Numbered from the stretch's first letter, positions 1-64,000 are shown. The stretch: 64,000 nucleotides of DNA from an uncultured virus (IMG/VR IMGVR_UViG_3300025894_001089) (IMGVR_UViG_3300025894_001089); one strand, 5' to 3'. The notes: generated by a model from the letters alone, not told the origin. Numbers and translations are program-made.

Positions 1-1
1 A

Positions 2-487
2 TTGCCCCTATTTGGATCATTTCCACTCGCGGCCGCGGCGTTCACATTTCCGATCGTTGTTGTTGCAACTGATTTGACTGTACGGTTAATTGGTAAACAA
101 GCAGGAAGAGCCGTTGTGGCTATGGCCATTATTCCAGCTATTGTGGCGTCGGTGCTAGTGCTATTAGCACTTGGTGACGAACACGCCTACAGAGTTGGAC
201 TTGCAAGTGGCACAGCCTATGCAATTGGAACAATGCTTGATGTATATGTATTCCAACACATTCGTGAAAAGTATACCGAAATGTGGTGGGCGGCACCAGC
301 AATTTCTACAGTTGTTGCCAATATCATCGACACCTATGCATTCTTCTATACAGCGTTCTATCCGGCACCTTGGGTACACGGCGTAGCGTTCAATAATACA
401 CTTACTAAAATTGTAGTAGGTCTTATTGTATTCTTACCAGCATACGGTATGTTATTATCGTATCTTAGGAATAGAGTTAAGTCTTAA
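2..487 (+). CDS. VUT family (YhhQ-like) queuosine-precursor transporter, 5' partial
   Basis: Hydrophobic; TFPIVVVATDLTVRLIG, GTMLDVYVFQ and ISTVVANIIDTYAFFYTAF match YhhQ/VUT family motifs. Confidence 0.8.
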   Translation: MPLFGSFPLAAAAFTFPIVVVATDLTVRLIGKQAGRAVVAMAIIPAIVASVLVLLALGDEHAYRVGLASGTAYAIGTMLDVYVFQHIREKYTEMWWAAPAISTVVANIIDTYAFFYTAFYPAPWVHGVAFNNTLTKIVVGLIVFLPAYGMLLSYLRNRVKS

Positions 488-558
488 CCACAAGGACGAA
501 ACCACTAAACCTCACCTAATATAAAAATATATTAGGCCCAATAAAACGGTTATTGGAC

Positions 559-588
559 AAAAAAGCAGAAGGAGACTTCTGCTTTTTT
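559..588 (+). terminator. Intrinsic terminator (probably bidirectional)
   Basis: AAAAAAGCAGAAG-gaga-CTTCTGCTTTTTT perfect hairpin with U tract. Confidence 0.85.
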
Positions 589-642
589 CTTGACTTTAAA
601 AAATATCAATGTTATTGTAAATATAACATTAGAAGGAATAAT

Positions 643-954
643 ATGACAGAAGAATATAAAAAACTAGATGAGAAGATCAAAGAGTTGAACAGTACACGAG
701 TCTATAAAAAAATTACTCCCAAAGGAGATTTGAGCTGGTATATTAAATGGTCATCTTCGGTTGTGATCCTATTGGCTGTAATGTGTCGCAGTGTTCCGGA
801 CGTTCCAAAAATATTTGATCTAGTATTGTCATTTCATGGCTGTGCCGGTTGGCTAGTTGTTGGAATGCTTTGGCATGATAGAGCATTGATTTGTTTAAAC
901 GGTGTTTTGCTTTTTGTACTTGGAAGTGGAATATTAACCTATATAGCCAGGTAA
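643..954 (+). CDS. Small membrane protein (about 3 TM); likely start at ATG 643
   Basis: AGAAGGA RBS before ATG 643; hydrophobic segments after KITPKGDLSWYIKW. Confidence 0.6.
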   Translation: MTEEYKKLDEKIKELNSTRVYKKITPKGDLSWYIKWSSSVVILLAVMCRSVPDVPKIFDLVLSFHGCAGWLVVGMLWHDRALICLNGVLLFVLGSGILTYIAR

Positions 955-961
955 TTACAAA

Positions 962-1408
962 ATGAAAGATAAATTTAAAAAACTTTATATTGACTGGGCA
1001 AGACGAGTTGCAGAACTTAGTCATGCCAAACGACTTCAAGTTGGCGCAGTGATTGTAAAAGATGATACTGTTATCAGTTACGGTTATAACGGTATGCCTA
1101 GTGGATGGAATAACGAATGCGAAGATTTAGTTTTCTTTAAAGATAAAAAACAGCTTACCCAGCCTCTATTAAAAACTAAACCAGAAGTGCTACATGCCGA
1201 ATCAAATGCAATAGCAAAATTAGCTAAATCAAATAATAGTGGGTTAGATGCTGATATCTTTATTACACACAGTCCTTGTGGTGAATGTGCTAAACTAATA
1301 CTACAAGCCGGTATACGTACTGTTTATTATGCTGAGAATTATCGTGATGATACAGGAATAAAATTTCTAAAGAAATCTAAAATCTCGGTTCAGCTACTCG
1401 ATAAATAA
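962..1408 (+). CDS. dCMP deaminase
   Basis: GYNGMPSG, HAESNAI and SPCGEC zinc-deaminase motifs. Confidence 0.92.
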   Translation: MKDKFKKLYIDWARRVAELSHAKRLQVGAVIVKDDTVISYGYNGMPSGWNNECEDLVFFKDKKQLTQPLLKTKPEVLHAESNAIAKLAKSNNSGLDADIFITHSPCGECAKLILQAGIRTVYYAENYRDDTGIKFLKKSKISVQLLDK

Positions 1409-1453
1409 CATTGAATACACCCACCCCAAAATAAATTATAGAAGGATAAATGC

Positions 1454-2302
1454 ATGGGCGTTAAAACTCTAACCTTCCATAATAAGTTGTTAACACTGGT
1501 TTATAGTTGTCAAGTTATAGGCATTGCCGGACTGATATACTACTGGGATCCTATCTACTTGTTATGGACCGCACTTGGTAAACTACTTTTTTATAGCTTT
1601 GGCGTAGAAATTGGTTTACACCGTTATCTATCACATCGTAGTTTTTCCATGGCCAAATGGAAAGAAAGAATACTCTTGGTATTGAGTATGTTTGCTTGTT
1701 ATGGAAGTACACTTGGATGGTGTGCTAATCATAGAGTTCATCATACCAATGCTGATAAAACAAAAGGTGATCCACACCCTAGTAAGCAATGGTTTAAAAC
1801 ATGGTTTTGGATTAATACAGAAAAGAATGTTACAATAAGTCCAACAGTAATTAAAGATCTACTCAAAGATCCATTCCATAAATGGATGAGAGAAAATTAC
1901 TTTAGAGTAGTAGTTGGTACAATAGTTCTAAGTGCATTGATATTTGGTCCAAAGTTTGCTATATACTTCTTTGTAGTTCCAGCGGCACTTGCCCAACTTA
2001 GCGGCGGATTAATAAATGTAATTTGTCATAAATGGGGATATCGCTCATATGAAACTACCGATCTAAGCAAGAATAATTTTCTAGTTAATGCATATGCATT
2101 GTTTGTGGGTGTTGGATTACATAACAACCATCATAAATTTCCTTGGGAACATAAAACACTAACAAAAGGAAAACGCATTTGGCATGAAGTGGATTGGGGC
2201 GGATGGTTTATTGAAAAATTCTTGTTAGAAAGTAATGGCACAGATTGGGGGAAACGCTCTGGGCCATCAACAAAACAAACAAGTAAAATGTTAATGGAGT
2301 AA
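1454..2302 (+). CDS. Membrane fatty-acid desaturase (delta-9/acyl-CoA type), copy 1
   Basis: His boxes GLHRYLSH, HRVHH, HNNHH; GDPHP; TM segments. Confidence 0.9.
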   Translation: MGVKTLTFHNKLLTLVYSCQVIGIAGLIYYWDPIYLLWTALGKLLFYSFGVEIGLHRYLSHRSFSMAKWKERILLVLSMFACYGSTLGWCANHRVHHTNADKTKGDPHPSKQWFKTWFWINTEKNVTISPTVIKDLLKDPFHKWMRENYFRVVVGTIVLSALIFGPKFAIYFFVVPAALAQLSGGLINVICHKWGYRSYETTDLSKNNFLVNAYALFVGVGLHNNHHKFPWEHKTLTKGKRIWHEVDWGGWFIEKFLLESNGTDWGKRSGPSTKQTSKMLME

Positions 2303-2304
2303 GA

Positions 2305-3135
2305 ATGGAACAGATAAGCAGTAAGTGGTTAGCCAGCTATCTTGGAGGGATTACTGGTGTATTTGGTAGTTTTGTAGTTTTTTGTGCAGACTATCATCAT
2401 TGGGATTGGTATTTAATAAGTTTTTTGTGGTGGGTTATTGCATGTAGATTGATTATGCAAACAGTTGGACTACACAAATATTGGGCACACAATAGTTTTG
2501 ACACTGGACCAATCCGTGAATGGATTTTAACATGGGGTTGTATACTATGTGGTACTGGTAGTCCATATAACTGGGCAGTGCATCACAGACATCACCATAA
2601 ACACACTGACACAGACAAAGATATTCATAGTCCTAATACTAATACTTTTACACAGTCGTTTTTTATAACATGGATGTTTAAACCAGACAAATGGTGGAGA
2701 GATAAGAAAATTTCACTAAAGCATAAAGATTTGCTGTCTAACAAAAAGGTCATGCATATACACAAGTATTATCATCATTATTGGTTTGCATTGATAATTG
2801 CAACATTGATAATTGATTGGCGTATAACACTATTCTTTGTACTTCAACCAGTTGGTTTGAATATGCTGATGTCTGGAATAAACAACCATTTAAGTCATAC
2901 AGATATAGTTCCAAAATCATACAGGAATTATGAATCAAAAGATAATAGTCATAATTTACCAGGCTGGACCAATTTACTGTTATTAGGCGAAGGATATCAT
3001 CATAATCATCATCACGCACCATGGAAGTACGACAACGCAGACAAGCCAGGAGAGTGGGATTTAAGCGGCTGGGTTATTCGTACGTTCTTTGATATACACC
3101 GCGGTAAACTAGGAAGCGATTACAAGAGGTATTAG
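2305..3135 (+). CDS. Membrane fatty-acid desaturase, copy 2
   Basis: GLHKYWAH, HRHHHKH, DIHSP, GEGYHHNHH. Confidence 0.9.
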   Translation: MEQISSKWLASYLGGITGVFGSFVVFCADYHHWDWYLISFLWWVIACRLIMQTVGLHKYWAHNSFDTGPIREWILTWGCILCGTGSPYNWAVHHRHHHKHTDTDKDIHSPNTNTFTQSFFITWMFKPDKWWRDKKISLKHKDLLSNKKVMHIHKYYHHYWFALIIATLIIDWRITLFFVLQPVGLNMLMSGINNHLSHTDIVPKSYRNYESKDNSHNLPGWTNLLLLGEGYHHNHHHAPWKYDNADKPGEWDLSGWVIRTFFDIHRGKLGSDYKRY

Positions 3136-3136
3136 A

Positions 3137-3949
3137 ATGCAATGGAAGTTAACATATTTTACGGGCTACATTGGTGCAATACTAGGTTTAGTATACACTG
3201 TCCAGGCTGACATTTGGCCTTTGTATGTAGCTAGTATAATATATTGGCTTCTCTTTTGTAGACTTATTTGTCAACTAATAGGATTACATAAGTATTGGAC
3301 ACACAGAAGTTTTTCAACAGGTCCAATACGCCATTTTATACTAGCATTTGGAAGTATACTATGTGGCACTGGTAGTCCGTACACATGGGCAGTGCATCAC
3401 AGACATCATCATAAACATGCTGATACAGAAAAAGATGTACACAGTCCAACACAGAATGGTTGGTTAAGCACAATACTAGGTTACTGGGTATTGAATCCAA
3501 CAGAATGGTGGTATGACAAAGGAATACAAGTAACACATAGAGACCTAGTTAAAGACAAACAGGTAATGCATGTTCACAAACATTACTGGAAATACTGGTA
3601 TGCCTTATTAGTTATTACAACATTAATAGATTGGCGTATTGCTTTGCTATTTGTAATTCAACCAATTGGGCTAAGTTTATTTGTACATGGGTGCAATAAT
3701 TTGTTTAGTCACACAACCAAGTTTCCAAAATCATATAGGAATTATGATTTACCTGACAACAGTAGAAATTTACCAATCTGGACAAACCTAATGTTACTAG
3801 GAGAAGGGTATCACAACAATCACCATAACAAACCTTGGGCATATGATAATGCAGACAAGCCAGGAGAATGGGATTTCAGTGCATTGGTAATTAAGTATGT
3901 ATTTGATATTCATCGCGGTAAACGTGGCTATGAATATAATAAAATTTAA
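3137..3949 (+). CDS. Membrane fatty-acid desaturase, copy 3 (close paralogue of copy 2)
   Basis: GLHKYWTH, HRHHHKH, DVHSP, GEGYHNNHH. Confidence 0.9.
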   Translation: MQWKLTYFTGYIGAILGLVYTVQADIWPLYVASIIYWLLFCRLICQLIGLHKYWTHRSFSTGPIRHFILAFGSILCGTGSPYTWAVHHRHHHKHADTEKDVHSPTQNGWLSTILGYWVLNPTEWWYDKGIQVTHRDLVKDKQVMHVHKHYWKYWYALLVITTLIDWRIALLFVIQPIGLSLFVHGCNNLFSHTTKFPKSYRNYDLPDNSRNLPIWTNLMLLGEGYHNNHHNKPWAYDNADKPGEWDFSALVIKYVFDIHRGKRGYEYNKI

Positions 3950-3961
3950 TAGGAGAATAAT

Positions 3962-4732
3962 ATGAATCCATATAATCAGACACTTTGGGTAGTATGGGGT
4001 AACCATCTACTAACAATTGGAGCAATACTATTCTTTTTTGAATGGTGGATGATTCCAGTTGCCTTTCTATCAGGGCATTTGTTTAGTGTGTTCAGTGAAA
4101 TAGGAATTCACAGATATTTTACACACAAAGCATTTACAGTTGAGTCCAGATGGAAAGAGCAGTTAATGAAAGTGTTTGCTTTTTTAACAGGACAAGGAGC
4201 AATACTAAGTTGGGTGACAGTGCATAGGCATCATCATGTTTACGAAGACCAAGAAGGTGATCCTCATAGTCCTAAGATATTTCCATATTGGAAGATCTAT
4301 TTAGGCTTGTTTCCAAAAACCTACAAATCAAATTTGGTAATGGATTTAATCAGGCACAAAGATAGAAGATATTTTGTATTTGAAAACAAATACTATTGGT
4401 TGATGTGGACTGCTCTATGGTTAGGAAGTTTTGCAATTAGTCCATATCTATTCTTTGTAATTGTTAGTGGCAGTGCAATGTGGTATGCTTTTACTAGTGT
4501 AGTTAATATATTTTTACATGATGAAGTAGTTGGCCATAAACCACACCAAGAACATGTAGCCACCAATAGTGGATGGTTGAACTGGTTAACTGGTGTTGGT
4601 TATCACAACAATCATCACAAGAATCCTAGAAGCTATACATACAACCTAGATGGAAAAGATCGAGACTGGATTGGTGCTATTATTAAATACGTTATAGCAG
4701 ACAAAGTAGAAGTTGAACAACAGAAAGCGTGA
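3962..4732 (+). CDS. Membrane fatty-acid desaturase, copy 4
   Basis: GIHRYFTH, HRHHH, GDPHSP, GYHNNHH; AGGAG RBS. Confidence 0.9.
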   Translation: MNPYNQTLWVVWGNHLLTIGAILFFFEWWMIPVAFLSGHLFSVFSEIGIHRYFTHKAFTVESRWKEQLMKVFAFLTGQGAILSWVTVHRHHHVYEDQEGDPHSPKIFPYWKIYLGLFPKTYKSNLVMDLIRHKDRRYFVFENKYYWLMWTALWLGSFAISPYLFFVIVSGSAMWYAFTSVVNIFLHDEVVGHKPHQEHVATNSGWLNWLTGVGYHNNHHKNPRSYTYNLDGKDRDWIGAIIKYVIADKVEVEQQKA

Positions 4733-4739
4733 GTACAAT

Positions 4740-5594
4740 ATGAAAATAGATCCAGACAAGTTTAAGCCAAGTTGGACCGGGCATAAAATTAAAGCATTGA
4801 TTGTTATGGCACACCTAGCATTCATTGGCTATTGTTTTTCAGCAGAATTTAATTGGTTGTTTGTACTCATTGGTGGACCTTTGTTATGGTTCTTTATTTC
4901 TAAGATGGGCATGGAAGTTGGTTTTCATAGATTGTTTTGCCATAAATCATTTTCAACTACACAATGGAAAGCAAGAATGCTACTGATACTTGGTACAATT
5001 TCAAGTGTAGGTAGCAGTCTAACTTGGGTAGCTACACACCGAGTACATCATAAACATGCAGATCATTTAGGTGATCCACAAAACAGTCGTAGAGATAACT
5101 CATGGTGGAAAAATTGGTTAACACTTTGGGACGACAATTGGAAATCCGAGCCGCTTATTATTAAAGATTTAATGCGTGATAAATGGCATCGTTATATACA
5201 CAAACACTATTTTAAATTGGTACTTGGTTATATCTCCACACTGGGCGTTATAAGCCTGGCAGTATCTAGTTGGTATCCTATTGTTGTATTGTGGGCTTTT
5301 CCTGTTATACTAAATTTCAATCTAGCAGGATTTTTAAATTCTCTATTTCATAACAACATAAATGGTTGGGGATTTTATAGAAATTATACTTCTGATGATG
5401 ATAGCAGAAACCATGCAGTACTAAATCTTCTTATGGCAGGTGCTGGAATGCACAACAATCATCATGGGGCTCCTGCTAGTTATACCTATAATACCAATAA
5501 CAAATGGTATGAAATAGACCCAACTGCAAAGTTTGTTAAGAAATTTTTAGCCACTGAAATTACACTACCAGACGGATCTAAAGAAAAAGTATAA
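4740..5594 (+). CDS. Membrane fatty-acid desaturase, copy 5 (likely start ATG 4740)
   Basis: GFHRLFCH, HRVHH, GDP, GMHNNHH. Confidence 0.9.
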   Translation: MKIDPDKFKPSWTGHKIKALIVMAHLAFIGYCFSAEFNWLFVLIGGPLLWFFISKMGMEVGFHRLFCHKSFSTTQWKARMLLILGTISSVGSSLTWVATHRVHHKHADHLGDPQNSRRDNSWWKNWLTLWDDNWKSEPLIIKDLMRDKWHRYIHKHYFKLVLGYISTLGVISLAVSSWYPIVVLWAFPVILNFNLAGFLNSLFHNNINGWGFYRNYTSDDDSRNHAVLNLLMAGAGMHNNHHGAPASYTYNTNNKWYEIDPTAKFVKKFLATEITLPDGSKEKV

Positions 5595-5641
5595 ACGACT
5601 CAATCTATAATTACTAGTATTAATCAACTTAGGAAATTTCA

Positions 5642-6340
5642 ATGACTGGTACATATAGAGCTGAACTAATACCCACGGCAGAAGTTCGCTCAAACAAAAA
5701 CCTACAAAAAAAATTACTTTCTATTATTACAGGCCGCAATCGGTTAATGGGTGCGTCGGTCACTGATAACTCTCATGCTGTCAGAGAGTTTGCAGGACTA
5801 TTGGTCGAAAAGACAAAGCAAGGTTTTGATTCTAGATTTCATACATGGGCATTAGCATATCACAATGATGAAACTGATCCATGTGGATTCTTTGTATGTG
5901 GTAGTATTCATGATTTACCAATTTGGACAATACAAAGTGTGAGTTTTGCCAATGCACAAAAAAGAAATGATTGGTCAAAAGGACATCCTTTTGTAACAAC
6001 TCTTGATGCACTTGGTGACAAGATGATCTCTGACAGAGTATATGATTTATTGTGGATGAATCCTGATCGTCCAGCAATACGTAAACAATGGAAAAGTGGT
6101 TTTGACATGATGCGTTACTGTCCAAGTTTTTACGATTCAGAAAAACAGCAATATAAATGGCATAGGTATATTGAAGGAGTAGTCAAACAAGGCGAAACTC
6201 ATCCTATTGAACAGTACCATAAACAAATACTACAAGATAGACCAGCACTGGTTGATGTTGCAATTAGACATTTTGTTTTAAAAAATGAATACAGACAAGA
6301 ATGGAATGCAGTGTCCGACTGGTGGCCCAATAATGACTAA
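5642..6340 (+). CDS. Hypothetical protein (possibly GNAT-like fold)
   Basis: 232-aa ORF with RBS; fold guess is weak. Confidence 0.45.
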   Translation: MTGTYRAELIPTAEVRSNKNLQKKLLSIITGRNRLMGASVTDNSHAVREFAGLLVEKTKQGFDSRFHTWALAYHNDETDPCGFFVCGSIHDLPIWTIQSVSFANAQKRNDWSKGHPFVTTLDALGDKMISDRVYDLLWMNPDRPAIRKQWKSGFDMMRYCPSFYDSEKQQYKWHRYIEGVVKQGETHPIEQYHKQILQDRPALVDVAIRHFVLKNEYRQEWNAVSDWWPNND

Positions 6341-6788
6341 GTTAGTTAATTACTATAGCTGGTTTGTTCTAGCAATGGTATTACTAATTGTTACCAATGT
6401 ATTAGGTCGTTACTTCTTTGATCTTAGATTTGATTTTGCAGTCGACGTGAGTTGGCAGTTGTATGGAATAATGATTATAATGGGTTGTAGTCATGCATTA
6501 TCAACAGACTCGCATATAAGAACTGACGTATACTGGAACAAATTCAGTGATAAAGTTAAAGCTCGTATTGATTTTGTAAGTTATCTAATTTTATTTTTTC
6601 CTGCTATCAGTATACTCACATACAAAAGTATTTTTGATACTATAAGAAGTGTAGCACAAAACGAAACAAGCAGTGCAACAATGGCTCAACTCATAGTATG
6701 GCCATTGAAGATAGGAATTACATTAGGATTAATATTATTACTGTATCAAGGTGCAGTAAACACAAGAAAGTGTTTTAAAAGATGTTAG
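6333..6788 (+). CDS. TRAP transporter small permease (DctQ-like)
   Basis: 4 TM; NVLGRYFF, HIRTDV, IVWPLK; precedes dctM; ATG 6333 overlaps the upstream stop. Confidence 0.88.
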   Translation: MTKLVNYYSWFVLAMVLLIVTNVLGRYFFDLRFDFAVDVSWQLYGIMIIMGCSHALSTDSHIRTDVYWNKFSDKVKARIDFVSYLILFFPAISILTYKSIFDTIRSVAQNETSSATMAQLIVWPLKIGITLGLILLLYQGAVNTRKCFKRC

Positions 6789-8161
6789 CCATTGTAATGT
6801 TAGTGGCAATGATTGCCGGCATATTTGTAGGTGTTCCAGTAGCATTTACTCTCTTATTTTTAGCACTAGGTTTTGGCTACATCACAATGGGAGAAAATGT
6901 ATTTGATTTAGCCTATTATAATTTAATAGGTGGGCTTAGTGACGAAGTGTTCATGGCAATACCAATGTTTATATTCATGGGTTATGTTGCTGAACGGGCA
7001 GGTTTGGTAGAAGGATTGTTTGACAGTCTTAAACGTATGCTAAGTGGAATCAAAGGAAGTTTGTACTATGTTGTTATTGTAATTGCTATTCTTATCAGTC
7101 TGGCTACAGGTGTAGTTGGTGCCAGTGTGACCTTACTGGGTATTATGGCCGCGCCGCACATGATGCGGTTGGGTTACGATCACAAATTAAGTGCTGGTGT
7201 AATTGCCGCCGGAGGATCAATGATTATTATTCCTCCAAGTGTTCCTTTAATTGTTATGGCACCAACAATGAATGTTAGTATTGTTGATCTATATGCGGCT
7301 GTAATGGGTCCAGGATTGATGATTGCTTTTATGTTTATGGTTTATTGTGCCTATCAAGTTAGACGATATCCTGAACTAGCACCAGCAACAGAACATGAAC
7401 CTGTTCCGTGGACCTTGTATACTAGATTAATACTTGATGTTTTTCCATTGGCTTTCTTAATAGCAGTTACATTAGGCAGTATGTTATTTGGACTAGCAAC
7501 CAGTACAGAAGCAGGATCATTTGGAGCCGCAGGTGCTCTAATACTTGCTCTTGCCAATAGAAGTTTAACCTGGGAAAGATTGCAAGAGGCTATGTTAAAA
7601 ACAACAAGCACAAGTGCCGTTGTTATGTTACTTGCTATAGCCTCAACTATTTTTGGTGCAGTTTTTACAGGATTGGGCGGGGACAATATTATTGTTGATG
7701 CTCTTAATAGTTTACCAATACCAACTTGGGCACTGGTAGGCACAATACTTGTATTGTGTCATATACTAGGCTGGCCGTTTGAATGGCCTGTAGTGGTACT
7801 GGTTTTTTTACCGATGTTTATGCCCATCCTGGTAAATAACAACGTCGACATGTTGTGGTTTGGAGCCGCACTAGGGATAGTGATACAAACGGCCTACCTA
7901 ACTCCTCCTGTTGCACTTACATCATATTATTTAAAACAAGTTGTTCCTTCCTGGGATTTAACTATGATATTTAAATCTATGATGCCTTTTATGTGGATTC
8001 AAGTTTTAGCAGTCTGCATATTATTCCTAACCCCTAGTATCGCCACCTGGTTTCCAAAATATTTGGACCATCAGAGGCAGGTACTAAATAATTCTGTTAC
8101 AGGAGAGAAACCTGTAGGAGAAATAGATTTCTTATCAAAGAGCAAGTCAAAATCAAATTAA
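6782..8161 (+). CDS. TRAP transporter large permease (DctM-like)
   Basis: GVPVAFTL, AIPMFIFMG, IIPPSVPLI, TAYLTPPVA; many TM helices. Confidence 0.93.
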   Translation: MLAIVMLVAMIAGIFVGVPVAFTLLFLALGFGYITMGENVFDLAYYNLIGGLSDEVFMAIPMFIFMGYVAERAGLVEGLFDSLKRMLSGIKGSLYYVVIVIAILISLATGVVGASVTLLGIMAAPHMMRLGYDHKLSAGVIAAGGSMIIIPPSVPLIVMAPTMNVSIVDLYAAVMGPGLMIAFMFMVYCAYQVRRYPELAPATEHEPVPWTLYTRLILDVFPLAFLIAVTLGSMLFGLATSTEAGSFGAAGALILALANRSLTWERLQEAMLKTTSTSAVVMLLAIASTIFGAVFTGLGGDNIIVDALNSLPIPTWALVGTILVLCHILGWPFEWPVVVLVFLPMFMPILVNNNVDMLWFGAALGIVIQTAYLTPPVALTSYYLKQVVPSWDLTMIFKSMMPFMWIQVLAVCILFLTPSIATWFPKYLDHQRQVLNNSVTGEKPVGEIDFLSKSKSKSN

Positions 8162-8175
8162 AGGAGATATTTTGG

Positions 8176-9267
8176 ATGAAAAAGACTTTAGTAGGAAGTA
8201 TTGTAGCTGGTGCATTAGCTTTGTTTTCAACAGGCGTACTAGCAGATGATACAAAAACTTTAAAAATTGCAAGTTCCTACCCAGCAGTAAGCACACTTAC
8301 TGATCAAGCAACTTTTATTGCAGATCGTGTTAAGACACTTACTGAAGGAAAGGTAATTATGGAATTTAAACCAGCTGGCGCATTAGTTCCAGCATTCCAA
8401 GTACTTGATGCAACAGCATCTGGTGCGGCTGACGGAGCATGGACTCAGTCATATTACTGGGTTGGTAAAGATAAAACTTTATCGTTATTCAACTCACCCT
8501 TAGGTGGACCATACGGTATGGACGGTATGGATTTCTTAGGCTGGATGTTCCACGGTGGCGGACTTGATCTATACAGAACTTTCTACAAGGATGTTTTAAA
8601 ATTAGATGTTGTTCCTTTTCCAGTTATGCCAGCACAGAATCAGCCATTAGGTTGGTTTCATCGCCCAATTAAAGATCTAGCAGATCTAAAAAACTTTAAA
8701 TGTCGTCAAACAGGTATTAACGTAGAACTGTATGCTCGTATGGGTATGCAGACTATTGGTATGCCAGGTGGTGAGATTGCCGCCGCAGGGCGTAAAGGTG
8801 TTATTAATTGTGCAGAATTTGTTGGTGGTTTAGAAGATCAACGCATGGGCTTCAGCAAAATTTGGAAGTATTACTATCTAAACAGTTTGCATGAGCATTC
8901 AAACACAGGCGATTTACTACTCAATGGTAAAGTATGGCGTAGCCTTTCAAAGCAACAGCAGACAGCAATTCGTTCTGCCGCTTATGAATCATATCTATGG
9001 TGGATGACTGACATGCAAGGTAAAAACGGTCAAGCACTAGCAGAAATGATTGAACAAGATGGAGTTAAAGTTATGAAAACTCCAGCAGATATCATTGAAG
9101 CAGAGTTAAAGACTATTGATGCTATGTTAGCTGAAGAGAGTGCAAAGAACCCTTGGTTTGCTAAAGTACTTGCTTCACAAAAAGCATGGGCAAAGAAAGT
9201 TGTACCATTTAAGAACGTTGCGTTTACACCTTATAACTATGCCGCAGATTACTACTGGGGCAATTAA
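8176..9267 (+). CDS. TRAP substrate-binding protein (DctP/TakP-like, alpha-keto acid/monocarboxylate type)
   Basis: Signal peptide; PAGALVPAFQVLDA, SYYWVGKD, GWFHRPIKDLADLK; AAGGAG RBS. Confidence 0.9.
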   Translation: MKKTLVGSIVAGALALFSTGVLADDTKTLKIASSYPAVSTLTDQATFIADRVKTLTEGKVIMEFKPAGALVPAFQVLDATASGAADGAWTQSYYWVGKDKTLSLFNSPLGGPYGMDGMDFLGWMFHGGGLDLYRTFYKDVLKLDVVPFPVMPAQNQPLGWFHRPIKDLADLKNFKCRQTGINVELYARMGMQTIGMPGGEIAAAGRKGVINCAEFVGGLEDQRMGFSKIWKYYYLNSLHEHSNTGDLLLNGKVWRSLSKQQQTAIRSAAYESYLWWMTDMQGKNGQALAEMIEQDGVKVMKTPADIIEAELKTIDAMLAEESAKNPWFAKVLASQKAWAKKVVPFKNVAFTPYNYAADYYWGN

Positions 9268-9291
9268 GTTTTAAACAAAACTAAGTTATTA

Positions 9292-9317
9292 GAAAAGGGC
9301 CGTTGGCCCTTTTCTTT
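9292..9317 (+). terminator. Intrinsic terminator
   Basis: GAAAAGGGCC-gtt-GGCCCTTTTC followed by T tract. Confidence 0.85.
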
Positions 9318-9341
9318 TGACTGAATTTTCTCACGTATAAA

Positions 9342-9476
9342 TAGTGTTAGCAACGCCCATTAGTGGACGTCGGATACCTTGGACGCTTTGGTAATCATAA
9401 ACCATTTATCTAGTTGACTAGTAACGCCCTTCCGTGTATAGTGTGAGAGTACTATTAGCATTAACTTTTAGGTATC
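9342..9476 (+). ncRNA. Candidate structured leader/ncRNA
   Basis: Follows TATAAATA (9336-9343); several hairpins plus a closing stem 9342-9350/9455-9463; no known family recognised. Confidence 0.3.
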
Positions 9477-9480
9477 ACGC

Positions 9481-10662
9481 ATGTTCACATCTCTTCAGCA
9501 CCCTGACCGATATGGTTATTATCAAATTGGTAATCGACGTACTTACAGTAAACTAGAGTTCGTTGATTATCTTAATCAATATCCTGCAGACTGGCATTGG
9601 GATTACAACGATGCATTCTTTAGCAGTTTTGATTGGGCAACAGAACCCGCAGAAGATATCAACACACTATATCGTAAGCGAGCAGAAGCACTACGAGAAC
9701 AATACGATTACGTTGTTCTCTTCTATTCGGGTGGATACGACAGTTCGAATATGCTATATGCATTTTTGGATAACGGAATTCCTATAGATGAAATCTGTAC
9801 GTACTATGCAAGTCAGGATACATTCACAGGACAAAAAATAGAACTTGATAATTTTACCTGGCAGAAACTAGATGCCATTGAAAAGAAATATCCCAATATA
9901 AAGATCACACGTTGGGATTACGGAGATGAATTTTTTAATTGGTCTGACAAAATTAAACAAGCAGGCGCCGGCGCTAACATGGTAGAAATGATAGCAGGAG
10001 GACTGATTTCTATTAACCGTATTGTATTAGATTTTGGTCATGAATATGTTCCACACTGGAAGAAGTTGCTCATGCAAGGCAAAAAGGTTGCATGGGTACA
10101 CGGTGCAGATAAACCTATGTTGCGATATCACAACGATACGTGGAAATTTAACTTTCATGATGGAATAATCAATGGTCGATTAACTCCAGTACGGCAAATA
10201 CTTGATCAAGGTGATATTGGAAATATTGAATTATTCTATTGGGCTCCCGATGCGACTTGTGCAAATATTATTATCAAACAATGTCATTTACTTAAAAATT
10301 ATTACACCCCACAAGCAAAGATAGACTTTTCTAAAATACCAGGTGTTAAAAAGCATAATATTGAATATGGTTGGGAAATAGATAATATCTCACTTGACTT
10401 TGTTAAACAACTATATCCAAGACTATTCTCTGGTAACTTGATTTTACCAAATGAAAATTGGTCAACGATTAAAAGTGCCCGCAGTATGTTTGGCAACAGA
10501 GATCATTGGTTCACACAATTAAACCATCATGCAGTAGATGAGTTTCATCGAATGTGGAAAGGAGCAAATAGCTCAATACATTCTCATTGGCATGATTGGT
10601 TCCACAACGGCACTATCGAAAGCGGTATTCGTAGTTGCATTACACAAGATTATATTATATGA
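9481..10662 (+). CDS. Adenine nucleotide alpha-hydrolase (PP-loop) superfamily protein
   Basis: VVLFYSGGYDSSNML PP-loop motif; HGADKP. Confidence 0.7.
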   Translation: MFTSLQHPDRYGYYQIGNRRTYSKLEFVDYLNQYPADWHWDYNDAFFSSFDWATEPAEDINTLYRKRAEALREQYDYVVLFYSGGYDSSNMLYAFLDNGIPIDEICTYYASQDTFTGQKIELDNFTWQKLDAIEKKYPNIKITRWDYGDEFFNWSDKIKQAGAGANMVEMIAGGLISINRIVLDFGHEYVPHWKKLLMQGKKVAWVHGADKPMLRYHNDTWKFNFHDGIINGRLTPVRQILDQGDIGNIELFYWAPDATCANIIIKQCHLLKNYYTPQAKIDFSKIPGVKKHNIEYGWEIDNISLDFVKQLYPRLFSGNLILPNENWSTIKSARSMFGNRDHWFTQLNHHAVDEFHRMWKGANSSIHSHWHDWFHNGTIESGIRSCITQDYII

Positions 10663-11927
10663 TTGAAGTTGTAATTGCATTAGCGGCCGGAATATGTGCA
10701 GGTGTGTTTGCTGGGTTAATACCCGGTGTTCCAATTATGATGGGCTTTATGCTTTTCTTGCCAATGGTCAGTGCTGATGCATTTTGTTTAAGTTTGTATG
10801 GAGTGGTAATGACTCTTGGTACACAGTTCTTTGGTAGCCAAGCAGTATTGTATTATCGTATTCCTGGGGAAACCAGCAGTTTCCCCACATTAATTGAAAG
10901 CAAAAACTTTACAACACCTGAACAACTACGTCATACTATACAAGTGACAACCTGGGGCAGTCTTGTTGCAACTATAATTGCATTGTTGCTATTATCGTTG
11001 GCTCTTACAAGTGGTGCATTAGATTGGGTCAAGCTCAGCATTGAATTTAGAGGTCTTGTGTTTGCATTGCTTATTGGTATGTGTATATTTGGTAATGGTC
11101 ATGCATTGGCAAATATTGTTATTCTTGGTCTAGCAAGTTTCTTTGCATTCTACGAAGACATTGCTCCGCTAACAGGATTTATGCCTACCTACTACTTTAG
11201 CAGTATGTTGTCTCTTATTATTATCTTCGCAATGCAGTTGGTATGGAATAGTTCTGACAGGTTTAAAACATACTCAGTTGGAACACATTCAACGTTTAAA
11301 CTACGCGAGTGGTTGCCTTTTTATGCAAAATATGGATCTCTTGGAACCGTGTTTGGACTGGTACCACAACTAGGTGCTACCTTTAGCAGTTATCTTACTT
11401 ACTCGTGGTTAAAGAAGAATAATGCCAGTCCGACACACAGAGTTGCCGGAGCAGAAACAGCGAATAACGGAGCAATAGTATTTCAATGGTTTCCGTTGTT
11501 TTTGTTTGGTATTCCAATTACAGGCAGTGAGATAATGCTAGTATCTCATTTTAATCAATTAGGACTTGATTTTAGTTTTCTTAAAGACTGGACTCAAGTT
11601 GCATGGCTTGCAGGATTGATCGCACTAGCAGGATTAATCTACACTAGAATTTGCTTAACGACGAATCAATTACTTTATAAAGTGGTTGGAAGAGCATTGA
11701 GCTCACGTTACCTCACAATCGCTATTGCGTTTGGAAGCATGTACTTATTTTATTGGGTTGGTAATTACACTGCTAAGTTTATGTTAATCCATTTAATGAT
11801 TTTCATTCCGGTCAGTTGGATAGTAGCTAAATTAAAAGTAAACCTATTAGCAGTTACTATTGGAATGATATTGATGAGTGAGATACTTCTTACTTTTTAT
11901 CAACTGTTACAAATTCACATTCTATAA
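10659..11927 (+). CDS. Tripartite tricarboxylate transporter TctA-like permease, divergent
   Basis: AGLIPG, YRIPGETSSFPT and VAGAETANNGA match TctA motifs; polytopic. Confidence 0.8.
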   Translation: MIEVVIALAAGICAGVFAGLIPGVPIMMGFMLFLPMVSADAFCLSLYGVVMTLGTQFFGSQAVLYYRIPGETSSFPTLIESKNFTTPEQLRHTIQVTTWGSLVATIIALLLLSLALTSGALDWVKLSIEFRGLVFALLIGMCIFGNGHALANIVILGLASFFAFYEDIAPLTGFMPTYYFSSMLSLIIIFAMQLVWNSSDRFKTYSVGTHSTFKLREWLPFYAKYGSLGTVFGLVPQLGATFSSYLTYSWLKKNNASPTHRVAGAETANNGAIVFQWFPLFLFGIPITGSEIMLVSHFNQLGLDFSFLKDWTQVAWLAGLIALAGLIYTRICLTTNQLLYKVVGRALSSRYLTIAIAFGSMYLFYWVGNYTAKFMLIHLMIFIPVSWIVAKLKVNLLAVTIGMILMSEILLTFYQLLQIHIL

Positions 11928-11938
11928 GGAGAATTAAA

Positions 11939-12769
11939 GTGAAAAAATTACTAATTGCCGCAACGATGTTGTGTTTGCCGTTTACAGCAAATGCCGCAGA
12001 TATTATTCCTACTGCAAACCTCAAAGGTCCACAAGGAAAAATAGTACAGAATATTATTGCTAATTCTGTAACAACAAAGTTTGTAGCAAAGCAAACAGGT
12101 GGATGTGGAGAAGCCGTAGCAACATTTGAATCTGCTACAGGTCCTGTTGCTATTATATGGAGTAACTCCATGTACAGGAATAGCAAGAAGGCAAACCAAA
12201 ATTGTATTATCAAACACGATGAAGCCAGATCTGTTATGCAGGCTCGTGTACCATACGACATTTGTGTTACAAAAGGAGTCAACCTAGTTAAAGGCACTGA
12301 CATGGCTTTTGGCAATAACAAGTTTAATCCACAAATTGACCAACTTGAAGATCTTAACACAAACGGATTGGGTATTGAGTTTAGAACTGTTACATATAGA
12401 GGCAGTGGCCCAGTAGCCGCCGCAGTTGGCAATGGAGATGTTAATATTGGAATTATTGCAACTCCAAGTGCAAAGAAAGCAATTGAAGCAGGAAGTATTC
12501 AATGCTTGTATTCAACAGGATCAGACCGTTACGGTCAACTGCCAATGTCAGAGTTTGTTCCTGGTACAAAACTTGCTAACTACAATCTTGGTATGATGGT
12601 GTTTACTCGTAACATGAGCAAAGCAGATCACGCCGCATTGGTTTCAGAACTTGAGCCACTTGAAGAAGCTCTAGTAATGCAAGACATGTTTGATGTCAAA
12701 GTTGATCTCGAAGATGCAGATACTAAAGCATTTATTGAAGAAGCAAAGAGCTTAGAAAACACTAACTAA
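11939..12769 (+). CDS. TctC/Bug-like periplasmic binding protein, divergent
   Basis: Signal peptide; VTYRGSGPVAAAVGNGDVNIG resembles TctC VPYKGGGPA...GGxVD; adjacent to tctA-like gene. Confidence 0.7.
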   Translation: MKKLLIAATMLCLPFTANAADIIPTANLKGPQGKIVQNIIANSVTTKFVAKQTGGCGEAVATFESATGPVAIIWSNSMYRNSKKANQNCIIKHDEARSVMQARVPYDICVTKGVNLVKGTDMAFGNNKFNPQIDQLEDLNTNGLGIEFRTVTYRGSGPVAAAVGNGDVNIGIIATPSAKKAIEAGSIQCLYSTGSDRYGQLPMSEFVPGTKLANYNLGMMVFTRNMSKADHAALVSELEPLEEALVMQDMFDVKVDLEDADTKAFIEEAKSLENTN

Positions 12770-12796
12770 GTCTCTTTTGGTAAGATTAATAGTAGA

Positions 12797-12851
12797 CCTT
12801 CTGTGGTTATAATGCTATACTAGTATAGTAATAACATATAATCACAGAAGG
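12797..12851. repeat. Long inverted repeat with a central palindrome over a promoter
   Basis: CCTTCTGTGGTTATA ... TATAATCACAGAAGG (1 mismatch); inner perfect palindrome CTATACTAGTATAG 12815-12828. Confidence 0.8.
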
Positions 12852-12859
12852 ATTCTATT

Positions 12860-13042
12860 ATGACTACTATGACTACTGAACCTATGCCATTTGATTCGCT
12901 TGAAGTCCGTAAGGCTACAAACGGATTTATTTTAATTGTAAATGATATTGAAGGCGATGCACACGAATACGTGTATGACACTTCGCGTAAACTAATGAAA
13001 GTGTTAAAGGCTACACTCGAGCCAAAAAAACCAGGAGTTTAA
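12860..13042 (+). CDS. Hypothetical phage protein
   Basis: 60-aa ORF with AGAAGGA RBS. Confidence 0.65.
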   Translation: MTTMTTEPMPFDSLEVRKATNGFILIVNDIEGDAHEYVYDTSRKLMKVLKATLEPKKPGV

Positions 13043-13047
13043 CTCCA

Positions 13048-13782
13048 ATGGCAACTCTCGAAGAACAACAAAAAACCGTTGACACGATCAAACACGGATT
13101 ACGTACTTACAACATATATGTTTCTGGGTATGGTGGTGAAATGGTACTTAGCAAATGCACCAAAGAACAGTACGAATTTTGGAGCGAGTATGAAGATGAT
13201 CACGAACGTGAATTTTTAGATTATATGCTTGAAGAATGCCGACACGACGACGATCTTGAAGAAGATAATATTGAAGGGCAACCATGGGAACATGTTCCTG
13301 AATCAGCTCGATTCGAAAACGGTATGTCATGGTATGACTTTGACGATGTTGAGCATACCAATGGTGCTACCTATAGTGGCGCATATATAACTGTTGAGTC
13401 AACAGACAGTGCTGGGAATATCGAAGAGGTATTTGACGGTTCAGTTGAAGACTTTGAAAGCAAGTTTAAAATTCAAAAATCTGAATTTGATTACGATAAA
13501 CAAATGAATGAACTTGTTGACAAAGACGGACACAACTATATCTTCTTTGGCATGAGTGTTGAAAAAGGTCAATTCAGTAATTTTGAATTTGAATCAATGA
13601 CGCCACCGGAATGGGATCGCTTAAAATTTGATGTTATAGAATATCCAAACGGGGATAATATAATTGAAAACTTCAGGTTTGTTGATGCAAAAGGTGAAGA
13701 TTCCACTGACATAGATGTATGGGATCAAGGTGGCGATGGCACAACAGGCAAAGGATTCTATGCTGAGGTATGGGATTATTAA
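13048..13782 (+). CDS. Hypothetical acidic phage protein
   Basis: 244-aa D/E-rich ORF, AGGAG RBS. Confidence 0.7.
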   Translation: MATLEEQQKTVDTIKHGLRTYNIYVSGYGGEMVLSKCTKEQYEFWSEYEDDHEREFLDYMLEECRHDDDLEEDNIEGQPWEHVPESARFENGMSWYDFDDVEHTNGATYSGAYITVESTDSAGNIEEVFDGSVEDFESKFKIQKSEFDYDKQMNELVDKDGHNYIFFGMSVEKGQFSNFEFESMTPPEWDRLKFDVIEYPNGDNIIENFRFVDAKGEDSTDIDVWDQGGDGTTGKGFYAEVWDY

Positions 13783-13871
13783 TGGATCCAGACGATTTTC
13801 CTTTGATATTAGCAATGGTTGTTTCGTTAGGATTTGCAATAGCCGTGCTGGCAGGCATATTTTTAGGTTGA
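13782..13871 (+). CDS. Small single-TM peptide (29 aa)
   Basis: TAATG coupling; MDPDDFPLILAMVVSLGFAIAVLAGIFLG. Confidence 0.4.
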   Translation: MDPDDFPLILAMVVSLGFAIAVLAGIFLG

Positions 13872-13896
13872 CAGCATAAGTCAGACGTGTTAGTAT
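13868..13896 (+). promoter_or_regulatory. Sigma70-type early promoter
   Basis: TTGACA-N17-TAGTAT. Confidence 0.6.
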
Positions 13897-13929
13897 ACGT
13901 ATACTAAAACAACTAGACAGGTTATCTAG

Positions 13930-14250
13930 ATGGCTTATGCAGTTACACATTCTAAAGTACGTAACGCCTTTAATACACTGAACAAGCAAGTGTTTAGTAA
14001 CCAGCTAGATTTTGAATCAGTTGAGCTGGACATAGATTTCCTGGATACAGAATGGGGATTTTGTATTCCAGAAGACGGTGAAATTATACTGGGTTTAACA
14101 GATGAATTTCCAAACCGTAAAAGTTTCGTAGACGTGCTATGTCACGAAATGATCCACCTATATCAGATAGTAAACAACCTCAACGTTGATCATAAATCTA
14201 CTTTTAAAAAGTGGGCCAAGTCAGCAGAAAAACTTGGACATCATGTATGA
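13930..14250 (+). CDS. SprT-like zinc metalloprotease domain protein
   Basis: FNTLNKQVF...VLCHEMIHLYQ...DHKSTFKKWA (HExxH plus downstream H). Confidence 0.75.
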   Translation: MAYAVTHSKVRNAFNTLNKQVFSNQLDFESVELDIDFLDTEWGFCIPEDGEIILGLTDEFPNRKSFVDVLCHEMIHLYQIVNNLNVDHKSTFKKWAKSAEKLGHHV

Positions 14251-14341
14251 GATGCTTTGGGCGATACTAGTACTAGCTATAATATTCATGTTTCCGATAC
14301 TACTTCTAGTGATGTGGAATAACGAAAATCCCCAAAAATAA
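14243..14341 (+). CDS. Small single-TM peptide (32 aa)
   Basis: MYEMLWAILVLAIIFMFPILLLVMWNNENPQK; overlaps the upstream stop. Confidence 0.4.
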   Translation: MYEMLWAILVLAIIFMFPILLLVMWNNENPQK

Positions 14342-14352
14342 ACGTAAAAAAT

Positions 14353-14408
14353 GGTTGACCTTTTGGGGAATCCGTTGTATACTGTGTATATAATAAGGAA
14401 TAGAGGAA
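14353..14408 (+). promoter_or_regulatory. Early promoter/RBS cassette, copy 1
   Basis: GGTTGACC-N17-TATACT then GTGTATATAATAAGGAATAGAGGA. Confidence 0.85.
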
Positions 14409-14414
14409 CACACA

Positions 14415-14957
14415 ATGAACGCATTAGTTAAACATATTGAAGCAAAAAATGCAAAAACTCAGGAATGGGTAGATGCTGGTCCAGATCGTTGGGCAGGTAT
14501 GTTGTCAACTGATGTTGAGCATTGGGCAGACTATAATGTTACTACTCCAGCCCAGCTGGATAGGTACTTAGATACACAGAGCTTGTATGAGGTGATTTCC
14601 GATTGTACCTCCAAGTCGTATGCTAGGTCTGAAATAGCCAGGCTTGACACTGTCTCTGAGGAGGATTTCAAGAAGGAGCAGGACTATTGGTTCGCTCAAA
14701 GCGAAATTGCATTCAATGAGGAGGTTGCCGCTAAAGCAAAAGCATTGGCTGACTTTGAAGCTGAGGTTAACGTATGCCTTGAAGCTGGCGCCATTGATAG
14801 AGCAACGGCTCTACGTTGGATGACTGAAGATGAGAGGTTCTATCATTTACAAGATGTAGAACATTGGGTTTGGGATAAAGGTATCCTATTTACAGACGAA
14901 GGCAAGGCTGTCTGTAAGGAATTAGAAGTTCTTATAGAACATGAGGAGGTAGCATAA
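14415..14957 (+). CDS. Hypothetical early phage protein
   Basis: 180-aa ORF directly behind a promoter and RBS. Confidence 0.75.
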   Translation: MNALVKHIEAKNAKTQEWVDAGPDRWAGMLSTDVEHWADYNVTTPAQLDRYLDTQSLYEVISDCTSKSYARSEIARLDTVSEEDFKKEQDYWFAQSEIAFNEEVAAKAKALADFEAEVNVCLEAGAIDRATALRWMTEDERFYHLQDVEHWVWDKGILFTDEGKAVCKELEVLIEHEEVA

Positions 14958-14977
14958 TCTGTGATTCCAAAATAAAT

Positions 14978-15031
14978 GGTTGACATTTTGGTTAGATGTG
15001 TTATACTGTATACACAATAAGAAATTAGGAG
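14978..15031 (+). promoter_or_regulatory. Early promoter/RBS cassette, copy 2
   Basis: GGTTGACA-N16-TATACT then GTATACACAATAAGAAATTAGGAG. Confidence 0.85.
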
Positions 15032-15037
15032 CAAGAA

Positions 15038-15367
15038 ATGAGCAAAGAGGTAAACGTAGCAGATATCCTGGACCAGGATGATATGGTTGTAAGCACCAAG
15101 GGTTTTACCCGCGGCCAACTTAAAACTGCTTTTGACAAGTTGACTGAAAAATTGGACGACTGGAAAATGCCTATTAATACTGTTATCCATATTAAGGATT
15201 GGTATTTGATGATTGAGGCATGTTCTTTTTTCACTGGTAGCCAGCTCTGGCAAGTTAAGGATTTGGGTCTTGGCCTAATGCACGTTAAAGCAGACGGGTA
15301 CTACAACACTGAAGCGAAATTGTTAGCATTCCAGGTAATTCAACTTCCTGACGCAACAGGTGCATAA
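15038..15367 (+). CDS. Hypothetical early phage protein
   Basis: 109-aa ORF, AGGAG RBS. Confidence 0.7.
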   Translation: MSKEVNVADILDQDDMVVSTKGFTRGQLKTAFDKLTEKLDDWKMPINTVIHIKDWYLMIEACSFFTGSQLWQVKDLGLGLMHVKADGYYNTEAKLLAFQVIQLPDATGA

Positions 15368-15378
15368 GGAGATAAGAT

Positions 15379-15723
15379 ATGGAATACCCCTTAGAAATTG
15401 TTGACACTGGTGATAGTGTCCAGTCCTCTGGTACAAGCCTAATAGGTTATGTAAATGCAACCATCACCGAGATTGAAATTCTCTTTGGTGAGAATCTCGG
15501 CCCAAGTGGTGATGACAAAGTGTTCAATGAATTCCGTGGTGAAGTCCAAAGTAGCGATGGAGACGTTGAAACTGTTACAGTTTATGATTGGAAAGAAAAA
15601 AGTCCATTTACTGCTCAATCAGGAGAGTACCGTTGGCATGTTGGTGGCTTCAATCACGAAGCGGTCTATTTAGTAAATGACCTGCTTGAAGAACTGAGAG
15701 TCAAGCATGAAAAACTCAGTTGA
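15379..15723 (+). CDS. Hypothetical early phage protein
   Basis: 114-aa ORF, AAGGAG RBS; TVYDWK...WHVGG. Confidence 0.7.
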   Translation: MEYPLEIVDTGDSVQSSGTSLIGYVNATITEIEILFGENLGPSGDDKVFNEFRGEVQSSDGDVETVTVYDWKEKSPFTAQSGEYRWHVGGFNHEAVYLVNDLLEELRVKHEKLS

Positions 15724-15880
15724 ATTTAACAAAGTCTGGATAAGAGAAAACTTTGAACTTTTTTCGCGGAGGTTGTTTGACTTCCACAGTGAATACAGTG
15801 AATCACATGATATCACTGTTGACGAGAGCCGCAACGGCTTTATTACGTACATTGCCAAACTTGAAAAGGAAACAGTGTAA
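15707..15880 (+). CDS. Hypothetical protein (57 aa), below the ORF-track cutoff
   Basis: MKNSVEFNKVWIRENF...; fills the gap; TAATG coupling to the next ORF. Confidence 0.55.
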   Translation: MKNSVEFNKVWIRENFELFSRRLFDFHSEYSESHDITVDESRNGFITYIAKLEKETV

Positions 15881-16059
15881 TGGAACTAACTGACCAAGAA
15901 GTACTCGATTCAACTCGTGCCTTTTGGGAGGCTAAATGCAACAAACATATTCAGATGTACGAATACGGCAAGTATTCGTTTGAAGAGTTTGTTACCAATA
16001 TGTCCCGCATGGGGTGGGATCCTCAAGTCGTTGAAGAGCTTGTCTTAGAAGACGCATAA
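15880..16059 (+). CDS. Hypothetical protein (59 aa), below the ORF-track cutoff
   Basis: AAGGA RBS; MELTDQEVLDSTRAFWEAKC... Confidence 0.55.
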   Translation: MELTDQEVLDSTRAFWEAKCNKHIQMYEYGKYSFEEFVTNMSRMGWDPQVVEELVLEDA

Positions 16060-16073
16060 CAAAGGAGAATAAA

Positions 16074-16310
16074 ATGGGTATCGCATGTGAATATACGTAT
16101 AAATTTCCGGTTGATGAATGGGACCGTATTGGAGGGTTGTATAGCCTAGCTGATGTTCCTGTTGTAAGTCACAAAGACCTTACTCGTCTTGGGGAGATTG
16201 TTACACGTGATAAAGATCAAGAACTCTACGAAGTGGTAGACGACCAGAAAGGTTGGACGTTGGTAGTGCCATTTTCTGATGTAAAACCACTAGAACCTAT
16301 GCCAGCATAA
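16074..16310 (+). CDS. Hypothetical early phage protein
   Basis: 78-aa ORF, AAGGAG RBS. Confidence 0.7.
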   Translation: MGIACEYTYKFPVDEWDRIGGLYSLADVPVVSHKDLTRLGEIVTRDKDQELYEVVDDQKGWTLVVPFSDVKPLEPMPA

Positions 16311-16325
16311 TAAAAAAATGCTCCT

Positions 16326-16370
16326 AAAAACCCAGCAGATCGCTAAGTTGTTGATCTTGCTGGGTTTTTT
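16326..16370 (+). terminator. Intrinsic terminator
   Basis: AAAAACCCAGCAGATC...GATCTTGCTGGGTTTTTT. Confidence 0.75.
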
Positions 16371-16403
16371 CTTTTAAAAAAATGCACTTTTCTGGCAGAT
16401 TTT

Positions 16404-16458
16404 GGTTGACCATTTGGGAAAGATGTCGTATACTGTATACATAATAAGGAATTAGGAG
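16404..16458 (+). promoter_or_regulatory. Early promoter/RBS cassette, copy 3
   Basis: GGTTGACC-N17-TATACT then GTATACATAATAAGGAATTAGGAG. Confidence 0.85.
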
Positions 16459-16467
16459 TTATACCAA

Positions 16468-16668
16468 ATGAAAAATACAGTTATATATGGTGCCGTTATT
16501 GTAGCAATGTTCGTATCAGTAGGATATGTTGCAAACAATGCTCTAATGATGCCTGATGTGCAGGTTAGCTATTCCACGAAGCATTGTGTGAAAGTGGTTA
16601 ACTATGCAGATACCAACTTCTCATGTGAAAATATGCCCAGCAAATTTAATCATGTTTGGGTCAAATAA
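16468..16668 (+). CDS. Small membrane-anchored protein
   Basis: N-terminal TM; PDVQVSYSTKHCVKV...C. Confidence 0.65.
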   Translation: MKNTVIYGAVIVAMFVSVGYVANNALMMPDVQVSYSTKHCVKVVNYADTNFSCENMPSKFNHVWVK

Positions 16669-16670
16669 GA

Positions 16671-16718
16671 GGTTGACCATTTGTTATTTGTAGTGTATAC
16701 TACAAGTATAATAAGGAA
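16671..16718 (+). promoter_or_regulatory. Early promoter cassette, copy 4
   Basis: GGTTGACC-N17-TATACT then ...TATAATAAGGAA. Confidence 0.85.
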
Positions 16719-16746
16719 ACGACGTTAAGGAATTAAGGAGCCAAAC

Positions 16747-17775
16747 ATGTCAAAGAGTTTTATCAAAATTACAGACGGATCTTATCGTAACACAGACGTT
16801 AGCGGTCAGGTGTTCCGTCTTGCAGATCAATTCAAGAGCACTAACAAAGGTGCCTACGTTACAGTTTACAACGATAACAAGTTTATGGGTATGCCTGAAA
16901 AACTTCGTGTTAAGGTAAACAACATGAAAGATTATGAGTTTGTATCTGAAGACAACTTCAACGAAGTTGTTAATACAAACGAAGAGCCGTTTGATGAAGA
17001 AAAGCGGATGTCGGAAATCCGTGAGCGGTTTGACATTCTAACAGATATGACGACAGCATGTATTGCTGGTGATATCCGTGCAATGATTGTATCGGGACCT
17101 CCAGGTGTTGGTAAGTCTTATGGTGTTGAGAAGGAAGTTGACAAGGCTACATTGTTTGATCAACTTGCTGATCGTCCGTTGAAGGCAGAAGTTGTTAAAG
17201 GTTCAACCAGTGCTATTGGACTGTACACTACACTTTACAAGTACAGTGATGAAAATTGCATGTTGGTTTTTGATGACTGTGACAGTGTACTTGTTGATGA
17301 TGTTTGTTTGAACCTACTTAAAGGTGCATTGGACTCAGGTAAGAAACGTAAAATTAGTTGGTTGGCAGACTCCAACTTGCTACGTAGAGAAGGCGTGCCG
17401 GATTCATTTGAATTCAAAGGTTCAGTGGTTTTCATTACCAACCTTAAGTTTGAGAACGTTCGGTCTCAAAAGATGAGAGATCATCTTGATGCTCTTCAGT
17501 CACGTTGTCATTATCTTGATCTTACTCTTGATACTATGCAAGACAAAATGCTTCGTATCAAACAGATTGCAGGTGATGGTGCCTTGTTTGAAGGTTACAA
17601 CTTCAGCCAAGAGCAACAGGATTCAATCATCAAGTTCATGGAAACTAACAAGAATAAGTTACGTGAGATGAGCCTTCGAATGGCTCTTAAGATTGGTGAT
17701 TTGGTTAAGAGTTTCCCGGATCGTTGGGAAGCGATGGCTTTGGTAACTTGCGCCAAAGGTGCAAGTGCCAAATAA
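16747..17775 (+). CDS. AAA+ ATPase
   Basis: Walker A GPPGVGKS, Walker B LVFDDCD, sensor-1 ITN, Arg finger ALQSR. Confidence 0.88.
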   Translation: MSKSFIKITDGSYRNTDVSGQVFRLADQFKSTNKGAYVTVYNDNKFMGMPEKLRVKVNNMKDYEFVSEDNFNEVVNTNEEPFDEEKRMSEIRERFDILTDMTTACIAGDIRAMIVSGPPGVGKSYGVEKEVDKATLFDQLADRPLKAEVVKGSTSAIGLYTTLYKYSDENCMLVFDDCDSVLVDDVCLNLLKGALDSGKKRKISWLADSNLLRREGVPDSFEFKGSVVFITNLKFENVRSQKMRDHLDALQSRCHYLDLTLDTMQDKMLRIKQIAGDGALFEGYNFSQEQQDSIIKFMETNKNKLREMSLRMALKIGDLVKSFPDRWEAMALVTCAKGASAK

Positions 17776-17826
17776 GGTGGCACCGGCAATTCCTCCTAGC
17801 TCCTAAAGCTGGTGTCATCTACCTTG

Positions 17827-17863
17827 GTGCTCTAGAGTATTTATACTCTAGGGCACTTTTTTT
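17827..17863 (+). terminator. Intrinsic terminator
   Basis: GTGCTCTAGAGTAT..ATACTCTAGGGCAC followed by TTTTTTT. Confidence 0.85.
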
Positions 17864-17873
17864 ACCATACGAT

Positions 17874-17902
17874 TTGACAATACCTTCTAGCTATAGTATA
17901 AT
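17874..17902 (+). promoter_or_regulatory. Sigma70 consensus promoter
   Basis: TTGACA-N17-TATAAT, perfect consensus. Confidence 0.85.
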
Positions 17903-17908
17903 GGAAAC

Positions 17909-19045
17909 ATGATGCAAAAAGAATTAGAAAAGTTTGAGTCCGTTGAAGAGTACATTCTGTTTATTGCAGGATATCTCAAAAAGCCAAGCGATGAGAGCAT
18001 GGCAATACCTTCGTTTAGTATGCCCAACTCACCTATTAACTTAGCAAGGTACGATGTATCTGTGATTAGTAACTTTGCTCATCAGATACATGACAATATT
18101 GGCTTTACATCTAAGCAATGTAACTTGGCTGGAAAAATAATTGTTAAGTATCGCAGGCAAATGGCAAAGGTTGGTATTGATGTTGCTCCAGTTGCTAACG
18201 GTAATGTTGAAGTTAAATTGCCTATCAGAGATATTGATTATTCACGTAAGGTTTCGCTTGAACAAGATAGAATTAAAATACGTTTTCCGTTTGATCAAAT
18301 GCTAGTTCAAAAACTAAGAACGTATGGCAAGAACGAGAGTCATGGTTCAGCAATTTGGGATCACGAAGCACGTTATTGGAATCTTGCACTGACAGAATTC
18401 AATGTAATGTGGACTCAGGAGCAATTGGTTAGTGGTCATAACTTTGATGCTGACAAAGAGTTTGACAATGTATACAAGATTTGTAAACAAGCAGTAGGTA
18501 GTGTACCTAAACTTAAAATAGATGGAGATAAGATCTATATGGACAACTGTCCTGCTAGTTTGGAGAATTTTCTTATTGACAAACTGGGGGATTTCACATT
18601 AAATAACATGGTAAAGTTGATTGATTATGCTGGTGTGTGTGGGTTTGATGTATCACAAAAACTACTTGATAAATGTACTACTAACGAACTACAGCCATAC
18701 TTTCTCAACCAAGAGATTGTAGTTAAAACACCTGAAGAAAAGGACGTTGAAAACCTATTAGAATATATTAAGATGTCAAACCGATTTCCTGTAGTAACAT
18801 ATTGTGTTGGACATGATCAAGCCTTATACAAAAGGCTTACTGAGCAGTTTAGCAAAACGGCAGTTATTGATATAAAGGAAGTTAAAGAGATTGACCATTT
18901 AAAAACTATTCCTTTGTTGGTTACCAATACAGGGTTAGTTAGGTCAGGCACTACTAGACAACGGTTGTTTCAAATGGCAGAACGAATAGTGTTCTTTTAT
19001 AAGGACAATGAACCTGATTCAGTCTACGGTCGAAACTTATTTTAA
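17909..19045 (+). CDS. Hypothetical phage protein
   Basis: 378-aa ORF upstream of the helicase. Confidence 0.7.
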   Translation: MMQKELEKFESVEEYILFIAGYLKKPSDESMAIPSFSMPNSPINLARYDVSVISNFAHQIHDNIGFTSKQCNLAGKIIVKYRRQMAKVGIDVAPVANGNVEVKLPIRDIDYSRKVSLEQDRIKIRFPFDQMLVQKLRTYGKNESHGSAIWDHEARYWNLALTEFNVMWTQEQLVSGHNFDADKEFDNVYKICKQAVGSVPKLKIDGDKIYMDNCPASLENFLIDKLGDFTLNNMVKLIDYAGVCGFDVSQKLLDKCTTNELQPYFLNQEIVVKTPEEKDVENLLEYIKMSNRFPVVTYCVGHDQALYKRLTEQFSKTAVIDIKEVKEIDHLKTIPLLVTNTGLVRSGTTRQRLFQMAERIVFFYKDNEPDSVYGRNLF

Positions 19046-19059
19046 GGATTATGATATAA

Positions 19060-20511
19060 ATGCCAAGATGTGTACTACACGTTAAAGACGAAGTTAATGT
19101 TAAGTTAGAAGGATTAGAACTTACAGAAAGACGAAAACTTGCTAAGAAGTTTTCTTTTGAAGTGCCTGGTGCAAGGTATATGCCGGCAGTACGTCTTGGT
19201 AGGTGGGATGGATGTGTAAGTTTCTTCCAACTTGGTGGTAGCACATATATCAACTTACTTGATCAAATCTTACCTGAGATAAGTCATTACGAAATTGAAA
19301 TAGAAGATCACAGAGACTACAATACTAAATTTGAGTTTGATGAAGTTTCAGAAACTACATACTCAGATAAAGCATGGCCAAAAGGACACCCAGTTGAAGG
19401 TGAACCTATCCTATTAAGAGACTATCAAGTTGAACTTATCAATAATTTTCTTACCAACCCACAATGTATCCAAGAAGTAGCGACAGGTGCTGGTAAAACA
19501 ATTATGACGGCTTCATTGAGTCAGAGTGTAGAGCAGTATGGTAGAAGTATTGTAATTGTTCCTAACAAAAGTTTGGTAACACAAACAGAAGAAGACTATA
19601 TTAATATGGGTTTAGATGTTGGTGTATACTTTGGTGATCGAAAAGAGTTTGATCATACACATACTATCTGCACATGGCAAAGTCTAAATATTTTAATGAA
19701 GAATACTCGTAACGATACTGCTAACATCACGATACAAGAGTTCATTGAAGGTGTAGTTTGTGTTATTGTTGATGAAGTACACATGGCAAAAGCAGATGCA
19801 TTAAAAACTCTGCTAACAGGTGTTATGTCGCGAGTGCCAATTCGGTGGGGTTTAACAGGTACAGTACCAAAAGAAATGTATGAACAAGTAAGTTTGTTCT
19901 GTAGCATTGGTACCGTAATCGGAAAACTAAGTGCTAGTGAGTTACAAGAAGCTGGACACTTAGCACAATGCAAAGTAAATGTGGTACAGTTAATGGATCA
20001 CAGCGAATATAACAACTATCAAAGTGAGCTTAAATATCTATTAGAACAACCTGACAGACTTGATTATATTGCAAGTGTAATTGACAAGGTCAAAGAAAGT
20101 GGAAATACTTTCGTATTAGTGGACAGAATAAATGCAGGAAAAGAACTTGAGAAAAGGATTCCGTCTGCCGTATTTGTTAGCGGTGGAACGAAAGCAAAAG
20201 AACGTAAGGACCATTATGACGAGGTGGCTGATGCAACTAATAAAGTTATTATTGCTACTTACGGTGTTGCCGCTGTTGGCATTAATATCCCTCGTATATT
20301 CAATTTGGTATTACTTGAACCGGGTAAGAGTTTTGTTAGGGTAATACAGAGTATTGGTAGAGGAATTAGAAAAGCAGAAGACAAGGACCATGTTGAGATA
20401 TGGGATATCACAAGTACATGTAAATTTGCTAAACGTCATTTAACAAAACGTAAACAGTTTTATCGTGAAGCCAACTACCCCTTTCAAATCGAAAAGGTAG
20501 AATGGAAATGA
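19060..20511 (+). CDS. SF2 DNA helicase (UvsW-like)
   Basis: LRDYQ, ATGAGKT, DEVH, GLTGT, QSIGRGIR. Confidence 0.9.
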   Translation: MPRCVLHVKDEVNVKLEGLELTERRKLAKKFSFEVPGARYMPAVRLGRWDGCVSFFQLGGSTYINLLDQILPEISHYEIEIEDHRDYNTKFEFDEVSETTYSDKAWPKGHPVEGEPILLRDYQVELINNFLTNPQCIQEVATGAGKTIMTASLSQSVEQYGRSIVIVPNKSLVTQTEEDYINMGLDVGVYFGDRKEFDHTHTICTWQSLNILMKNTRNDTANITIQEFIEGVVCVIVDEVHMAKADALKTLLTGVMSRVPIRWGLTGTVPKEMYEQVSLFCSIGTVIGKLSASELQEAGHLAQCKVNVVQLMDHSEYNNYQSELKYLLEQPDRLDYIASVIDKVKESGNTFVLVDRINAGKELEKRIPSAVFVSGGTKAKERKDHYDEVADATNKVIIATYGVAAVGINIPRIFNLVLLEPGKSFVRVIQSIGRGIRKAEDKDHVEIWDITSTCKFAKRHLTKRKQFYREANYPFQIEKVEWK

Positions 20512-21416
20512 TAAACTGGAACGAGGATGATGGTGTATTCTTGCCTATGTTAAACGATAAAGGTAGGAATCTATTCTATCAAGATGCACTAGCATTAAAA
20601 GCACCAGGCAAAACAGTTGTAGACATTGGAGCAGGAACAGGCTTTTTAAGTGTATTAGCAATGCGAGCCGGTGCTAAGAATGTGATTGCAGTTGAACAAG
20701 ACTTTGAACGTTATAATCTTGCAAAACAAATTATACACGAATGTGGCTTGTCAAAAGATGTAGAACTTGTACATGGTGATTGGCTTGAACAAAATATTAC
20801 AGGCGACATATATGTAAGTGAAACAATTGATACACATATATGGAATGAGAACATACTACTCATAAGCGAACATGCAATACGTAATGGTGGAGAATTTATT
20901 CCTGGCAGGTTTGAGTACAGGTTTAAGATATATACCAACCATCCTTTATTTTCAGTATGTCAAAGCGAAAGTGAAGCATTTGATTTTCAGCCAGACATTG
21001 AAGTAGACAGTGCATACGAACAAGCAATATCTCAAAAAGCACGAGACGAAACACGATTGTATGTAGCCAACCCAATCTTTAACCTGTTTCAGGCTGTTAA
21101 GCAGTATCCAACAGATATGGAACCAGTAATTGGTTGCTTTGAACAGTTACATGTATCAGACTGGTACAAAGTTGATTTAAACGTTGGCGGGCATTCAAAC
21201 TATTCACAGTTTCAACACAAATTTAACCTAATGGACTTGCCCAAACGTCATGGTTATTGTATATTAGTAGAGTGGCAAGCAAAAACAGAAGGTATTACAA
21301 TGGAACTATGGGACACTATCTTTGGAACACTGAGCAAAGTAATACCCGAAGGAACTAGCAAAATAGAAACGGGTTACGATTCGTTAATAAAGAAATGGAT
21401 ATTTAAATATGAGTAA
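20508..21416 (+). CDS. SAM-dependent methyltransferase, protein-arginine methyltransferase (PRMT)-like
   Basis: MLNDKGRN, VVDIGAGTG, AGAKNVIAVE, double-E loop VSETIDTHIWNE. Confidence 0.75.
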   Translation: MINWNEDDGVFLPMLNDKGRNLFYQDALALKAPGKTVVDIGAGTGFLSVLAMRAGAKNVIAVEQDFERYNLAKQIIHECGLSKDVELVHGDWLEQNITGDIYVSETIDTHIWNENILLISEHAIRNGGEFIPGRFEYRFKIYTNHPLFSVCQSESEAFDFQPDIEVDSAYEQAISQKARDETRLYVANPIFNLFQAVKQYPTDMEPVIGCFEQLHVSDWYKVDLNVGGHSNYSQFQHKFNLMDLPKRHGYCILVEWQAKTEGITMELWDTIFGTLSKVIPEGTSKIETGYDSLIKKWIFKYE

Positions 21417-22242
21417 ATTAATGGTATGTGGCTGTAGTTTTAGTGCTCCGGCTGGAGGTCCAGAGAGTCCGGAAAAATACGAAGCACTAGCAGGCACCGC
21501 ATACGGAGAAGTACTTGCAAAAAAATTAAACTGGGACGTTGAAATACTGGCAAGACAGGGTTGCAGTAACGGAGGTATCCGAATACAGATTGATGAAGTG
21601 TTACGTCAACGTCCAGACTTTGCTATTATTGCTCCTACGTTTCATGACAGAATGGAAATACCCGCAAGTGCCGCACCATTTGTTCCTCCTAAAAATGAGA
21701 ACAAGGGTTGGAATAGTGACCTTCAACAACATCTACAAGAAGCACATTTAAATGGATACAATGTTGAAGCGGGAATTAACAATGTTAACTATGGTACCAA
21801 TCCATACACAATGATTTGTGAAACTATTTTTAGTCTAGCAGAGAATTATCCTCACCCATATAGAGCTGGACAAATCGACAAGTATACACAAAAGGCAGTA
21901 AAGCAGTATATCAATCATATGTATGACAGTGAATGGAAATTGCAGATGGATCGCTGGATCATACGTGATGGTATCATGCAATTACATTATGCTAATATAC
22001 CTTTTCTTCTTATTGCATGTAATATATGGACCAGCGAAACAGTAAGAGACGAATTCCCAGCAGTGATACCAGATCATTGTTTGACAATAAACTATAATGA
22101 TACACCAGCATATGCTACAAATGAATGGCCGTTCCAAGATACCTTAGGTTTTGATCCGGGTTACCACGGTGATCCTAAAAGCCAAGAGTATCTTGCAGAC
22201 GTATACCATAAACTAATAACAAAGAAATGGAAATTAACATGA
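21409..22242 (+). CDS. SGNH/GDSL hydrolase-like protein
   Basis: GCSFS, ARQGCSNG, DPGYH. Confidence 0.55.
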   Translation: MSKLMVCGCSFSAPAGGPESPEKYEALAGTAYGEVLAKKLNWDVEILARQGCSNGGIRIQIDEVLRQRPDFAIIAPTFHDRMEIPASAAPFVPPKNENKGWNSDLQQHLQEAHLNGYNVEAGINNVNYGTNPYTMICETIFSLAENYPHPYRAGQIDKYTQKAVKQYINHMYDSEWKLQMDRWIIRDGIMQLHYANIPFLLIACNIWTSETVRDEFPAVIPDHCLTINYNDTPAYATNEWPFQDTLGFDPGYHGDPKSQEYLADVYHKLITKKWKLT

Positions 22243-22739
22243 GAATACTTACACTAGAAGATGAACATTTTGATATGACGGCGTTACCTGAAGAAGTAGA
22301 TGACCTACGTTTTTCAGTATTGGATAATAGTGATCCTAAGAATCCTGATTTCTTCTTTATTCCGTTGATATTTTTAGAGAGCTTTAATAGTTCTGCATTG
22401 GTATTGACTATTGCTGGTAAGCAAATACAAATGCCAATGGATTGGCACATACTAATTGGTGAACCTGATATGGGAGACCTAGAAGTAATTCCTCTTACTA
22501 GCATTAACGATAGAGGATTCAAAGCATTTTGTTTTAATTCATTAAGTTCATTTAGACCTGAGTTTGGAGATATTGAAATTGTAGATATCTACCAAGATGT
22601 TAAATGGTATTTTCCTAAACTTAGACCAGGGCAACTGTTAGCAGTACCAATTGACACTGGTCCAAAGCCTAGGTGTGCATACTTTGTAAATGATATTAGT
22701 AGACTTAGCGAGGTAGTTGACTATGCAAAAATCTGGTAA
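22239..22739 (+). CDS. Hypothetical phage protein (possible stand-alone Hint-like fold)
   Basis: Beta-rich ORF starting MRILTL; fold guess is weak. Confidence 0.6.
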   Translation: MRILTLEDEHFDMTALPEEVDDLRFSVLDNSDPKNPDFFFIPLIFLESFNSSALVLTIAGKQIQMPMDWHILIGEPDMGDLEVIPLTSINDRGFKAFCFNSLSSFRPEFGDIEIVDIYQDVKWYFPKLRPGQLLAVPIDTGPKPRCAYFVNDISRLSEVVDYAKIW

Positions 22740-23073
22740 TGATATTCATGTAACGATTGATAACATTGGTGGCAAGGTTATCAAAGACACGGAGAAATAT
22801 GAGCTAACTGACAATTCTCATTTAAATAACTTAGTACTAAGTAAAACTAGATTGAGAGCAAACCAATCAACAAATGGTCATCGACATAGCGGTCAGGAAG
22901 AAGTCTACTATTTTATTGCAGGTGAAGGTAAAATGGAATTAGACTATAAAGAAATAAATGTAAAACCTGGCGACATTGTATTAATTGAAGATAATGTATT
23001 TCATAAGGTGCATAATACTGGTGATTATTATTTAGATTTTATTTGCGTATTTGAAGGAAGAAGGAAACATTAA
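22723..23073 (+). CDS. Cupin domain protein
   Basis: GHRHSGQEEVYYFIAGEG...PGDIVLIEDNVFHKVHN. Confidence 0.85.
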   Translation: MQKSGNDIHVTIDNIGGKVIKDTEKYELTDNSHLNNLVLSKTRLRANQSTNGHRHSGQEEVYYFIAGEGKMELDYKEINVKPGDIVLIEDNVFHKVHNTGDYYLDFICVFEGRRKH

Positions 23074-23612
23074 TGCAGGCACGACTAGCGGTCGCACACC
23101 CAGATGATTGTTGCATCTTTGGTTGGCCGCTTATATATATGACTAGAAGAGTATGGCGCTGGTCCATTGTATACTTAACGTATAACGAAAGTGATCCACG
23201 AGCTCAAGAAGCGACAGCCTTCTGGTATAAACACAAAGTCTTAACTGAATTCTTAGGTTTTGAAGACCATTATAGAGATCTTGAACAAGGGTTTATTAGC
23301 ACATTTAACGAAGAAGAAGCATCACAAGCATTACAAGAAAATCTTAAAGACGTTGATTTAATTGTTACTCATGGTGCCGAAGGAGAGTACGGACATATAC
23401 ATCATAAGTTTGTTCACAATGTAGTAAATCTTATGCCTCAACCTAAGATTTATTTCTCTCCAAAAGAAACTAGCAATGCTGGAGTGACAGCTCCTACTTT
23501 TAGTTTGAACGATTGGCCATTGCACCGCGAAGTAATTGAAGGATTTAAGGATAGAGAACATGGGTATTATTGGGTCACAGAAGAAGCTAAACGCCGACAG
23601 CTTTATATATGA
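23073..23612 (+). CDS. PIG-L/LmbE family deacetylase
   Basis: VAHPDD and THGAEGEYGHIHH motifs. Confidence 0.8.
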   Translation: MQARLAVAHPDDCCIFGWPLIYMTRRVWRWSIVYLTYNESDPRAQEATAFWYKHKVLTEFLGFEDHYRDLEQGFISTFNEEEASQALQENLKDVDLIVTHGAEGEYGHIHHKFVHNVVNLMPQPKIYFSPKETSNAGVTAPTFSLNDWPLHREVIEGFKDREHGYYWVTEEAKRRQLYI

Positions 23613-23853
23613 AAGCCCAGATGGTGGCAAGACTGTTTACACAAGACGGTTTGGAGATCCGGTAACTAAAAGGACTCTTGTTATTGGAAAAGAAAGACTG
23701 GAGTCTGTGTGCAGACAAGAACAAGAAGAAAAAGAAATGATACAGGATATTTTGGTAAAATCAAAATCAAATAAGGCCTTGCAAAATGCACTAGACCATG
23801 TTAAACTAATTTATAATATAGTAAAAGAAAGCACAGATAAAAATGGCAAATGA
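23536..23853 (+). CDS. Hypothetical phage protein (start uncertain)
   Basis: IYESPDGGKTVYTR motif; fills the gap between neighbours. Confidence 0.6.
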   Translation: MKDLRIENMGIIGSQKKLNADSFIYESPDGGKTVYTRRFGDPVTKRTLVIGKERLESVCRQEQEEKEMIQDILVKSKSNKALQNALDHVKLIYNIVKESTDKNGK

Positions 23854-24016
23854 ACCAGGTGCAAATGAACGTATAGGAATCGAAGTCCCAGGCGGTGTAA
23901 AACTTGATGTTGACACCGGAAATAATGCATTAGATATTGTAGTTGTAATTGGCATTATAGTCATTGCAAGTTTTTTATATGTTGCTAAGAAATGGGTTGA
24001 TCGGAAAATGAAGTGA
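23843..24016 (+). CDS. Small single-TM protein (57 aa)
   Basis: MANEPGANERIGIEVPGG...IVVVIGIIVIASFLYVAKKW. Confidence 0.5.
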   Translation: MANEPGANERIGIEVPGGVKLDVDTGNNALDIVVVIGIIVIASFLYVAKKWVDRKMK

Positions 24017-24019
24017 AAG

Positions 24020-24526
24020 ATGGCCACAGAAAAGATGATTACGCTGGCAGGAAAGACGAAGATGGATAAACTGAACATACGCAACGAAATGTCTGCATTG
24101 GATCACAAACAACGTGACTACTATGATAGCATGACAGATGATGAAAAGAAAAAGTTTGCGGCTTTTCTTATGATACGTTGGGGAAGTGCAGTTACAGGAG
24201 ATACAATACTACAACAGTATTATCTTGCAAGTTGTAATCAACGACTTAATAAAAACTTCTTTGACATTAGTGCGAGCAAACATAAGAAATTTTTGTGGCT
24301 GTTAGCAACTACAATCAGTCCAGGAATGGGCAATCATTATCACAAATGGATTTCACCTAAGAAGAAAACAAACAACAATAAAGCAGTAAAGTTTTTAAAA
24401 CAAATGTTTCCAAACCTCGACGAAACTGATATAGAGATATTGGCAAAAATCAATGATAAACGAGATCTTAAGGACTTGGCAAGACGGCATGGCTGGGATG
24501 ACAAGCGAATCAAAGCCGAGCTATAA
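24020..24526 (+). CDS. Putative clamp-loader small subunit (T4 gp62-like)
   Basis: KKKFAAFLMIRWGS...HKWISPKKK pattern; replication context. Confidence 0.45.
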   Translation: MATEKMITLAGKTKMDKLNIRNEMSALDHKQRDYYDSMTDDEKKKFAAFLMIRWGSAVTGDTILQQYYLASCNQRLNKNFFDISASKHKKFLWLLATTISPGMGNHYHKWISPKKKTNNNKAVKFLKQMFPNLDETDIEILAKINDKRDLKDLARRHGWDDKRIKAEL

Positions 24527-25193
24527 GTGTCAATATTGCGGTAAATCATATCGCAAAGAAAGCACACTTGCCGCTCATTTATGTGAGCCTAAACGTAGGT
24601 ATCAACAAGAAAAGGAAGTTGGTGTACAACTTGGCTTCCAAGCATATCTGCGATTCTATGAACTTAGTCAAGGTAGTGCAAAATTAAAGACATACAAAGA
24701 CTGTGTTGAAAGTCCATACTACAGTGCCTTTATTAAGTTTGGCAGGCATTCACAGGCTGTTCGTTGTGTTAACTTTAAAAGTTTCACAGACTGGTTGTTA
24801 AAAAACAATAAAAAATTAGATCACTGGACCAAAGAAGATTTATATCTTGAATGGTTATATCAGTATATGCGTAATGAAGGTGTTAGCGATGCACTTGAAA
24901 GAAGTATGCTGGAAATACAGAAATACTGTGACGAAACGGATAAGTTACAGTTTGTTGATTATTTCCGTTATGGAAATGAAAACAGAATCTGTCATCATAT
25001 AAGTAATGGCAGAGTAAGTCCGTGGATCGTGTTCAATTGCGATAGTGGTGTATCGTTTTTGGAAAAACTTAACGAAGAACAACTAGGAATCATCTTGCCG
25101 TGGATTGATCCTGATTATTGGCAGAAAAAGTTTAAAGATTATGTTGCTGATAGAGAATGGGTCAAAGACATACTTAACAAGGGAGGGTTTTAA
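24498..25193 (+). CDS. Zinc-finger phage protein
   Basis: YKCQYCGKSYRKESTLAAHLC C2H2/C2HC-like finger. Confidence 0.65.
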   Translation: MTSESKPSYKCQYCGKSYRKESTLAAHLCEPKRRYQQEKEVGVQLGFQAYLRFYELSQGSAKLKTYKDCVESPYYSAFIKFGRHSQAVRCVNFKSFTDWLLKNNKKLDHWTKEDLYLEWLYQYMRNEGVSDALERSMLEIQKYCDETDKLQFVDYFRYGNENRICHHISNGRVSPWIVFNCDSGVSFLEKLNEEQLGIILPWIDPDYWQKKFKDYVADREWVKDILNKGGF

Positions 25194-25226
25194 AATGTTC
25201 AATCAACTAGCCTGGAAGGATACGTT

Positions 25227-26186
25227 TTGAAAATGAAAATCATAGCAGGAAACAGTAATAGAGATCTCGCCGAGCTTATTTCGGAACACTGTTTTGCCGC
25301 ACTTGTGTCAGCAGATATTAAAACTTTTGCTGACGGTGAAAGCAGTGTGGAGTTTTTAGAAAACATCAGAGGTGAAGATGTTTTTATTATACAATCAACT
25401 AGTACTCCAGTTAACAATCATTTGATGGAGTTACTTATTATGGTTGATGCGGCCAAACGAAGTAGTGCCAGACGTATTACCGCAGTTATGCCATACTTTG
25501 GTTATGCACGCCAGGATCGTAAGAGTGCAAGTCGTACGCCAATTACTGCAAAACTAGTTGCTAACTTGTTAACCCAAGCAGGCGCAGATAGAATCTTAAC
25601 AATGGATCTACATGCAGGACAAATACAAGGATTCTTTGATATTCCAGTTGATGACCTAACAAGTCGTTTAGTGTTCGCAAAAGATATTAAACGTAGCATT
25701 GAAGGGTTTTACGAGACTGAAATTGAGAACCAACCACAAACAGTATTTGTAAGTCCAGATGCTGGAGGTACAGTACGAGCAAGAAAATTTGCTGATATGT
25801 TTGGCGGAGATATTGCTATTGTTGACAAACGTCGACCACGAGCAGGACAAAGTGAAGTAATGAACCTAATAGGTGAAGTTAAAGATAAACATGCAATCCT
25901 AGTAGACGATATTGTAGATAGCGGAGGAACATTATGTCATGCCGCACAAGCAATTATGGATCAAGGTGCATTGAGCGTTCGTGCTTATATTACACACGGA
26001 GTACTGTCAGGCGAAGCAGTAAAAAGAATTGAAAAAAGTGTATTGTCCGAACTAGTAGTTACGGATAGTATCAACTCACGAGATATAACTAAGTTAAAGA
26101 AGGTACGTGAAGTATCTGTTGGAACATTATTTGGCGAAGCAATTCGTCGAGTAGCAAACGAAGAATCAGTGAGCTCGTTATTTTAA
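25227..26186 (+). CDS. prs: Ribose-phosphate pyrophosphokinase
   Basis: [44 protein letters not shown]. Confidence 0.97.
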
Positions 26187-26764
26187 TGCAATTTAAAAGT
26201 GATATTGATATAGACTTTGGTGATCGTACACAAGTACTTGATTTATTAAGTCCTGTCCCAGCAAGTATCAAACGTGACGATGGTTTGGTTAAGCACAATA
26301 CTGGAGTATATTTTCAACGTGTTCCTGTAGATCCTTACACAGGTTTATGTAGCATTGACCACAAAGAAAGTGAAGATAGAGGATACATCAAACTTGACTT
26401 ACTAAATGTTAACGTTTATAAACAAGTTAAGAATGAAGAACATTTAAAACAGTTGTTAGAAAAAGAACCTGAATGGGATAGGCTTTATGATAAATCATTC
26501 TGTGAGCAGTTAATTCACATCAATGATCATTATGAAACTCTAGTACGTATGCCTGAAGCAGTTAATACTATTCCAAGACTTGCAATGTTCTTAGCAGTTA
26601 TACGTCCTGGAAAACGTGCATTGATAGGACAAAGATGGAAAGAAGTTGCAAAAACCGTTTGGGAAAAGCCCGCCGACGAGACCTATTATTTTAAGAAGTC
26701 GCATAGTGTAGCATATGCAAACCTAGTAGTAGTTCATATGAACTTAATCAGTCTTTCGAACTAA
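26186..26764 (+). CDS. Miniature family-C (DnaE/Pol III alpha-like) polymerase catalytic subunit
   Basis: SDIDIDF, KHNTGV, GYIKLDLL, AVIRPG, YYFKKSHSVAYA in DnaE order. Confidence 0.8.
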   Translation: MQFKSDIDIDFGDRTQVLDLLSPVPASIKRDDGLVKHNTGVYFQRVPVDPYTGLCSIDHKESEDRGYIKLDLLNVNVYKQVKNEEHLKQLLEKEPEWDRLYDKSFCEQLIHINDHYETLVRMPEAVNTIPRLAMFLAVIRPGKRALIGQRWKEVAKTVWEKPADETYYFKKSHSVAYANLVVVHMNLISLSN

Positions 26765-27124
26765 CGTAATACTACGTCTTTTGCTACGCCTAGCACCTAG
26801 TTGTTTTAGGCTAGTACTTGGACCAAATCTTATATCTACATCCTTGCTATTAAATGTGGATCTGCATGTTTGGAATTGGAACCAATCGTGTTTTAAAAAC
26901 ACATTGATTGGAATTAATCTATTAGATTCCCACCACCATACGTCGGCTAAGTCCAAGAAACTCATCTTCTCTTCTTTTGATTTTAATTTACTATAATCAT
27001 AGATCGTAGTAATTTGTTCATCGCTATTCTGGATTATACCGATATATTCAACTCCACCGTATACTAGGTAGGTTAAAAATGGGTACTGCTCAAGTAGCTC
27101 TGTTATCTGTTCTTCAGTGTACAA
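26744..27124 (-). CDS. Hypothetical phage protein
   Basis: 126-aa ORF; YPFLT, WWWESNRLIPIN; basic C-terminus. Confidence 0.7.
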   Translation of the reverse strand: MYTEEQITELLEQYPFLTYLVYGGVEYIGIIQNSDEQITTIYDYSKLKSKEEKMSFLDLADVWWWESNRLIPINVFLKHDWFQFQTCRSTFNSKDVDIRFGPSTSLKQLGARRSKRRSITLVRKTD

Positions 27125-27164
27125 GTGTCAACTTCAATAAATAATGTTAATAAGGATCGCCTAC

Positions 27165-27614
27165 ATGACGCAGACAATACTCAGTTATTTATATACGCCA
27201 ATTATTCGGATGCAAATTCTGGACGGTACGGTAACCAATCGGGAGGAAAGAAGAGTGTTTAACAATACAATCCAACTGTACAAAGGTACTGATAATCCTG
27301 TACAGATAAAATTTTTAAATCAGGATCAAAAAAAGCTAGATGTAACTAACTATACATTTGTTGCTAAAGTTATGGAAGGACAAGAAGGTTTTTCATTCTT
27401 AACTCCAACTATTACTATAACTGATGCTACAAATGGAAAAGGAACTGTTACGTTTACAGAAGAAGATTTAGCATCACTTGATGCGGCACGTTATACATTG
27501 GCAATCAAAGGTACCAAGTCTTCAGTTGAAGCACCGGCTTATGCGGATGACCACTATACGTTAGGTATCACTGTGCATGTTAATCCAGGCTTTTTAGCTG
27601 ATAAACCATCGTAA
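27165..27614 (+). CDS. Putative virion structural protein (BppU-N/Ig-like)
   Basis: TAAATA at 27138 and AAGGA RBS; beta-rich LYKGTDNPVQIKFLNQDQK. Confidence 0.5.
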   Translation: MTQTILSYLYTPIIRMQILDGTVTNREERRVFNNTIQLYKGTDNPVQIKFLNQDQKKLDVTNYTFVAKVMEGQEGFSFLTPTITITDATNGKGTVTFTEEDLASLDAARYTLAIKGTKSSVEAPAYADDHYTLGITVHVNPGFLADKPS

Positions 27615-27685
27615 ACTACTTTATTTTCTGAGGACTTGGTATTTGCTTAAATATCAAGCAATCCCTTTTGTTACAAGGAACCTCT

Positions 27686-28507
27686 ATGAAATTAAACTTA
27701 TCCCGCATTGAAGAACGAACAGAACTACTTGAAAATCACTTACTTTTCCAAGGCGACTGTCTAAAAACATTAGACCAATTACATATCTTTATGGAACACC
27801 ATGTATATGCTGTATGGGATTTCATGAGTCTTATTAAATCATTACAAATGCATATATGCCCAAGCACTGAGTGCTGGGTTCCTACAAAATGGGCACGTGC
27901 CGGATTAGCACGTATAATCAACGAAATTGTACTAGGTGAAGAAAGCGATATAGACATCGGTGGTGAAAGTAGTATTACACATCATGATTTATATGCACAA
28001 GCAATGTTAGAAGTGGGTTCAAACGGGAGACCATTTGAAGAATTCATTGAACGTGTACGCAATTTAGGATTTAATGACGCAATGGAAAATGCTCATGTTC
28101 CTCCAGCAAGTGCAAGTTTTATGAAGACAACATTTGGATTTATTGACACAAGAAAACCACATGTTATTGCCGGTGCATTTGCATTCGGCAGGGAAAAACT
28201 AATACCTACTATGTTCAGTAGTTTGTTAAGACAAATGAAGTTTACAGAACATGATGCTCCAAAGTTCCATTACTATTTAGAGAGGCATATTGAGCTAGAT
28301 GGCGACGAACATGGCCCTGCGGCAGTGCATCTAGTAGAAACCTTATGTGATAATGATCCAGTAAAAATACACGAAGCAGAAACATCAGCACTTGACGCCC
28401 TTGATGCTCGTATACGTTTATGGGATGCCGTGTATAGTATTATCAACGACCCTGATGAAAAATTTCTATATAGTGAGTTATTTTTAGCAGAAGGTATAGC
28501 CCCATAA
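27686..28507 (+). CDS. Heme-oxygenase-like diiron enzyme (DUF3050-like)
   Basis: FMEHHVYAVWDFMSL, INEIVLGEESD, HHDLY, YYLERHIELDGDEHGP. Confidence 0.8.
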   Translation: MKLNLSRIEERTELLENHLLFQGDCLKTLDQLHIFMEHHVYAVWDFMSLIKSLQMHICPSTECWVPTKWARAGLARIINEIVLGEESDIDIGGESSITHHDLYAQAMLEVGSNGRPFEEFIERVRNLGFNDAMENAHVPPASASFMKTTFGFIDTRKPHVIAGAFAFGREKLIPTMFSSLLRQMKFTEHDAPKFHYYLERHIELDGDEHGPAAVHLVETLCDNDPVKIHEAETSALDALDARIRLWDAVYSIINDPDEKFLYSELFLAEGIAP

Positions 28508-28508
28508 T

Positions 28509-29987
28509 ATGTCCGAAATCGTTTTATTAACAGGACTCGCAGTAACTGGTAGATTATATAGATCTATGGGCGGAGCTCAATTGGCTTGGTGGTTACGGCA
28601 ATCTAACTATGATGTACAAGTAATTGATTTTTTCTGTCAGATGAGCGACGAGGATTTACTTAAACTATACGCAAAGTTTATTACTAAAAGAACAAGAATA
28701 GTGGGCTTTGGAATCATGGGAACATACAATCCTATGATGGGACAACTAGTAAGATTTGTTGAAGAAATGATGCCCACACTTCGCAAGAAATTTCCACATG
28801 TTATATTTGTATGTGGCGGTGCTTGTGCCCAACTTGCAAGTAAACGTTACACACAAGGATCAGGTTTTGATTATTACTATTATGGATATGCAGAAAATAC
28901 TTTTCTAAGTTTATGTAATCAAGTTTTTAGAAAAGGTTCTCAGGTTGATGTAGAAAGAAAACTTGGTAATAGGATTATTAGGGAATCAACTATATGCCCC
29001 TTAGATGAATCATCGTTATTTACAATTAAAAGAGACGGGCATAGATGGCACGATAAAGATTGTATTATGCCTAACGAAAGTTTACCAATTGAAATAGGAA
29101 GAGGTTGTATTTTTAAATGTAAATTTTGTGCATTTCCACATGTTGGTAAAAAGAAAGGTGAGTATACAAGAACGTTACAACACCTAGAAGAAGAAATACT
29201 TAATAATTATTATAAGTTTGGTTCAACAAAATACTATTTGCTTGATGATACATTCAATGATGATGTTGATAAAATTAAAGATTTTAGCGACATGGTACAA
29301 CGTTTACCTTTTAAAATTCATATAGCAGGTTTTTGTAGAGCTGATTTACTTTGGGCTAATCCTGATACTCCACACTTACTTGAAGAAGCAGGAATGATTG
29401 GAACTTACTTTGGTATTGAAAGTTTTAACCAGTGTGCTTCAAAGTTTGTTGGTAAACCTTGGAGTTTCCAACATGCCCAAGACTACCTTATTAAGTTACG
29501 TCATGAGATATGGAAAGAACGTATAAGTTTTCGTACAAGTATGATTATTGGATTGCCTGGTGACGATCGCAAAGATTATATTAAATGGCACAGATGGTTT
29601 GTAGAAAATGAAATTCCAAACTGGAGTTGGCATCCTCTACATCTTGAACGTGATCTACGAGCCCAAAATAATAGTACTATTGACAAGGATGCTGAAAAAC
29701 ACGGATACACTTGGATAACTGAAAATAGTAAAGTTATGTGGAAGCACAAAGAGTCTGGTATGACATGGCGTGATGCAATGGAAATGTATACTGAATTTGA
29801 AGCACTTAAAGCACCATATCAAGTTAAACATTGCTGGGGAGCAATAGAAGAATTTAATTACCTACCACCAGATGCTGATCCTCAGGATCATAACTTTGTT
29901 AAAGTACGAACCCAGCATAACAAACAGTTAAATGAAGATCGCAAAACCTTCTTAAATGGTTATATTCGAAAGTTACTTGCCCTATAA
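28509..29987 (+). CDS. Radical SAM protein with N-terminal B12-binding-like domain
   Basis: EIGRGCIFKCKFC, DDTFN, FGIES, MIIGLPG. Confidence 0.88.
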   Translation: MSEIVLLTGLAVTGRLYRSMGGAQLAWWLRQSNYDVQVIDFFCQMSDEDLLKLYAKFITKRTRIVGFGIMGTYNPMMGQLVRFVEEMMPTLRKKFPHVIFVCGGACAQLASKRYTQGSGFDYYYYGYAENTFLSLCNQVFRKGSQVDVERKLGNRIIRESTICPLDESSLFTIKRDGHRWHDKDCIMPNESLPIEIGRGCIFKCKFCAFPHVGKKKGEYTRTLQHLEEEILNNYYKFGSTKYYLLDDTFNDDVDKIKDFSDMVQRLPFKIHIAGFCRADLLWANPDTPHLLEEAGMIGTYFGIESFNQCASKFVGKPWSFQHAQDYLIKLRHEIWKERISFRTSMIIGLPGDDRKDYIKWHRWFVENEIPNWSWHPLHLERDLRAQNNSTIDKDAEKHGYTWITENSKVMWKHKESGMTWRDAMEMYTEFEALKAPYQVKHCWGAIEEFNYLPPDADPQDHNFVKVRTQHNKQLNEDRKTFLNGYIRKLLAL

Positions 29988-29992
29988 ATGTC

Positions 29993-30021
29993 TTGACAAG
30001 ACTTTAATATTTTGCTATAGT
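29993..30021 (+). promoter_or_regulatory. Sigma70-type promoter for primase
   Basis: TTGACA-N17-TATAGT with TG extension. Confidence 0.75.
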
Positions 30022-30028
30022 ATATAAA

Positions 30029-31036
30029 ATGTGGACTGAAGTACAAAATACACTAACTGGTGTTCTGCCGAGCAAGAAGAAAACGGCTAGTTCTGGCTGG
30101 ATTAGCTTTAATGCTCCGTGTTGTGTACACAATGGAGAAACACCTGACACAAGAGGTCGCGGCGGCGTAATATTTAACGGACAAGGTACAGTTAATTATC
30201 ATTGTTTTAACTGTAGTTTTAAAGCCAACTATACACCTGGACGTCTACTTAACTACAAATTTAAAAAGTTATTGGGCTGGCTTGGAGCCAATGATACAGT
30301 CATTAATAGACTGGTTATTGAAGCGATGCGAGTCAAGGATTTAATTGAACCAGAAGATATTGAAGAACCGCACACTGAAGAAATTAATATTAATGCAAGA
30401 AGTTTGCCCAACAATCTTATTAACTTAAAAGAAGCAATAGCATTAGGTGAACAACTTCCTGATGAGCTAGGAAAGGCTGTAGATTATGTCAACCGCAGAG
30501 GCGTTAATCTTAACAAGTATACTATCCACTGGACTAGTGATACTCATAACAATATGCATAGGCGAGTTGTTATTCCTATTACGTGGAAAAAGAAAGTAAT
30601 GGGTTATACTGCAAGATCGTTTGACGATGTTGTTAAACCCAAGTATCATAATAACTATGAATCAAAGTTGGTTTATAACTTAGATAACCAACACTACGAT
30701 AATGAAATTGCAATAGTATGTGAAGGTCCATTTGATGCACTTGCAATTGATGGTATTGCTACTCTTGGTAGTGAGATCAATAATATTCAAGCACAGCTCA
30801 TTGAGAACCTAGATAAACATATTATAGTTGTTGCTGATACTGATGTGTCAGGCGACGGATTAATTAAGGCCGCACTGAAAAACGGTTGGTCAGTTAGTTT
30901 TCCAGTTTGGCAGAAAGATTACAAAGATGTGTCAGAAGCAGTTGAACATCTTGGAAAACTATTTGTAATGAAAAGCATTATAGACGGTGTTGAGACAAAC
31001 CCGTTGAAAATCAAACTTAGGAGAAAGATCAAATGA
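30029..31036 (+). CDS. DNA primase (Zn finger + TOPRIM; T4 gp61-like)
   Basis: APCC...HCFNC; GYTARS; CEGPFDAL; DTD. Confidence 0.88.
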   Translation: MWTEVQNTLTGVLPSKKKTASSGWISFNAPCCVHNGETPDTRGRGGVIFNGQGTVNYHCFNCSFKANYTPGRLLNYKFKKLLGWLGANDTVINRLVIEAMRVKDLIEPEDIEEPHTEEININARSLPNNLINLKEAIALGEQLPDELGKAVDYVNRRGVNLNKYTIHWTSDTHNNMHRRVVIPITWKKKVMGYTARSFDDVVKPKYHNNYESKLVYNLDNQHYDNEIAIVCEGPFDALAIDGIATLGSEINNIQAQLIENLDKHIIVVADTDVSGDGLIKAALKNGWSVSFPVWQKDYKDVSEAVEHLGKLFVMKSIIDGVETNPLKIKLRRKIK

Positions 31037-31701
31037 AGTATAAGAAAATCCATTGTCATGGTAGTACTTTTACATGTGGGAAAGGTCTCAGCGATCAGAA
31101 TAAAGAAAATTATGCACAATTGATGTATAACGCAACAGGAATACAATGTATCAATCAAGGCTTTAATCAGAGCAGTAATGAAGATACTTTTCTTCGTGCT
31201 AGTGTTAGCATATTAGATGCTGATGCAGATCTTATTATTGTTGAATGGTGTGCTCCAGGTAACCAACGTTATTATCCAAATCATGTTACAGTAAAAACTA
31301 TGGAAGTGCATGAACACGATACATTGTATAATCAATATTATAAGCTGAGTCAGTTCTTGCCGTTGTTAGACAGCATGGCTTTTCAAATGCGTAAAAAGAT
31401 TCTACATTTTACAAGCAACTTGTTTATTGATGAGGAGTTTTTAAAAATTCCTCTACCTCCTCTTAACAAAGAAGATATTACACATATTGGTGGCAAAACA
31501 CGTCAAGCAATTCAAGTTAATCCCAGTAAACCGGATATTACTGCTGAACGTGCTTCGTTAAATAGTATACGTACATTGTTGCTAACTATTCGACGTACAG
31601 ATTGGATAAACTTAACTGATAACGTTGAAAGTAAATGGGGAGACCTAAGTCTCGACGATCAGCATAAGAAAGTGTCAGAGATGTGCTTGGCCGCAATTTA
31701 A
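31033..31701 (+). CDS. SGNH hydrolase-like protein, degenerate
   Basis: HGSTFTCG, NQGFNQSSN, DLIIVEW. Confidence 0.45.
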   Translation: MKYKKIHCHGSTFTCGKGLSDQNKENYAQLMYNATGIQCINQGFNQSSNEDTFLRASVSILDADADLIIVEWCAPGNQRYYPNHVTVKTMEVHEHDTLYNQYYKLSQFLPLLDSMAFQMRKKILHFTSNLFIDEEFLKIPLPPLNKEDITHIGGKTRQAIQVNPSKPDITAERASLNSIRTLLLTIRRTDWINLTDNVESKWGDLSLDDQHKKVSEMCLAAI

Positions 31702-31710
31702 GGAGAGCAA

Positions 31711-32604
31711 ATGAATCAATTTTGGATAACAGGTAATCCCGGAAGCGGTTATCATTTGATAGAAGCACTAATAAGGTTTTGCAGTGGATTAGACTTTGAT
31801 AAAAATCTACAACCGCTGGAGCCTTTGCACTGTTTTCATAGACATCATCAGACGCAATCATTGATACCTACAATGGAACTGCAAGATAATCGCTCAACAT
31901 TGCAACAGTTAGTCCAACCAATTGACAATAATAATCCAAGGGTAGTTACAGTAACAGCACCAATGGCTGAAACTGGAATTGACGCTGTCTTCAATATAGT
32001 AAAAGATAGAGGTCATTTTATTTTTTTAAATGCACAAGATCCTGTTTTTGGAATTGTGTTTTCGCAGACGTCCAGTAATGATCCACGTAAAAATGCTATA
32101 TCGTTTATGCCTAACAATAATGTTAAGCAATGGAACAGTGAAGCTGAAGTTTTTACAGACCTTGAAAGATGGGAACAACGTGAATATCTAAGTTCGTTTA
32201 TTGAACACTATTGGACAGAACTAGAAAGCCAACGACAATTAGCAATGTCATATGGAGCCACTTGTTATTTTACTGAATCGTTTATGACAGATCCCGACAG
32301 AGTTTGTCGAGCAGTGTTTGAAAAGTTTGAAATACCAATAGCCGACGAACAAACGTTTGATATTCTAATAGAGCTGTGGAAACATCATTGCACACAAACA
32401 ATATCCGATTACCAAAGTATTAATTCTTGGAAACATGCTTTGGTAAATGAATCTGAATATGATTCCCAAATACCATTGCGTTCTTTAGTATATGAAGCTA
32501 TAATACAAAGACATATCAGAACTGAACTTAATACTGAACTCAGGTGTGCTGGGCTAAACACATGGCCTACTACTGTCAGAGAACTAAAGGAATACTATGA
32601 CTGA
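31711..32604 (+). CDS. Hypothetical protein (possible sulfotransferase/P-loop-like)
   Basis: N-terminal GNPGSGYH; AAGGAG RBS. Confidence 0.5.
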   Translation: MNQFWITGNPGSGYHLIEALIRFCSGLDFDKNLQPLEPLHCFHRHHQTQSLIPTMELQDNRSTLQQLVQPIDNNNPRVVTVTAPMAETGIDAVFNIVKDRGHFIFLNAQDPVFGIVFSQTSSNDPRKNAISFMPNNNVKQWNSEAEVFTDLERWEQREYLSSFIEHYWTELESQRQLAMSYGATCYFTESFMTDPDRVCRAVFEKFEIPIADEQTFDILIELWKHHCTQTISDYQSINSWKHALVNESEYDSQIPLRSLVYEAIIQRHIRTELNTELRCAGLNTWPTTVRELKEYYD

Positions 32605-33979
32605 TTATACACCAGACTTACAAAAATTATTCTTAGAAATGTTGATGGACGACGCACAAAGTTTTGTTCGTGTTGCAAACATTTATAATCCTAACAACTT
32701 TGATCAAGGATTAAGACCAACTGCTGAGTTCCTTAAAGACCATAGTGAAAAGTATAAAGTTCTTCCAACGCACGATCAAGTAAAAGCACAAACTGGTGTA
32801 GATCTAAAACCACACACAGACTTATCTGAAGACCATTATGATTGGTTTATGGCTGAGTTTGAAGCATTTACAAGACGTGGTGAATTAGAAAGAGCAATTC
32901 TTAAGAGTGCCGACTTATTAGAAAAAGGCGAATATGATCCAGTTGAGAAACTGATCAAAGATGCAGTGCAAATAAGTCTTACAAAAGATATGGGTACTGA
33001 TTATTTTGCAGATCCACGTGGTAGATTGATGGCTGTTAAGAGCAACAACGGTCAGGTAAGTACAGGCTGGGAAACACTTGATAAAAAACTATTTGGTGGA
33101 ATGAATAGAGGCGAGTTGAATATCTTTGCAGGTGGCAGTGGATCTGGTAAAAGTTTGTTTATGCAAAACATAAGTCTAAATTGGATCACACAAGGTGTTA
33201 ACGGAGTGTACATTACACTAGAACTTAGTGAAGAGCTTTGTGCAATGAGAATGGATGCAATGACAGCAAATATTGCAACCAGCCAAATATTTAAAGATCT
33301 TGACACACTTGAAATGAAGATTAAGATGGCAGGAAAGAAAAGCGGAAAATTCCGTATTAAGTATATGCCAGCACAAAGCAATGTTAATCAGATTAGAAGT
33401 TATCTTAAAGAACTTCAAGTACAGACTGGCATGAAAGTTGATTTTGTAATGATTGACTATCTTGATCTTGTTATGCCAGTTAGTGCAAAAGTAAGTCCAA
33501 ATGATTTGTTTATTAAAGACAAGTATGTAAGTGAAGAACTACGTAATTTATCAAAAGAACTAAACGTATTAATGATTACTGCATCACAGTTGAACAGAAG
33601 TGCAGTTGAAGAAATAGAATTTGATCATTCGCATATTGCTGGTGGATTGAGTAAAATTAATACTGCTGATAATGTTTTTGGTATTTTTACAAGTCGTGCA
33701 ATGCGTGAACGTGGTAGATATCAAATACAGTTAATGAAAACAAGAAGCAGTAGTGGTGTTGGTCAAAAGGTAGACTTAGAATTTAATCTAGAAAGTTTAC
33801 GTATTACAGATCCCGGTGAAGAAGGACAAGATAGAGGTCCAGTTGAAGCAAGTAGTGATATACTTGGAAAGATTAAAACTTCTAGTGTAACTGACAAACC
33901 TAACTTGGATACAGCCAAAGTTGGTGCAAGTGTAGACGGTAGCAAGTTAAAGAACATGCTGGCTGGTTTAAAATCATGA
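32597..33979 (+). CDS. Replicative DNA helicase (DnaB/T4 gp41-like)
   Basis: GGSGSGKS, ITLEL, IDYLDL, TASQLNR. Confidence 0.93.
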   Translation: MTDYTPDLQKLFLEMLMDDAQSFVRVANIYNPNNFDQGLRPTAEFLKDHSEKYKVLPTHDQVKAQTGVDLKPHTDLSEDHYDWFMAEFEAFTRRGELERAILKSADLLEKGEYDPVEKLIKDAVQISLTKDMGTDYFADPRGRLMAVKSNNGQVSTGWETLDKKLFGGMNRGELNIFAGGSGSGKSLFMQNISLNWITQGVNGVYITLELSEELCAMRMDAMTANIATSQIFKDLDTLEMKIKMAGKKSGKFRIKYMPAQSNVNQIRSYLKELQVQTGMKVDFVMIDYLDLVMPVSAKVSPNDLFIKDKYVSEELRNLSKELNVLMITASQLNRSAVEEIEFDHSHIAGGLSKINTADNVFGIFTSRAMRERGRYQIQLMKTRSSSGVGQKVDLEFNLESLRITDPGEEGQDRGPVEASSDILGKIKTSSVTDKPNLDTAKVGASVDGSKLKNMLAGLKS

Positions 33980-35010
33980 TCACGTATGAAGATATACGTG
34001 AAATACATCTTGAACTAACTACACTATGCAATGCAAAATGCCCACAATGTCCACGCAACTTTAATGGATTCACCTTTAACGACGGATATCCTGAAACTTA
34101 TATGACGCTGGATCAAGCCAAGCATATATTTAATCCTACTTTTCTCAAGCAACTTACACAATTTACAATCAATGGTAACTATGGAGACATGGTAATGAAT
34201 CCAGATTCTGTTGACATTGTTGAGTACCTTAGAGAAACAAACTCAGATGTAGAAATTATTATCAGTACCAATGGAGGTGCTAGAAACAAAGAGTTTTGGC
34301 AAAGACTTGCTAAAGCAAATACAAAAGTATACTTTGATCTTGACGGTATTGATGAAGTACACAGTTTATACAGACAAAATACTCGATATCAAACAGTTAT
34401 TAAGAATGCATTAACATATATTGGTGCAGGCGGCCATGCTATATGGAAATGTATTAAATTCAAACACAATGTACATCAAATTGAAGAAATGCGCCAATTG
34501 AGTGTTGATTTTGGTTTTAAAACATTTGAACTGATTGAGCATGGACGAGATACAGGTCCAGTGTTTAACGACAACAAAGAACTAACACACATACTAGGAG
34601 ATTACAACGGTACAACAGACTTTGAAACTATGTTTGTTGATGAACGTTCTGAATCTCGTACTGTAGATAATACAGCCTGGCGGTTTGATCCAACAGTTGA
34701 CGATATTCAACTTGGGTGTGATACATTACAGAACAACAGGATTTATATTGCGGCCAATGGCGATGTTGCTCCTTGTTGTTATACTGGTTTCTTTCCAAAT
34801 ACATATGGTAAAAAAACATATATGGAACCATTAAATGCCCAGTTAACTGAGTTAATGTCAGAATATAATGCACTTGAACATGATATAGAAACATGTATCA
34901 AATGGTTTAATGGTTTTACAGACCTATGGAAGAAGAAAAGTTATAAGGATGGGCGTTTATTGGTCTGTGATGAGAACTGTGGGAGCACCAATTGTTCTCA
35001 AAAACAATAA
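33976..35010 (+). CDS. Radical SAM protein with twitch/SPASM-like domain
   Basis: CNAKCPQC; STNGG; GDVAPCC; C-terminal CDENC. Confidence 0.88.
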   Translation: MITYEDIREIHLELTTLCNAKCPQCPRNFNGFTFNDGYPETYMTLDQAKHIFNPTFLKQLTQFTINGNYGDMVMNPDSVDIVEYLRETNSDVEIIISTNGGARNKEFWQRLAKANTKVYFDLDGIDEVHSLYRQNTRYQTVIKNALTYIGAGGHAIWKCIKFKHNVHQIEEMRQLSVDFGFKTFELIEHGRDTGPVFNDNKELTHILGDYNGTTDFETMFVDERSESRTVDNTAWRFDPTVDDIQLGCDTLQNNRIYIAANGDVAPCCYTGFFPNTYGKKTYMEPLNAQLTELMSEYNALEHDIETCIKWFNGFTDLWKKKSYKDGRLLVCDENCGSTNCSQKQ

Positions 35011-35070
35011 CAAAATAATCTAAAGACAATAAATACAAACAACTACAACTATTTTAAATGAGGTATTCCC

Positions 35071-35322
35071 TTGCAAAAGAAAACACGTAGTATCTTGGAT
35101 GAGCTGTCTGAAATTAGATTAACGAAATCTGTAACAGACAAAGGCAATATTGTTGAGAGTAGAGGATTGAATGTAATTAATAGTTGCATCAATCTTATCA
35201 ACAATATCCGTGAGAATTATGACCCTGATGTCGCCCTAGATTTAGAGCGTCGCCTGTTGAATAGTATAAAAGCCCAAGATACCGCCAAGTTCAGCAGAGG
35301 AATAAAAAGGGCAAAAAAATGA
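35071..35322 (+). CDS. Hypothetical late protein
   Basis: TAAATA at about 35030; GAGG RBS; TTG start. Confidence 0.65.
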   Translation: MQKKTRSILDELSEIRLTKSVTDKGNIVESRGLNVINSCINLINNIRENYDPDVALDLERRLLNSIKAQDTAKFSRGIKRAKK

Positions 35323-36293
35323 ATTTAGACCATATTCTAAATAAAGAACAGCTTGATGAAGAGCGAAGAAGATTAGATCCTAAATGTTGGAAAGGCTATA
35401 AAAAGCAAGGAACCAAAATGAAAGGTGACACAAGAGTTAATAATTGTGTTCCGGAGTCAGTTACAACCGAATCTAAAAAAGACACACACTGTTCAGACAA
35501 GTGCTGTGGTGCAGACGTTAAAAGAGAAGACTGTAAATGTCCTGCAGATTGTCCACATTGCAACTGTAACGATCCTAAAGTTGCAGAAGGCAAAAGCCCA
35601 CACAAAAAAGGTACTAAAAAGTACAAGAAGCATATGGCGGCAATGCATGCCGGAATGGGCGAATCAGTAAGTGAAGATGATACTGACTACCCACAAGTAG
35701 TAAATAGAAATATTGACCAAAAGAATGTTATGGACATTCTTCGCAAGTTTCCAGCAGAAACTAAAAAGATGCAAATGGATGGCGATGTATTTGCAATTTA
35801 TGATACAGATTTATATATGGCCCTGTTTGATTACTTTTCAGAAGATATGCCATATGGTACACAAAAAGGTAGAGACGGGGATCCAGTAGAGTGGATCAAT
35901 GACGAACTTGATAGCCTAGGACTACTAGACGAAATAGTTGAAAACAATGAACTTACGTTTGAAGATGATGACAAGTTCTTTGAAACATTTGGCGAACTAG
36001 GATATAGCATAGACGAAAATGATTTATTTGAAGCAGAGTATCAAGGACGTAAAGTTAAACTTAACAAGCCTATGCAGGGTGATGTTAAGAAGTTTAAGGT
36101 ATATGTAAAAGATCCTAAAACAGGTAACGTAAAAAAGGTTAACTTTGGACATGGCGGAAGTAGTGTTAAAGGTAAAGCAATGAAGATTAGAAAGAATAAT
36201 CCTAAAGCTCGTAAGAGTTTTCGTGCTAGACACAACTGTGACAATCCAGGACCGAAAACCAAGGCCAGATATTGGTCTTGTCGTAAATGGTAA
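35319..36293 (+). CDS. Modular virion/head-associated protein
   Basis: CWKGY module, Cys-rich module, C-terminal KVNFG...RKSFRARHNC...ARYWSCRKW module. Confidence 0.65.
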   Translation: MNLDHILNKEQLDEERRRLDPKCWKGYKKQGTKMKGDTRVNNCVPESVTTESKKDTHCSDKCCGADVKREDCKCPADCPHCNCNDPKVAEGKSPHKKGTKKYKKHMAAMHAGMGESVSEDDTDYPQVVNRNIDQKNVMDILRKFPAETKKMQMDGDVFAIYDTDLYMALFDYFSEDMPYGTQKGRDGDPVEWINDELDSLGLLDEIVENNELTFEDDDKFFETFGELGYSIDENDLFEAEYQGRKVKLNKPMQGDVKKFKVYVKDPKTGNVKKVNFGHGGSSVKGKAMKIRKNNPKARKSFRARHNCDNPGPKTKARYWSCRKW

Positions 36294-36314
36294 TATGAGA
36301 AGGCATGACAAGCA

Positions 36315-37427
36315 ATGAAAATAAATGAAATTATATTAAAAGAACAACAGCTTGATGAGTTAAACCCGTTGACACCATCAACTACTGCGGCTGGTATTAC
36401 TAATATAGCACGTGGAGCAAAAGGTGCAGTTAGTGCATTAGTCAAAGGACAAAGCCCAACAGCCGGTGCAAAAGCAGGTGTTGCCAAAGGTGAAGCTGGT
36501 GCAATGATTAAAAAGTTAAGCGATCAAACATTTGCACGATGGAACGAAAAGATTCAAGCTAACGCAGACTTAAACACTGATACTGAGCTCGTTAAGTTTA
36601 TTGCTCAATTCCGTAAACACGCTAAAGATGATCCATGGCCAGGACCACAAAAAGGCACAGCCGCAAACGTTGGCAAGACTAGAGAATATATCAAGCAGAT
36701 GGTTAGTATTGAATTAGCCGCTGGTGAGTTTGGCAAAAAAGAATTAGCTGGTGACGATGCAGGAGGTGCTACTCCTCCTGCACCCAAGGATAATCCAGCA
36801 GTGCTTGAACCAGGCGACAAAGGTACTAAAGAAGTTACCACTAAAGATCCAAAAGATATTCCAGTTGGAACACAATACACTATTAAACAAAGCGGCGGCG
36901 GCACAGCCACGTATAAGTGGGAAGGTCAACAGTGGACTAAACTTATGCCTTCGGGCAAGTTCCAAGGCGGACAAATCAAAAACGATCTAGCATTTAAATT
37001 GTACTTGTCAGCAGTTGACCAAGGAACAGCATTAGCACCTGTTAGTGCTCAACCAGTTCCTGCACCAGCAGGATCAGAAAAGCCCGCGGCACCAGTTGAT
37101 GCCAACAAAGACGGAAAAGATGATGCAACTGGAGAGCCAATGCCAGCACCAGTTGATGCCAACAAAGACGGAAAAGATGATGCAACTGGAGAGCCAATGC
37201 CAGTTGATAAGGACGGCGACGGTAAACCAGATCCAAATGATATCAATGCACAAGTTGATGCTAACAAAGACGGACTTGACGATAAAACTGGAGAGCCAAT
37301 GAAAACTGACGGTGATGCTGAAGCAGGTGCCGCAGATCCTGCAGAAATAGATAGTATGAAAGCTGAAATTGGTAAAGCAAATAAATCAGCTCTACAAAAA
37401 TTAAAGACAGCATTAGGAATGAAGTAA
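36315..37427 (+). CDS. Putative internal virion protein with DxNxDG repeats
   Basis: MKINEI N-terminus; Ala/Gly/Pro/Asp-rich. Confidence 0.6.
   Translation: MKINEIILKEQQLDELNPLTPSTTAAGITNIARGAKGAVSALVKGQSPTAGAKAGVAKGEAGAMIKKLSDQTFARWNEKIQANADLNTDTELVKFIAQFRKHAKDDPWPGPQKGTAANVGKTREYIKQMVSIELAAGEFGKKELAGDDAGGATPPAPKDNPAVLEPGDKGTKEVTTKDPKDIPVGTQYTIKQSGGGTATYKWEGQQWTKLMPSGKFQGGQIKNDLAFKLYLSAVDQGTALAPVSAQPVPAPAGSEKPAAPVDANKDGKDDATGEPMPAPVDANKDGKDDATGEPMPVDKDGDGKPDPNDINAQVDANKDGLDDKTGEPMKTDGDAEAGAADPAEIDSMKAEIGKANKSALQKLKTALGMK
37089..37202 (+). repeat. Perfect 57-bp tandem repeat x2 (APVDANKDGKDDATGEPMP) with degenerate copies to about 37285
   Basis: 37089-37145 is identical to 37146-37202. Confidence 0.9.
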
Positions 37428-39202
37428 TGAAAATTGATCAGTTTAAATCGTTAGAACACAAAGTTCTCAAAGAAAATTATTTAAAGAAAAGTAATGCTCT
37501 ACTAGAGAGTGTTTGTTTGGATCTAGATGCTGAACAAAGGCGTATTGTTGAAGGCATTTACAATGATGCCCGTCCACTTATTGAAGCCGCATTAACAGCA
37601 GATCAAATTACAGGATTGTTCCAAGCCGCTGAAAAAGCCGCTAACGATAGCGGAACAAACAGAACAGCATTAGGTAAAGGTAAAGATGTTATTGATGCTG
37701 GTAATAAAATGCTTAATGATGCTGGTAAGTGGCTACAAGATACTGCACCAGTTAAAGCGTTTGATTCAAAATTTGAACAAATTAAAAGAGATTTAAAAAC
37801 AAAATTAGGGCAAAGTGCCGCAGGTAAAAAGACTTTAGAAGCAGTACAAGGACTTGGCGACTATGCTAAAGCAAATCCTGCTAAAACAGCGTTTGCTATT
37901 GGTATTTTAACAGCGGTTGCCGCTGTAGCAACAGGACCAGTTGGTGGTGCTATTGCTGGACAAGTATTACGTGGTGCTAACGAACTTATTAAAGGTGAAA
38001 AACTTTCAACAGCAATTGGTAAAGGCGCGAAAGCGGCCGCACTTGGTTATCTTGCAGGCCAATCATTTAAGATGATCAGTGATGAAGTTATTGCTAACAT
38101 TGAATCAGCAGGCTTAGCAGATATTGATGCATTAGAAGCATCAATGAATGATGCAAACTTTAAAGACGCAATGTCAGATGTTACTGCTGAATTTGGTAAC
38201 GATACAGTTGACTCGCTTGTAAACGATGGTAGAATATATACAGGTTCGGGCAATATTAACGGTTTTAATTACAATTATAACGTCATAATGAATCCAGAAG
38301 AATTAGCTAAGTTTAACGAATTTAAACAGGCAATTACTAGTTCAGGAAAATCGTTTAGTCCTGAATGGTACAAAGCCTCAGCAGAATACCATGACTTTAT
38401 GACACAGTTGCAGAACAATCCTGTACAGGGTGATAGACGAGCAATACTTGATGCAGTCCAAGCGGCAAGTGAAAACAAAGATAACTTTAGTATAGATCAA
38501 CTTGAAGACATAATTGGAGAATTTGATAGTCTTGAAGACAGTGTTGGAGCTCTTAAAACCAAGGCTGAAGTAATGGGTCCAGTAATTCAAGCGGCGGTAC
38601 AACAAGCTGACTCACTTAAAGCAACAGCAGATAGATCTTCGCCTCCTGGAGAGATTGAAGATCCAGTGCCTGAAGAAATGAGCGGTGCCAGCGATGAAGA
38701 AATTGACAAAGTTGCAGTAAGAGGAACTGAAAGTAAGTTCTTATCAGCACCAGCTTTAACTGAATCTCAGATACGTGTACTATTTCATCAAGTAGCATTC
38801 TTGTCTGAATCAGAACAACTTGATGAAATTAGTCTTGGTGCTATTACTACTAAAGCAAAACAAATTGCCGCCAAAGGTATGCAAAAAGCCGCAGACGTCG
38901 GCAAGAATATGACTACTCGTGTTACTGCTCAGAAGTTGCAAAAAGCCTGGGAGAAAGCTGGTAAGCCAGAAGATTCTGCAGAGATAGCAAAAATATTAAG
39001 CAAGAACAAAGTATCACAAGAAGTTAGTACAAAAGCATTTACTGATGCAGGAATTGAAGTACCACCTATTCCAGAGCCAGAAGAAGACTCAAACATTGAT
39101 GTTGATAAAATTATTGACTGGGTTAACAAGCAATCCAAAGAAATTAAAGCAGATATTATATCAGTTGTTAAGTCAGCAGATGAAAAGTTAGCAGGCGCCT
39201 AA
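37427..39202 (+). CDS. Putative internal virion protein
   Basis: 591 aa, helical and Ala-rich with a hydrophobic glycine-zipper-like segment. Confidence 0.6.
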   Translation: MKIDQFKSLEHKVLKENYLKKSNALLESVCLDLDAEQRRIVEGIYNDARPLIEAALTADQITGLFQAAEKAANDSGTNRTALGKGKDVIDAGNKMLNDAGKWLQDTAPVKAFDSKFEQIKRDLKTKLGQSAAGKKTLEAVQGLGDYAKANPAKTAFAIGILTAVAAVATGPVGGAIAGQVLRGANELIKGEKLSTAIGKGAKAAALGYLAGQSFKMISDEVIANIESAGLADIDALEASMNDANFKDAMSDVTAEFGNDTVDSLVNDGRIYTGSGNINGFNYNYNVIMNPEELAKFNEFKQAITSSGKSFSPEWYKASAEYHDFMTQLQNNPVQGDRRAILDAVQAASENKDNFSIDQLEDIIGEFDSLEDSVGALKTKAEVMGPVIQAAVQQADSLKATADRSSPPGEIEDPVPEEMSGASDEEIDKVAVRGTESKFLSAPALTESQIRVLFHQVAFLSESEQLDEISLGAITTKAKQIAAKGMQKAADVGKNMTTRVTAQKLQKAWEKAGKPEDSAEIAKILSKNKVSQEVSTKAFTDAGIEVPPIPEPEEDSNIDVDKIIDWVNKQSKEIKADIISVVKSADEKLAGA

Positions 39203-39203
39203 A

Positions 39204-39935
39204 ATGAAATTAAAAGAAGGCGGAAATATATTTAAAGATCCAACTACTAAAAAACCGTTTACTCAACGTATTAATCGTGCTGATGTTACACCCACTGTCC
39301 AGTGGTTAGAGAACTTAACTGGTTTAAGCCTAGTAGACAACATGCTTGGAACAACAGGTAAAAAAGAAACATCAGGTGATTTAGATCTTGCTGTTGATGT
39401 AAGCAAAATTGATAAACAAACACTTATTGATGTGTTACTGAAAAAAGGCGTTGATAAAGCAGATATTAAAAAGAGTGGCGACAGTGTTCATCACAAAACA
39501 CCTATCAATGGTGATCCGGCTAATGGTTATGTTCAGACTGATTTTATGTTTGGTGATCCAAAATGGCAAAGTTTTAGTCTACAAGGCGGAGCCGAAGGCA
39601 GTGACTTTAAAGGACTACACAGACACATATTGTTGGCTAGTATTGCTAAAGCACTAGGATACAAATGGAGTTACAAAAACGGACTTATTAATAGAGCCGA
39701 TAACATGCCTGTAGAAGGTGGCAAATCTACCGCAGGAATTAGTAAACATTTAGGTATTCCAGCTGGTAAACTAAACAGTGTAGAAGATATAGTTGATGCT
39801 ATTAAAGGTCGTCCTGATTACAATATGCTGGTCGTTGATGCTCGTGAAGGATTTTCAAGAGATAATTTAACACTTCCTGAATCAGCTGAGTCGGCGCCAG
39901 TAGGAACACAGGCTTGGTTTAGGAAGTTTATGTAA
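39204..39935 (+). CDS. Pol-beta-superfamily nucleotidyltransferase
   Basis: LGTTGKKETSGDLDLAVD (G[ST]...DxD) plus third acidic residue in VQTDFM. Confidence 0.7.
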   Translation: MKLKEGGNIFKDPTTKKPFTQRINRADVTPTVQWLENLTGLSLVDNMLGTTGKKETSGDLDLAVDVSKIDKQTLIDVLLKKGVDKADIKKSGDSVHHKTPINGDPANGYVQTDFMFGDPKWQSFSLQGGAEGSDFKGLHRHILLASIAKALGYKWSYKNGLINRADNMPVEGGKSTAGISKHLGIPAGKLNSVEDIVDAIKGRPDYNMLVVDAREGFSRDNLTLPESAESAPVGTQAWFRKFM

Positions 39936-40981
39936 TGGATTTATTTGAATTCTTAAATGAGGACGGTCCTCGTATTGCACATCCTGAAGATGCTATATTC
40001 CAAGGTTCAGCAAGAGCCGCCAATTACTTAGAAGCATTACTAGATGTAATTGAAGACCCAGGTAGTGTTAGTATTAAATGGGACGGCGGTGTTGCATTGT
40101 ATTTTGGAAACAGAGAAGGCAAGTTTGTAATAACAGACAAGTATATGCCAGCTAAAGGTTTTTTTGCAACCAGCCCAGATGAATGGCGTCAGTATGATAA
40201 AGATAGAGGTGCTGACAGAGGAAACTTATATACACAAGTTGAAACAGTATGGCCAGGATTAAAAGCCGCAGTTGGAAGTACCGACGGATTATTTAAAAGT
40301 GATCTAATGTGGGTAGGACAACTCAAACCAATTGAAGGTCGTTATGTATTTAAACCCACCACAGTAGAATATCGTGTTCCTGTTAACAGCAACATTGGTA
40401 AAGTTATTGCTGGACGAGTAGCAGGCGTAGCAGTACATAGTTTTAATGATGCACCATGGGACGGAAAATCCGGACTTGATCAAGGTGCAAGTGATGTGGC
40501 AATACTAAGTCCTACAGCAGGAATTCAATTCAGTTTAAAGAACCCAGTTAAACTAGTAGGAGCCGCTAAAAAGGCTGTACAAGGTGAAGGCAAACTAGCT
40601 GATGAGTTTTTACAAGGAATGGCCAAAGTAGCTCAATCAGCATTGCAAAAGTTTATGAATCATCAAATTACAAAACAAACAAGTGATCCACTTGAGAAAT
40701 GGCTTGAAACCAATGTAAGTGGAAAACAATTACATTTCCTAACCAATCCAGACGATGGATATCTACATGCTCATGAAGATGGACTTAAAGCACTATACAA
40801 TATATGGAATAGTATATACAGATTAAAAGCACATCTTGCATTACAATTAGAGCAACAAGTTAGCGGTTTTGAACAGTGGACCGGTGGAAAACAAGAAGGC
40901 GAAGGCTTTGTTTTTAACAGTAAACACGGTTTAGTTAAAATTGTTAACAGAGAAGGCTTTGGAGCCGCACATTTTAACTAA
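39935..40981 (+). CDS. Ligase-like (KxDG) nucleotidyltransferase-fold protein
   Basis: HPED, SIKWDGG (motif I), EGEGFV (motif IV), VKIV (motif V). Confidence 0.65.
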   Translation: MDLFEFLNEDGPRIAHPEDAIFQGSARAANYLEALLDVIEDPGSVSIKWDGGVALYFGNREGKFVITDKYMPAKGFFATSPDEWRQYDKDRGADRGNLYTQVETVWPGLKAAVGSTDGLFKSDLMWVGQLKPIEGRYVFKPTTVEYRVPVNSNIGKVIAGRVAGVAVHSFNDAPWDGKSGLDQGASDVAILSPTAGIQFSLKNPVKLVGAAKKAVQGEGKLADEFLQGMAKVAQSALQKFMNHQITKQTSDPLEKWLETNVSGKQLHFLTNPDDGYLHAHEDGLKALYNIWNSIYRLKAHLALQLEQQVSGFEQWTGGKQEGEGFVFNSKHGLVKIVNREGFGAAHFN

Positions 40982-41066
40982 TATTATTATCGCTTTTTAA
41001 TTAAAAAAGATAAATAAATGCATAGTAGACCATGCAGGTTTACACCGCATTTTAAGGAGAAATCAA

Positions 41067-41402
41067 ATGCCAGCAGTAACAAGAGCAAATGGCCTAGGAC
41101 ATGCACATGAAACATTGTATGCAACAGGTTCACATTCAGCATTCGTAATTGACGCAGGTGCATCACTAGCAACTGAAGGCGGAATTGGTGGAGCAATCGA
41201 AGCTCTAGCACAACACCTTGGTTCAGCTTGTGTACTTTTCGATTCAGAAGGTACAGCAGGAGCAGTTTCAGTAGTAATGGACGGTCATGCCGTTTCAGCC
41301 GCTGATCTACAAGTTAGCATCCGTGCAATGGGAACAGTAAGTGGTTATGACTTCAGTGGCGCAACAGTCACCGAAGGTGGAGCAATTACAGTTGCCGCGT
41401 AA
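41067..41402 (+). CDS. Putative abundant virion structural protein
   Basis: TAAATA, hairpin leader, AAGGAG RBS, own terminator; Ala/Gly-rich. Confidence 0.55.
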   Translation: MPAVTRANGLGHAHETLYATGSHSAFVIDAGASLATEGGIGGAIEALAQHLGSACVLFDSEGTAGAVSVVMDGHAVSAADLQVSIRAMGTVSGYDFSGATVTEGGAITVAA

Positions 41403-41425
41403 TTAATTTACGAAGCAAACAATTT

Positions 41426-41456
41426 AAAAGGGCTACTTTTGGTAGCCCTTTTTTTG
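41426..41456 (+). terminator. Intrinsic terminator
   Basis: AAAAGGGCTAC-ttttg-GTAGCCCTTTTTTT. Confidence 0.88.
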
Positions 41457-41472
41457 TGACATAAGTACTAGC

Positions 41473-41925
41473 ATGGAACAGAGAATCTATAATTATTCGC
41501 TTATGACATTGGTTGATATTACAAAAACAAACCAAGTACACAACAGTGAAAACAATGATGATCTAAAACGCAATCAACATAGAAACTATCAAACTATGTT
41601 GCAAACACTTGGTTTACGCACACAACCTACAATCAAAGGTGATGTTAAAATGACCAATGGCGAATTCCCTCGACCTGATTTTGGTGAAAGCTATAACGGT
41701 ATACACAATATATGGCAAGTAAACTTTAGTGTTGAACAACCAGAAGCATTCTCTGATATAGAACAAAATCCAATTGGTTTATTAGAAGAAGACTTTGATC
41801 AAGTACCAATTGTTAGTATGCTAAACGAAACGGCTAGATTTATTTTACCTTGCTTCTTTAGTTATGGACCATTAAAGAACATACATTTCTATTATGAGTA
41901 CTTTGATAGAGACTTACACAACTAA
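41473..41925 (+). CDS. Hypothetical phage protein
   Basis: TLVDITKT...NYQTMLQTLGLRTQP; preceded by ATAAGTA. Confidence 0.7.
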   Translation: MEQRIYNYSLMTLVDITKTNQVHNSENNDDLKRNQHRNYQTMLQTLGLRTQPTIKGDVKMTNGEFPRPDFGESYNGIHNIWQVNFSVEQPEAFSDIEQNPIGLLEEDFDQVPIVSMLNETARFILPCFFSYGPLKNIHFYYEYFDRDLHN

Positions 41926-41980
41926 ACCAAAAACATATACTATTAAAATATTTGCACAAGCAGGTAAATAATAGTTACAA

Positions 41981-42010
41981 AGGCACACTTAGGCACACTT
42001 AGGCTCACTA
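41981..42010 (+). repeat. 10-bp tandem repeat x3
   Basis: AGGCACACTT AGGCACACTT AGGCTCACTA. Confidence 0.85.
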
Positions 42011-42059
42011 TATTAAACGGTAGTTAAAAGCTATATTTAGAAGAATTTAGGAGAGCCCA

Positions 42060-42329
42060 GTGCCTGCAACGTCTACATCCATTGAAAAAACAAACCTAGA
42101 AGCTCATGTTGAACTCTGTGCCGAGCGATATGACGCACTAGAAGACAAGTTAGACAATTTAGATAGACGTATTGAAAAAATCGACGATGGCGTCGAAGAT
42201 ATTAAAAAAGCCATAGCAAAGAATTCCATAGGTGCCCATAGCCAACTTATTAAGATTGGAACCGCACTATTTGCCGTACTACTCACAGCATGTATCGGCC
42301 TCACAGTAAATTTGATAATGTCGAACTGA
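42060..42329 (+). CDS. Coiled-coil protein with C-terminal TM (holin/XhlA-like candidate)
   Basis: LEAHVELCAERY coiled coil plus hydrophobic tail; AGGAG RBS; GTG start. Confidence 0.6.
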   Translation: MPATSTSIEKTNLEAHVELCAERYDALEDKLDNLDRRIEKIDDGVEDIKKAIAKNSIGAHSQLIKIGTALFAVLLTACIGLTVNLIMSN

Positions 42330-42333
42330 TATT

Positions 42334-42540
42334 ATGAAGATTGAAGAATTACTTAATCATATCACTGTCCCTGTCACTAACGAAGAGGCAGATGTATTAG
42401 CACAATTTAACGGTAGTGCTAAACGTAAACGCGACTTTAATGAACGCGAACAGGTTGTTGTAAACCAGTTAATCAACAAAGATATCTTAATGAGGCAAAA
42501 CACAAATGGAATTATCGAGTATTCAAAAAAACGCAAATAG
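42334..42540 (+). CDS. Hypothetical late protein
   Basis: MKIEELL N-terminus. Confidence 0.65.
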   Translation: MKIEELLNHITVPVTNEEADVLAQFNGSAKRKRDFNEREQVVVNQLINKDILMRQNTNGIIEYSKKRK

Positions 42541-43048
42541 ATCCGAACTCTTTAAGCAGTTAGATATATTTGCTGAGTTAAATGCATCTAAAGTTGCGTT
42601 ATGGCAGAAACAAGAAACTGATCGTCTTTTAGACGACCCGGATAATGTCTATATTATCCCTGTTAAGAATGGATTTAAAGTAGGAAGGTCAGCAGTATAC
42701 GAAAAACCAATTGGTTGGGTAGTTACTTGCAAATCACAAAAGAAGAAGCCATTTGAATTCAACACCAAGAACCAAGCATTATTGTATGCTGTATTGACAG
42801 AAAAAGGATATGACAAAGAAGCAGACGAGTATAAACAAGCCTTTTTACAAGTACAAAAGCATGTCACTGATATACAGTTTTATAAACATAATATAAAGGC
42901 GGCATGTAATAAGAAAGATTATTTTAAACAAGAAGCACTTGAAAATAGGCTAGATGATAGTATGTATAGACTGGAACTTGCTAAAAATAACTTCGAAAAA
43001 TCAATTAAGTCGGCTAAATACATAAAACTTAGGGATAACGAAAAATGA
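42506..43048 (+). CDS. Hypothetical phage protein
   Basis: 180-aa ORF in operon. Confidence 0.65.
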   Translation: MELSSIQKNANRSELFKQLDIFAELNASKVALWQKQETDRLLDDPDNVYIIPVKNGFKVGRSAVYEKPIGWVVTCKSQKKKPFEFNTKNQALLYAVLTEKGYDKEADEYKQAFLQVQKHVTDIQFYKHNIKAACNKKDYFKQEALENRLDDSMYRLELAKNNFEKSIKSAKYIKLRDNEK

Positions 43049-43785
43049 AAATATCAGAAATAGGTTTAACTACCTCAAAAGAAAAAGTTAATAAGGTAAT
43101 TGAATCTCGCTTTGGAGCGAAGATCGATTATTCCTCTCTCACTGTTGAAAAAGCACAGTCTATTATAGAGGGGCTAACATCAAGTCTAGCTAAGTTTAAT
43201 AACAGCCACAATACTCATGTCGCTCACAAGAATCCTAAGTATGTAGAATGCTTTATGATTAAAGAAGGTTTGACTGCTTGGTTAAAAGAACATCACCAAA
43301 AAGATGAAGACGGTAATGTTATTCCACACAAGGAAGAAAAAGTTGTTCTTGAAAGCGAAACAGCCCAAGCAGAAGCAGTTCTAGCTGGTAGAGATATGGT
43401 TGATTCAGTGCAAGACATGATGGAAAAGATTGGCAGAATGCAAAACGAACAAATGCCAGCATTACTTGATTCAATACATGATCAGATAAGTGCAGAACAA
43501 GCAGAAGCATTTAAAACAGCAGTTGATCCAGTACTAGCAGGATTAGAAGAACAATTACGTACTGGGCGTGAAACGTTGGATGGTGCGGCTCGTTCATTGG
43601 CAGGTGAAGAAGTTGCAGGCGCAATGGATATGCCAGCCGAAGAACCAGCAGTTGATCCCGAAGCACCAGCTGAAGAACCAGCCGCTGATGCAGATGCAAG
43701 TGCAGAAGCCCCAGCAGACGATTTTGAAGCAACTGATGCCGCCGCTGGCGGTGAAGAAGATGCCGGTAGAGAAGAAAGAGTCTAA
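43045..43785 (+). CDS. Putative prohead core/scaffold-like protein
   Basis: TAAATA upstream; MKISEI; helical with very acidic A/E/P tail. Confidence 0.5.
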   Translation: MKISEIGLTTSKEKVNKVIESRFGAKIDYSSLTVEKAQSIIEGLTSSLAKFNNSHNTHVAHKNPKYVECFMIKEGLTAWLKEHHQKDEDGNVIPHKEEKVVLESETAQAEAVLAGRDMVDSVQDMMEKIGRMQNEQMPALLDSIHDQISAEQAEAFKTAVDPVLAGLEEQLRTGRETLDGAARSLAGEEVAGAMDMPAEEPAVDPEAPAEEPAADADASAEAPADDFEATDAAAGGEEDAGREERV

Positions 43786-44198
43786 TGCGTTTAAATGAAT
43801 TTAATACAAGAGCACTAGATCCTGACGTATTAGAAGATGATGCTGACGATCAAGGACATACTAATTTAGTAACAGCTCTTGAATTCTTGCGTCATAGAAG
43901 TCGAGACAAGATGCTACAACCCAAAGTTCGTGTTGATAGCTTGATTGAAATGGTACGCAATACTGGTGCAACGACATTTAACCTAGAAAGTTTAACTAAC
44001 GCTTTTAAGACTAATGGATCCGTTAAAGGATTGATTAAAGATATCAAAGACGACGAGCACGGTGTGAAGTATGTGTTCCTCAAAGATTTTAGTGACCTAG
44101 AAGTAGATAATGAGACTGCTATAGCATATGGCACTAAGGATGATAACCCCGATAAAGTTGTGAAACAAATGGCTAATAGGGCTTTAAAAAATGATTAA
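43785..44198 (+). CDS. Hypothetical late protein
   Basis: MRLNEF N-terminus; TAATG coupling. Confidence 0.65.
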   Translation: MRLNEFNTRALDPDVLEDDADDQGHTNLVTALEFLRHRSRDKMLQPKVRVDSLIEMVRNTGATTFNLESLTNAFKTNGSVKGLIKDIKDDEHGVKYVFLKDFSDLEVDNETAIAYGTKDDNPDKVVKQMANRALKND

Positions 44199-44355
44199 TT
44201 GGATTAAAAACAGAGTAATGGAACGTACTTCATGGGACGGCGGCGCATTAATTGCAGTCGGACTAGTTGTGCTATTTCTTGGACCATTTGCAAAATGGGC
44301 GGCTTATGCGGCTATTGCTTATGGTGCTTGGACTATGTGGAAAAAAGAAGACTAA
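44191..44355 (+). CDS. Small 2-TM membrane protein (54 aa; holin-like candidate)
   Basis: MINWIKNRVMERTSWDGGALIAVGLVVLFLGPFAKWAAYAAIAYGAWTMWKKED; not in the ORF track. Confidence 0.6.
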   Translation: MINWIKNRVMERTSWDGGALIAVGLVVLFLGPFAKWAAYAAIAYGAWTMWKKED

Positions 44356-44436
44356 TATCTTTTGCACATGGTTTATGGGGTTCCATCCCCGTACCGGCTA
44401 GAACCCGGATTGGACTACTATTATAGGAGAAAACAA

Positions 44437-44847
44437 ATGGGAAGACCACTAAATAAAAAGTTCTTTGGAACACCAACCCCAGCAGGAAATGAAATTAAAG
44501 TTCAGTTCCATAACGGAACAGGTTCTGTTGCTGGATGGATTATTAAACAGGTTGGAGCAAAACGCTTTAAAGTTACTGATGGTTCAGAAATTAAAGTCTG
44601 TTCATTGGTTGATAAAGCTTCAGCGGCTATTGCCGCAGGTGAAATGACTATCACTATCAATGATGGTGGTACGGCAAGACAAGTTACTAAGATTGCCGCT
44701 AAGAAAGTTACACTTGACACTGGTACAACAATTAACTGGGACTTTACAGGAACAGGTGATGTTGTCGAAATGGAAGAAGCTGGCGATGATGCTACTATTG
44801 ACGCCATAGGCACAGACGAAGATGACTTCGAAGGTGATGACGTCTAA
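44437..44847 (+). CDS. Putative virion structural protein (start MGRPLNKKFFG)
   Basis: AGGAG RBS before ATG 44437; followed by a terminator. Confidence 0.65.
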   Translation: MGRPLNKKFFGTPTPAGNEIKVQFHNGTGSVAGWIIKQVGAKRFKVTDGSEIKVCSLVDKASAAIAAGEMTITINDGGTARQVTKIAAKKVTLDTGTTINWDFTGTGDVVEMEEAGDDATIDAIGTDEDDFEGDDV

Positions 44848-44873
44848 ATCTTTCACTAATTTATGTGAATTTA

Positions 44874-44902
44874 GAAAGGGGGTATTTGCCCCCTTTCTTT
44901 TT
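44874..44902 (+). terminator. Intrinsic terminator
   Basis: GAAAGGGGGT-att-TGCCCCCTTTC followed by TTTTT. Confidence 0.8.
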
Positions 44903-44914
44903 CCATAATTTTAC

Positions 44915-44943
44915 TTGACAAATAAATATAAAGAAGGTATAAT
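44915..44943 (+). promoter_or_regulatory. Sigma70 consensus promoter
   Basis: TTGACA-N17-TATAAT, perfect consensus. Confidence 0.85.
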
Positions 44944-44948
44944 ACATT

Positions 44949-45272
44949 ATGATTACAGTTTCCGATAAAGCCGCTGAGAAGATTCTAGAACTAGGAGTAA
45001 AAGCACTCTTAGTTAAAGTAAAACCAAGTGGCTGTAATGGTTACAGTTATATCATAGAAGAACATACACCACAAGATGATGAAGTTTATTATACCGATAA
45101 GAATGTTAAAATTCGAATCGCAGAAGGTAGTGAACCATTCTTATATGGCACTATGGTAGATTACATTACTAGTTCAGATGGCTTTACAACTAAGTTTGAT
45201 ATTGTAAGCTCACTTGAGTCTGGACGTTGTGGTTGCGGAGAAAGTTTTAACATTGATAATTCAAAAATATAA
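44949..45272 (+). CDS. Fe-S cluster assembly A-type carrier (IscA/HesB family)
   Basis: SGCNGYSY and C-terminal CGCGESF. Confidence 0.92.
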   Translation: MITVSDKAAEKILELGVKALLVKVKPSGCNGYSYIIEEHTPQDDEVYYTDKNVKIRIAEGSEPFLYGTMVDYITSSDGFTTKFDIVSSLESGRCGCGESFNIDNSKI

Positions 45273-45981
45273 TTACACTGATTGCGGTAGAGAAAACATT
45301 AACGGCAAACGCCATTACTGTCTGCCCGACGGATCAAAAGCACCTAGTGTTACCACAGTACTAGATCTCACTAAACCTGAAGAAAAGAAAAAAGCATTAA
45401 TGCAATGGCGCAAACGTGTGGGCGAACAACGAGCACAACAAATTGTTACTGAAGCCGCAAACCGCGGAACTTCAATGCACAAATACCTTGAAGAGTATTG
45501 TATTGACGGTAAACTTAGAGATATGCCATCTAATCCATTTCATAAACCACCGTATCGCATGGCTGAAGTTATTGTTCGTGAAGGTATGTCAAAAGTAGAT
45601 GAAATATGGGGTACTGAGGTTCCTCTTTATTTTCCTGGTGTATATGCAGGAACAACAGACTTAGTTGGTATGTTTAATAATACTCCAGCAATTATGGATT
45701 TTAAACAAACTAACAAGCCTAAGAAAGAAGAATGGATTGAAGATTATAAATTGCAAATGGCCGCATATGCATTGGCACACAACGAAGTACACGGAACGGA
45801 AATTAATCGTGGTGTTGTATTGATGTGTGTTAAACCTGAAGTAAATGAACAAGGCCAAGTAACAAAAGAACCACAATATCAGCAGTTCCTAGTTGAAGGA
45901 GACGAATTTACACACTGGAAGAACCAATGGTGGAAGCGTCTTGAGCAATATTACACAAAAATCTCCAACGGTGAAATATAA
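45253..45981 (+). CDS. PD-(D/E)xK exonuclease
   Basis: PSVTTVL, RGTSMH, AGTTDL...IMDFKQ, QMAAYA. Confidence 0.85.
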   Translation: MIIQKYNYTDCGRENINGKRHYCLPDGSKAPSVTTVLDLTKPEEKKKALMQWRKRVGEQRAQQIVTEAANRGTSMHKYLEEYCIDGKLRDMPSNPFHKPPYRMAEVIVREGMSKVDEIWGTEVPLYFPGVYAGTTDLVGMFNNTPAIMDFKQTNKPKKEEWIEDYKLQMAAYALAHNEVHGTEINRGVVLMCVKPEVNEQGQVTKEPQYQQFLVEGDEFTHWKNQWWKRLEQYYTKISNGEI

Positions 45982-46026
45982 AAGAACATAAATAGTTTAT
46001 ATTAAGAGAACTGTTGAGGAACACAA

Positions 46027-47391
46027 ATGGCTGTTATACAAATTTCAAGAATCCAAGTCAGACGTGGATTGCATGACAACTTACCTAGTTTAGCTAGTGC
46101 TGAAATGGGTTGGAGTTTAGACACACGTAGACTTTTCATTGGCAACGGAACGGCAACTGAAGGTGCTCCCGTTATTGGTCGTACTGAGGTTTTAACTGAG
46201 CATAGTGATATTCTTGCACTTGTAGATATTTTTAGTTTTAAAGCACTACCTGCAGGATTCGTTGCTAACACAGGACCAAACAATACAGAATTTACACGAA
46301 GTCTACAAGAAAAACTTGATGACTTTGTAAATGTACGTGACTTTGGTGCAAAAGGTGACGGCGTCACAGATGATACCGCTTCTATTACAAGAGCATTAAT
46401 TAATACTTTTGGTTATACAAGTACCTACCCTGGTATTAGTACTAGACGAACAATTTATTTCCCAAGTGGAAAGTATCTAGTCTCTGCCGCAATTAACGTT
46501 CCTCCATTTATTAACATTGTTGGTGACACTGCTGATAGCACACTAATATTTACAGAAACTTCAAGTACTATTGCAACAGTTTTCCAACTAGTAGACAATA
46601 ACTCAAACCTTGCAAGTTCATTTGGTGATGCTCTTGGAACTATTACCACACGTGGAAGAGATTATACTTTTAGGAATATTGGAATACAACATGCAGGTGC
46701 CGCAATTAGTCCTTGTGTATTAATTGCTGGTGGTGAAAAGATCCTATTTGATAATTGTAAATTCTTAGGACCAGCCGCTAGTACAGTCGATCCTGCAACT
46801 ACTCACTCAGCAATATTTGTTCAGAACAATACAAACAACGCTGGATTTAAAGCAAACAATATTAAAGTTATTAATTGTGAATTTGAAAATCATGGGTATG
46901 GTATTGAAACACTCAGTACTGTTGACAACTTGGTTGTATCAGGAACCAAGTTTAAAAATGTTTGGTTAGGAACAGTACTAAGTGCAGACACTACAAACTA
47001 CACATTAGAAAACAATTCATCAGAAAGTGTTGATGGCGAAACAGCCGCATCACAAACATTTATCGAATCCCGTGGCGCAAAGAAAACAAGCTCTACCTTA
47101 ACTAAAACGATTGCACAGAATACAACTGGCACGTTTACTGAGGTTGATTTTCTTGATGATTACAATCATATTACAATAGAATATGTATGCACAGTTGGAA
47201 CTAATAAGAAAATTGGAAAGTTTAGAGCAGTGGGCACTGGCTCTGCTTATAACTTTGAAGATGATTTTATTTCAACAGCAGATCTAAATGTAGAATTTGA
47301 AGTCAATACTACAACTGGAGTAATTACATATAATACAACAGGTGCAACAGGGGATGCCACTCTCACTTATTCAATTGAGTTTCATGCATAA
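46027..47391 (+). CDS. Tail fibre/spike-like protein with pectate-lyase-3-like beta-helix
   Basis: VNVRDFGAKGDGVTDDTASI...IYFPSGKY; N-terminal RIQVRRG module; TAAATA upstream. Confidence 0.8.
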   Translation: MAVIQISRIQVRRGLHDNLPSLASAEMGWSLDTRRLFIGNGTATEGAPVIGRTEVLTEHSDILALVDIFSFKALPAGFVANTGPNNTEFTRSLQEKLDDFVNVRDFGAKGDGVTDDTASITRALINTFGYTSTYPGISTRRTIYFPSGKYLVSAAINVPPFINIVGDTADSTLIFTETSSTIATVFQLVDNNSNLASSFGDALGTITTRGRDYTFRNIGIQHAGAAISPCVLIAGGEKILFDNCKFLGPAASTVDPATTHSAIFVQNNTNNAGFKANNIKVINCEFENHGYGIETLSTVDNLVVSGTKFKNVWLGTVLSADTTNYTLENNSSESVDGETAASQTFIESRGAKKTSSTLTKTIAQNTTGTFTEVDFLDDYNHITIEYVCTVGTNKKIGKFRAVGTGSAYNFEDDFISTADLNVEFEVNTTTGVITYNTTGATGDATLTYSIEFHA

Positions 47392-47429
47392 TTAAATCCT
47401 CATTGCTCATAGTATAATGAGTATAGACA

Positions 47430-47876
47430 ATGTGGAAGCTACGTGACCCAAATCAACGTTTGTTGAACTGGAAACAATTTAGAAAAAGATTAAACGGACT
47501 CGATCTTGAGACGGCGCTTCAGGAAACTGTTGACTATTGGTGCTCACCGCCGTGGGCACCTTTTTACTTAGACGAAGAGGATCCAAACTCATGGCCGGCA
47601 CCATGGGATCTAATTGTTGACAATTATTTTTGTGATATTGCAAAAGCATTAGGCATGGTATATACAATTTACTTAACTGATCACCAGCCTGATATAAAAT
47701 TAAATATCTACCGAGAGCCGGATACGGGCTGTAATCTAGCATTGGTGGTTATCAACAGGAAATATGTTCTTAATATGAATTCTGGACAAGTATTAAATAG
47801 ACAATACATAGAAGATAGTTTACAATTAAGATACACGTACAACGTCAAAGAACTAAATCTAGAAAAGTATATATAG
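47430..47876 (+). CDS. Hypothetical phage protein
   Basis: WPAPWDLI...FCDIAKALG; 148 aa. Confidence 0.65.
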   Translation: MWKLRDPNQRLLNWKQFRKRLNGLDLETALQETVDYWCSPPWAPFYLDEEDPNSWPAPWDLIVDNYFCDIAKALGMVYTIYLTDHQPDIKLNIYREPDTGCNLALVVINRKYVLNMNSGQVLNRQYIEDSLQLRYTYNVKELNLEKYI

Positions 47877-47884
47877 GAGATTCA

Positions 47885-50206
47885 ATGAGCCAAATTCAAG
47901 TAACAAAAAGAGATAACAGGAAAGAATCTCTTGATTTAGAAAAATTACACAAGGTTGTTTTCTGGGCAACTGAAAATATTAACGGTGTTAGTGCCAGTCA
48001 AGTTGAAATTAAAAGCCATATTTCATTTTATAACGGAATTTCTACATATGAAATACAGGAAACTCTTATTAAGAGTGCCGCTGATTTAATTAGCGAAGAC
48101 ACGCCAAACTACCAATGGGTGGCAGGGCGACTTTTAGCATATCATATTCACAAGCAAGTCTTTGGAGCATTTGGTTCACCTGATTCATTATTAGATGTAG
48201 TAAAACGAAATGTTAAATCTGGCTTTTATACAGAAGAATTATTAGAAAAATATACAGAAGAAGAGTTCAATCAAATGAACTCTTTTTTAGATCATACTAA
48301 AGATGAATCCTTTACGTATACAGCCATGGAACAATGGCGCGGCAAGTATCTAGTACAAAATCGTGTAACAAACGAAATATTTGAAACTCCACAAATAGCA
48401 TATATAATGATAGCCGCAACATTGTTTGCTGAGTACCCACAAGAAACACGTATGAAATGGGTAAAGGATTATTATGAAGCTATCAGCAATTTTGATATTA
48501 GTTTACCCACTCCTGTTATGGCTGGTGTTCGAACACCGCAAAAACAGTTTTCGTCATGTGTCCTTATTGAGACCGACGATAGTCTTGATAGCATCAACGC
48601 CACTACTAGTAGTATAGTTAAGTATGTCAGTCAAAAAGCTGGTATTGGCGTTGGTGCTGGACGTATTCGTGCATTAGGCAGTCCTATTCGCAATGGTGAT
48701 GCATACCACACTGGTGTTATCCCGTTTTATAAAATGTTTCAAAGTGCAACTCGTTCTTGTTCACAAGGTGGTGTACGCAACGGTGCCGCAACATTGTATT
48801 ACCCAATTTGGCACTATGAAGTCGAAGACCTACTTGTTTTAAAGAATAATAAAGGCACAGAGGATAATAGAGTACGCCACATGGATTATGGGGTTCAATT
48901 CAACAAATTAATGTACGAAAGACTCATCTCTGGTGGTAATATTACATTGTTTTCACCCCATGACGTGCCTGAATTATACGAGGCGTTCTATAATAACCAA
49001 GACAGATTTACTGAGCTATACGAAATAGCAGAACGTAATACACGCCTTCGTAAAAAGACTATGCGAGCAAGTGAGTTGTTTGGATCGTTTATGGAAGAAC
49101 GTAAAAACACTGGACGTATCTACTTGCAGAATGTAGATCATGCAAACACACATAGCCCATTTAAAGAAGAAATTGCACCTATTAAAATGAGCAACTTATG
49201 TTGTGAAATTGATTTACCAACAGTGCCATTAAAAGATGTAAACGACGAACTGGGTCGTATTGCATTATGCACATTATCAGCAATTAACTTTGGTAATATA
49301 TCAAAGCCTGAGGACTTTGAAAAAATGTGTACGTTAGCAGTACGTGGTTTAGATGCACTATTAACATATCAGAACTATCCTATTAAAGCCGCAGAATTAG
49401 CAACTAGAGAATATAGGCCACTTGGTATTGGTATTATTAACCTAGCATACTTTTTAGCACGCCAAGGACTTTCTTATAGCGATCCAAGTGCTCTTCCCGT
49501 TATTGATGAATACATGGAAGCCTGGAGTTATTATCTTATTAAGGCTAGTGCTGATCTCGCCGTTGAGCATGGTCCATGTGAAGGTTGGAAAAATCTAAAG
49601 AGTGCTGATGGTATTCTGCCAATTGACACATACAAAAAAGAAGTTGATGAACTAGTAGCTCACAAAGAACGTATGCCTTGGAAGAGTCTGCGTAAACAAA
49701 TACAAGAAACTGGACAACGTAATGCTACATTGATGGCTATCATGCCTGCAGAAACATCAGCACAAATTAGTAATGCTACAAATGGTATTGAACCTCCTCG
49801 TGCATTGGTAAGTGTTAAGCAAAGCAAACATGGAGCATTAAGGCAGGTTGTGCCAGGTTATTGGAAGTTAAGGACTAAGTACGAACTACTATGGGATCAG
49901 ACTAGTCCACAAGGTTATTTAAAAATTTGTGCAGTTATGCAGAAGTATATTGATCAGGGAATGAGTGTAAATACAAGTTACAACCCACAGCATTACGAAG
50001 ACGAAAAGATTCCGATGAGTACAATGCTTGGTGATATACTGCTTAGTTACAAGTACGGTATTAAGCAACTATACTATTTTAATACATACGATGGCCAAGG
50101 CGAAATTGATATTAATAGTATGGTAGGACAGATCAAAGAACAAGATCTTAAACAAGTAGAACTAGAACCAATCATTGAAGAAGATTGCGATAGTTGCGTA
50201 ATTTAG
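47885..50206 (+). CDS. nrdA: Ribonucleotide reductase class Ia, alpha subunit
   Basis: ATP cone VTKRD; PTPVMAG, QFSSC, SNLCCEI, MPAETS, KQLYY, C-terminal CDSC. Confidence 0.98.
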   Translation: MSQIQVTKRDNRKESLDLEKLHKVVFWATENINGVSASQVEIKSHISFYNGISTYEIQETLIKSAADLISEDTPNYQWVAGRLLAYHIHKQVFGAFGSPDSLLDVVKRNVKSGFYTEELLEKYTEEEFNQMNSFLDHTKDESFTYTAMEQWRGKYLVQNRVTNEIFETPQIAYIMIAATLFAEYPQETRMKWVKDYYEAISNFDISLPTPVMAGVRTPQKQFSSCVLIETDDSLDSINATTSSIVKYVSQKAGIGVGAGRIRALGSPIRNGDAYHTGVIPFYKMFQSATRSCSQGGVRNGAATLYYPIWHYEVEDLLVLKNNKGTEDNRVRHMDYGVQFNKLMYERLISGGNITLFSPHDVPELYEAFYNNQDRFTELYEIAERNTRLRKKTMRASELFGSFMEERKNTGRIYLQNVDHANTHSPFKEEIAPIKMSNLCCEIDLPTVPLKDVNDELGRIALCTLSAINFGNISKPEDFEKMCTLAVRGLDALLTYQNYPIKAAELATREYRPLGIGIINLAYFLARQGLSYSDPSALPVIDEYMEAWSYYLIKASADLAVEHGPCEGWKNLKSADGILPIDTYKKEVDELVAHKERMPWKSLRKQIQETGQRNATLMAIMPAETSAQISNATNGIEPPRALVSVKQSKHGALRQVVPGYWKLRTKYELLWDQTSPQGYLKICAVMQKYIDQGMSVNTSYNPQHYEDEKIPMSTMLGDILLSYKYGIKQLYYFNTYDGQGEIDINSMVGQIKEQDLKQVELEPIIEEDCDSCVI

Positions 50207-50223
50207 ATAAGAAAGTAAAAAAA

Positions 50224-51348
50224 ATGTCAGTATTTAATTCTAAAAAAATTGACCAAACAAAGTGTTTGGCATTCCTGGATAAATCAGGTGGAGCCAGCAT
50301 TCAACGTTATGACCAGTTAAAGTATAAGCAATTTGATAAATTAACTGAAAAGCAGTTAGGTTTTTTTTGGAGACCTGAAGAAGTAGATATTGGTCGTGAC
50401 AGTAAAGACTTTAAAGAGTTAACCGATCACGAAAGACATATTTTTACTAGTAATCTTAAAAGACAAATCTTGCTAGATTCAGTACAAGGTCGCAGTCCTA
50501 ACTTAGCATTACTTCCAATTGTTACTATTCCAGAACTTGAAACATTTATTGAAACATGGGCATTCAATGAAACTATTCATAGTAGAAGTTATACACATAT
50601 TATTAGAAACGTATATTCTAATCCTAGCGAAGTTTTTGATTCAATGTTGGATATTCAGGAAATTGTTGATTGTGCAACTGACATCAGTACCAATTATGAT
50701 TCTCTTATTGAAAGTGTAAATCTTTACAATTTGTTTGGTGTAGGCACACATACACTTAACGGAAAGAAAGTTACTGTTGATTTGTATGATATCAAAAAGA
50801 AACTATTTTTAGCTATTACAAGTATTAACGCATTAGAAGGTTTGCGTTTCTATGTGAGTTTTGCATGTAGTTGGGCATTTGCCGAACTTAAGAAGATGGA
50901 AGGCAATGCAAAAATTATCAAGTTTATTGCACGTGATGAAAATGTACATCTTGCCGCTACACAAACATTACTTAAACTACTTCCGCAAGACGACAAAGAT
51001 TTTATTAAAATACGTAAAGAAACAGAAGAAGATTGTAAAGCCATTTATTTTTCCGCCGCTCAGCAAGAAAAAGAATGGGCAAAGTATTTGTTTTCAGGCG
51101 GGTCAATGATTGGTTTAAACGAAGTATTATTAGGCCAATATGTTGATTGGTTACTATGCAAACGTATGACAGCAGTTGGACTTGATTGTGGCTTTAAGCC
51201 AGGTAGTAATCCGTTACCATGGACGCAGAAATGGATTGCAGGTGGTAATGTACAAGTTGCTCCCCAAGAAACAGAAATTTCCAGTTATATCGTCGGCGGT
51301 ACTAAACAAGATATAACAGATAACACATTTAGCGGAATTACATTATAA
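50224..51348 (+). CDS. nrdB: Ribonucleotide reductase class Ia, beta subunit
   Basis: FFWRPEEV, ETIHSRSY, EGLRFY, RDENVH, VAPQETEISSY. Confidence 0.97.
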   Translation: MSVFNSKKIDQTKCLAFLDKSGGASIQRYDQLKYKQFDKLTEKQLGFFWRPEEVDIGRDSKDFKELTDHERHIFTSNLKRQILLDSVQGRSPNLALLPIVTIPELETFIETWAFNETIHSRSYTHIIRNVYSNPSEVFDSMLDIQEIVDCATDISTNYDSLIESVNLYNLFGVGTHTLNGKKVTVDLYDIKKKLFLAITSINALEGLRFYVSFACSWAFAELKKMEGNAKIIKFIARDENVHLAATQTLLKLLPQDDKDFIKIRKETEEDCKAIYFSAAQQEKEWAKYLFSGGSMIGLNEVLLGQYVDWLLCKRMTAVGLDCGFKPGSNPLPWTQKWIAGGNVQVAPQETEISSYIVGGTKQDITDNTFSGITL

Positions 51349-51378
51349 TAAATAATGTAAGCTAAAGGAAATGGAATA

Positions 51379-51624
51379 ATGATCAAAGTTTACACAAAAC
51401 CTTTGTGCCCATATTGCGATATGGCAAAGGATTATCTACAAACACAAGCAGTTATATTTGAAGAAATTAATGTTATGGAGGATAGTGATGCCCTTTCTTT
51501 TATTAAAGGTAAGGGACATCGTACAGTACCACAAATTTACAACGAAGATGAACTGTTGGTTGAAGGTGGATACACTGGACTTGTTAAATTAGGCAGAGAG
51601 GGCTTATTAGAGGCAATTGGATAA
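51379..51624 (+). CDS. Glutaredoxin
   Basis: CPYC, TVPQI, GG. Confidence 0.93.
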   Translation: MIKVYTKPLCPYCDMAKDYLQTQAVIFEEINVMEDSDALSFIKGKGHRTVPQIYNEDELLVEGGYTGLVKLGREGLLEAIG

Positions 51625-51941
51625 TGACCGCCTACGAGTCCATAGAGACAAAAACGTATAAAATAATGACTTCGTTAAAAGAAGGTGTACATCTTAAGTC
51701 TAGTAAAGAGAGAAAAGAAGAGTTAGCAGAATTAGGATTTAATGTAGAGGTTGATATGCGTATAGGTATGCTGTATACACTCGAGTGTGAATCGAATAAA
51801 GTTGAGGCTATAGCAAAAGCATTAATAAGTCCAACAATGGAAGACTACTTTATTACTGAAGTTAAAAAAGAGTTTGATACACTAGAAGAAGTTGCGTATG
51901 TTAATGTTGATAAGCAGTATAAGATAGAGATGATAAAATGA
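51624..51941 (+). CDS. PurS-like protein (FGAM synthase small subunit), divergent
   Basis: LKEGV...LAELGF..V.MRIG..Y.L...LISPTMEDY parallels PurS LKPGV..LGF..VRIGK..LLANPVIEDY. Confidence 0.6.
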   Translation: MTAYESIETKTYKIMTSLKEGVHLKSSKERKEELAELGFNVEVDMRIGMLYTLECESNKVEAIAKALISPTMEDYFITEVKKEFDTLEEVAYVNVDKQYKIEMIK

Positions 51942-52228
51942 CCGCAGTACATAGAGATACTGACGCAAGAGTTTGTGGGGCCGCTACTACCGTTGTTGGA
52001 AATAGGACTGTTAAAGTTAATGGTCTTCTTGCTAGTGTCAATGATGACCCAAATAGTCATGGCGGCGGAGCCATTAGTGCAAGTACTGCTAGAGTATTTG
52101 TTGAAGGTAAGATGCTAGTTGAAGTTGGAGATGCCGCCGCACCAGATGGATTATGCCCACCAGTTGGTGGCGCTCATTGTGCTCCAGCAACAGCCAGCGG
52201 AAGCCCAGACGTCGTTGTCGGATCATAA
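51938..52228 (+). CDS. PAAR-domain tail-spike tip protein (T4 gp5.4-like)
   Basis: Short Gly/Ala-rich protein, VFVEG, ASGSPDV, Cys/His residues. Confidence 0.8.
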   Translation: MTAVHRDTDARVCGAATTVVGNRTVKVNGLLASVNDDPNSHGGGAISASTARVFVEGKMLVEVGDAAAPDGLCPPVGGAHCAPATASGSPDVVVGS

Positions 52229-52265
52229 TAATAACCCAACATTTAAGTAAGCGGTAAATAGTAGT

Positions 52266-54272
52266 ATGACTATTACGCCCACAGTATTAATTGCCGCCAA
52301 TGGCATACTTAACGACCAAGCATTTGGAGTAAATTCTGATTTTGGCACAGAAGTATTTGACCTACAAGACTATGTTGTTAGTAACGTTGCTGGAACACAA
52401 AACACTAGTATATTAAATGCACTTCTAGTACTCAAAGAAAATTGGGAAACTGAAGTTATGACTGATGCAACGGATAGAGATGCATTGTGGGCATTAATTG
52501 AAAATTATAAATTTTTACGTGGCAATCGTACTACTAAAACAGAATCACTAACAGCATCAAGTATTCGTGTAACTGATCCTAAATGGGTATGTGACAAGTA
52601 CAACGACATACATGTATTATTTAATGCTAGTGCAAACAAAACATTTAAAGTAAATTATCTAATGCAACAGTTTGAACCTGTTGTTACGTCAAGCGAAAAA
52701 ACACATATTTCACTTGCTAAGTTTAAAGATGCTGAATGGGACGACATTAGTTTAGATGTTAAATCACATGATGAAATTGCAAACAACGGTCTTGTAAGAT
52801 TACTATTAACTGGCAGTGATGTTCAAATTGACAATATCAATTTACTTAAACAAAATTTACGTGTAGCTGAACGCCTTGATGATGTAGCCGGTAGAAGACT
52901 TGCTGTATTAAGCAAAGCACTAAGAGATCTTGGACAGTTATTTGACGCTAAAGATTTGGCCAACATGGGCCTAGCTAAAACATTAATTGAAAATATGTAC
53001 AGTCTTGGTTTAAGTCAAATTGGTGCGTTACATAAAAAAGTATTAGCATTAGAAGTTAATTCGCTTGATGATATAAAAGAAATATACTTGGTAGATATCC
53101 TTAGAGAAATTACAGGCAAAGCACTTGATGAAATAATTGAGCGTACTGGAGTTGTTCTACCAGATCCAGCTAAAGTTAAAACACTAGCAGATCTTTTAAA
53201 ACAAGAAAATCTGTTTAGTAAAGAAGTCTTAGATGAATTGCCAAACGGAACACTTACAGGATTGGCGTCAGTACTAGAAAAGATACCAGGTAACTTTGAA
53301 ACCTTAACACAAGTATCTGATATGCTTGACGGAGTTGAGATACCTATATTAACCAATTTAACAGCAGAAGCATCACCGTTGCCTGCAACAGATTATGATG
53401 CAATTTTAAGTAAAACACCAAAAGGATCTGGTGTGGTTAACAATGTAATATTGCCAGACATGTTCTGCCCAATCACTGGAACTAACATATACACTGCTAT
53501 TAAAATATTCAACAAGTTCAATGAAGCAGTTGAAAATTTGCTTGGCGCCGCCAGTATATATTCATTGTCAGCAGTTAATCAAGCATCACAAACAACCGAC
53601 ACCTGGCGTAACAACTGGATAACAGCATTAAACTCTATTACAACTTCTACTTCTTGTATTTACTGGCTAAATCGTTGCGAAGAAGAATACGCTGAATTTT
53701 ATAGACAAACTAGTGTTACTGATAGTGTTTTTAAAGCCTTTTTTGGAACCAGCGAAAGCCTATTAAGTGAATGGTCTGGTTGGGCAGACTCAAACAACCC
53801 AAGCGGTGCAACAACATATGACAATCCAGACGGTAATACAGATAGCTCATATGCAAGTTCTAGTAGATTGGTTAACAGTTTACATCAATTTGGAGTTGAT
53901 ACCGGAAACTTGGGCTACAGAGAAACTTTTGAAAAATTAGCAAAAAATAATCGTTTTGGAGACGCTATACGTTCTGCGTTGTCTGAAGGCAAAATGGCTG
54001 TCATTGAAGCACGTAATGGAAATACTCTAGTAGGAACATTCAATGAAACTGAATTTCGTGCAGGCCTTGCAAAAGAGGCACTAATTGAAGCAACTGAAAA
54101 ACGTAAAAAAGCACGTATTGAATTAGATAAAATGATTGATGATATTGCTAAAGGAATAACAGTAGATAGTGACTTGCAAGATATTATTCGTATGCGAGTT
54201 GAAAGTACAGTTAATAAAGAACGTGAACTTGCATCAGTTGCAGGTGTAAAAATTAATCCATTTTTGAAATAA
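52266..54272 (+). CDS. Hypothetical protein, probably virion/baseplate-associated
   Basis: 668 aa; TAAATA upstream; follows PAAR. Confidence 0.55.
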   Translation: MTITPTVLIAANGILNDQAFGVNSDFGTEVFDLQDYVVSNVAGTQNTSILNALLVLKENWETEVMTDATDRDALWALIENYKFLRGNRTTKTESLTASSIRVTDPKWVCDKYNDIHVLFNASANKTFKVNYLMQQFEPVVTSSEKTHISLAKFKDAEWDDISLDVKSHDEIANNGLVRLLLTGSDVQIDNINLLKQNLRVAERLDDVAGRRLAVLSKALRDLGQLFDAKDLANMGLAKTLIENMYSLGLSQIGALHKKVLALEVNSLDDIKEIYLVDILREITGKALDEIIERTGVVLPDPAKVKTLADLLKQENLFSKEVLDELPNGTLTGLASVLEKIPGNFETLTQVSDMLDGVEIPILTNLTAEASPLPATDYDAILSKTPKGSGVVNNVILPDMFCPITGTNIYTAIKIFNKFNEAVENLLGAASIYSLSAVNQASQTTDTWRNNWITALNSITTSTSCIYWLNRCEEEYAEFYRQTSVTDSVFKAFFGTSESLLSEWSGWADSNNPSGATTYDNPDGNTDSSYASSSRLVNSLHQFGVDTGNLGYRETFEKLAKNNRFGDAIRSALSEGKMAVIEARNGNTLVGTFNETEFRAGLAKEALIEATEKRKKARIELDKMIDDIAKGITVDSDLQDIIRMRVESTVNKERELASVAGVKINPFLK

Positions 54273-54930
54273 ACTGATATACCTTTTTAAGTAATCTTTT
54301 TACAACTGGATGGTCAGTTTTCCAATCAAACATAGCAAAGTATGCCATTAAGTTGGGACTTAAAAACTTACCCATATCATCTTTAAAACTAGCGGCTTTC
54401 CCTGCCATTCGTAGTAATTGTAGAGCTCCATCTTTGTCTGCTTTACGCACAAGTTCATCTGCAATGTTCATTGCGTATGCTTCAATTTCGTCCGGACGAG
54501 TCATGTACTCGTAATTTGAGTCACGTTGGTCGTATCCATCTCTGCCATCAACAAAGTCTCTGCCACTATATTGTTGAGCATGTAATAGTTCATGTTTAAC
54601 AGCATCAGATAATTCGTTTATAAAATATTCTTTACCTTCGTCAGTCCAGTCTACTGTTTTGTCTTTGCTATTAAAAATTAAAGCAAGTTCAATAAACTCG
54701 TCTGCACCATCTTCATGATCCTCTGGTTCATAATAAGCACTCAATGCCATTTCGCCACTTGGTACTTCATTTGAGTTGTGTATAACAACACGAAATTGTT
54801 CACCTGTTTCGTCAAGTAGTACTTTTCTGATAATTTTGATAATTTGAGATCGTGATTGTCCAGGCTGTAACAGGCTATACAGTTTGGATAAATTGAACTT
54901 CTTTTGGGCAGTAATCTCGTTGACTTTCAT
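54253..54930 (-). CDS. Zincin-like (HExxH) protein
   Basis: KHELLHAQQ...YMTRPDEIEAYA; start MKVNEI at 54930 after minus-strand TAAATA. Confidence 0.65.
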   Translation of the reverse strand: MKVNEITAQKKFNLSKLYSLLQPGQSRSQIIKIIRKVLLDETGEQFRVVIHNSNEVPSGEMALSAYYEPEDHEDGADEFIELALIFNSKDKTVDWTDEGKEYFINELSDAVKHELLHAQQYSGRDFVDGRDGYDQRDSNYEYMTRPDEIEAYAMNIADELVRKADKDGALQLLRMAGKAASFKDDMGKFLSPNLMAYFAMFDWKTDHPVVKRLLKKVYQFISKMD

Positions 54931-55090
54931 AGTTGTATTTAGTATAATCAATATAAGACTTTAAACTCAGAGATGTCTGGCACGGTAAATACGTACAGTT
55001 CCAGCTCAGATTATTGTGCTGGAATTATGACTTAATAATGCGGAAGGTGAATAAACTAAAAAATAAATCGTAAACATAGGAGATTCAGAA

Positions 55091-55324
55091 ATGTCTTACT
55101 TTGAAAATAAAGCAAGTAAACAAAGCGGTCGTGTAGACGATCTGTTAAATGAAGAAGTCCAAGATGAAGATTTTGTTTTTATTGTTGATGGAGTTACTGG
55201 AGAATTAAAAAGTGTGTTTTGCCCACAGTTACCGGATAATACACAAGTAAACAGTACCATCATCCGAACATTAAATGTGTTTGGAATCAACGAGCTCGGC
55301 GGTCAACCTAAAACTGTACATTAA
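55091..55324 (+). CDS. Hypothetical protein
   Basis: AGGAG RBS; 77 aa. Confidence 0.65.
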   Translation: MSYFENKASKQSGRVDDLLNEEVQDEDFVFIVDGVTGELKSVFCPQLPDNTQVNSTIIRTLNVFGINELGGQPKTVH

Positions 55325-55344
55325 TTTTAAGGAGAAAAAATTAT

Positions 55345-57567
55345 ATGATATTTGGTTATTTTACATTAATATCCGCCCTGATTATAAGTGGTATAGCGGC
55401 CTACTATTCAATTATTGGTTTGACTGCTATATTCGCGGCGGCACTAGTACCTATTATTGTTATGGGCGTTGCCCTTGAACTAGGTAAAGTTGTGTCAGCT
55501 GTATGGCTACATCGAAATTGGCACCAAGCAAGAATATGGATGCGAGGATACTTAACCTTTGCAACCATAGTACTAATGTTCATTACAAGTATGGGCATAT
55601 TTGGTTTTCTAAGTAAAGCACATATTGAACAAACGAGTGCAAGTCAAGAAAGTGTAGCTCAGATCGAGCGAATTGTAACGGAAATAGCCCGTCAAAATAG
55701 TATTATTGAACGATCCGATAATAAAATTAAGAAACTAGAAACTACTGGGACTGGAACAGATGCTAATATCCAATCTCAAATTGACAAGGAACAAAAACGT
55801 ATTGACAGTGCATATAGTCGTGTAAAACCGGCTATCGACGAACAACAACTAATTATCGATTCGCAGGCAGAAATATACAAAACTGAATTACAAAAAATTG
55901 ATAATCAACTTCTTGCATTACAATCATATATTGAAGCAGGCGAAATCAAAAAAGCACAACAAATGGTAGGCTCTAAAGCAGACGGACAGTTTGGTCCAAA
56001 GACTGCTAAGGCGTTTACAGAGTTCCAAGAAAGAAAAACACTTGACAGGTCCAAGTTGCTAACAAAAATTGAAAACTCAATTAATGATGAAAGAGCAACA
56101 GCGGCACGTGAAGAAATCAAACGTTTACGTAAATCAGTTGAAACTCAGATTGCTGACAGTAATAAGTTAATTAAGAAGTTACGCAATAAGATTTCAGCCG
56201 TTGATACCAATGATGATATTGAAGGACAGATAGATGCTTTTAGACTTAAGATCAATGACGCAAATACAAAGATTGATACGTTAACAGAGCAAAAATATAC
56301 TATTGAAACTGAATATCGTAAACTTGAAGCCGAAGTAGGTCCTGTAAAATATATTGCAGAATTTATATACGGTGAAACCGCAGATCGTACTATGCTTGAA
56401 GATGCAGTACGTTGGGTTATTGTAATACTTGTATTAGTATTTGACCCGCTGGCTATTTGTTTAATATTGGCTGGTACTCAACAAATCATATGGGGCCGTA
56501 GGCTCAAAGCTGAGACTGTTGAAAAGCCAGACGATCATCCAGATCCAGAACCTGAAAAGGAAACGGATCATGATCCAGAAGAGGATGAGGACCAACAAGA
56601 AAAACATCTAGACGCCGATGAAGTCTCCGGCGAACCAAAGAGACTTCAGCTTGAATTGGATCAAGCTACATCTGACTTACACCTTGCCGCGGAACTAGCC
56701 GCTGAATTTGAGAGCCGTAATCAACAAGCGGAAACTAGGATTGCTGAATTGGAGAGCGCCTTGGCGCAGGCGGAAGGTGAAGACACACCTATAGAGGATA
56801 CAATCATTGAAGAGATTGAAGTTCATGGTGTGGAAATTGACGAACCTGAATACGTTGCTATTGATGAAGATTTAGATGAGACCAAAGAACCGCCAATGCC
56901 TGAGCCTTCTGAAAAGTTTCAGAATACTGTTTGGCCGGAAGAACTAGATAAAGATCCAGTAGCAGAAGTTGATTCAGCAATTGAAGAAGTGATTGAAGAA
57001 ATCGTTATTGAGGATGTTACAAACGAAAGTACGGAAGAACAAATCGAAGACAAAGTACAAGAAGAAGTACAAGAAGTTTCTGATTTGGAAAGTGTCGCAC
57101 CAGACGAAACCAGGGAACAGTATGTCGAACCAACAACTTTGCTAGACGGTGACAGTTCAGCAACAACTGGTCCACTTTCCAAAGAAGAAAAAGAAGAAGT
57201 AGAACTGCAATTAAAAACAATTGATTACCAAAGAGGTACTGGAAAAGTATTACAAGCAAGTCCACTATTTGAAGCAAAGCCAGACAATACTACTGTAATA
57301 CAAAGTGGTTTTGGTAGTATGTTTCCAAATGACAGTAATGTTAAAAGAGGAGATATGTTTTTAAGAACAGATTATCTACCTAGTAGACTGTTCAAATTCA
57401 ATGGAGATACTTGGATAGAAACATCAAAAACTTTAAGTAACAGTTATGTATATGATACTAAGTACGTAGAGTATTTGATTGACAAACTTCAAACAGGAGA
57501 GTATGAGCTCGAAGATTTAGAAGATCAAGAACAAGAGCAAATACGAGATTATTTACAGAATGTATAG
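55345..57567 (+). CDS. Membrane-anchored coiled-coil protein with peptidoglycan-binding-like motif and acidic C-terminal region
   Basis: 3 N-terminal TMs, coiled coil, ADGQFGPKTAKA, fourth TM (VFDPLAI), E/D-rich tail. Confidence 0.7.
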   Translation: MIFGYFTLISALIISGIAAYYSIIGLTAIFAAALVPIIVMGVALELGKVVSAVWLHRNWHQARIWMRGYLTFATIVLMFITSMGIFGFLSKAHIEQTSASQESVAQIERIVTEIARQNSIIERSDNKIKKLETTGTGTDANIQSQIDKEQKRIDSAYSRVKPAIDEQQLIIDSQAEIYKTELQKIDNQLLALQSYIEAGEIKKAQQMVGSKADGQFGPKTAKAFTEFQERKTLDRSKLLTKIENSINDERATAAREEIKRLRKSVETQIADSNKLIKKLRNKISAVDTNDDIEGQIDAFRLKINDANTKIDTLTEQKYTIETEYRKLEAEVGPVKYIAEFIYGETADRTMLEDAVRWVIVILVLVFDPLAICLILAGTQQIIWGRRLKAETVEKPDDHPDPEPEKETDHDPEEDEDQQEKHLDADEVSGEPKRLQLELDQATSDLHLAAELAAEFESRNQQAETRIAELESALAQAEGEDTPIEDTIIEEIEVHGVEIDEPEYVAIDEDLDETKEPPMPEPSEKFQNTVWPEELDKDPVAEVDSAIEEVIEEIVIEDVTNESTEEQIEDKVQEEVQEVSDLESVAPDETREQYVEPTTLLDGDSSATTGPLSKEEKEEVELQLKTIDYQRGTGKVLQASPLFEAKPDNTTVIQSGFGSMFPNDSNVKRGDMFLRTDYLPSRLFKFNGDTWIETSKTLSNSYVYDTKYVEYLIDKLQTGEYELEDLEDQEQEQIRDYLQNV

Positions 57568-57943
57568 CAATTTTGTTACACCACCAGATTTTGTGGAAGA
57601 TGATTACCATAGTGTTCTTCTAATAGATCCTGTTGAATCGCAAGTAATGGACATTTCATTACTATGTAAAAGTGTTGGGTCAGATTTTAATGTCTATGTA
57701 TACCTTGATCATTACAATGACTATAAATGGTTAGAGGAAGCATTTAACAGAAGTGATTCAGTACTTATTAATACAGTACCGAATTCTAGTTCAAAAGTTA
57801 AGGATAAACTAGTTGAACATCATAAATCACAACATTACGGTCCTAAACGTTTCTTTGATAACGATAGGCGTATTGAACTTCCAATTGAGTACTTTATAAA
57901 CTATGTCAAAAAACATTCAACAAGCCAATATGCTGATTTGTAA
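57560..57943 (+). CDS. Hypothetical phage protein
   Basis: VTPPD motif; 127 aa. Confidence 0.65.
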   Translation: MYSNFVTPPDFVEDDYHSVLLIDPVESQVMDISLLCKSVGSDFNVYVYLDHYNDYKWLEEAFNRSDSVLINTVPNSSSKVKDKLVEHHKSQHYGPKRFFDNDRRIELPIEYFINYVKKHSTSQYADL

Positions 57944-59156
57944 TTTTTGCGAGAAAGCAAAAAACGAAGTCAATAAACTTATAGTCGCAGATGGTGCGGC
58001 CATTTGTAATGAATGTATAGAGACTTGCTCAGGTATTATCACTAACGAAAAGTATACCGCAAGGTACAAAAAGTCGGGTATTTTTAAGAGTCTTGACCCG
58101 CTAAGAGTTAAAAAATACCTCGATGAGTTCATCATTGGCCAGGATAGTGCAAAAGAAGCTATCAGTGTAGCAATTATAAATCATTATAAAAGACTGTTCT
58201 ATAATACAACAATTGAGTTAGAAAAAAGCAATGTTCTATTACACGGTCCAACTGGTAATGGTAAAACAATGCTGGCTAGAATTGTGGCTAAGTTTTTAGA
58301 AGTGCCTTTTGTAGTATGTGATGCTACTACACTTACTGAAGCAGGTTATATAGGCGAGGACTCAAGCAGTGTCATTGAACGATTATTAATGGCCGCTGAT
58401 GGTGACCTTGAACATGCAGAACGTGGCATTATTTTTATTGACGAGATTGACAAGATTGGTCGTGTAGCAGATGCACACGGAAGTGTTGGGCGTGACGTCG
58501 GTGGCGAAGGTGTGCAACAAAGTTTACTAAAAATACTTGAAGGCGGAGATATAAAAGTATCTTATAACGACGGAAATCATAAAGAAGAAATTGACTTTAA
58601 TACCAAAGATGTACTTTTTATTGCCGCAGGTGCTTTTCCTGATTTACAAAAGATAGCATCTAATAATGCAAATAAAGGATCAACAATAGGATTCGCATCA
58701 ACGATTCCGGATCCTAATCAAGTAGTAACTCCAAAGATAACAGATTTTGTGCAATACGGAATGATACCTGAGTTCATGGGACGGTTTCCTATTACAATAC
58801 AAGTTAAAGAATTAACTGACCACGAAATGCGTCGAGTGCTAACTGAGCCTAGAAACAATCTTATCAAACAATATTTTTTCTATTTTGATGTTGACGGTGT
58901 TAAGTTAGAATTTAGCCATGATGCTATTGATGCTGTTATAGAATTAACTGCTAAAGAAAAAATTGGAGCCAGAGGACTTCGTGCAATCATTGAAAAAGTA
59001 TTGCACCCACATATGTTCAATTTGAGAAATTTAAAAAATAGTAACGTAAAGAAACTAACTATTACAGCCGACACAGTATTAAAACAACAACAACCAATAC
59101 TTGAATACCACGACGAAAGGGGAATAGAAAATGACACAATTGAGCTTGGATCTTAG
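57903..59156 (+). CDS. clpX: ATP-dependent Clp protease ATP-binding subunit ClpX
   Basis: Zn finger CNFC...CNEC, GPTGNGKT, TEAGYIGED, IDEIDKI, RDVGGEGVQQ, IGF loop, GARGLR. Confidence 0.95.
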   Translation: MSKNIQQANMLICNFCEKAKNEVNKLIVADGAAICNECIETCSGIITNEKYTARYKKSGIFKSLDPLRVKKYLDEFIIGQDSAKEAISVAIINHYKRLFYNTTIELEKSNVLLHGPTGNGKTMLARIVAKFLEVPFVVCDATTLTEAGYIGEDSSSVIERLLMAADGDLEHAERGIIFIDEIDKIGRVADAHGSVGRDVGGEGVQQSLLKILEGGDIKVSYNDGNHKEEIDFNTKDVLFIAAGAFPDLQKIASNNANKGSTIGFASTIPDPNQVVTPKITDFVQYGMIPEFMGRFPITIQVKELTDHEMRRVLTEPRNNLIKQYFFYFDVDGVKLEFSHDAIDAVIELTAKEKIGARGLRAIIEKVLHPHMFNLRNLKNSNVKKLTITADTVLKQQQPILEYHDERGIENDTIELGS

Positions 59157-59547
59157 TATATCGGGAGACCAATATGAGTTTGACCTGGGAGACGAACCTG
59201 TTACTAATACTATCACTATCACTGCTCCTGATACGGTAAATGCATCGTTTACGTTGAATTCATCTTATGTAGGCGGTTCCACTATTACTGTACCAACGAG
59301 TAGCATTACTACCAATTCGGGTTTTAATAATTGGCTTACCACGCAAGAAAATTCAACGTTGACTGCTGATGACCTTGAAGTTCAAAATGACATTTTAATT
59401 GGTGGTAAAAGTGTAAATGCAACTCTTGAAGCTATTTGTAAGCATTTGGGAGTAATTGTACCAAAAGAAGGCGATTTAGATACGCCGGGTCTCAAAGACC
59501 TATACGAAAAGTATGAAATTTTATCCAGTTTGGTAAAAAAATCATAA
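59131..59547 (+). CDS. Hypothetical phage protein
   Basis: 138 aa, Thr/Ser-rich middle. Confidence 0.6.
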   Translation: MTQLSLDLSISGDQYEFDLGDEPVTNTITITAPDTVNASFTLNSSYVGGSTITVPTSSITTNSGFNNWLTTQENSTLTADDLEVQNDILIGGKSVNATLEAICKHLGVIVPKEGDLDTPGLKDLYEKYEILSSLVKKS

Positions 59548-59565
59548 ATAATTTTGTAGAAGCTC

Positions 59566-59594
59566 TTGACTTTTAACGTAAGAGTAACTATATT
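59566..59594 (+). promoter_or_regulatory. Sigma70-type promoter for hsp20
   Basis: TTGACT-N17-TATATT. Confidence 0.6.
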
Positions 59595-59600
59595 ATATAT

Positions 59601-59658
59601 GTAGGTGCCGATTAGCGGGCCTACTTACATTAATCTTGCTTAATAAAGGAGATAGCAA
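59601..59658 (+). promoter_or_regulatory. ROSE-like RNA thermometer in the hsp20 5' UTR
   Basis: 5' hairpin GTAGG...CCTAC; 3' hairpin TCTT[G]CTT-aata-AAGGAGA pairing the UUGCU motif with the SD and leaving a bulged G. Confidence 0.7.
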
Positions 59659-60087
59659 ATGAATAGATTAACAACTCTCGACCTCAATAAACTCACCCCA
59701 CATGCACTAGGTTTTGATAGCCTATTTGATGGACTGCTACGTCAAGTAGAACATGCTCCACAACAGGGGTTCCCACCTTATAACATTCGTCAAGATGAAA
59801 ACAAGTTTCAAATTGAAATGGCTCTCGCTGGTGTAGAACTAGATGATCTTGATATTGAAACTGCTGAAGGAGTATTGACTATAGTTCATGATCCTAAATC
59901 AGATTCTGACGAAGAAACAATGTTGCATAGAGGTATTGCAATTCGTAAATTTAAACGAAGTTTTACCCTTGCTGATGATGTACTAGTTAAAGGTGCCCGT
60001 ATGAAGAACGGTATGTTGTTCATTGAACTAGAGAAGATCATTCCTGAAGAAAAGATGCCCAAAAAGATTGCAATTTCTTCAAGCTAG
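59659..60087 (+). CDS. Small heat shock protein (Hsp20/IbpA-like)
   Basis: LGFD, FPPYNI, LHRGIA.RKFKRSFTLAD, NGML. Confidence 0.95.
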   Translation: MNRLTTLDLNKLTPHALGFDSLFDGLLRQVEHAPQQGFPPYNIRQDENKFQIEMALAGVELDDLDIETAEGVLTIVHDPKSDSDEETMLHRGIAIRKFKRSFTLADDVLVKGARMKNGMLFIELEKIIPEEKMPKKIAISSS

Positions 60088-60111
60088 TCGTATACTCAGT
60101 TAGATAAAAAG

Positions 60112-60149
60112 GTGCATAGGATCAGTTTATAATAATTGGTCCTATGCAC
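60112..60149 (+). terminator. Long hairpin after hsp20 (terminator or processing site)
   Basis: GTGCATAGGATCAGTT-tataat-AATTGGTCCTATGCAC. Confidence 0.6.
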
Positions 60150-60195
60150 TTAATTTAAGTAAATAGTATTATTAACATTTAAGGGTTATTAACTG

Positions 60196-60513
60196 ATGAC
60201 AGACGCACTACCAGAACAAGAAGTTAAGAAGAAAACTAAAGCAAAAGAAAATCTTAGAGAGCCGGTGCGTTTTCGTGTAATTTACATCAACGATGAAGTT
60301 ACCACAACTGAATTTGTTGTTGAAACATTGAAGACTATTTTTGATTATGATGAGCAACCAGCCGTTGCACTTACTCACAAAATACATCAAGATGGTCTTG
60401 CAACAGTAGCAGTATTACCTTTTGAAATGGCTGAACAAAAAGGTGTTGAAGTTACAATACTAGCACGAAATCACGGTTTCCCTTTACAAATAAAGATTGA
60501 ACCAGATCAATGA
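60196..60513 (+). CDS. clpS: Clp protease adaptor ClpS
   Basis: RVIYINDEVTTTEFVVETL...IHQDG.A...EMAEQK...FPL. Confidence 0.9.
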   Translation: MTDALPEQEVKKKTKAKENLREPVRFRVIYINDEVTTTEFVVETLKTIFDYDEQPAVALTHKIHQDGLATVAVLPFEMAEQKGVEVTILARNHGFPLQIKIEPDQ

Positions 60514-60989
60514 TATTTGCAAAAGCAAAAGAATTAAGAGATGAAGGCAAAACAGTAGGTATTACATTTAGTCAGTTTGACTTGTTACATGCAGGACATG
60601 TAGCAATGTTAAGTGAAGCTAAAAATCATTGTGATTATCTAATTGCTGGATTACAAAACGATGCCAGTGCAGTTGGACGCCCTGGTAAAAATACACCTAT
60701 TCAAAGTATAGTTGAACGACAAATTATGTTAAGCAGTCAACGTTGGGTTGATGAAATTGTTGTTTATAACACTGAGTCAGACATCGACGATATCTTACTT
60801 ACACTTCCAATTGATGTAAGAATTATTGGTGTTGAATATAAATCCAAGGGGTTTACTGGTGATCAAATCTGTAAAGATAGAAATATTAAAATAGTATACA
60901 ACACACGAGATCATAGTTTCAGTAGTTCCGGGTTACGACAACGTGTAACATTAATGGAAGAACAAAACAACCGTGAAATTATATCATGA
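60510..60989 (+). CDS. Cytidylyltransferase (TagD/glycerol-3-phosphate type)
   Basis: FDLLHAGH (HxGH), RDHSFSSS. Confidence 0.88.
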   Translation: MIFAKAKELRDEGKTVGITFSQFDLLHAGHVAMLSEAKNHCDYLIAGLQNDASAVGRPGKNTPIQSIVERQIMLSSQRWVDEIVVYNTESDIDDILLTLPIDVRIIGVEYKSKGFTGDQICKDRNIKIVYNTRDHSFSSSGLRQRVTLMEEQNNREIIS

Positions 60990-61884
60990 TGAGAATGTTC
61001 CTGATGATGCATCTGATGAACATAGAGAAGTATATCTAAAATTACCTGGAAATGAAGACTTTGAAACCATGCTTGATAAGTGTGGTGGCAAGTTAATAAA
61101 TGACCATATCTTGCACTTTCCGGTTAATGGTACTAAAACTGTTATACTCATAGCTGGTGGTCGCGGAGCATTAGAAATTCGCAAAGACTGGGATTTCCCA
61201 GCAGGACACCTAGTTCCAAGTAGTTTGGTTCCACATTTCCAAGAACAAGGATACAATGTAACACTGGTACACAGTGGCGATTATCCATTGCCTTGGCTTA
61301 TTAATGTATTATTTTCTAAGATTCCTGGATTAGTGTTAAATGATAGATTTCAATTACCAAAAGTTTGGATGGAAAAAAATGCAACTTTCAATCTTAAACG
61401 TGCATTACATGCAGTACATGTAATTAGTAAAGAACTTAAACGTGCCGTTGATATGAGCGATGTTCCAGTCTGGTTAATGGGACAATGTAGTAGTAATTAT
61501 ATTATGTCAAGATACTATCATCATTTCCAAGATACATCTCCAATCGAAGGACTTATATTTTCTGCTGTGAATAGCCCTCCTACTCAACTAGGAAAATATG
61601 CTAAAAACTATTATGATCGTTGTAATTTTTTCAGACGGGATCAGCGGGTTACAGTACCTTTACATATTATACATCATGAACTAGATATATCAGATTACAC
61701 TGATATTCCAACATGTCAGCTTATACTTGATCAATTTGAATTTGTTCAAAGCAGTTTAAATATTGTAAGTGGAGGGTACAACGAAGGTCACCCTAAAATG
61801 AACTTTGGACATCATGGATTTAGAGGAATTGAAAAAGAAATTGCCCATTTGTCAATCAAACTAATGAATTCAATTGACAACTAA
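60973..61884 (+). CDS. Alpha/beta hydrolase-like protein
   Basis: LIAGGRG, PVWLMGQCSS (atypical nucleophile elbow), HHELD, HHGFRGIE. Confidence 0.55.
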   Translation: MKLYHDENVPDDASDEHREVYLKLPGNEDFETMLDKCGGKLINDHILHFPVNGTKTVILIAGGRGALEIRKDWDFPAGHLVPSSLVPHFQEQGYNVTLVHSGDYPLPWLINVLFSKIPGLVLNDRFQLPKVWMEKNATFNLKRALHAVHVISKELKRAVDMSDVPVWLMGQCSSNYIMSRYYHHFQDTSPIEGLIFSAVNSPPTQLGKYAKNYYDRCNFFRRDQRVTVPLHIIHHELDISDYTDIPTCQLILDQFEFVQSSLNIVSGGYNEGHPKMNFGHHGFRGIEKEIAHLSIKLMNSIDN

Positions 61885-61901
61885 CTATAATGTGTTATAA
61901 T
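61874..61901 (+). promoter_or_regulatory. Sigma70-type promoter
   Basis: TTGACA-N16-TATAAT. Confidence 0.75.
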
Positions 61902-61929
61902 AAAGACTGTAATTAGATAGGAAGAATTT

Positions 61930-62460
61930 ATGGACTTAATGTTGGATATTGAAACACTAGGCACTAGACCCAAGTGTGTTGTATTAACTATTGGCGTTGT
62001 GAAGTTTGATCCTCGCAAACCCGGAACTAAACAAACATTATATTTAAAACCAAATATTGATGAACAATCAAATTTAGGTAGAGAAATACAAGAAGATACT
62101 GTAGCATGGTGGGAACAACAAGCCGACGATGTTAAAGAAGAAGCACTTAGCAATGACAATCGAATCTCAGTAACTGAAACATTAAAAGAACTTAACAAGT
62201 TTTTTGTCGGTGCTAACAATATGTGGGCTCAAGGTCCTGCATTTGATTTTGTTATTATGGAAGATCTTTACAGAGATTTTAATATGCCTACTCCTTGGAA
62301 TTTTTGGCAGATTAGAGATAGTCGTACACTATTTGGTGTACACGGCGACCCAAGGCAAAAAGGTAAAGCAGGACTACACAATGCACTAGAAGATGCAATT
62401 AGCCAAGCTGAAGCAGTACAGACAGTATTCAAACGAATAGGATTTAGTCATGCGTATTGA
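61930..62460 (+). CDS. DEDDh 3'-5' exonuclease
   Basis: MLDIETLG, WAQGPAFD, RDSRT, HNALEDA. Confidence 0.88.
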   Translation: MDLMLDIETLGTRPKCVVLTIGVVKFDPRKPGTKQTLYLKPNIDEQSNLGREIQEDTVAWWEQQADDVKEEALSNDNRISVTETLKELNKFFVGANNMWAQGPAFDFVIMEDLYRDFNMPTPWNFWQIRDSRTLFGVHGDPRQKGKAGLHNALEDAISQAEAVQTVFKRIGFSHAY

Positions 62461-63595
62461 AAGTGATGTCAAGTTAGATTATAACAATGTACTGATTAGA
62501 CCTAAACGTTCAACTCTAGGTAGTCGTAAAGAAGTTGACTTATCACGAAAATTTAAATTCCGCAACTATGGCGGAGGATTTGATCTTGGTCAATATGATT
62601 ATGAAGGCGTGCCAATTATGGCGGCTAACATGGATGGTGTTGGTACGTTTGAAATGGCTGAAACATTGGCAAAAAAGAAAATGTTTACTTGTCTTGCAAA
62701 ATCATATACCGGTGATGATATAATCAATTGGCTTAACACATCAACAAATAATATTGCTGATATATCAGACTACTTTGCATATAGCATGGGCATTGTTGAA
62801 CAGGATCTTGACAAGTTTGACTATGTTTATAGCTCTTATCCTGAAATGATTAAATACGTTTGTGTTGATGTAGCCAATGGTTATAGTGAACGATTTGTAG
62901 ACTTTATTAGAAATCTACGTAAAGAGTATCCAAACATTGTTATTATTGCAGGTAATGTAGTGACAGCAGATCAGACTCAGGAGTTGCTTCTAAATGGAGC
63001 CGACATTATTAAGGTGGGCATTGGTCCTGGTAGTGTTTGCACTACTCGTATACAGACTGGTGTGGGATATCCCCAACTTTCCGCTGTCATTGAATGTGCT
63101 GATGCGGCTCACGGTCTTGGTGGCCTTATTATCGCTGATGGTGGATGTACTTGTCCTGGAGATGTGGCAAAGGCTTTTGCAGGCGGCGCTGACTTTGTAA
63201 TGCTCGGGGGTATGTTGTCTGGACATGTTGAAGGTGGCGGCGAGGTAATTACTAAGATTTACGAAACTAACGAAGTAACTAAAACTGATGACGGATTCTT
63301 TGAATTAGTTTATGAAGAAAAACAGTTTGTACAGTTCTACGGTATGAGTAGCAAAGCCGCAAACGAAAAACACTTTGGCGGGCTTAAAGAATATCGAAGT
63401 AGCGAAGGTCGTGAAGTACTGGTTCCTTTTAAAGGAGAAGTAGGAAATACAGTACAAGATTTGTTGGGTGGTATCCGAAGTACTTGTACATATGTTGGAG
63501 CAAACAATCTTAAACAACTAAGTAAGTGTACAACTTTTATAATTGCACAAAGTCAATATAACTCTGTGTACGAACATATGGATACATCAAAATGA
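62450..63595 (+). CDS. guaC: GMP reductase
   Basis: [46 protein letters not shown]. Confidence 0.96.
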
Positions 63596-63903
63596 ATATA
63601 ATTATTGGTAAGGAAATAGCTGAAGAGCTAGGAAAAAAGTATACAGTATTGCCTCTTGAACAACTAGAACGAGAAGGACAAATCATTGATGCTTTTTGTG
63701 TTATTCCTGCTGATAAGATTAACCTTGGCGAAATGGTTGCACTTGATGCTAACGTTAGAATGCACCATGCTTTCAATGAAGCATATGCCAACGAAGACTG
63801 GGATAAAATGAAAGAAATTGCCGAACACCTAATAGGTAAGTTTGGTGGTGAATGTGATACATTTTATGAAGAATTGCTTAATAGACAGCCCACTGAAGCA
63901 TAA
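63592..63903 (+). CDS. Hypothetical phage protein
   Basis: 103 aa; ATGA overlap with guaC. Confidence 0.65.
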   Translation: MNIIIGKEIAEELGKKYTVLPLEQLEREGQIIDAFCVIPADKINLGEMVALDANVRMHHAFNEAYANEDWDKMKEIAEHLIGKFGGECDTFYEELLNRQPTEA

Positions 63904-64000
63904 ATTAATAAATACCATTGTAAAAATCAATAACAGATTACTTAATGATCATAAGTAGTCAGAAGGAAATCAGTGATGGCTAGTAAAAATAAAAATGATA

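Follow-up and report, generated by a model that had tools for sequence, protein, structure and literature searches.

A tandem array of five divergent membrane desaturase paralogues in a large phage

A 228,348-bp IMG/VR virus record encodes five adjacent membrane desaturases in the 64,000-nucleotide stretch analyzed here (the window; positions count from its first letter). On balance, we favor the reading that these are five non-redundant, active enzymes that have diverged in function and retailor the acyl chains of the infected cell. The genes are intact and keep their metal ligands, their lineages fall in a virus-only clade, and part of their neighborhood recurs in independent viral contigs.

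Gene integrity, family and phage context

The five consecutive ORFs are all on the plus strand and span positions 1454-5594. Copy 1 (1454..2302, 282 aa) matches PF00487, the membrane-bound di-iron fatty acid desaturase/hydroxylase superfamily, with E 2.2e-13 and carries the histidine boxes HRYLSH / HRVHH / HNNHH and an NxxxH motif at 188. Copy 2 (2305..3135, 276 aa; E 1.9e-13) has HKYWAH / HRHHH / HHNHH, copy 3 (3137..3949, 270 aa; E 8.6e-17) HKYWTH / HRHHH / HNNHH, and copy 4 (3962..4732, 256 aa; E 4.2e-17) HRYFTH / HRHHH / HNNHH. Copy 5 (E 5.8e-18; HRLFCH / HRVHH / HNNHH) ends at 5594 and has two candidate starts, a TTG at 4713 giving 293 aa and an ATG at 4740 giving 284 aa. The intergenic spacing is 2, 1 and 12 nt; copies 4 and 5 overlap or lie 7 nt apart, depending on the start codon. 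A Shine-Dalgarno-like site lies 5' of every array ATG. Scans of positions 1-9500 gave 28 promoters (39.1 expected from shuffles) and 7 terminators (5.1 expected), no excess in either case, so the operon boundaries are drawn from gene spacing alone. The GC content of the array (0.36-0.37) equals that of the remaining window, which argues that the desaturases are long resident in the phage. A six-frame PF00487 search of the whole record found exactly five copies.

The copies score 51.0, 51.2, 62.2, 63.2 and 66.0 bits against PF00487, for which the Pfam gathering cut-off is 29.7 bits. Eight histidines are invariant in all five (H56, H61, H93, H96, H97, H223, H226 and H227 in copy 1 numbering), bearing out the original prediction of five adjacent desaturases with three histidine boxes each. 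The third box is HxxHH in every copy and QxxHH in none, and of 172 viral-locus homologues, counting the five copies here, 160 keep box 1 and both HxxHH boxes. A Kyte-Doolittle scan places hydrophobic stretches at roughly residues 7-58 and 148-200 of every copy, and an N...H pair in the last hydrophobic hairpin is likewise invariant.

Searched against solved structures, the array profile best matches SCD1 (4zyo, E 5.4e-25; 4ymk, E 7.1e-25), followed by AlkB (8f6t, E 6.3e-7). The closest solved relative, judged by profile similarity, is thus the Delta9 stearoyl-CoA desaturase SCD1. The two align over profile positions 19-271 and share the three histidine boxes and the NxxxH of the last hydrophobic hairpin, a pair that may correspond to SCD1's extra His/Asn ligands. 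The viral proteins differ in being small (256-293 aa), in lacking terminal extensions and in an identity of about 25-30% at most. Insect SCD-type enzymes introduce double bonds at several positions, so membership of the SCD family does not fix the position. The DesA equivalog model of NCBIfam (NF049918) matched at 31.8-65.4 bits, far below its curated cut-off of 400; the copies are therefore not DesA equivalogs, and no specific name can be assigned to them.

The array had also been attributed to a phage, and its surroundings agree. The window encodes DnaB, a primase, RNR, tail proteins and an exonuclease by PHROGs matches, and a tRNA scan of it found none. The record also encodes PolB (50% identical to that of Sinorhizobium phage Phosso), thymidylate synthase and other phage genes. 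CheckV puts its completeness at 65% and no end repeats were found in it, which would fit a cellular or mis-assembled contig, or one with decaying genes. We regard such an artefact as highly improbable, however: replication, nucleotide-metabolism and tail genes of phage type occur throughout the record, all five desaturase frames are open with metal ligands intact, and a cassette of dCMP deaminase, Des1, Des4 and the downstream gene ORF6 recurs in independent viral contigs (loci L006, L007 and L008).

Paralogue history and related viral loci

Pairwise identity between copies is 27-37%, except between copies 2 and 3 (57-58%), which are sisters with a support of 100. This matches the earlier description of the copies as mutually divergent apart from that pair. 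Trees place orthologues of copy 1 in related viral contigs (L006_7917, 66% identical; L008_7920; L009_4474), as they do for copy 4 (L006_8774, 64%; L008_8810, 67%; support 100) and copy 5 (L006_9583, 52%; support 99-100), and the orthologues of copies 1, 4 and 5 in L006 and L008 keep the gene order of the window. Copy 2 has no orthologue among the L006 and L008 loci; copies 2 and 3 fall in a 12-row clade (support 99) with ACP-adjacent desaturases of loci L073 and L078. Because L008 has two copies and L006 three, the full five-copy set is not obligatory.

An AU test rejects the five copies as a single clade (dlnL 511, p 0.00036). The trees thus point to four old lineages plus one recent duplicate, the pair of copies 2 and 3, and not to a single local expansion. 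In trees made with FastTree and 'quick' IQ-TREE, which have many long branches and whose root is not known, all five copies lie within a virus-only clade of 92 rows (FastTree support 89) or 35 rows (IQ-TREE SH-aLRT 95). The 231-row tree, whose cellular sample is the best 80 of 548 tblastn-confirmed stretches, needs only 6 switches between virus and cell. Three rows from MAG contigs (two of L085 and one of L086) fall inside the viral half; 4 of 22 neighboring ORFs on these contigs have PHROGs matches, all of unknown function.

A survey of copy number in related phage contigs, suggested with the original prediction, found multicopy arrays to be common. Between 2 and 10 desaturase copies occur in 45 of 79 viral loci and a single copy in the other 34, compared with a single copy in 79 of 80 cellular loci. 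The large viral arrays are interleaved with genes for ACP, ketosynthase and phosphopantetheinyl transferase (PPTase). Within 8 kb of viral and 6 kb of cellular desaturases, in locus counts made without dereplication and with viral HMM seeds, ACP genes occur at 12/79 viral versus 0/80 cellular loci, ketosynthase genes at 12/79 versus 1/80 and PPTase genes at 5/79 versus 0/80. Of the 8 loci with at least four desaturase copies, 7 have a ketosynthase; none of the 34 single-copy loci does. Ketosynthase and ACP genes stand between desaturase genes in L025, L026 and L019, ACP genes adjoin the desaturases of L073 and L078, an AMP-binding gene directly follows a desaturase pair in L010, and L025 has a rubrerythrin. 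The Pfam scan of array neighbors covered 150 of 252 ORFs (15 of 25 selected loci), and the others were covered by purpose-built HMMs.

Neighboring genes and readings of function

ORF6 (5642..6340, plus strand) follows the array and has no Pfam match even at E 10. Its AF2 model (mean pLDDT 73.9, from a 5-row alignment) has 297 matches in the PDB by Foldseek at E <= 0.001, and the matches listed are to acetyl- and acyl-transferases of the GNAT fold, one of them the AHL synthase BjaI. A homologue lies immediately 3' of the array in both L006 and L008, and weak homologues (E 1e-7) adjoin two-desaturase arrays in L042 and L055. ORF6 is thus, by its predicted structure, an unannotated GNAT-fold protein, and in close relatives its gene always comes directly after the array.

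U393 (9481..10662, plus strand) is an unannotated 393-aa protein and a probable PP-loop ATP pyrophosphatase of the adenylating/amide-forming type. SGGxDS is invariant across six homologues. Its AF2 model has a pLDDT of 64, and nearly all of the Foldseek matches listed are to PP-loop enzymes, though at low significance (E 2e-3 at best, with no match at E <= 0.001), so the assignment combines these matches with the motif. A homologue lies no more than 8 kb from the array in L006, L007, L008, L012, L059, L060 and L072, and we tentatively group U393 with the array. A B12-binding radical SAM enzyme (28509..29987, plus strand; Pfam Radical_SAM and B12-binding) lies 23 kb away. It is possibly associated as well, by a weak link: desaturases have a homologue of it within 8 kb at 8-9 of 79 viral loci, against 0 of 80 cellular loci.

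The original prediction saw neither an ACP nor an acyl ligase in the window, and neither is present among the 80 window ORFs scanned with Pfam. The record does encode a PP-binding ACP with a DSL site (G000, 214676-214930), which is separated from the array by 196 kb when the record is taken as linear. Its neighborhood has nothing in common with the array loci, and its identity to array-linked ACPs (31-34%) is unremarkable for ACPs. Pfam scans of the 288 record ORFs found no AMP-binding ligase (nor did the L010 seed), no ketosynthase or PPTase (also sought with HMMs) and no thioesterase, rubredoxin or ferritin family match; alpha/beta-hydrolase and Lipase_3 genes lie 60-80 kb from the array. 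Among the same ORFs, at least 60 aa long, Pfam identified no ferredoxin, flavodoxin, cytochrome b5 or rubredoxin that could serve as electron donor. The only redoxin in the record is a glutaredoxin beside RNR.

We propose that one tight operon encodes catalytically competent SCD1/DesC-type membrane di-iron acyl desaturases, which would be part of a radiation of small enzymes (about 245-290 aa) specific to viruses. During infection, the most probable course is that they enter the host inner membrane and draw electrons from a host donor of ferredoxin or flavodoxin type. Double bonds may then be introduced at different positions, chain lengths or acyl carriers, on phospholipid, CoA or ACP substrates, and the acyl-lipid pool of the infected cell could be re-tailored in several ways at once. 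Differing specificities are what the age and retention of the lineages would suggest. The multi-step lipid tailoring originally envisaged thus stands in part: four old lineages, three of them (copies 1, 4 and 5) kept as orthologues, and the ACP, ketosynthase and PPTase genes and one AMP-ligase of other viral arrays are in its favor. Its polyyne or acetylenation branch is not supported, since the record lacks an acyl-AMP ligase, an adjacent ACP, a thioesterase and a rubredoxin/ferritin helper, and all third boxes are HxxHH.

A tentative alternative is that the chain is held on the phage ACP and that the desaturases, with ORF6 and U393, make a dedicated, probably amide-linked, unsaturated acyl product and not bulk membrane lipid. 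The enrichment of ACP, ketosynthase and PPTase genes around viral desaturases speaks for this, as do the clade shared by copies 2 and 3 with ACP-adjacent desaturases, the AMP-binding and rubrerythrin genes of L010 and L025, the DSL site of the record ACP, the GNAT fold of ORF6 and the SGGxDS of U393. Polyyne systems are moreover described as combining a ligase, an ACP, three non-redundant desaturases and a thioesterase (PMC9828172). Against it, the record has no ketosynthase, PPTase or AMP-ligase, its ACP is distant, has neighbors unrelated to the array loci and is only 31-34% identical to array-linked ACPs, and no Delta12-like member is evident. Phage auxiliary genes also tend to sit together in islands, so neighboring genes need not act in one pathway, and the locus counts carry the redundancy and viral seeds noted above. 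Bolder and doubtful is a full lipid-building module with the array as its desaturating core: an AcpP-like ACP would carry the chain, the five paralogues would desaturate several positions, and U393 and ORF6 would join the chain to an amine, yielding an unsaturated lipid or signal with an amide link, of a kind not known from any bacterium-free virus. Arrays of other phages that have 7-10 copies and include ketosynthase, ACP and PPTase genes could then be fuller versions.

The published reading of phage desaturases, in which all copies are Delta9 enzymes repeatedly acquired from hosts that raise cold or salt tolerance through membrane fluidity, mainly by dosage, appears unlikely here. Twelve viral FADs were modelled on SCD1 4ZYO, with Delta9 inferred for 11 (PMC7300359), and SCD1 is the closest solved relative of our array too. 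For the pair of copies 2 and 3, which has the look of a simple duplication, dosage is a fitting account. Under dosage the copies should be nearly identical, yet the four lineages are only 27-37% identical and three are retained as separate orthologues, supporting, at the level of sequence, a role beyond simple dosage. Host capture likewise predicts interleaving with cellular sequences, but the virus-only clade, the few switches, the phage-like GC of the array and similar arrays in many other viral contigs all run counter to it; regiospecificity, for its part, is not fixable from sequence alone.

Desaturases of phages are commonly annotated as lone auxiliary genes that maintain the fluidity of the host membrane. 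Should large phages as a rule carry arrays of old and differing paralogues, a diversified lipid-tailoring toolkit would have evolved within viruses and not been borrowed from hosts, all the more so where arrays are tied to carrier protein and ketosynthase genes. This would change the metagenome annotation of viral lipid genes and suggest that infected cells contain new unsaturated lipids produced nowhere else. It would also supply a set of compact desaturases, of about 260 aa, whose regiospecificities may be new.

Comparison with known systems

A literature search for multi-copy or ACP-linked phage desaturase arrays, with most subscription journals outside its reach, found only the papers cited here (PMC7300359, PMC10405475, PMC7029224, PMC5776448 and PMC9828172). 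Cyanophage Delta9 lipid desaturases (Roitman et al. 2018, PMC5776448) are similar as phage-encoded Delta9-type helper genes, but the words 'copies' and 'tandem' are absent from the text of that paper, and no cyanophage among 50,697 phage records matches copy 5 at E <= 1e-5. The sole convincing homologue of copy 5 in those records is from Pelagibacter phage Mosig (MT647606.1; 31.6%, E 4e-17), a T4-like 141 kb phage that differs in having a single desaturase and could serve as a cultured system carrying the simplest version. The Mosig gene adjoins an Asp_Arg_Hydrox gene, TauD, an N-acetyltransferase and radical-SAM-like genes. Freshwater pelagimyophages are described as encoding fabF and a stearoyl-CoA desaturase (Zaragoza-Solas et al. 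2020, PMC7029224). The same paper lists the Asp_Arg_Hydrox hydroxylase as a core pelagimyophage gene, so its link to the desaturase may reflect taxonomy and not function. Two records named 'Acinetobacter phage MD-2021a' do not qualify as examples from cultured phages, since the single locus examined in them (H2) has a bacterial look, with trpB, btuB and baeSR flanking a 390-aa desaturase.

Bacterial polyyne and alkyne cassettes, with the cay/pgn desaturase triad and JamABC (Kim, Ishida and Hertweck 2022, PMC9828172), also encode several divergent membrane desaturases side by side, there needed together, and related phage arrays share with them an ACP and, in one locus each, an AMP-binding gene (L010) and a rubrerythrin (L025). 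Our record differs in having no adjacent ligase, ACP or thioesterase, no rubredoxin/ferritin helper and no QxxHH box.

Two 222-230 kb phages from Arctic cryopeg brine, each carrying five FAD genes (Zhong et al. 2020, PMC7300359; 2023, PMC10405475), are close counterparts, and with them the original prediction of an undescribed array falls. Low-level FAD transcription is reported for both from metatranscriptomes (PMC10405475). The 228 kb record matches them in kind: five genes per virus, three histidine boxes, a likeness to SCD1, on which the published proteins were modelled, and clades without microbial members. There, as far as these papers set it out, the genes are read as host-derived cold and salt helpers with a Delta9 fluidity role, acquired repeatedly. 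Here, four old viral lineages have orthologues in other phages and conserved neighbors of predicted GNAT and PP-loop fold. What our analysis adds to the published five-copy sets is this lineage history, the virus-only clade, the multicopy and ACP-linked viral loci, and the two neighboring genes.

Organisation of the array and of the phage record

The five desaturase genes lie on the plus strand at 1454-2302 (copy 1), 2305-3135 (copy 2), 3137-3949 (copy 3), 3962-4732 (copy 4), and 4713/4740-5594 (copy 5, with two candidate starts). Spacers of 2, 1, and 12 nt are followed by an overlap or a 7 nt gap between copies 4 and 5, and a Shine-Dalgarno-like site is found upstream of every ATG. All five ORFs surpass the Pfam gathering score for FA_desaturase. 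In an alignment, the eight box histidines are invariant across the copies, as are an Asn and, four positions further on, a His of the second hydrophobic hairpin, a pair that we take to be the counterpart of the extra His/Asn ligands of the stearoyl-CoA desaturase SCD1. Pairwise identity is 27-37%, except for copies 2 and 3 (57%). ORFs, Pfam matches, alignment, and identities thus confirm the original prediction of consecutive, closely spaced desaturases with three His boxes, divergent apart from copies 2 and 3.

The window corresponds to bases 12782-76781 of a 228,348-bp IMG/VR virus record (CheckV completeness 65%) with exactly five desaturase matches. Window and remainder encode DnaB, primase, class I RNR, tail proteins, PolB, thymidylate synthase, and DHFR, together with ClpP/X/S/B and many auxiliary genes. 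PolB has its nearest relatives in giant myoviruses that infect Alphaproteobacteria (Sinorhizobium phage Phosso, 50%; Agrobacterium phage Atu_ph07, 46%). The GC content of the array (0.36-0.37) is the same as in other parts of the window, and a cellular or chimeric origin is very unlikely.

The record also carries a proteostasis set that is unusually full for a phage (ClpX-like, Hsp20, ClpS, ClpP, DnaJ, and a ClpB-like AAA+ protein), as well as IF-1, peptide deformylase, and a PTH2 domain protein (window 57903-60513; G000:C1:91467-92060 and 138880-142154). Lipid-related functions are also encoded 74-79 kb away from the array, by auxiliary genes for a class-3 lipase and for a protein with a malonyl-CoA decarboxylase C-terminal domain (malonyl-CoA decarboxylase domain at G000:C1:92057-92653, lipase at 96433-97233). 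A complete TRAP transporter (DctQ, DctM, DctP) directly follows the desaturase cassette, and two further DctP, two TctA, and one TctC-like gene are encoded (TRAP/Tct genes at window 6285-9267 and 10635-12769; G000:C1:100453-103790 and 182272-183300). In the compared loci L006 and L008, the TctA/TctC pair keeps its synteny with the array, and the L059 array has a TctC gene nearby. Small membrane proteins of the DUF6552 family are encoded twice (window 553-954; G000:C1:156246-156479); one of the two genes sits between Vut_1 and dCMP deaminase, a short way upstream of the array, and is missing from L006 and L008.

Family and history of the copies

Among solved structures, the five-copy profile best resembles Δ9 stearoyl-CoA desaturases (4zyo, E 5e-25; 4ymk, 7e-25), matching AlkB only at E 6e-7, and the copies score far under the cut-off of the NCBIfam DesA equivalog. 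A search of a 1.84-billion-protein library returned 9,194 proteins at E <= 1e-3 (593 at E <= 1e-30), and 139 of the best 150 of these matches are 240-300 aa long. Structure matches, DesA scores, and lengths together indicate that the copies are small SCD/DesC-type 'first' desaturases, with regiospecificity not readable from sequence. Distant relatives include two-domain fusions in a single polypeptide (P0034, P0037, P0074, and the N-truncated P0114) whose halves are 34-48% identical and both keep the His boxes. Such natural fusions of divergent, fully liganded domains hint that paralogues can work as pairs.

Three trees were built: 150 viral-locus sequences including the window's five (FastTree), 231 viral and cellular sequences, and 68 rows under LG+C20 (IQ-TREE 'quick' run). 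In all three, the copies take four separately supported positions: copy 1 clusters with L006_7917, L008_7920, and L009_4474, copy 4 with L006_8774 and L008_8810, and copy 5 with L006_9583. Copies 2 and 3 pair with each other, and neither has an orthologue in L006 or L008. Synteny is in line with these placements, the gene order being Vut_1, dCMP deaminase, Des1, Des4, Des5, ORF6, TctA, TctC-like, and U393 in L006, and beginning with dCMP deaminase, Des1, Des4, and ORF6 in L008. An AU test rejected a single clade of all five (dlnL 511, p 0.00036). Placement, synteny, and this rejection indicate that the set is old, with three of its four lineages retained as separate orthologues. Recent duplication is limited to the copy 2/3 pair.

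Of the 80 top-ranking cellular loci, which come from Bradyrhizobium, Chthoniobacterales, Flavobacteriia, and other groups (identity 26-38%), 79 carry a single desaturase, mostly of 300-400 aa. The combined tree requires only six viral/cell label changes and places the window's copies inside a 92-row virus-only clade; its 150-row half comprises 147 viral rows and three rows from MAG contigs L085 and L086. The mixture-model tree likewise places all five within a 35-row virus-only clade (SH-aLRT 95). These clades and the few label changes argue against repeated capture from hosts, on trees that lack a fixed root, contain many long branches, and rest on a biased sample of cellular sequences.

Arrays and neighbouring genes in other viruses

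In a pattern scan of IMG/VR, 114 stretches were confirmed, and 79 loci were retained from them. Counted by profile within the fetched <= 16.8 kb, 34 loci have one copy, 28 two, nine three, and eight 4-10, numbers that include near-copies (L025/L026, L059/L060, L034/36/37) and one contig twice (L029 and L042). The largest arrays hold ten (L025), nine (L026), and seven copies (L012, L019, and L072). Box 1 and the two HxxHH boxes are intact in 160 of 172 homologues, the window's five included. Against 50,697 deposited phage records, copy 5 found only three matches: Pelagibacter phage Mosig and two 'Acinetobacter phage MD-2021a' assemblies. We rejected the latter two as examples from cultured phages; the one locus inspected (CAKLQH020000002.1 49249-61869) looks like bacterial chromosome, with trpB/trpC, btuB, baeSR, and aidB surrounding the desaturase.

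Pfam searches of array neighbours, covering 150 of 252 ORFs and 15 of 25 selected loci, identified ACP, ketosynthase (KS), 4'-phosphopantetheinyl transferase (PPTase), ATP-grasp, Rieske, cupin, B12-radical-SAM, and Asp/Arg-type hydroxylase genes inside or beside arrays, and one AMP-binding gene. In L025 and L019, KS and ACP genes sit among the desaturase genes. With HMMs seeded from neighbour genes, the viral (of 79) versus cellular (of 80) counts are 37 and 1 for Asp/Arg hydroxylase, 12 and 0 for ACP, 12 and 1 for KS, 9 and 0 for B12-radical-SAM, 7 and 0 for U393, and 5 and 0 for PPTase, a comparison biased by viral seeds, redundant loci, flanks of 8 kb (viral) versus 6 kb (cellular), and the fact that phage auxiliary genes tend to cluster. 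KS occurs in seven of the eight loci with at least four copies versus none of the 34 single-copy loci. A further caveat on these counts is that Asp/Arg hydroxylase is described as a pelagimyophage core gene (PMC7029224).

ORF6 (5642-6340) has no Pfam match and a predicted GNAT fold (pLDDT 73.9; 297 PDB matches at E <= 0.001); the matches listed are GNAT-fold acetyl/acyl-transferases, among them an acyl-homoserine-lactone synthase. The array directly precedes ORF6 in L006 and L008, and in L042 and L055 weak homologues sit next to a pair of desaturase genes. U393 (9481-10662) carries an invariant SGGxDS motif, presumably that of PP-loop enzymes; such enzymes make up nearly all of the fold matches listed for it, none of which reaches E 0.001. 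Arrays with a U393 homologue nearby occur in L012, L072, L059/60, and the close relatives.

At 27668-29987, the gene for a DUF3050/haem-oxygenase-like protein comes immediately before that for a B12-binding radical SAM enzyme, whose homologues are found again close to desaturases in further viral loci. A Vut_1 (YhhQ-like) transporter gene (window 2-487) shortly precedes the cassette, and GTP cyclohydrolase I and PTPS (QueD-like) genes lie at G000:C1:169574-172546; these three suggest a pathway to 7-deazaguanine/queuosine precursors. Such a route, rather than lipid tailoring, might be where U393 or the radical SAM genes of the window belong.

Possible roles of the five desaturases

We lean towards a reading in which the five belong to a virus-specific radiation of desaturases and are all active and non-redundant. 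Expressed together and supplied with electrons by host donors, they would modify acyl chains at various positions or on various substrates. Searches of the record for a ferredoxin, flavodoxin, cytochrome b5, or rubredoxin gave none. A thiotemplated pathway to a special lipid, using the phage ACP, ORF6, and U393, is less likely but a serious alternative. The KS- and ACP-containing arrays are consistent with it. The only ACP found in the record (G000:C1:214676-214930, minus strand; L173:1885-2139), which carries a DSL attachment site and to our reading resembles housekeeping AcpP, lies 196 kb from the array beside structural-looking genes and a radical SAM paralogue block. No gene family common to this neighbourhood and the array loci was found, nor any KS, PPTase, AMP-ligase, or thioesterase in the record. 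The acetylenation (polyyne/alkyne) chemistry raised in the original prediction finds no specific support. The described polyyne system combines a ligase, an ACP, three non-redundant desaturases, and a thioesterase, aided by ferritin/rubredoxin (PMC9828172).

With the radical SAM block (G000:C1:203022-211181, minus strand; L172:9491-17650), which lies beyond the window, the phage has a second array of paralogues. Five of its six tandem paralogues match radical SAM in Pfam, two of them with SPASM, and a gene for an FeS-assembly protein adjoins it. Relatives lie near desaturases in L027, L043, L084, and L011.

The published reading, in which the copies serve dosage of one Δ9 activity, suits copies 2 and 3 well, but the good fit is limited to that pair, and we consider it unlikely for the array. 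In our incomplete coverage of the literature, we found no account of phage desaturase arrays with 7-10 copies or embedded ACP/KS genes. Published counterparts of the five-gene set come from a study that reported 12 viral FADs across four viral populations. All cryopeg vFADs derive from two viruses with five copies each, fall in clades without microbial FADs, and were modelled on 4ZYO and interpreted as host-acquired Δ9 fluidity genes (Zhong et al. 2020, PMC7300359). The same two phages were later extended to 222 kb (circular) and 230 kb, with predicted Pseudomonas hosts and low FAD transcription (Zhong et al. 2023, PMC10405475).
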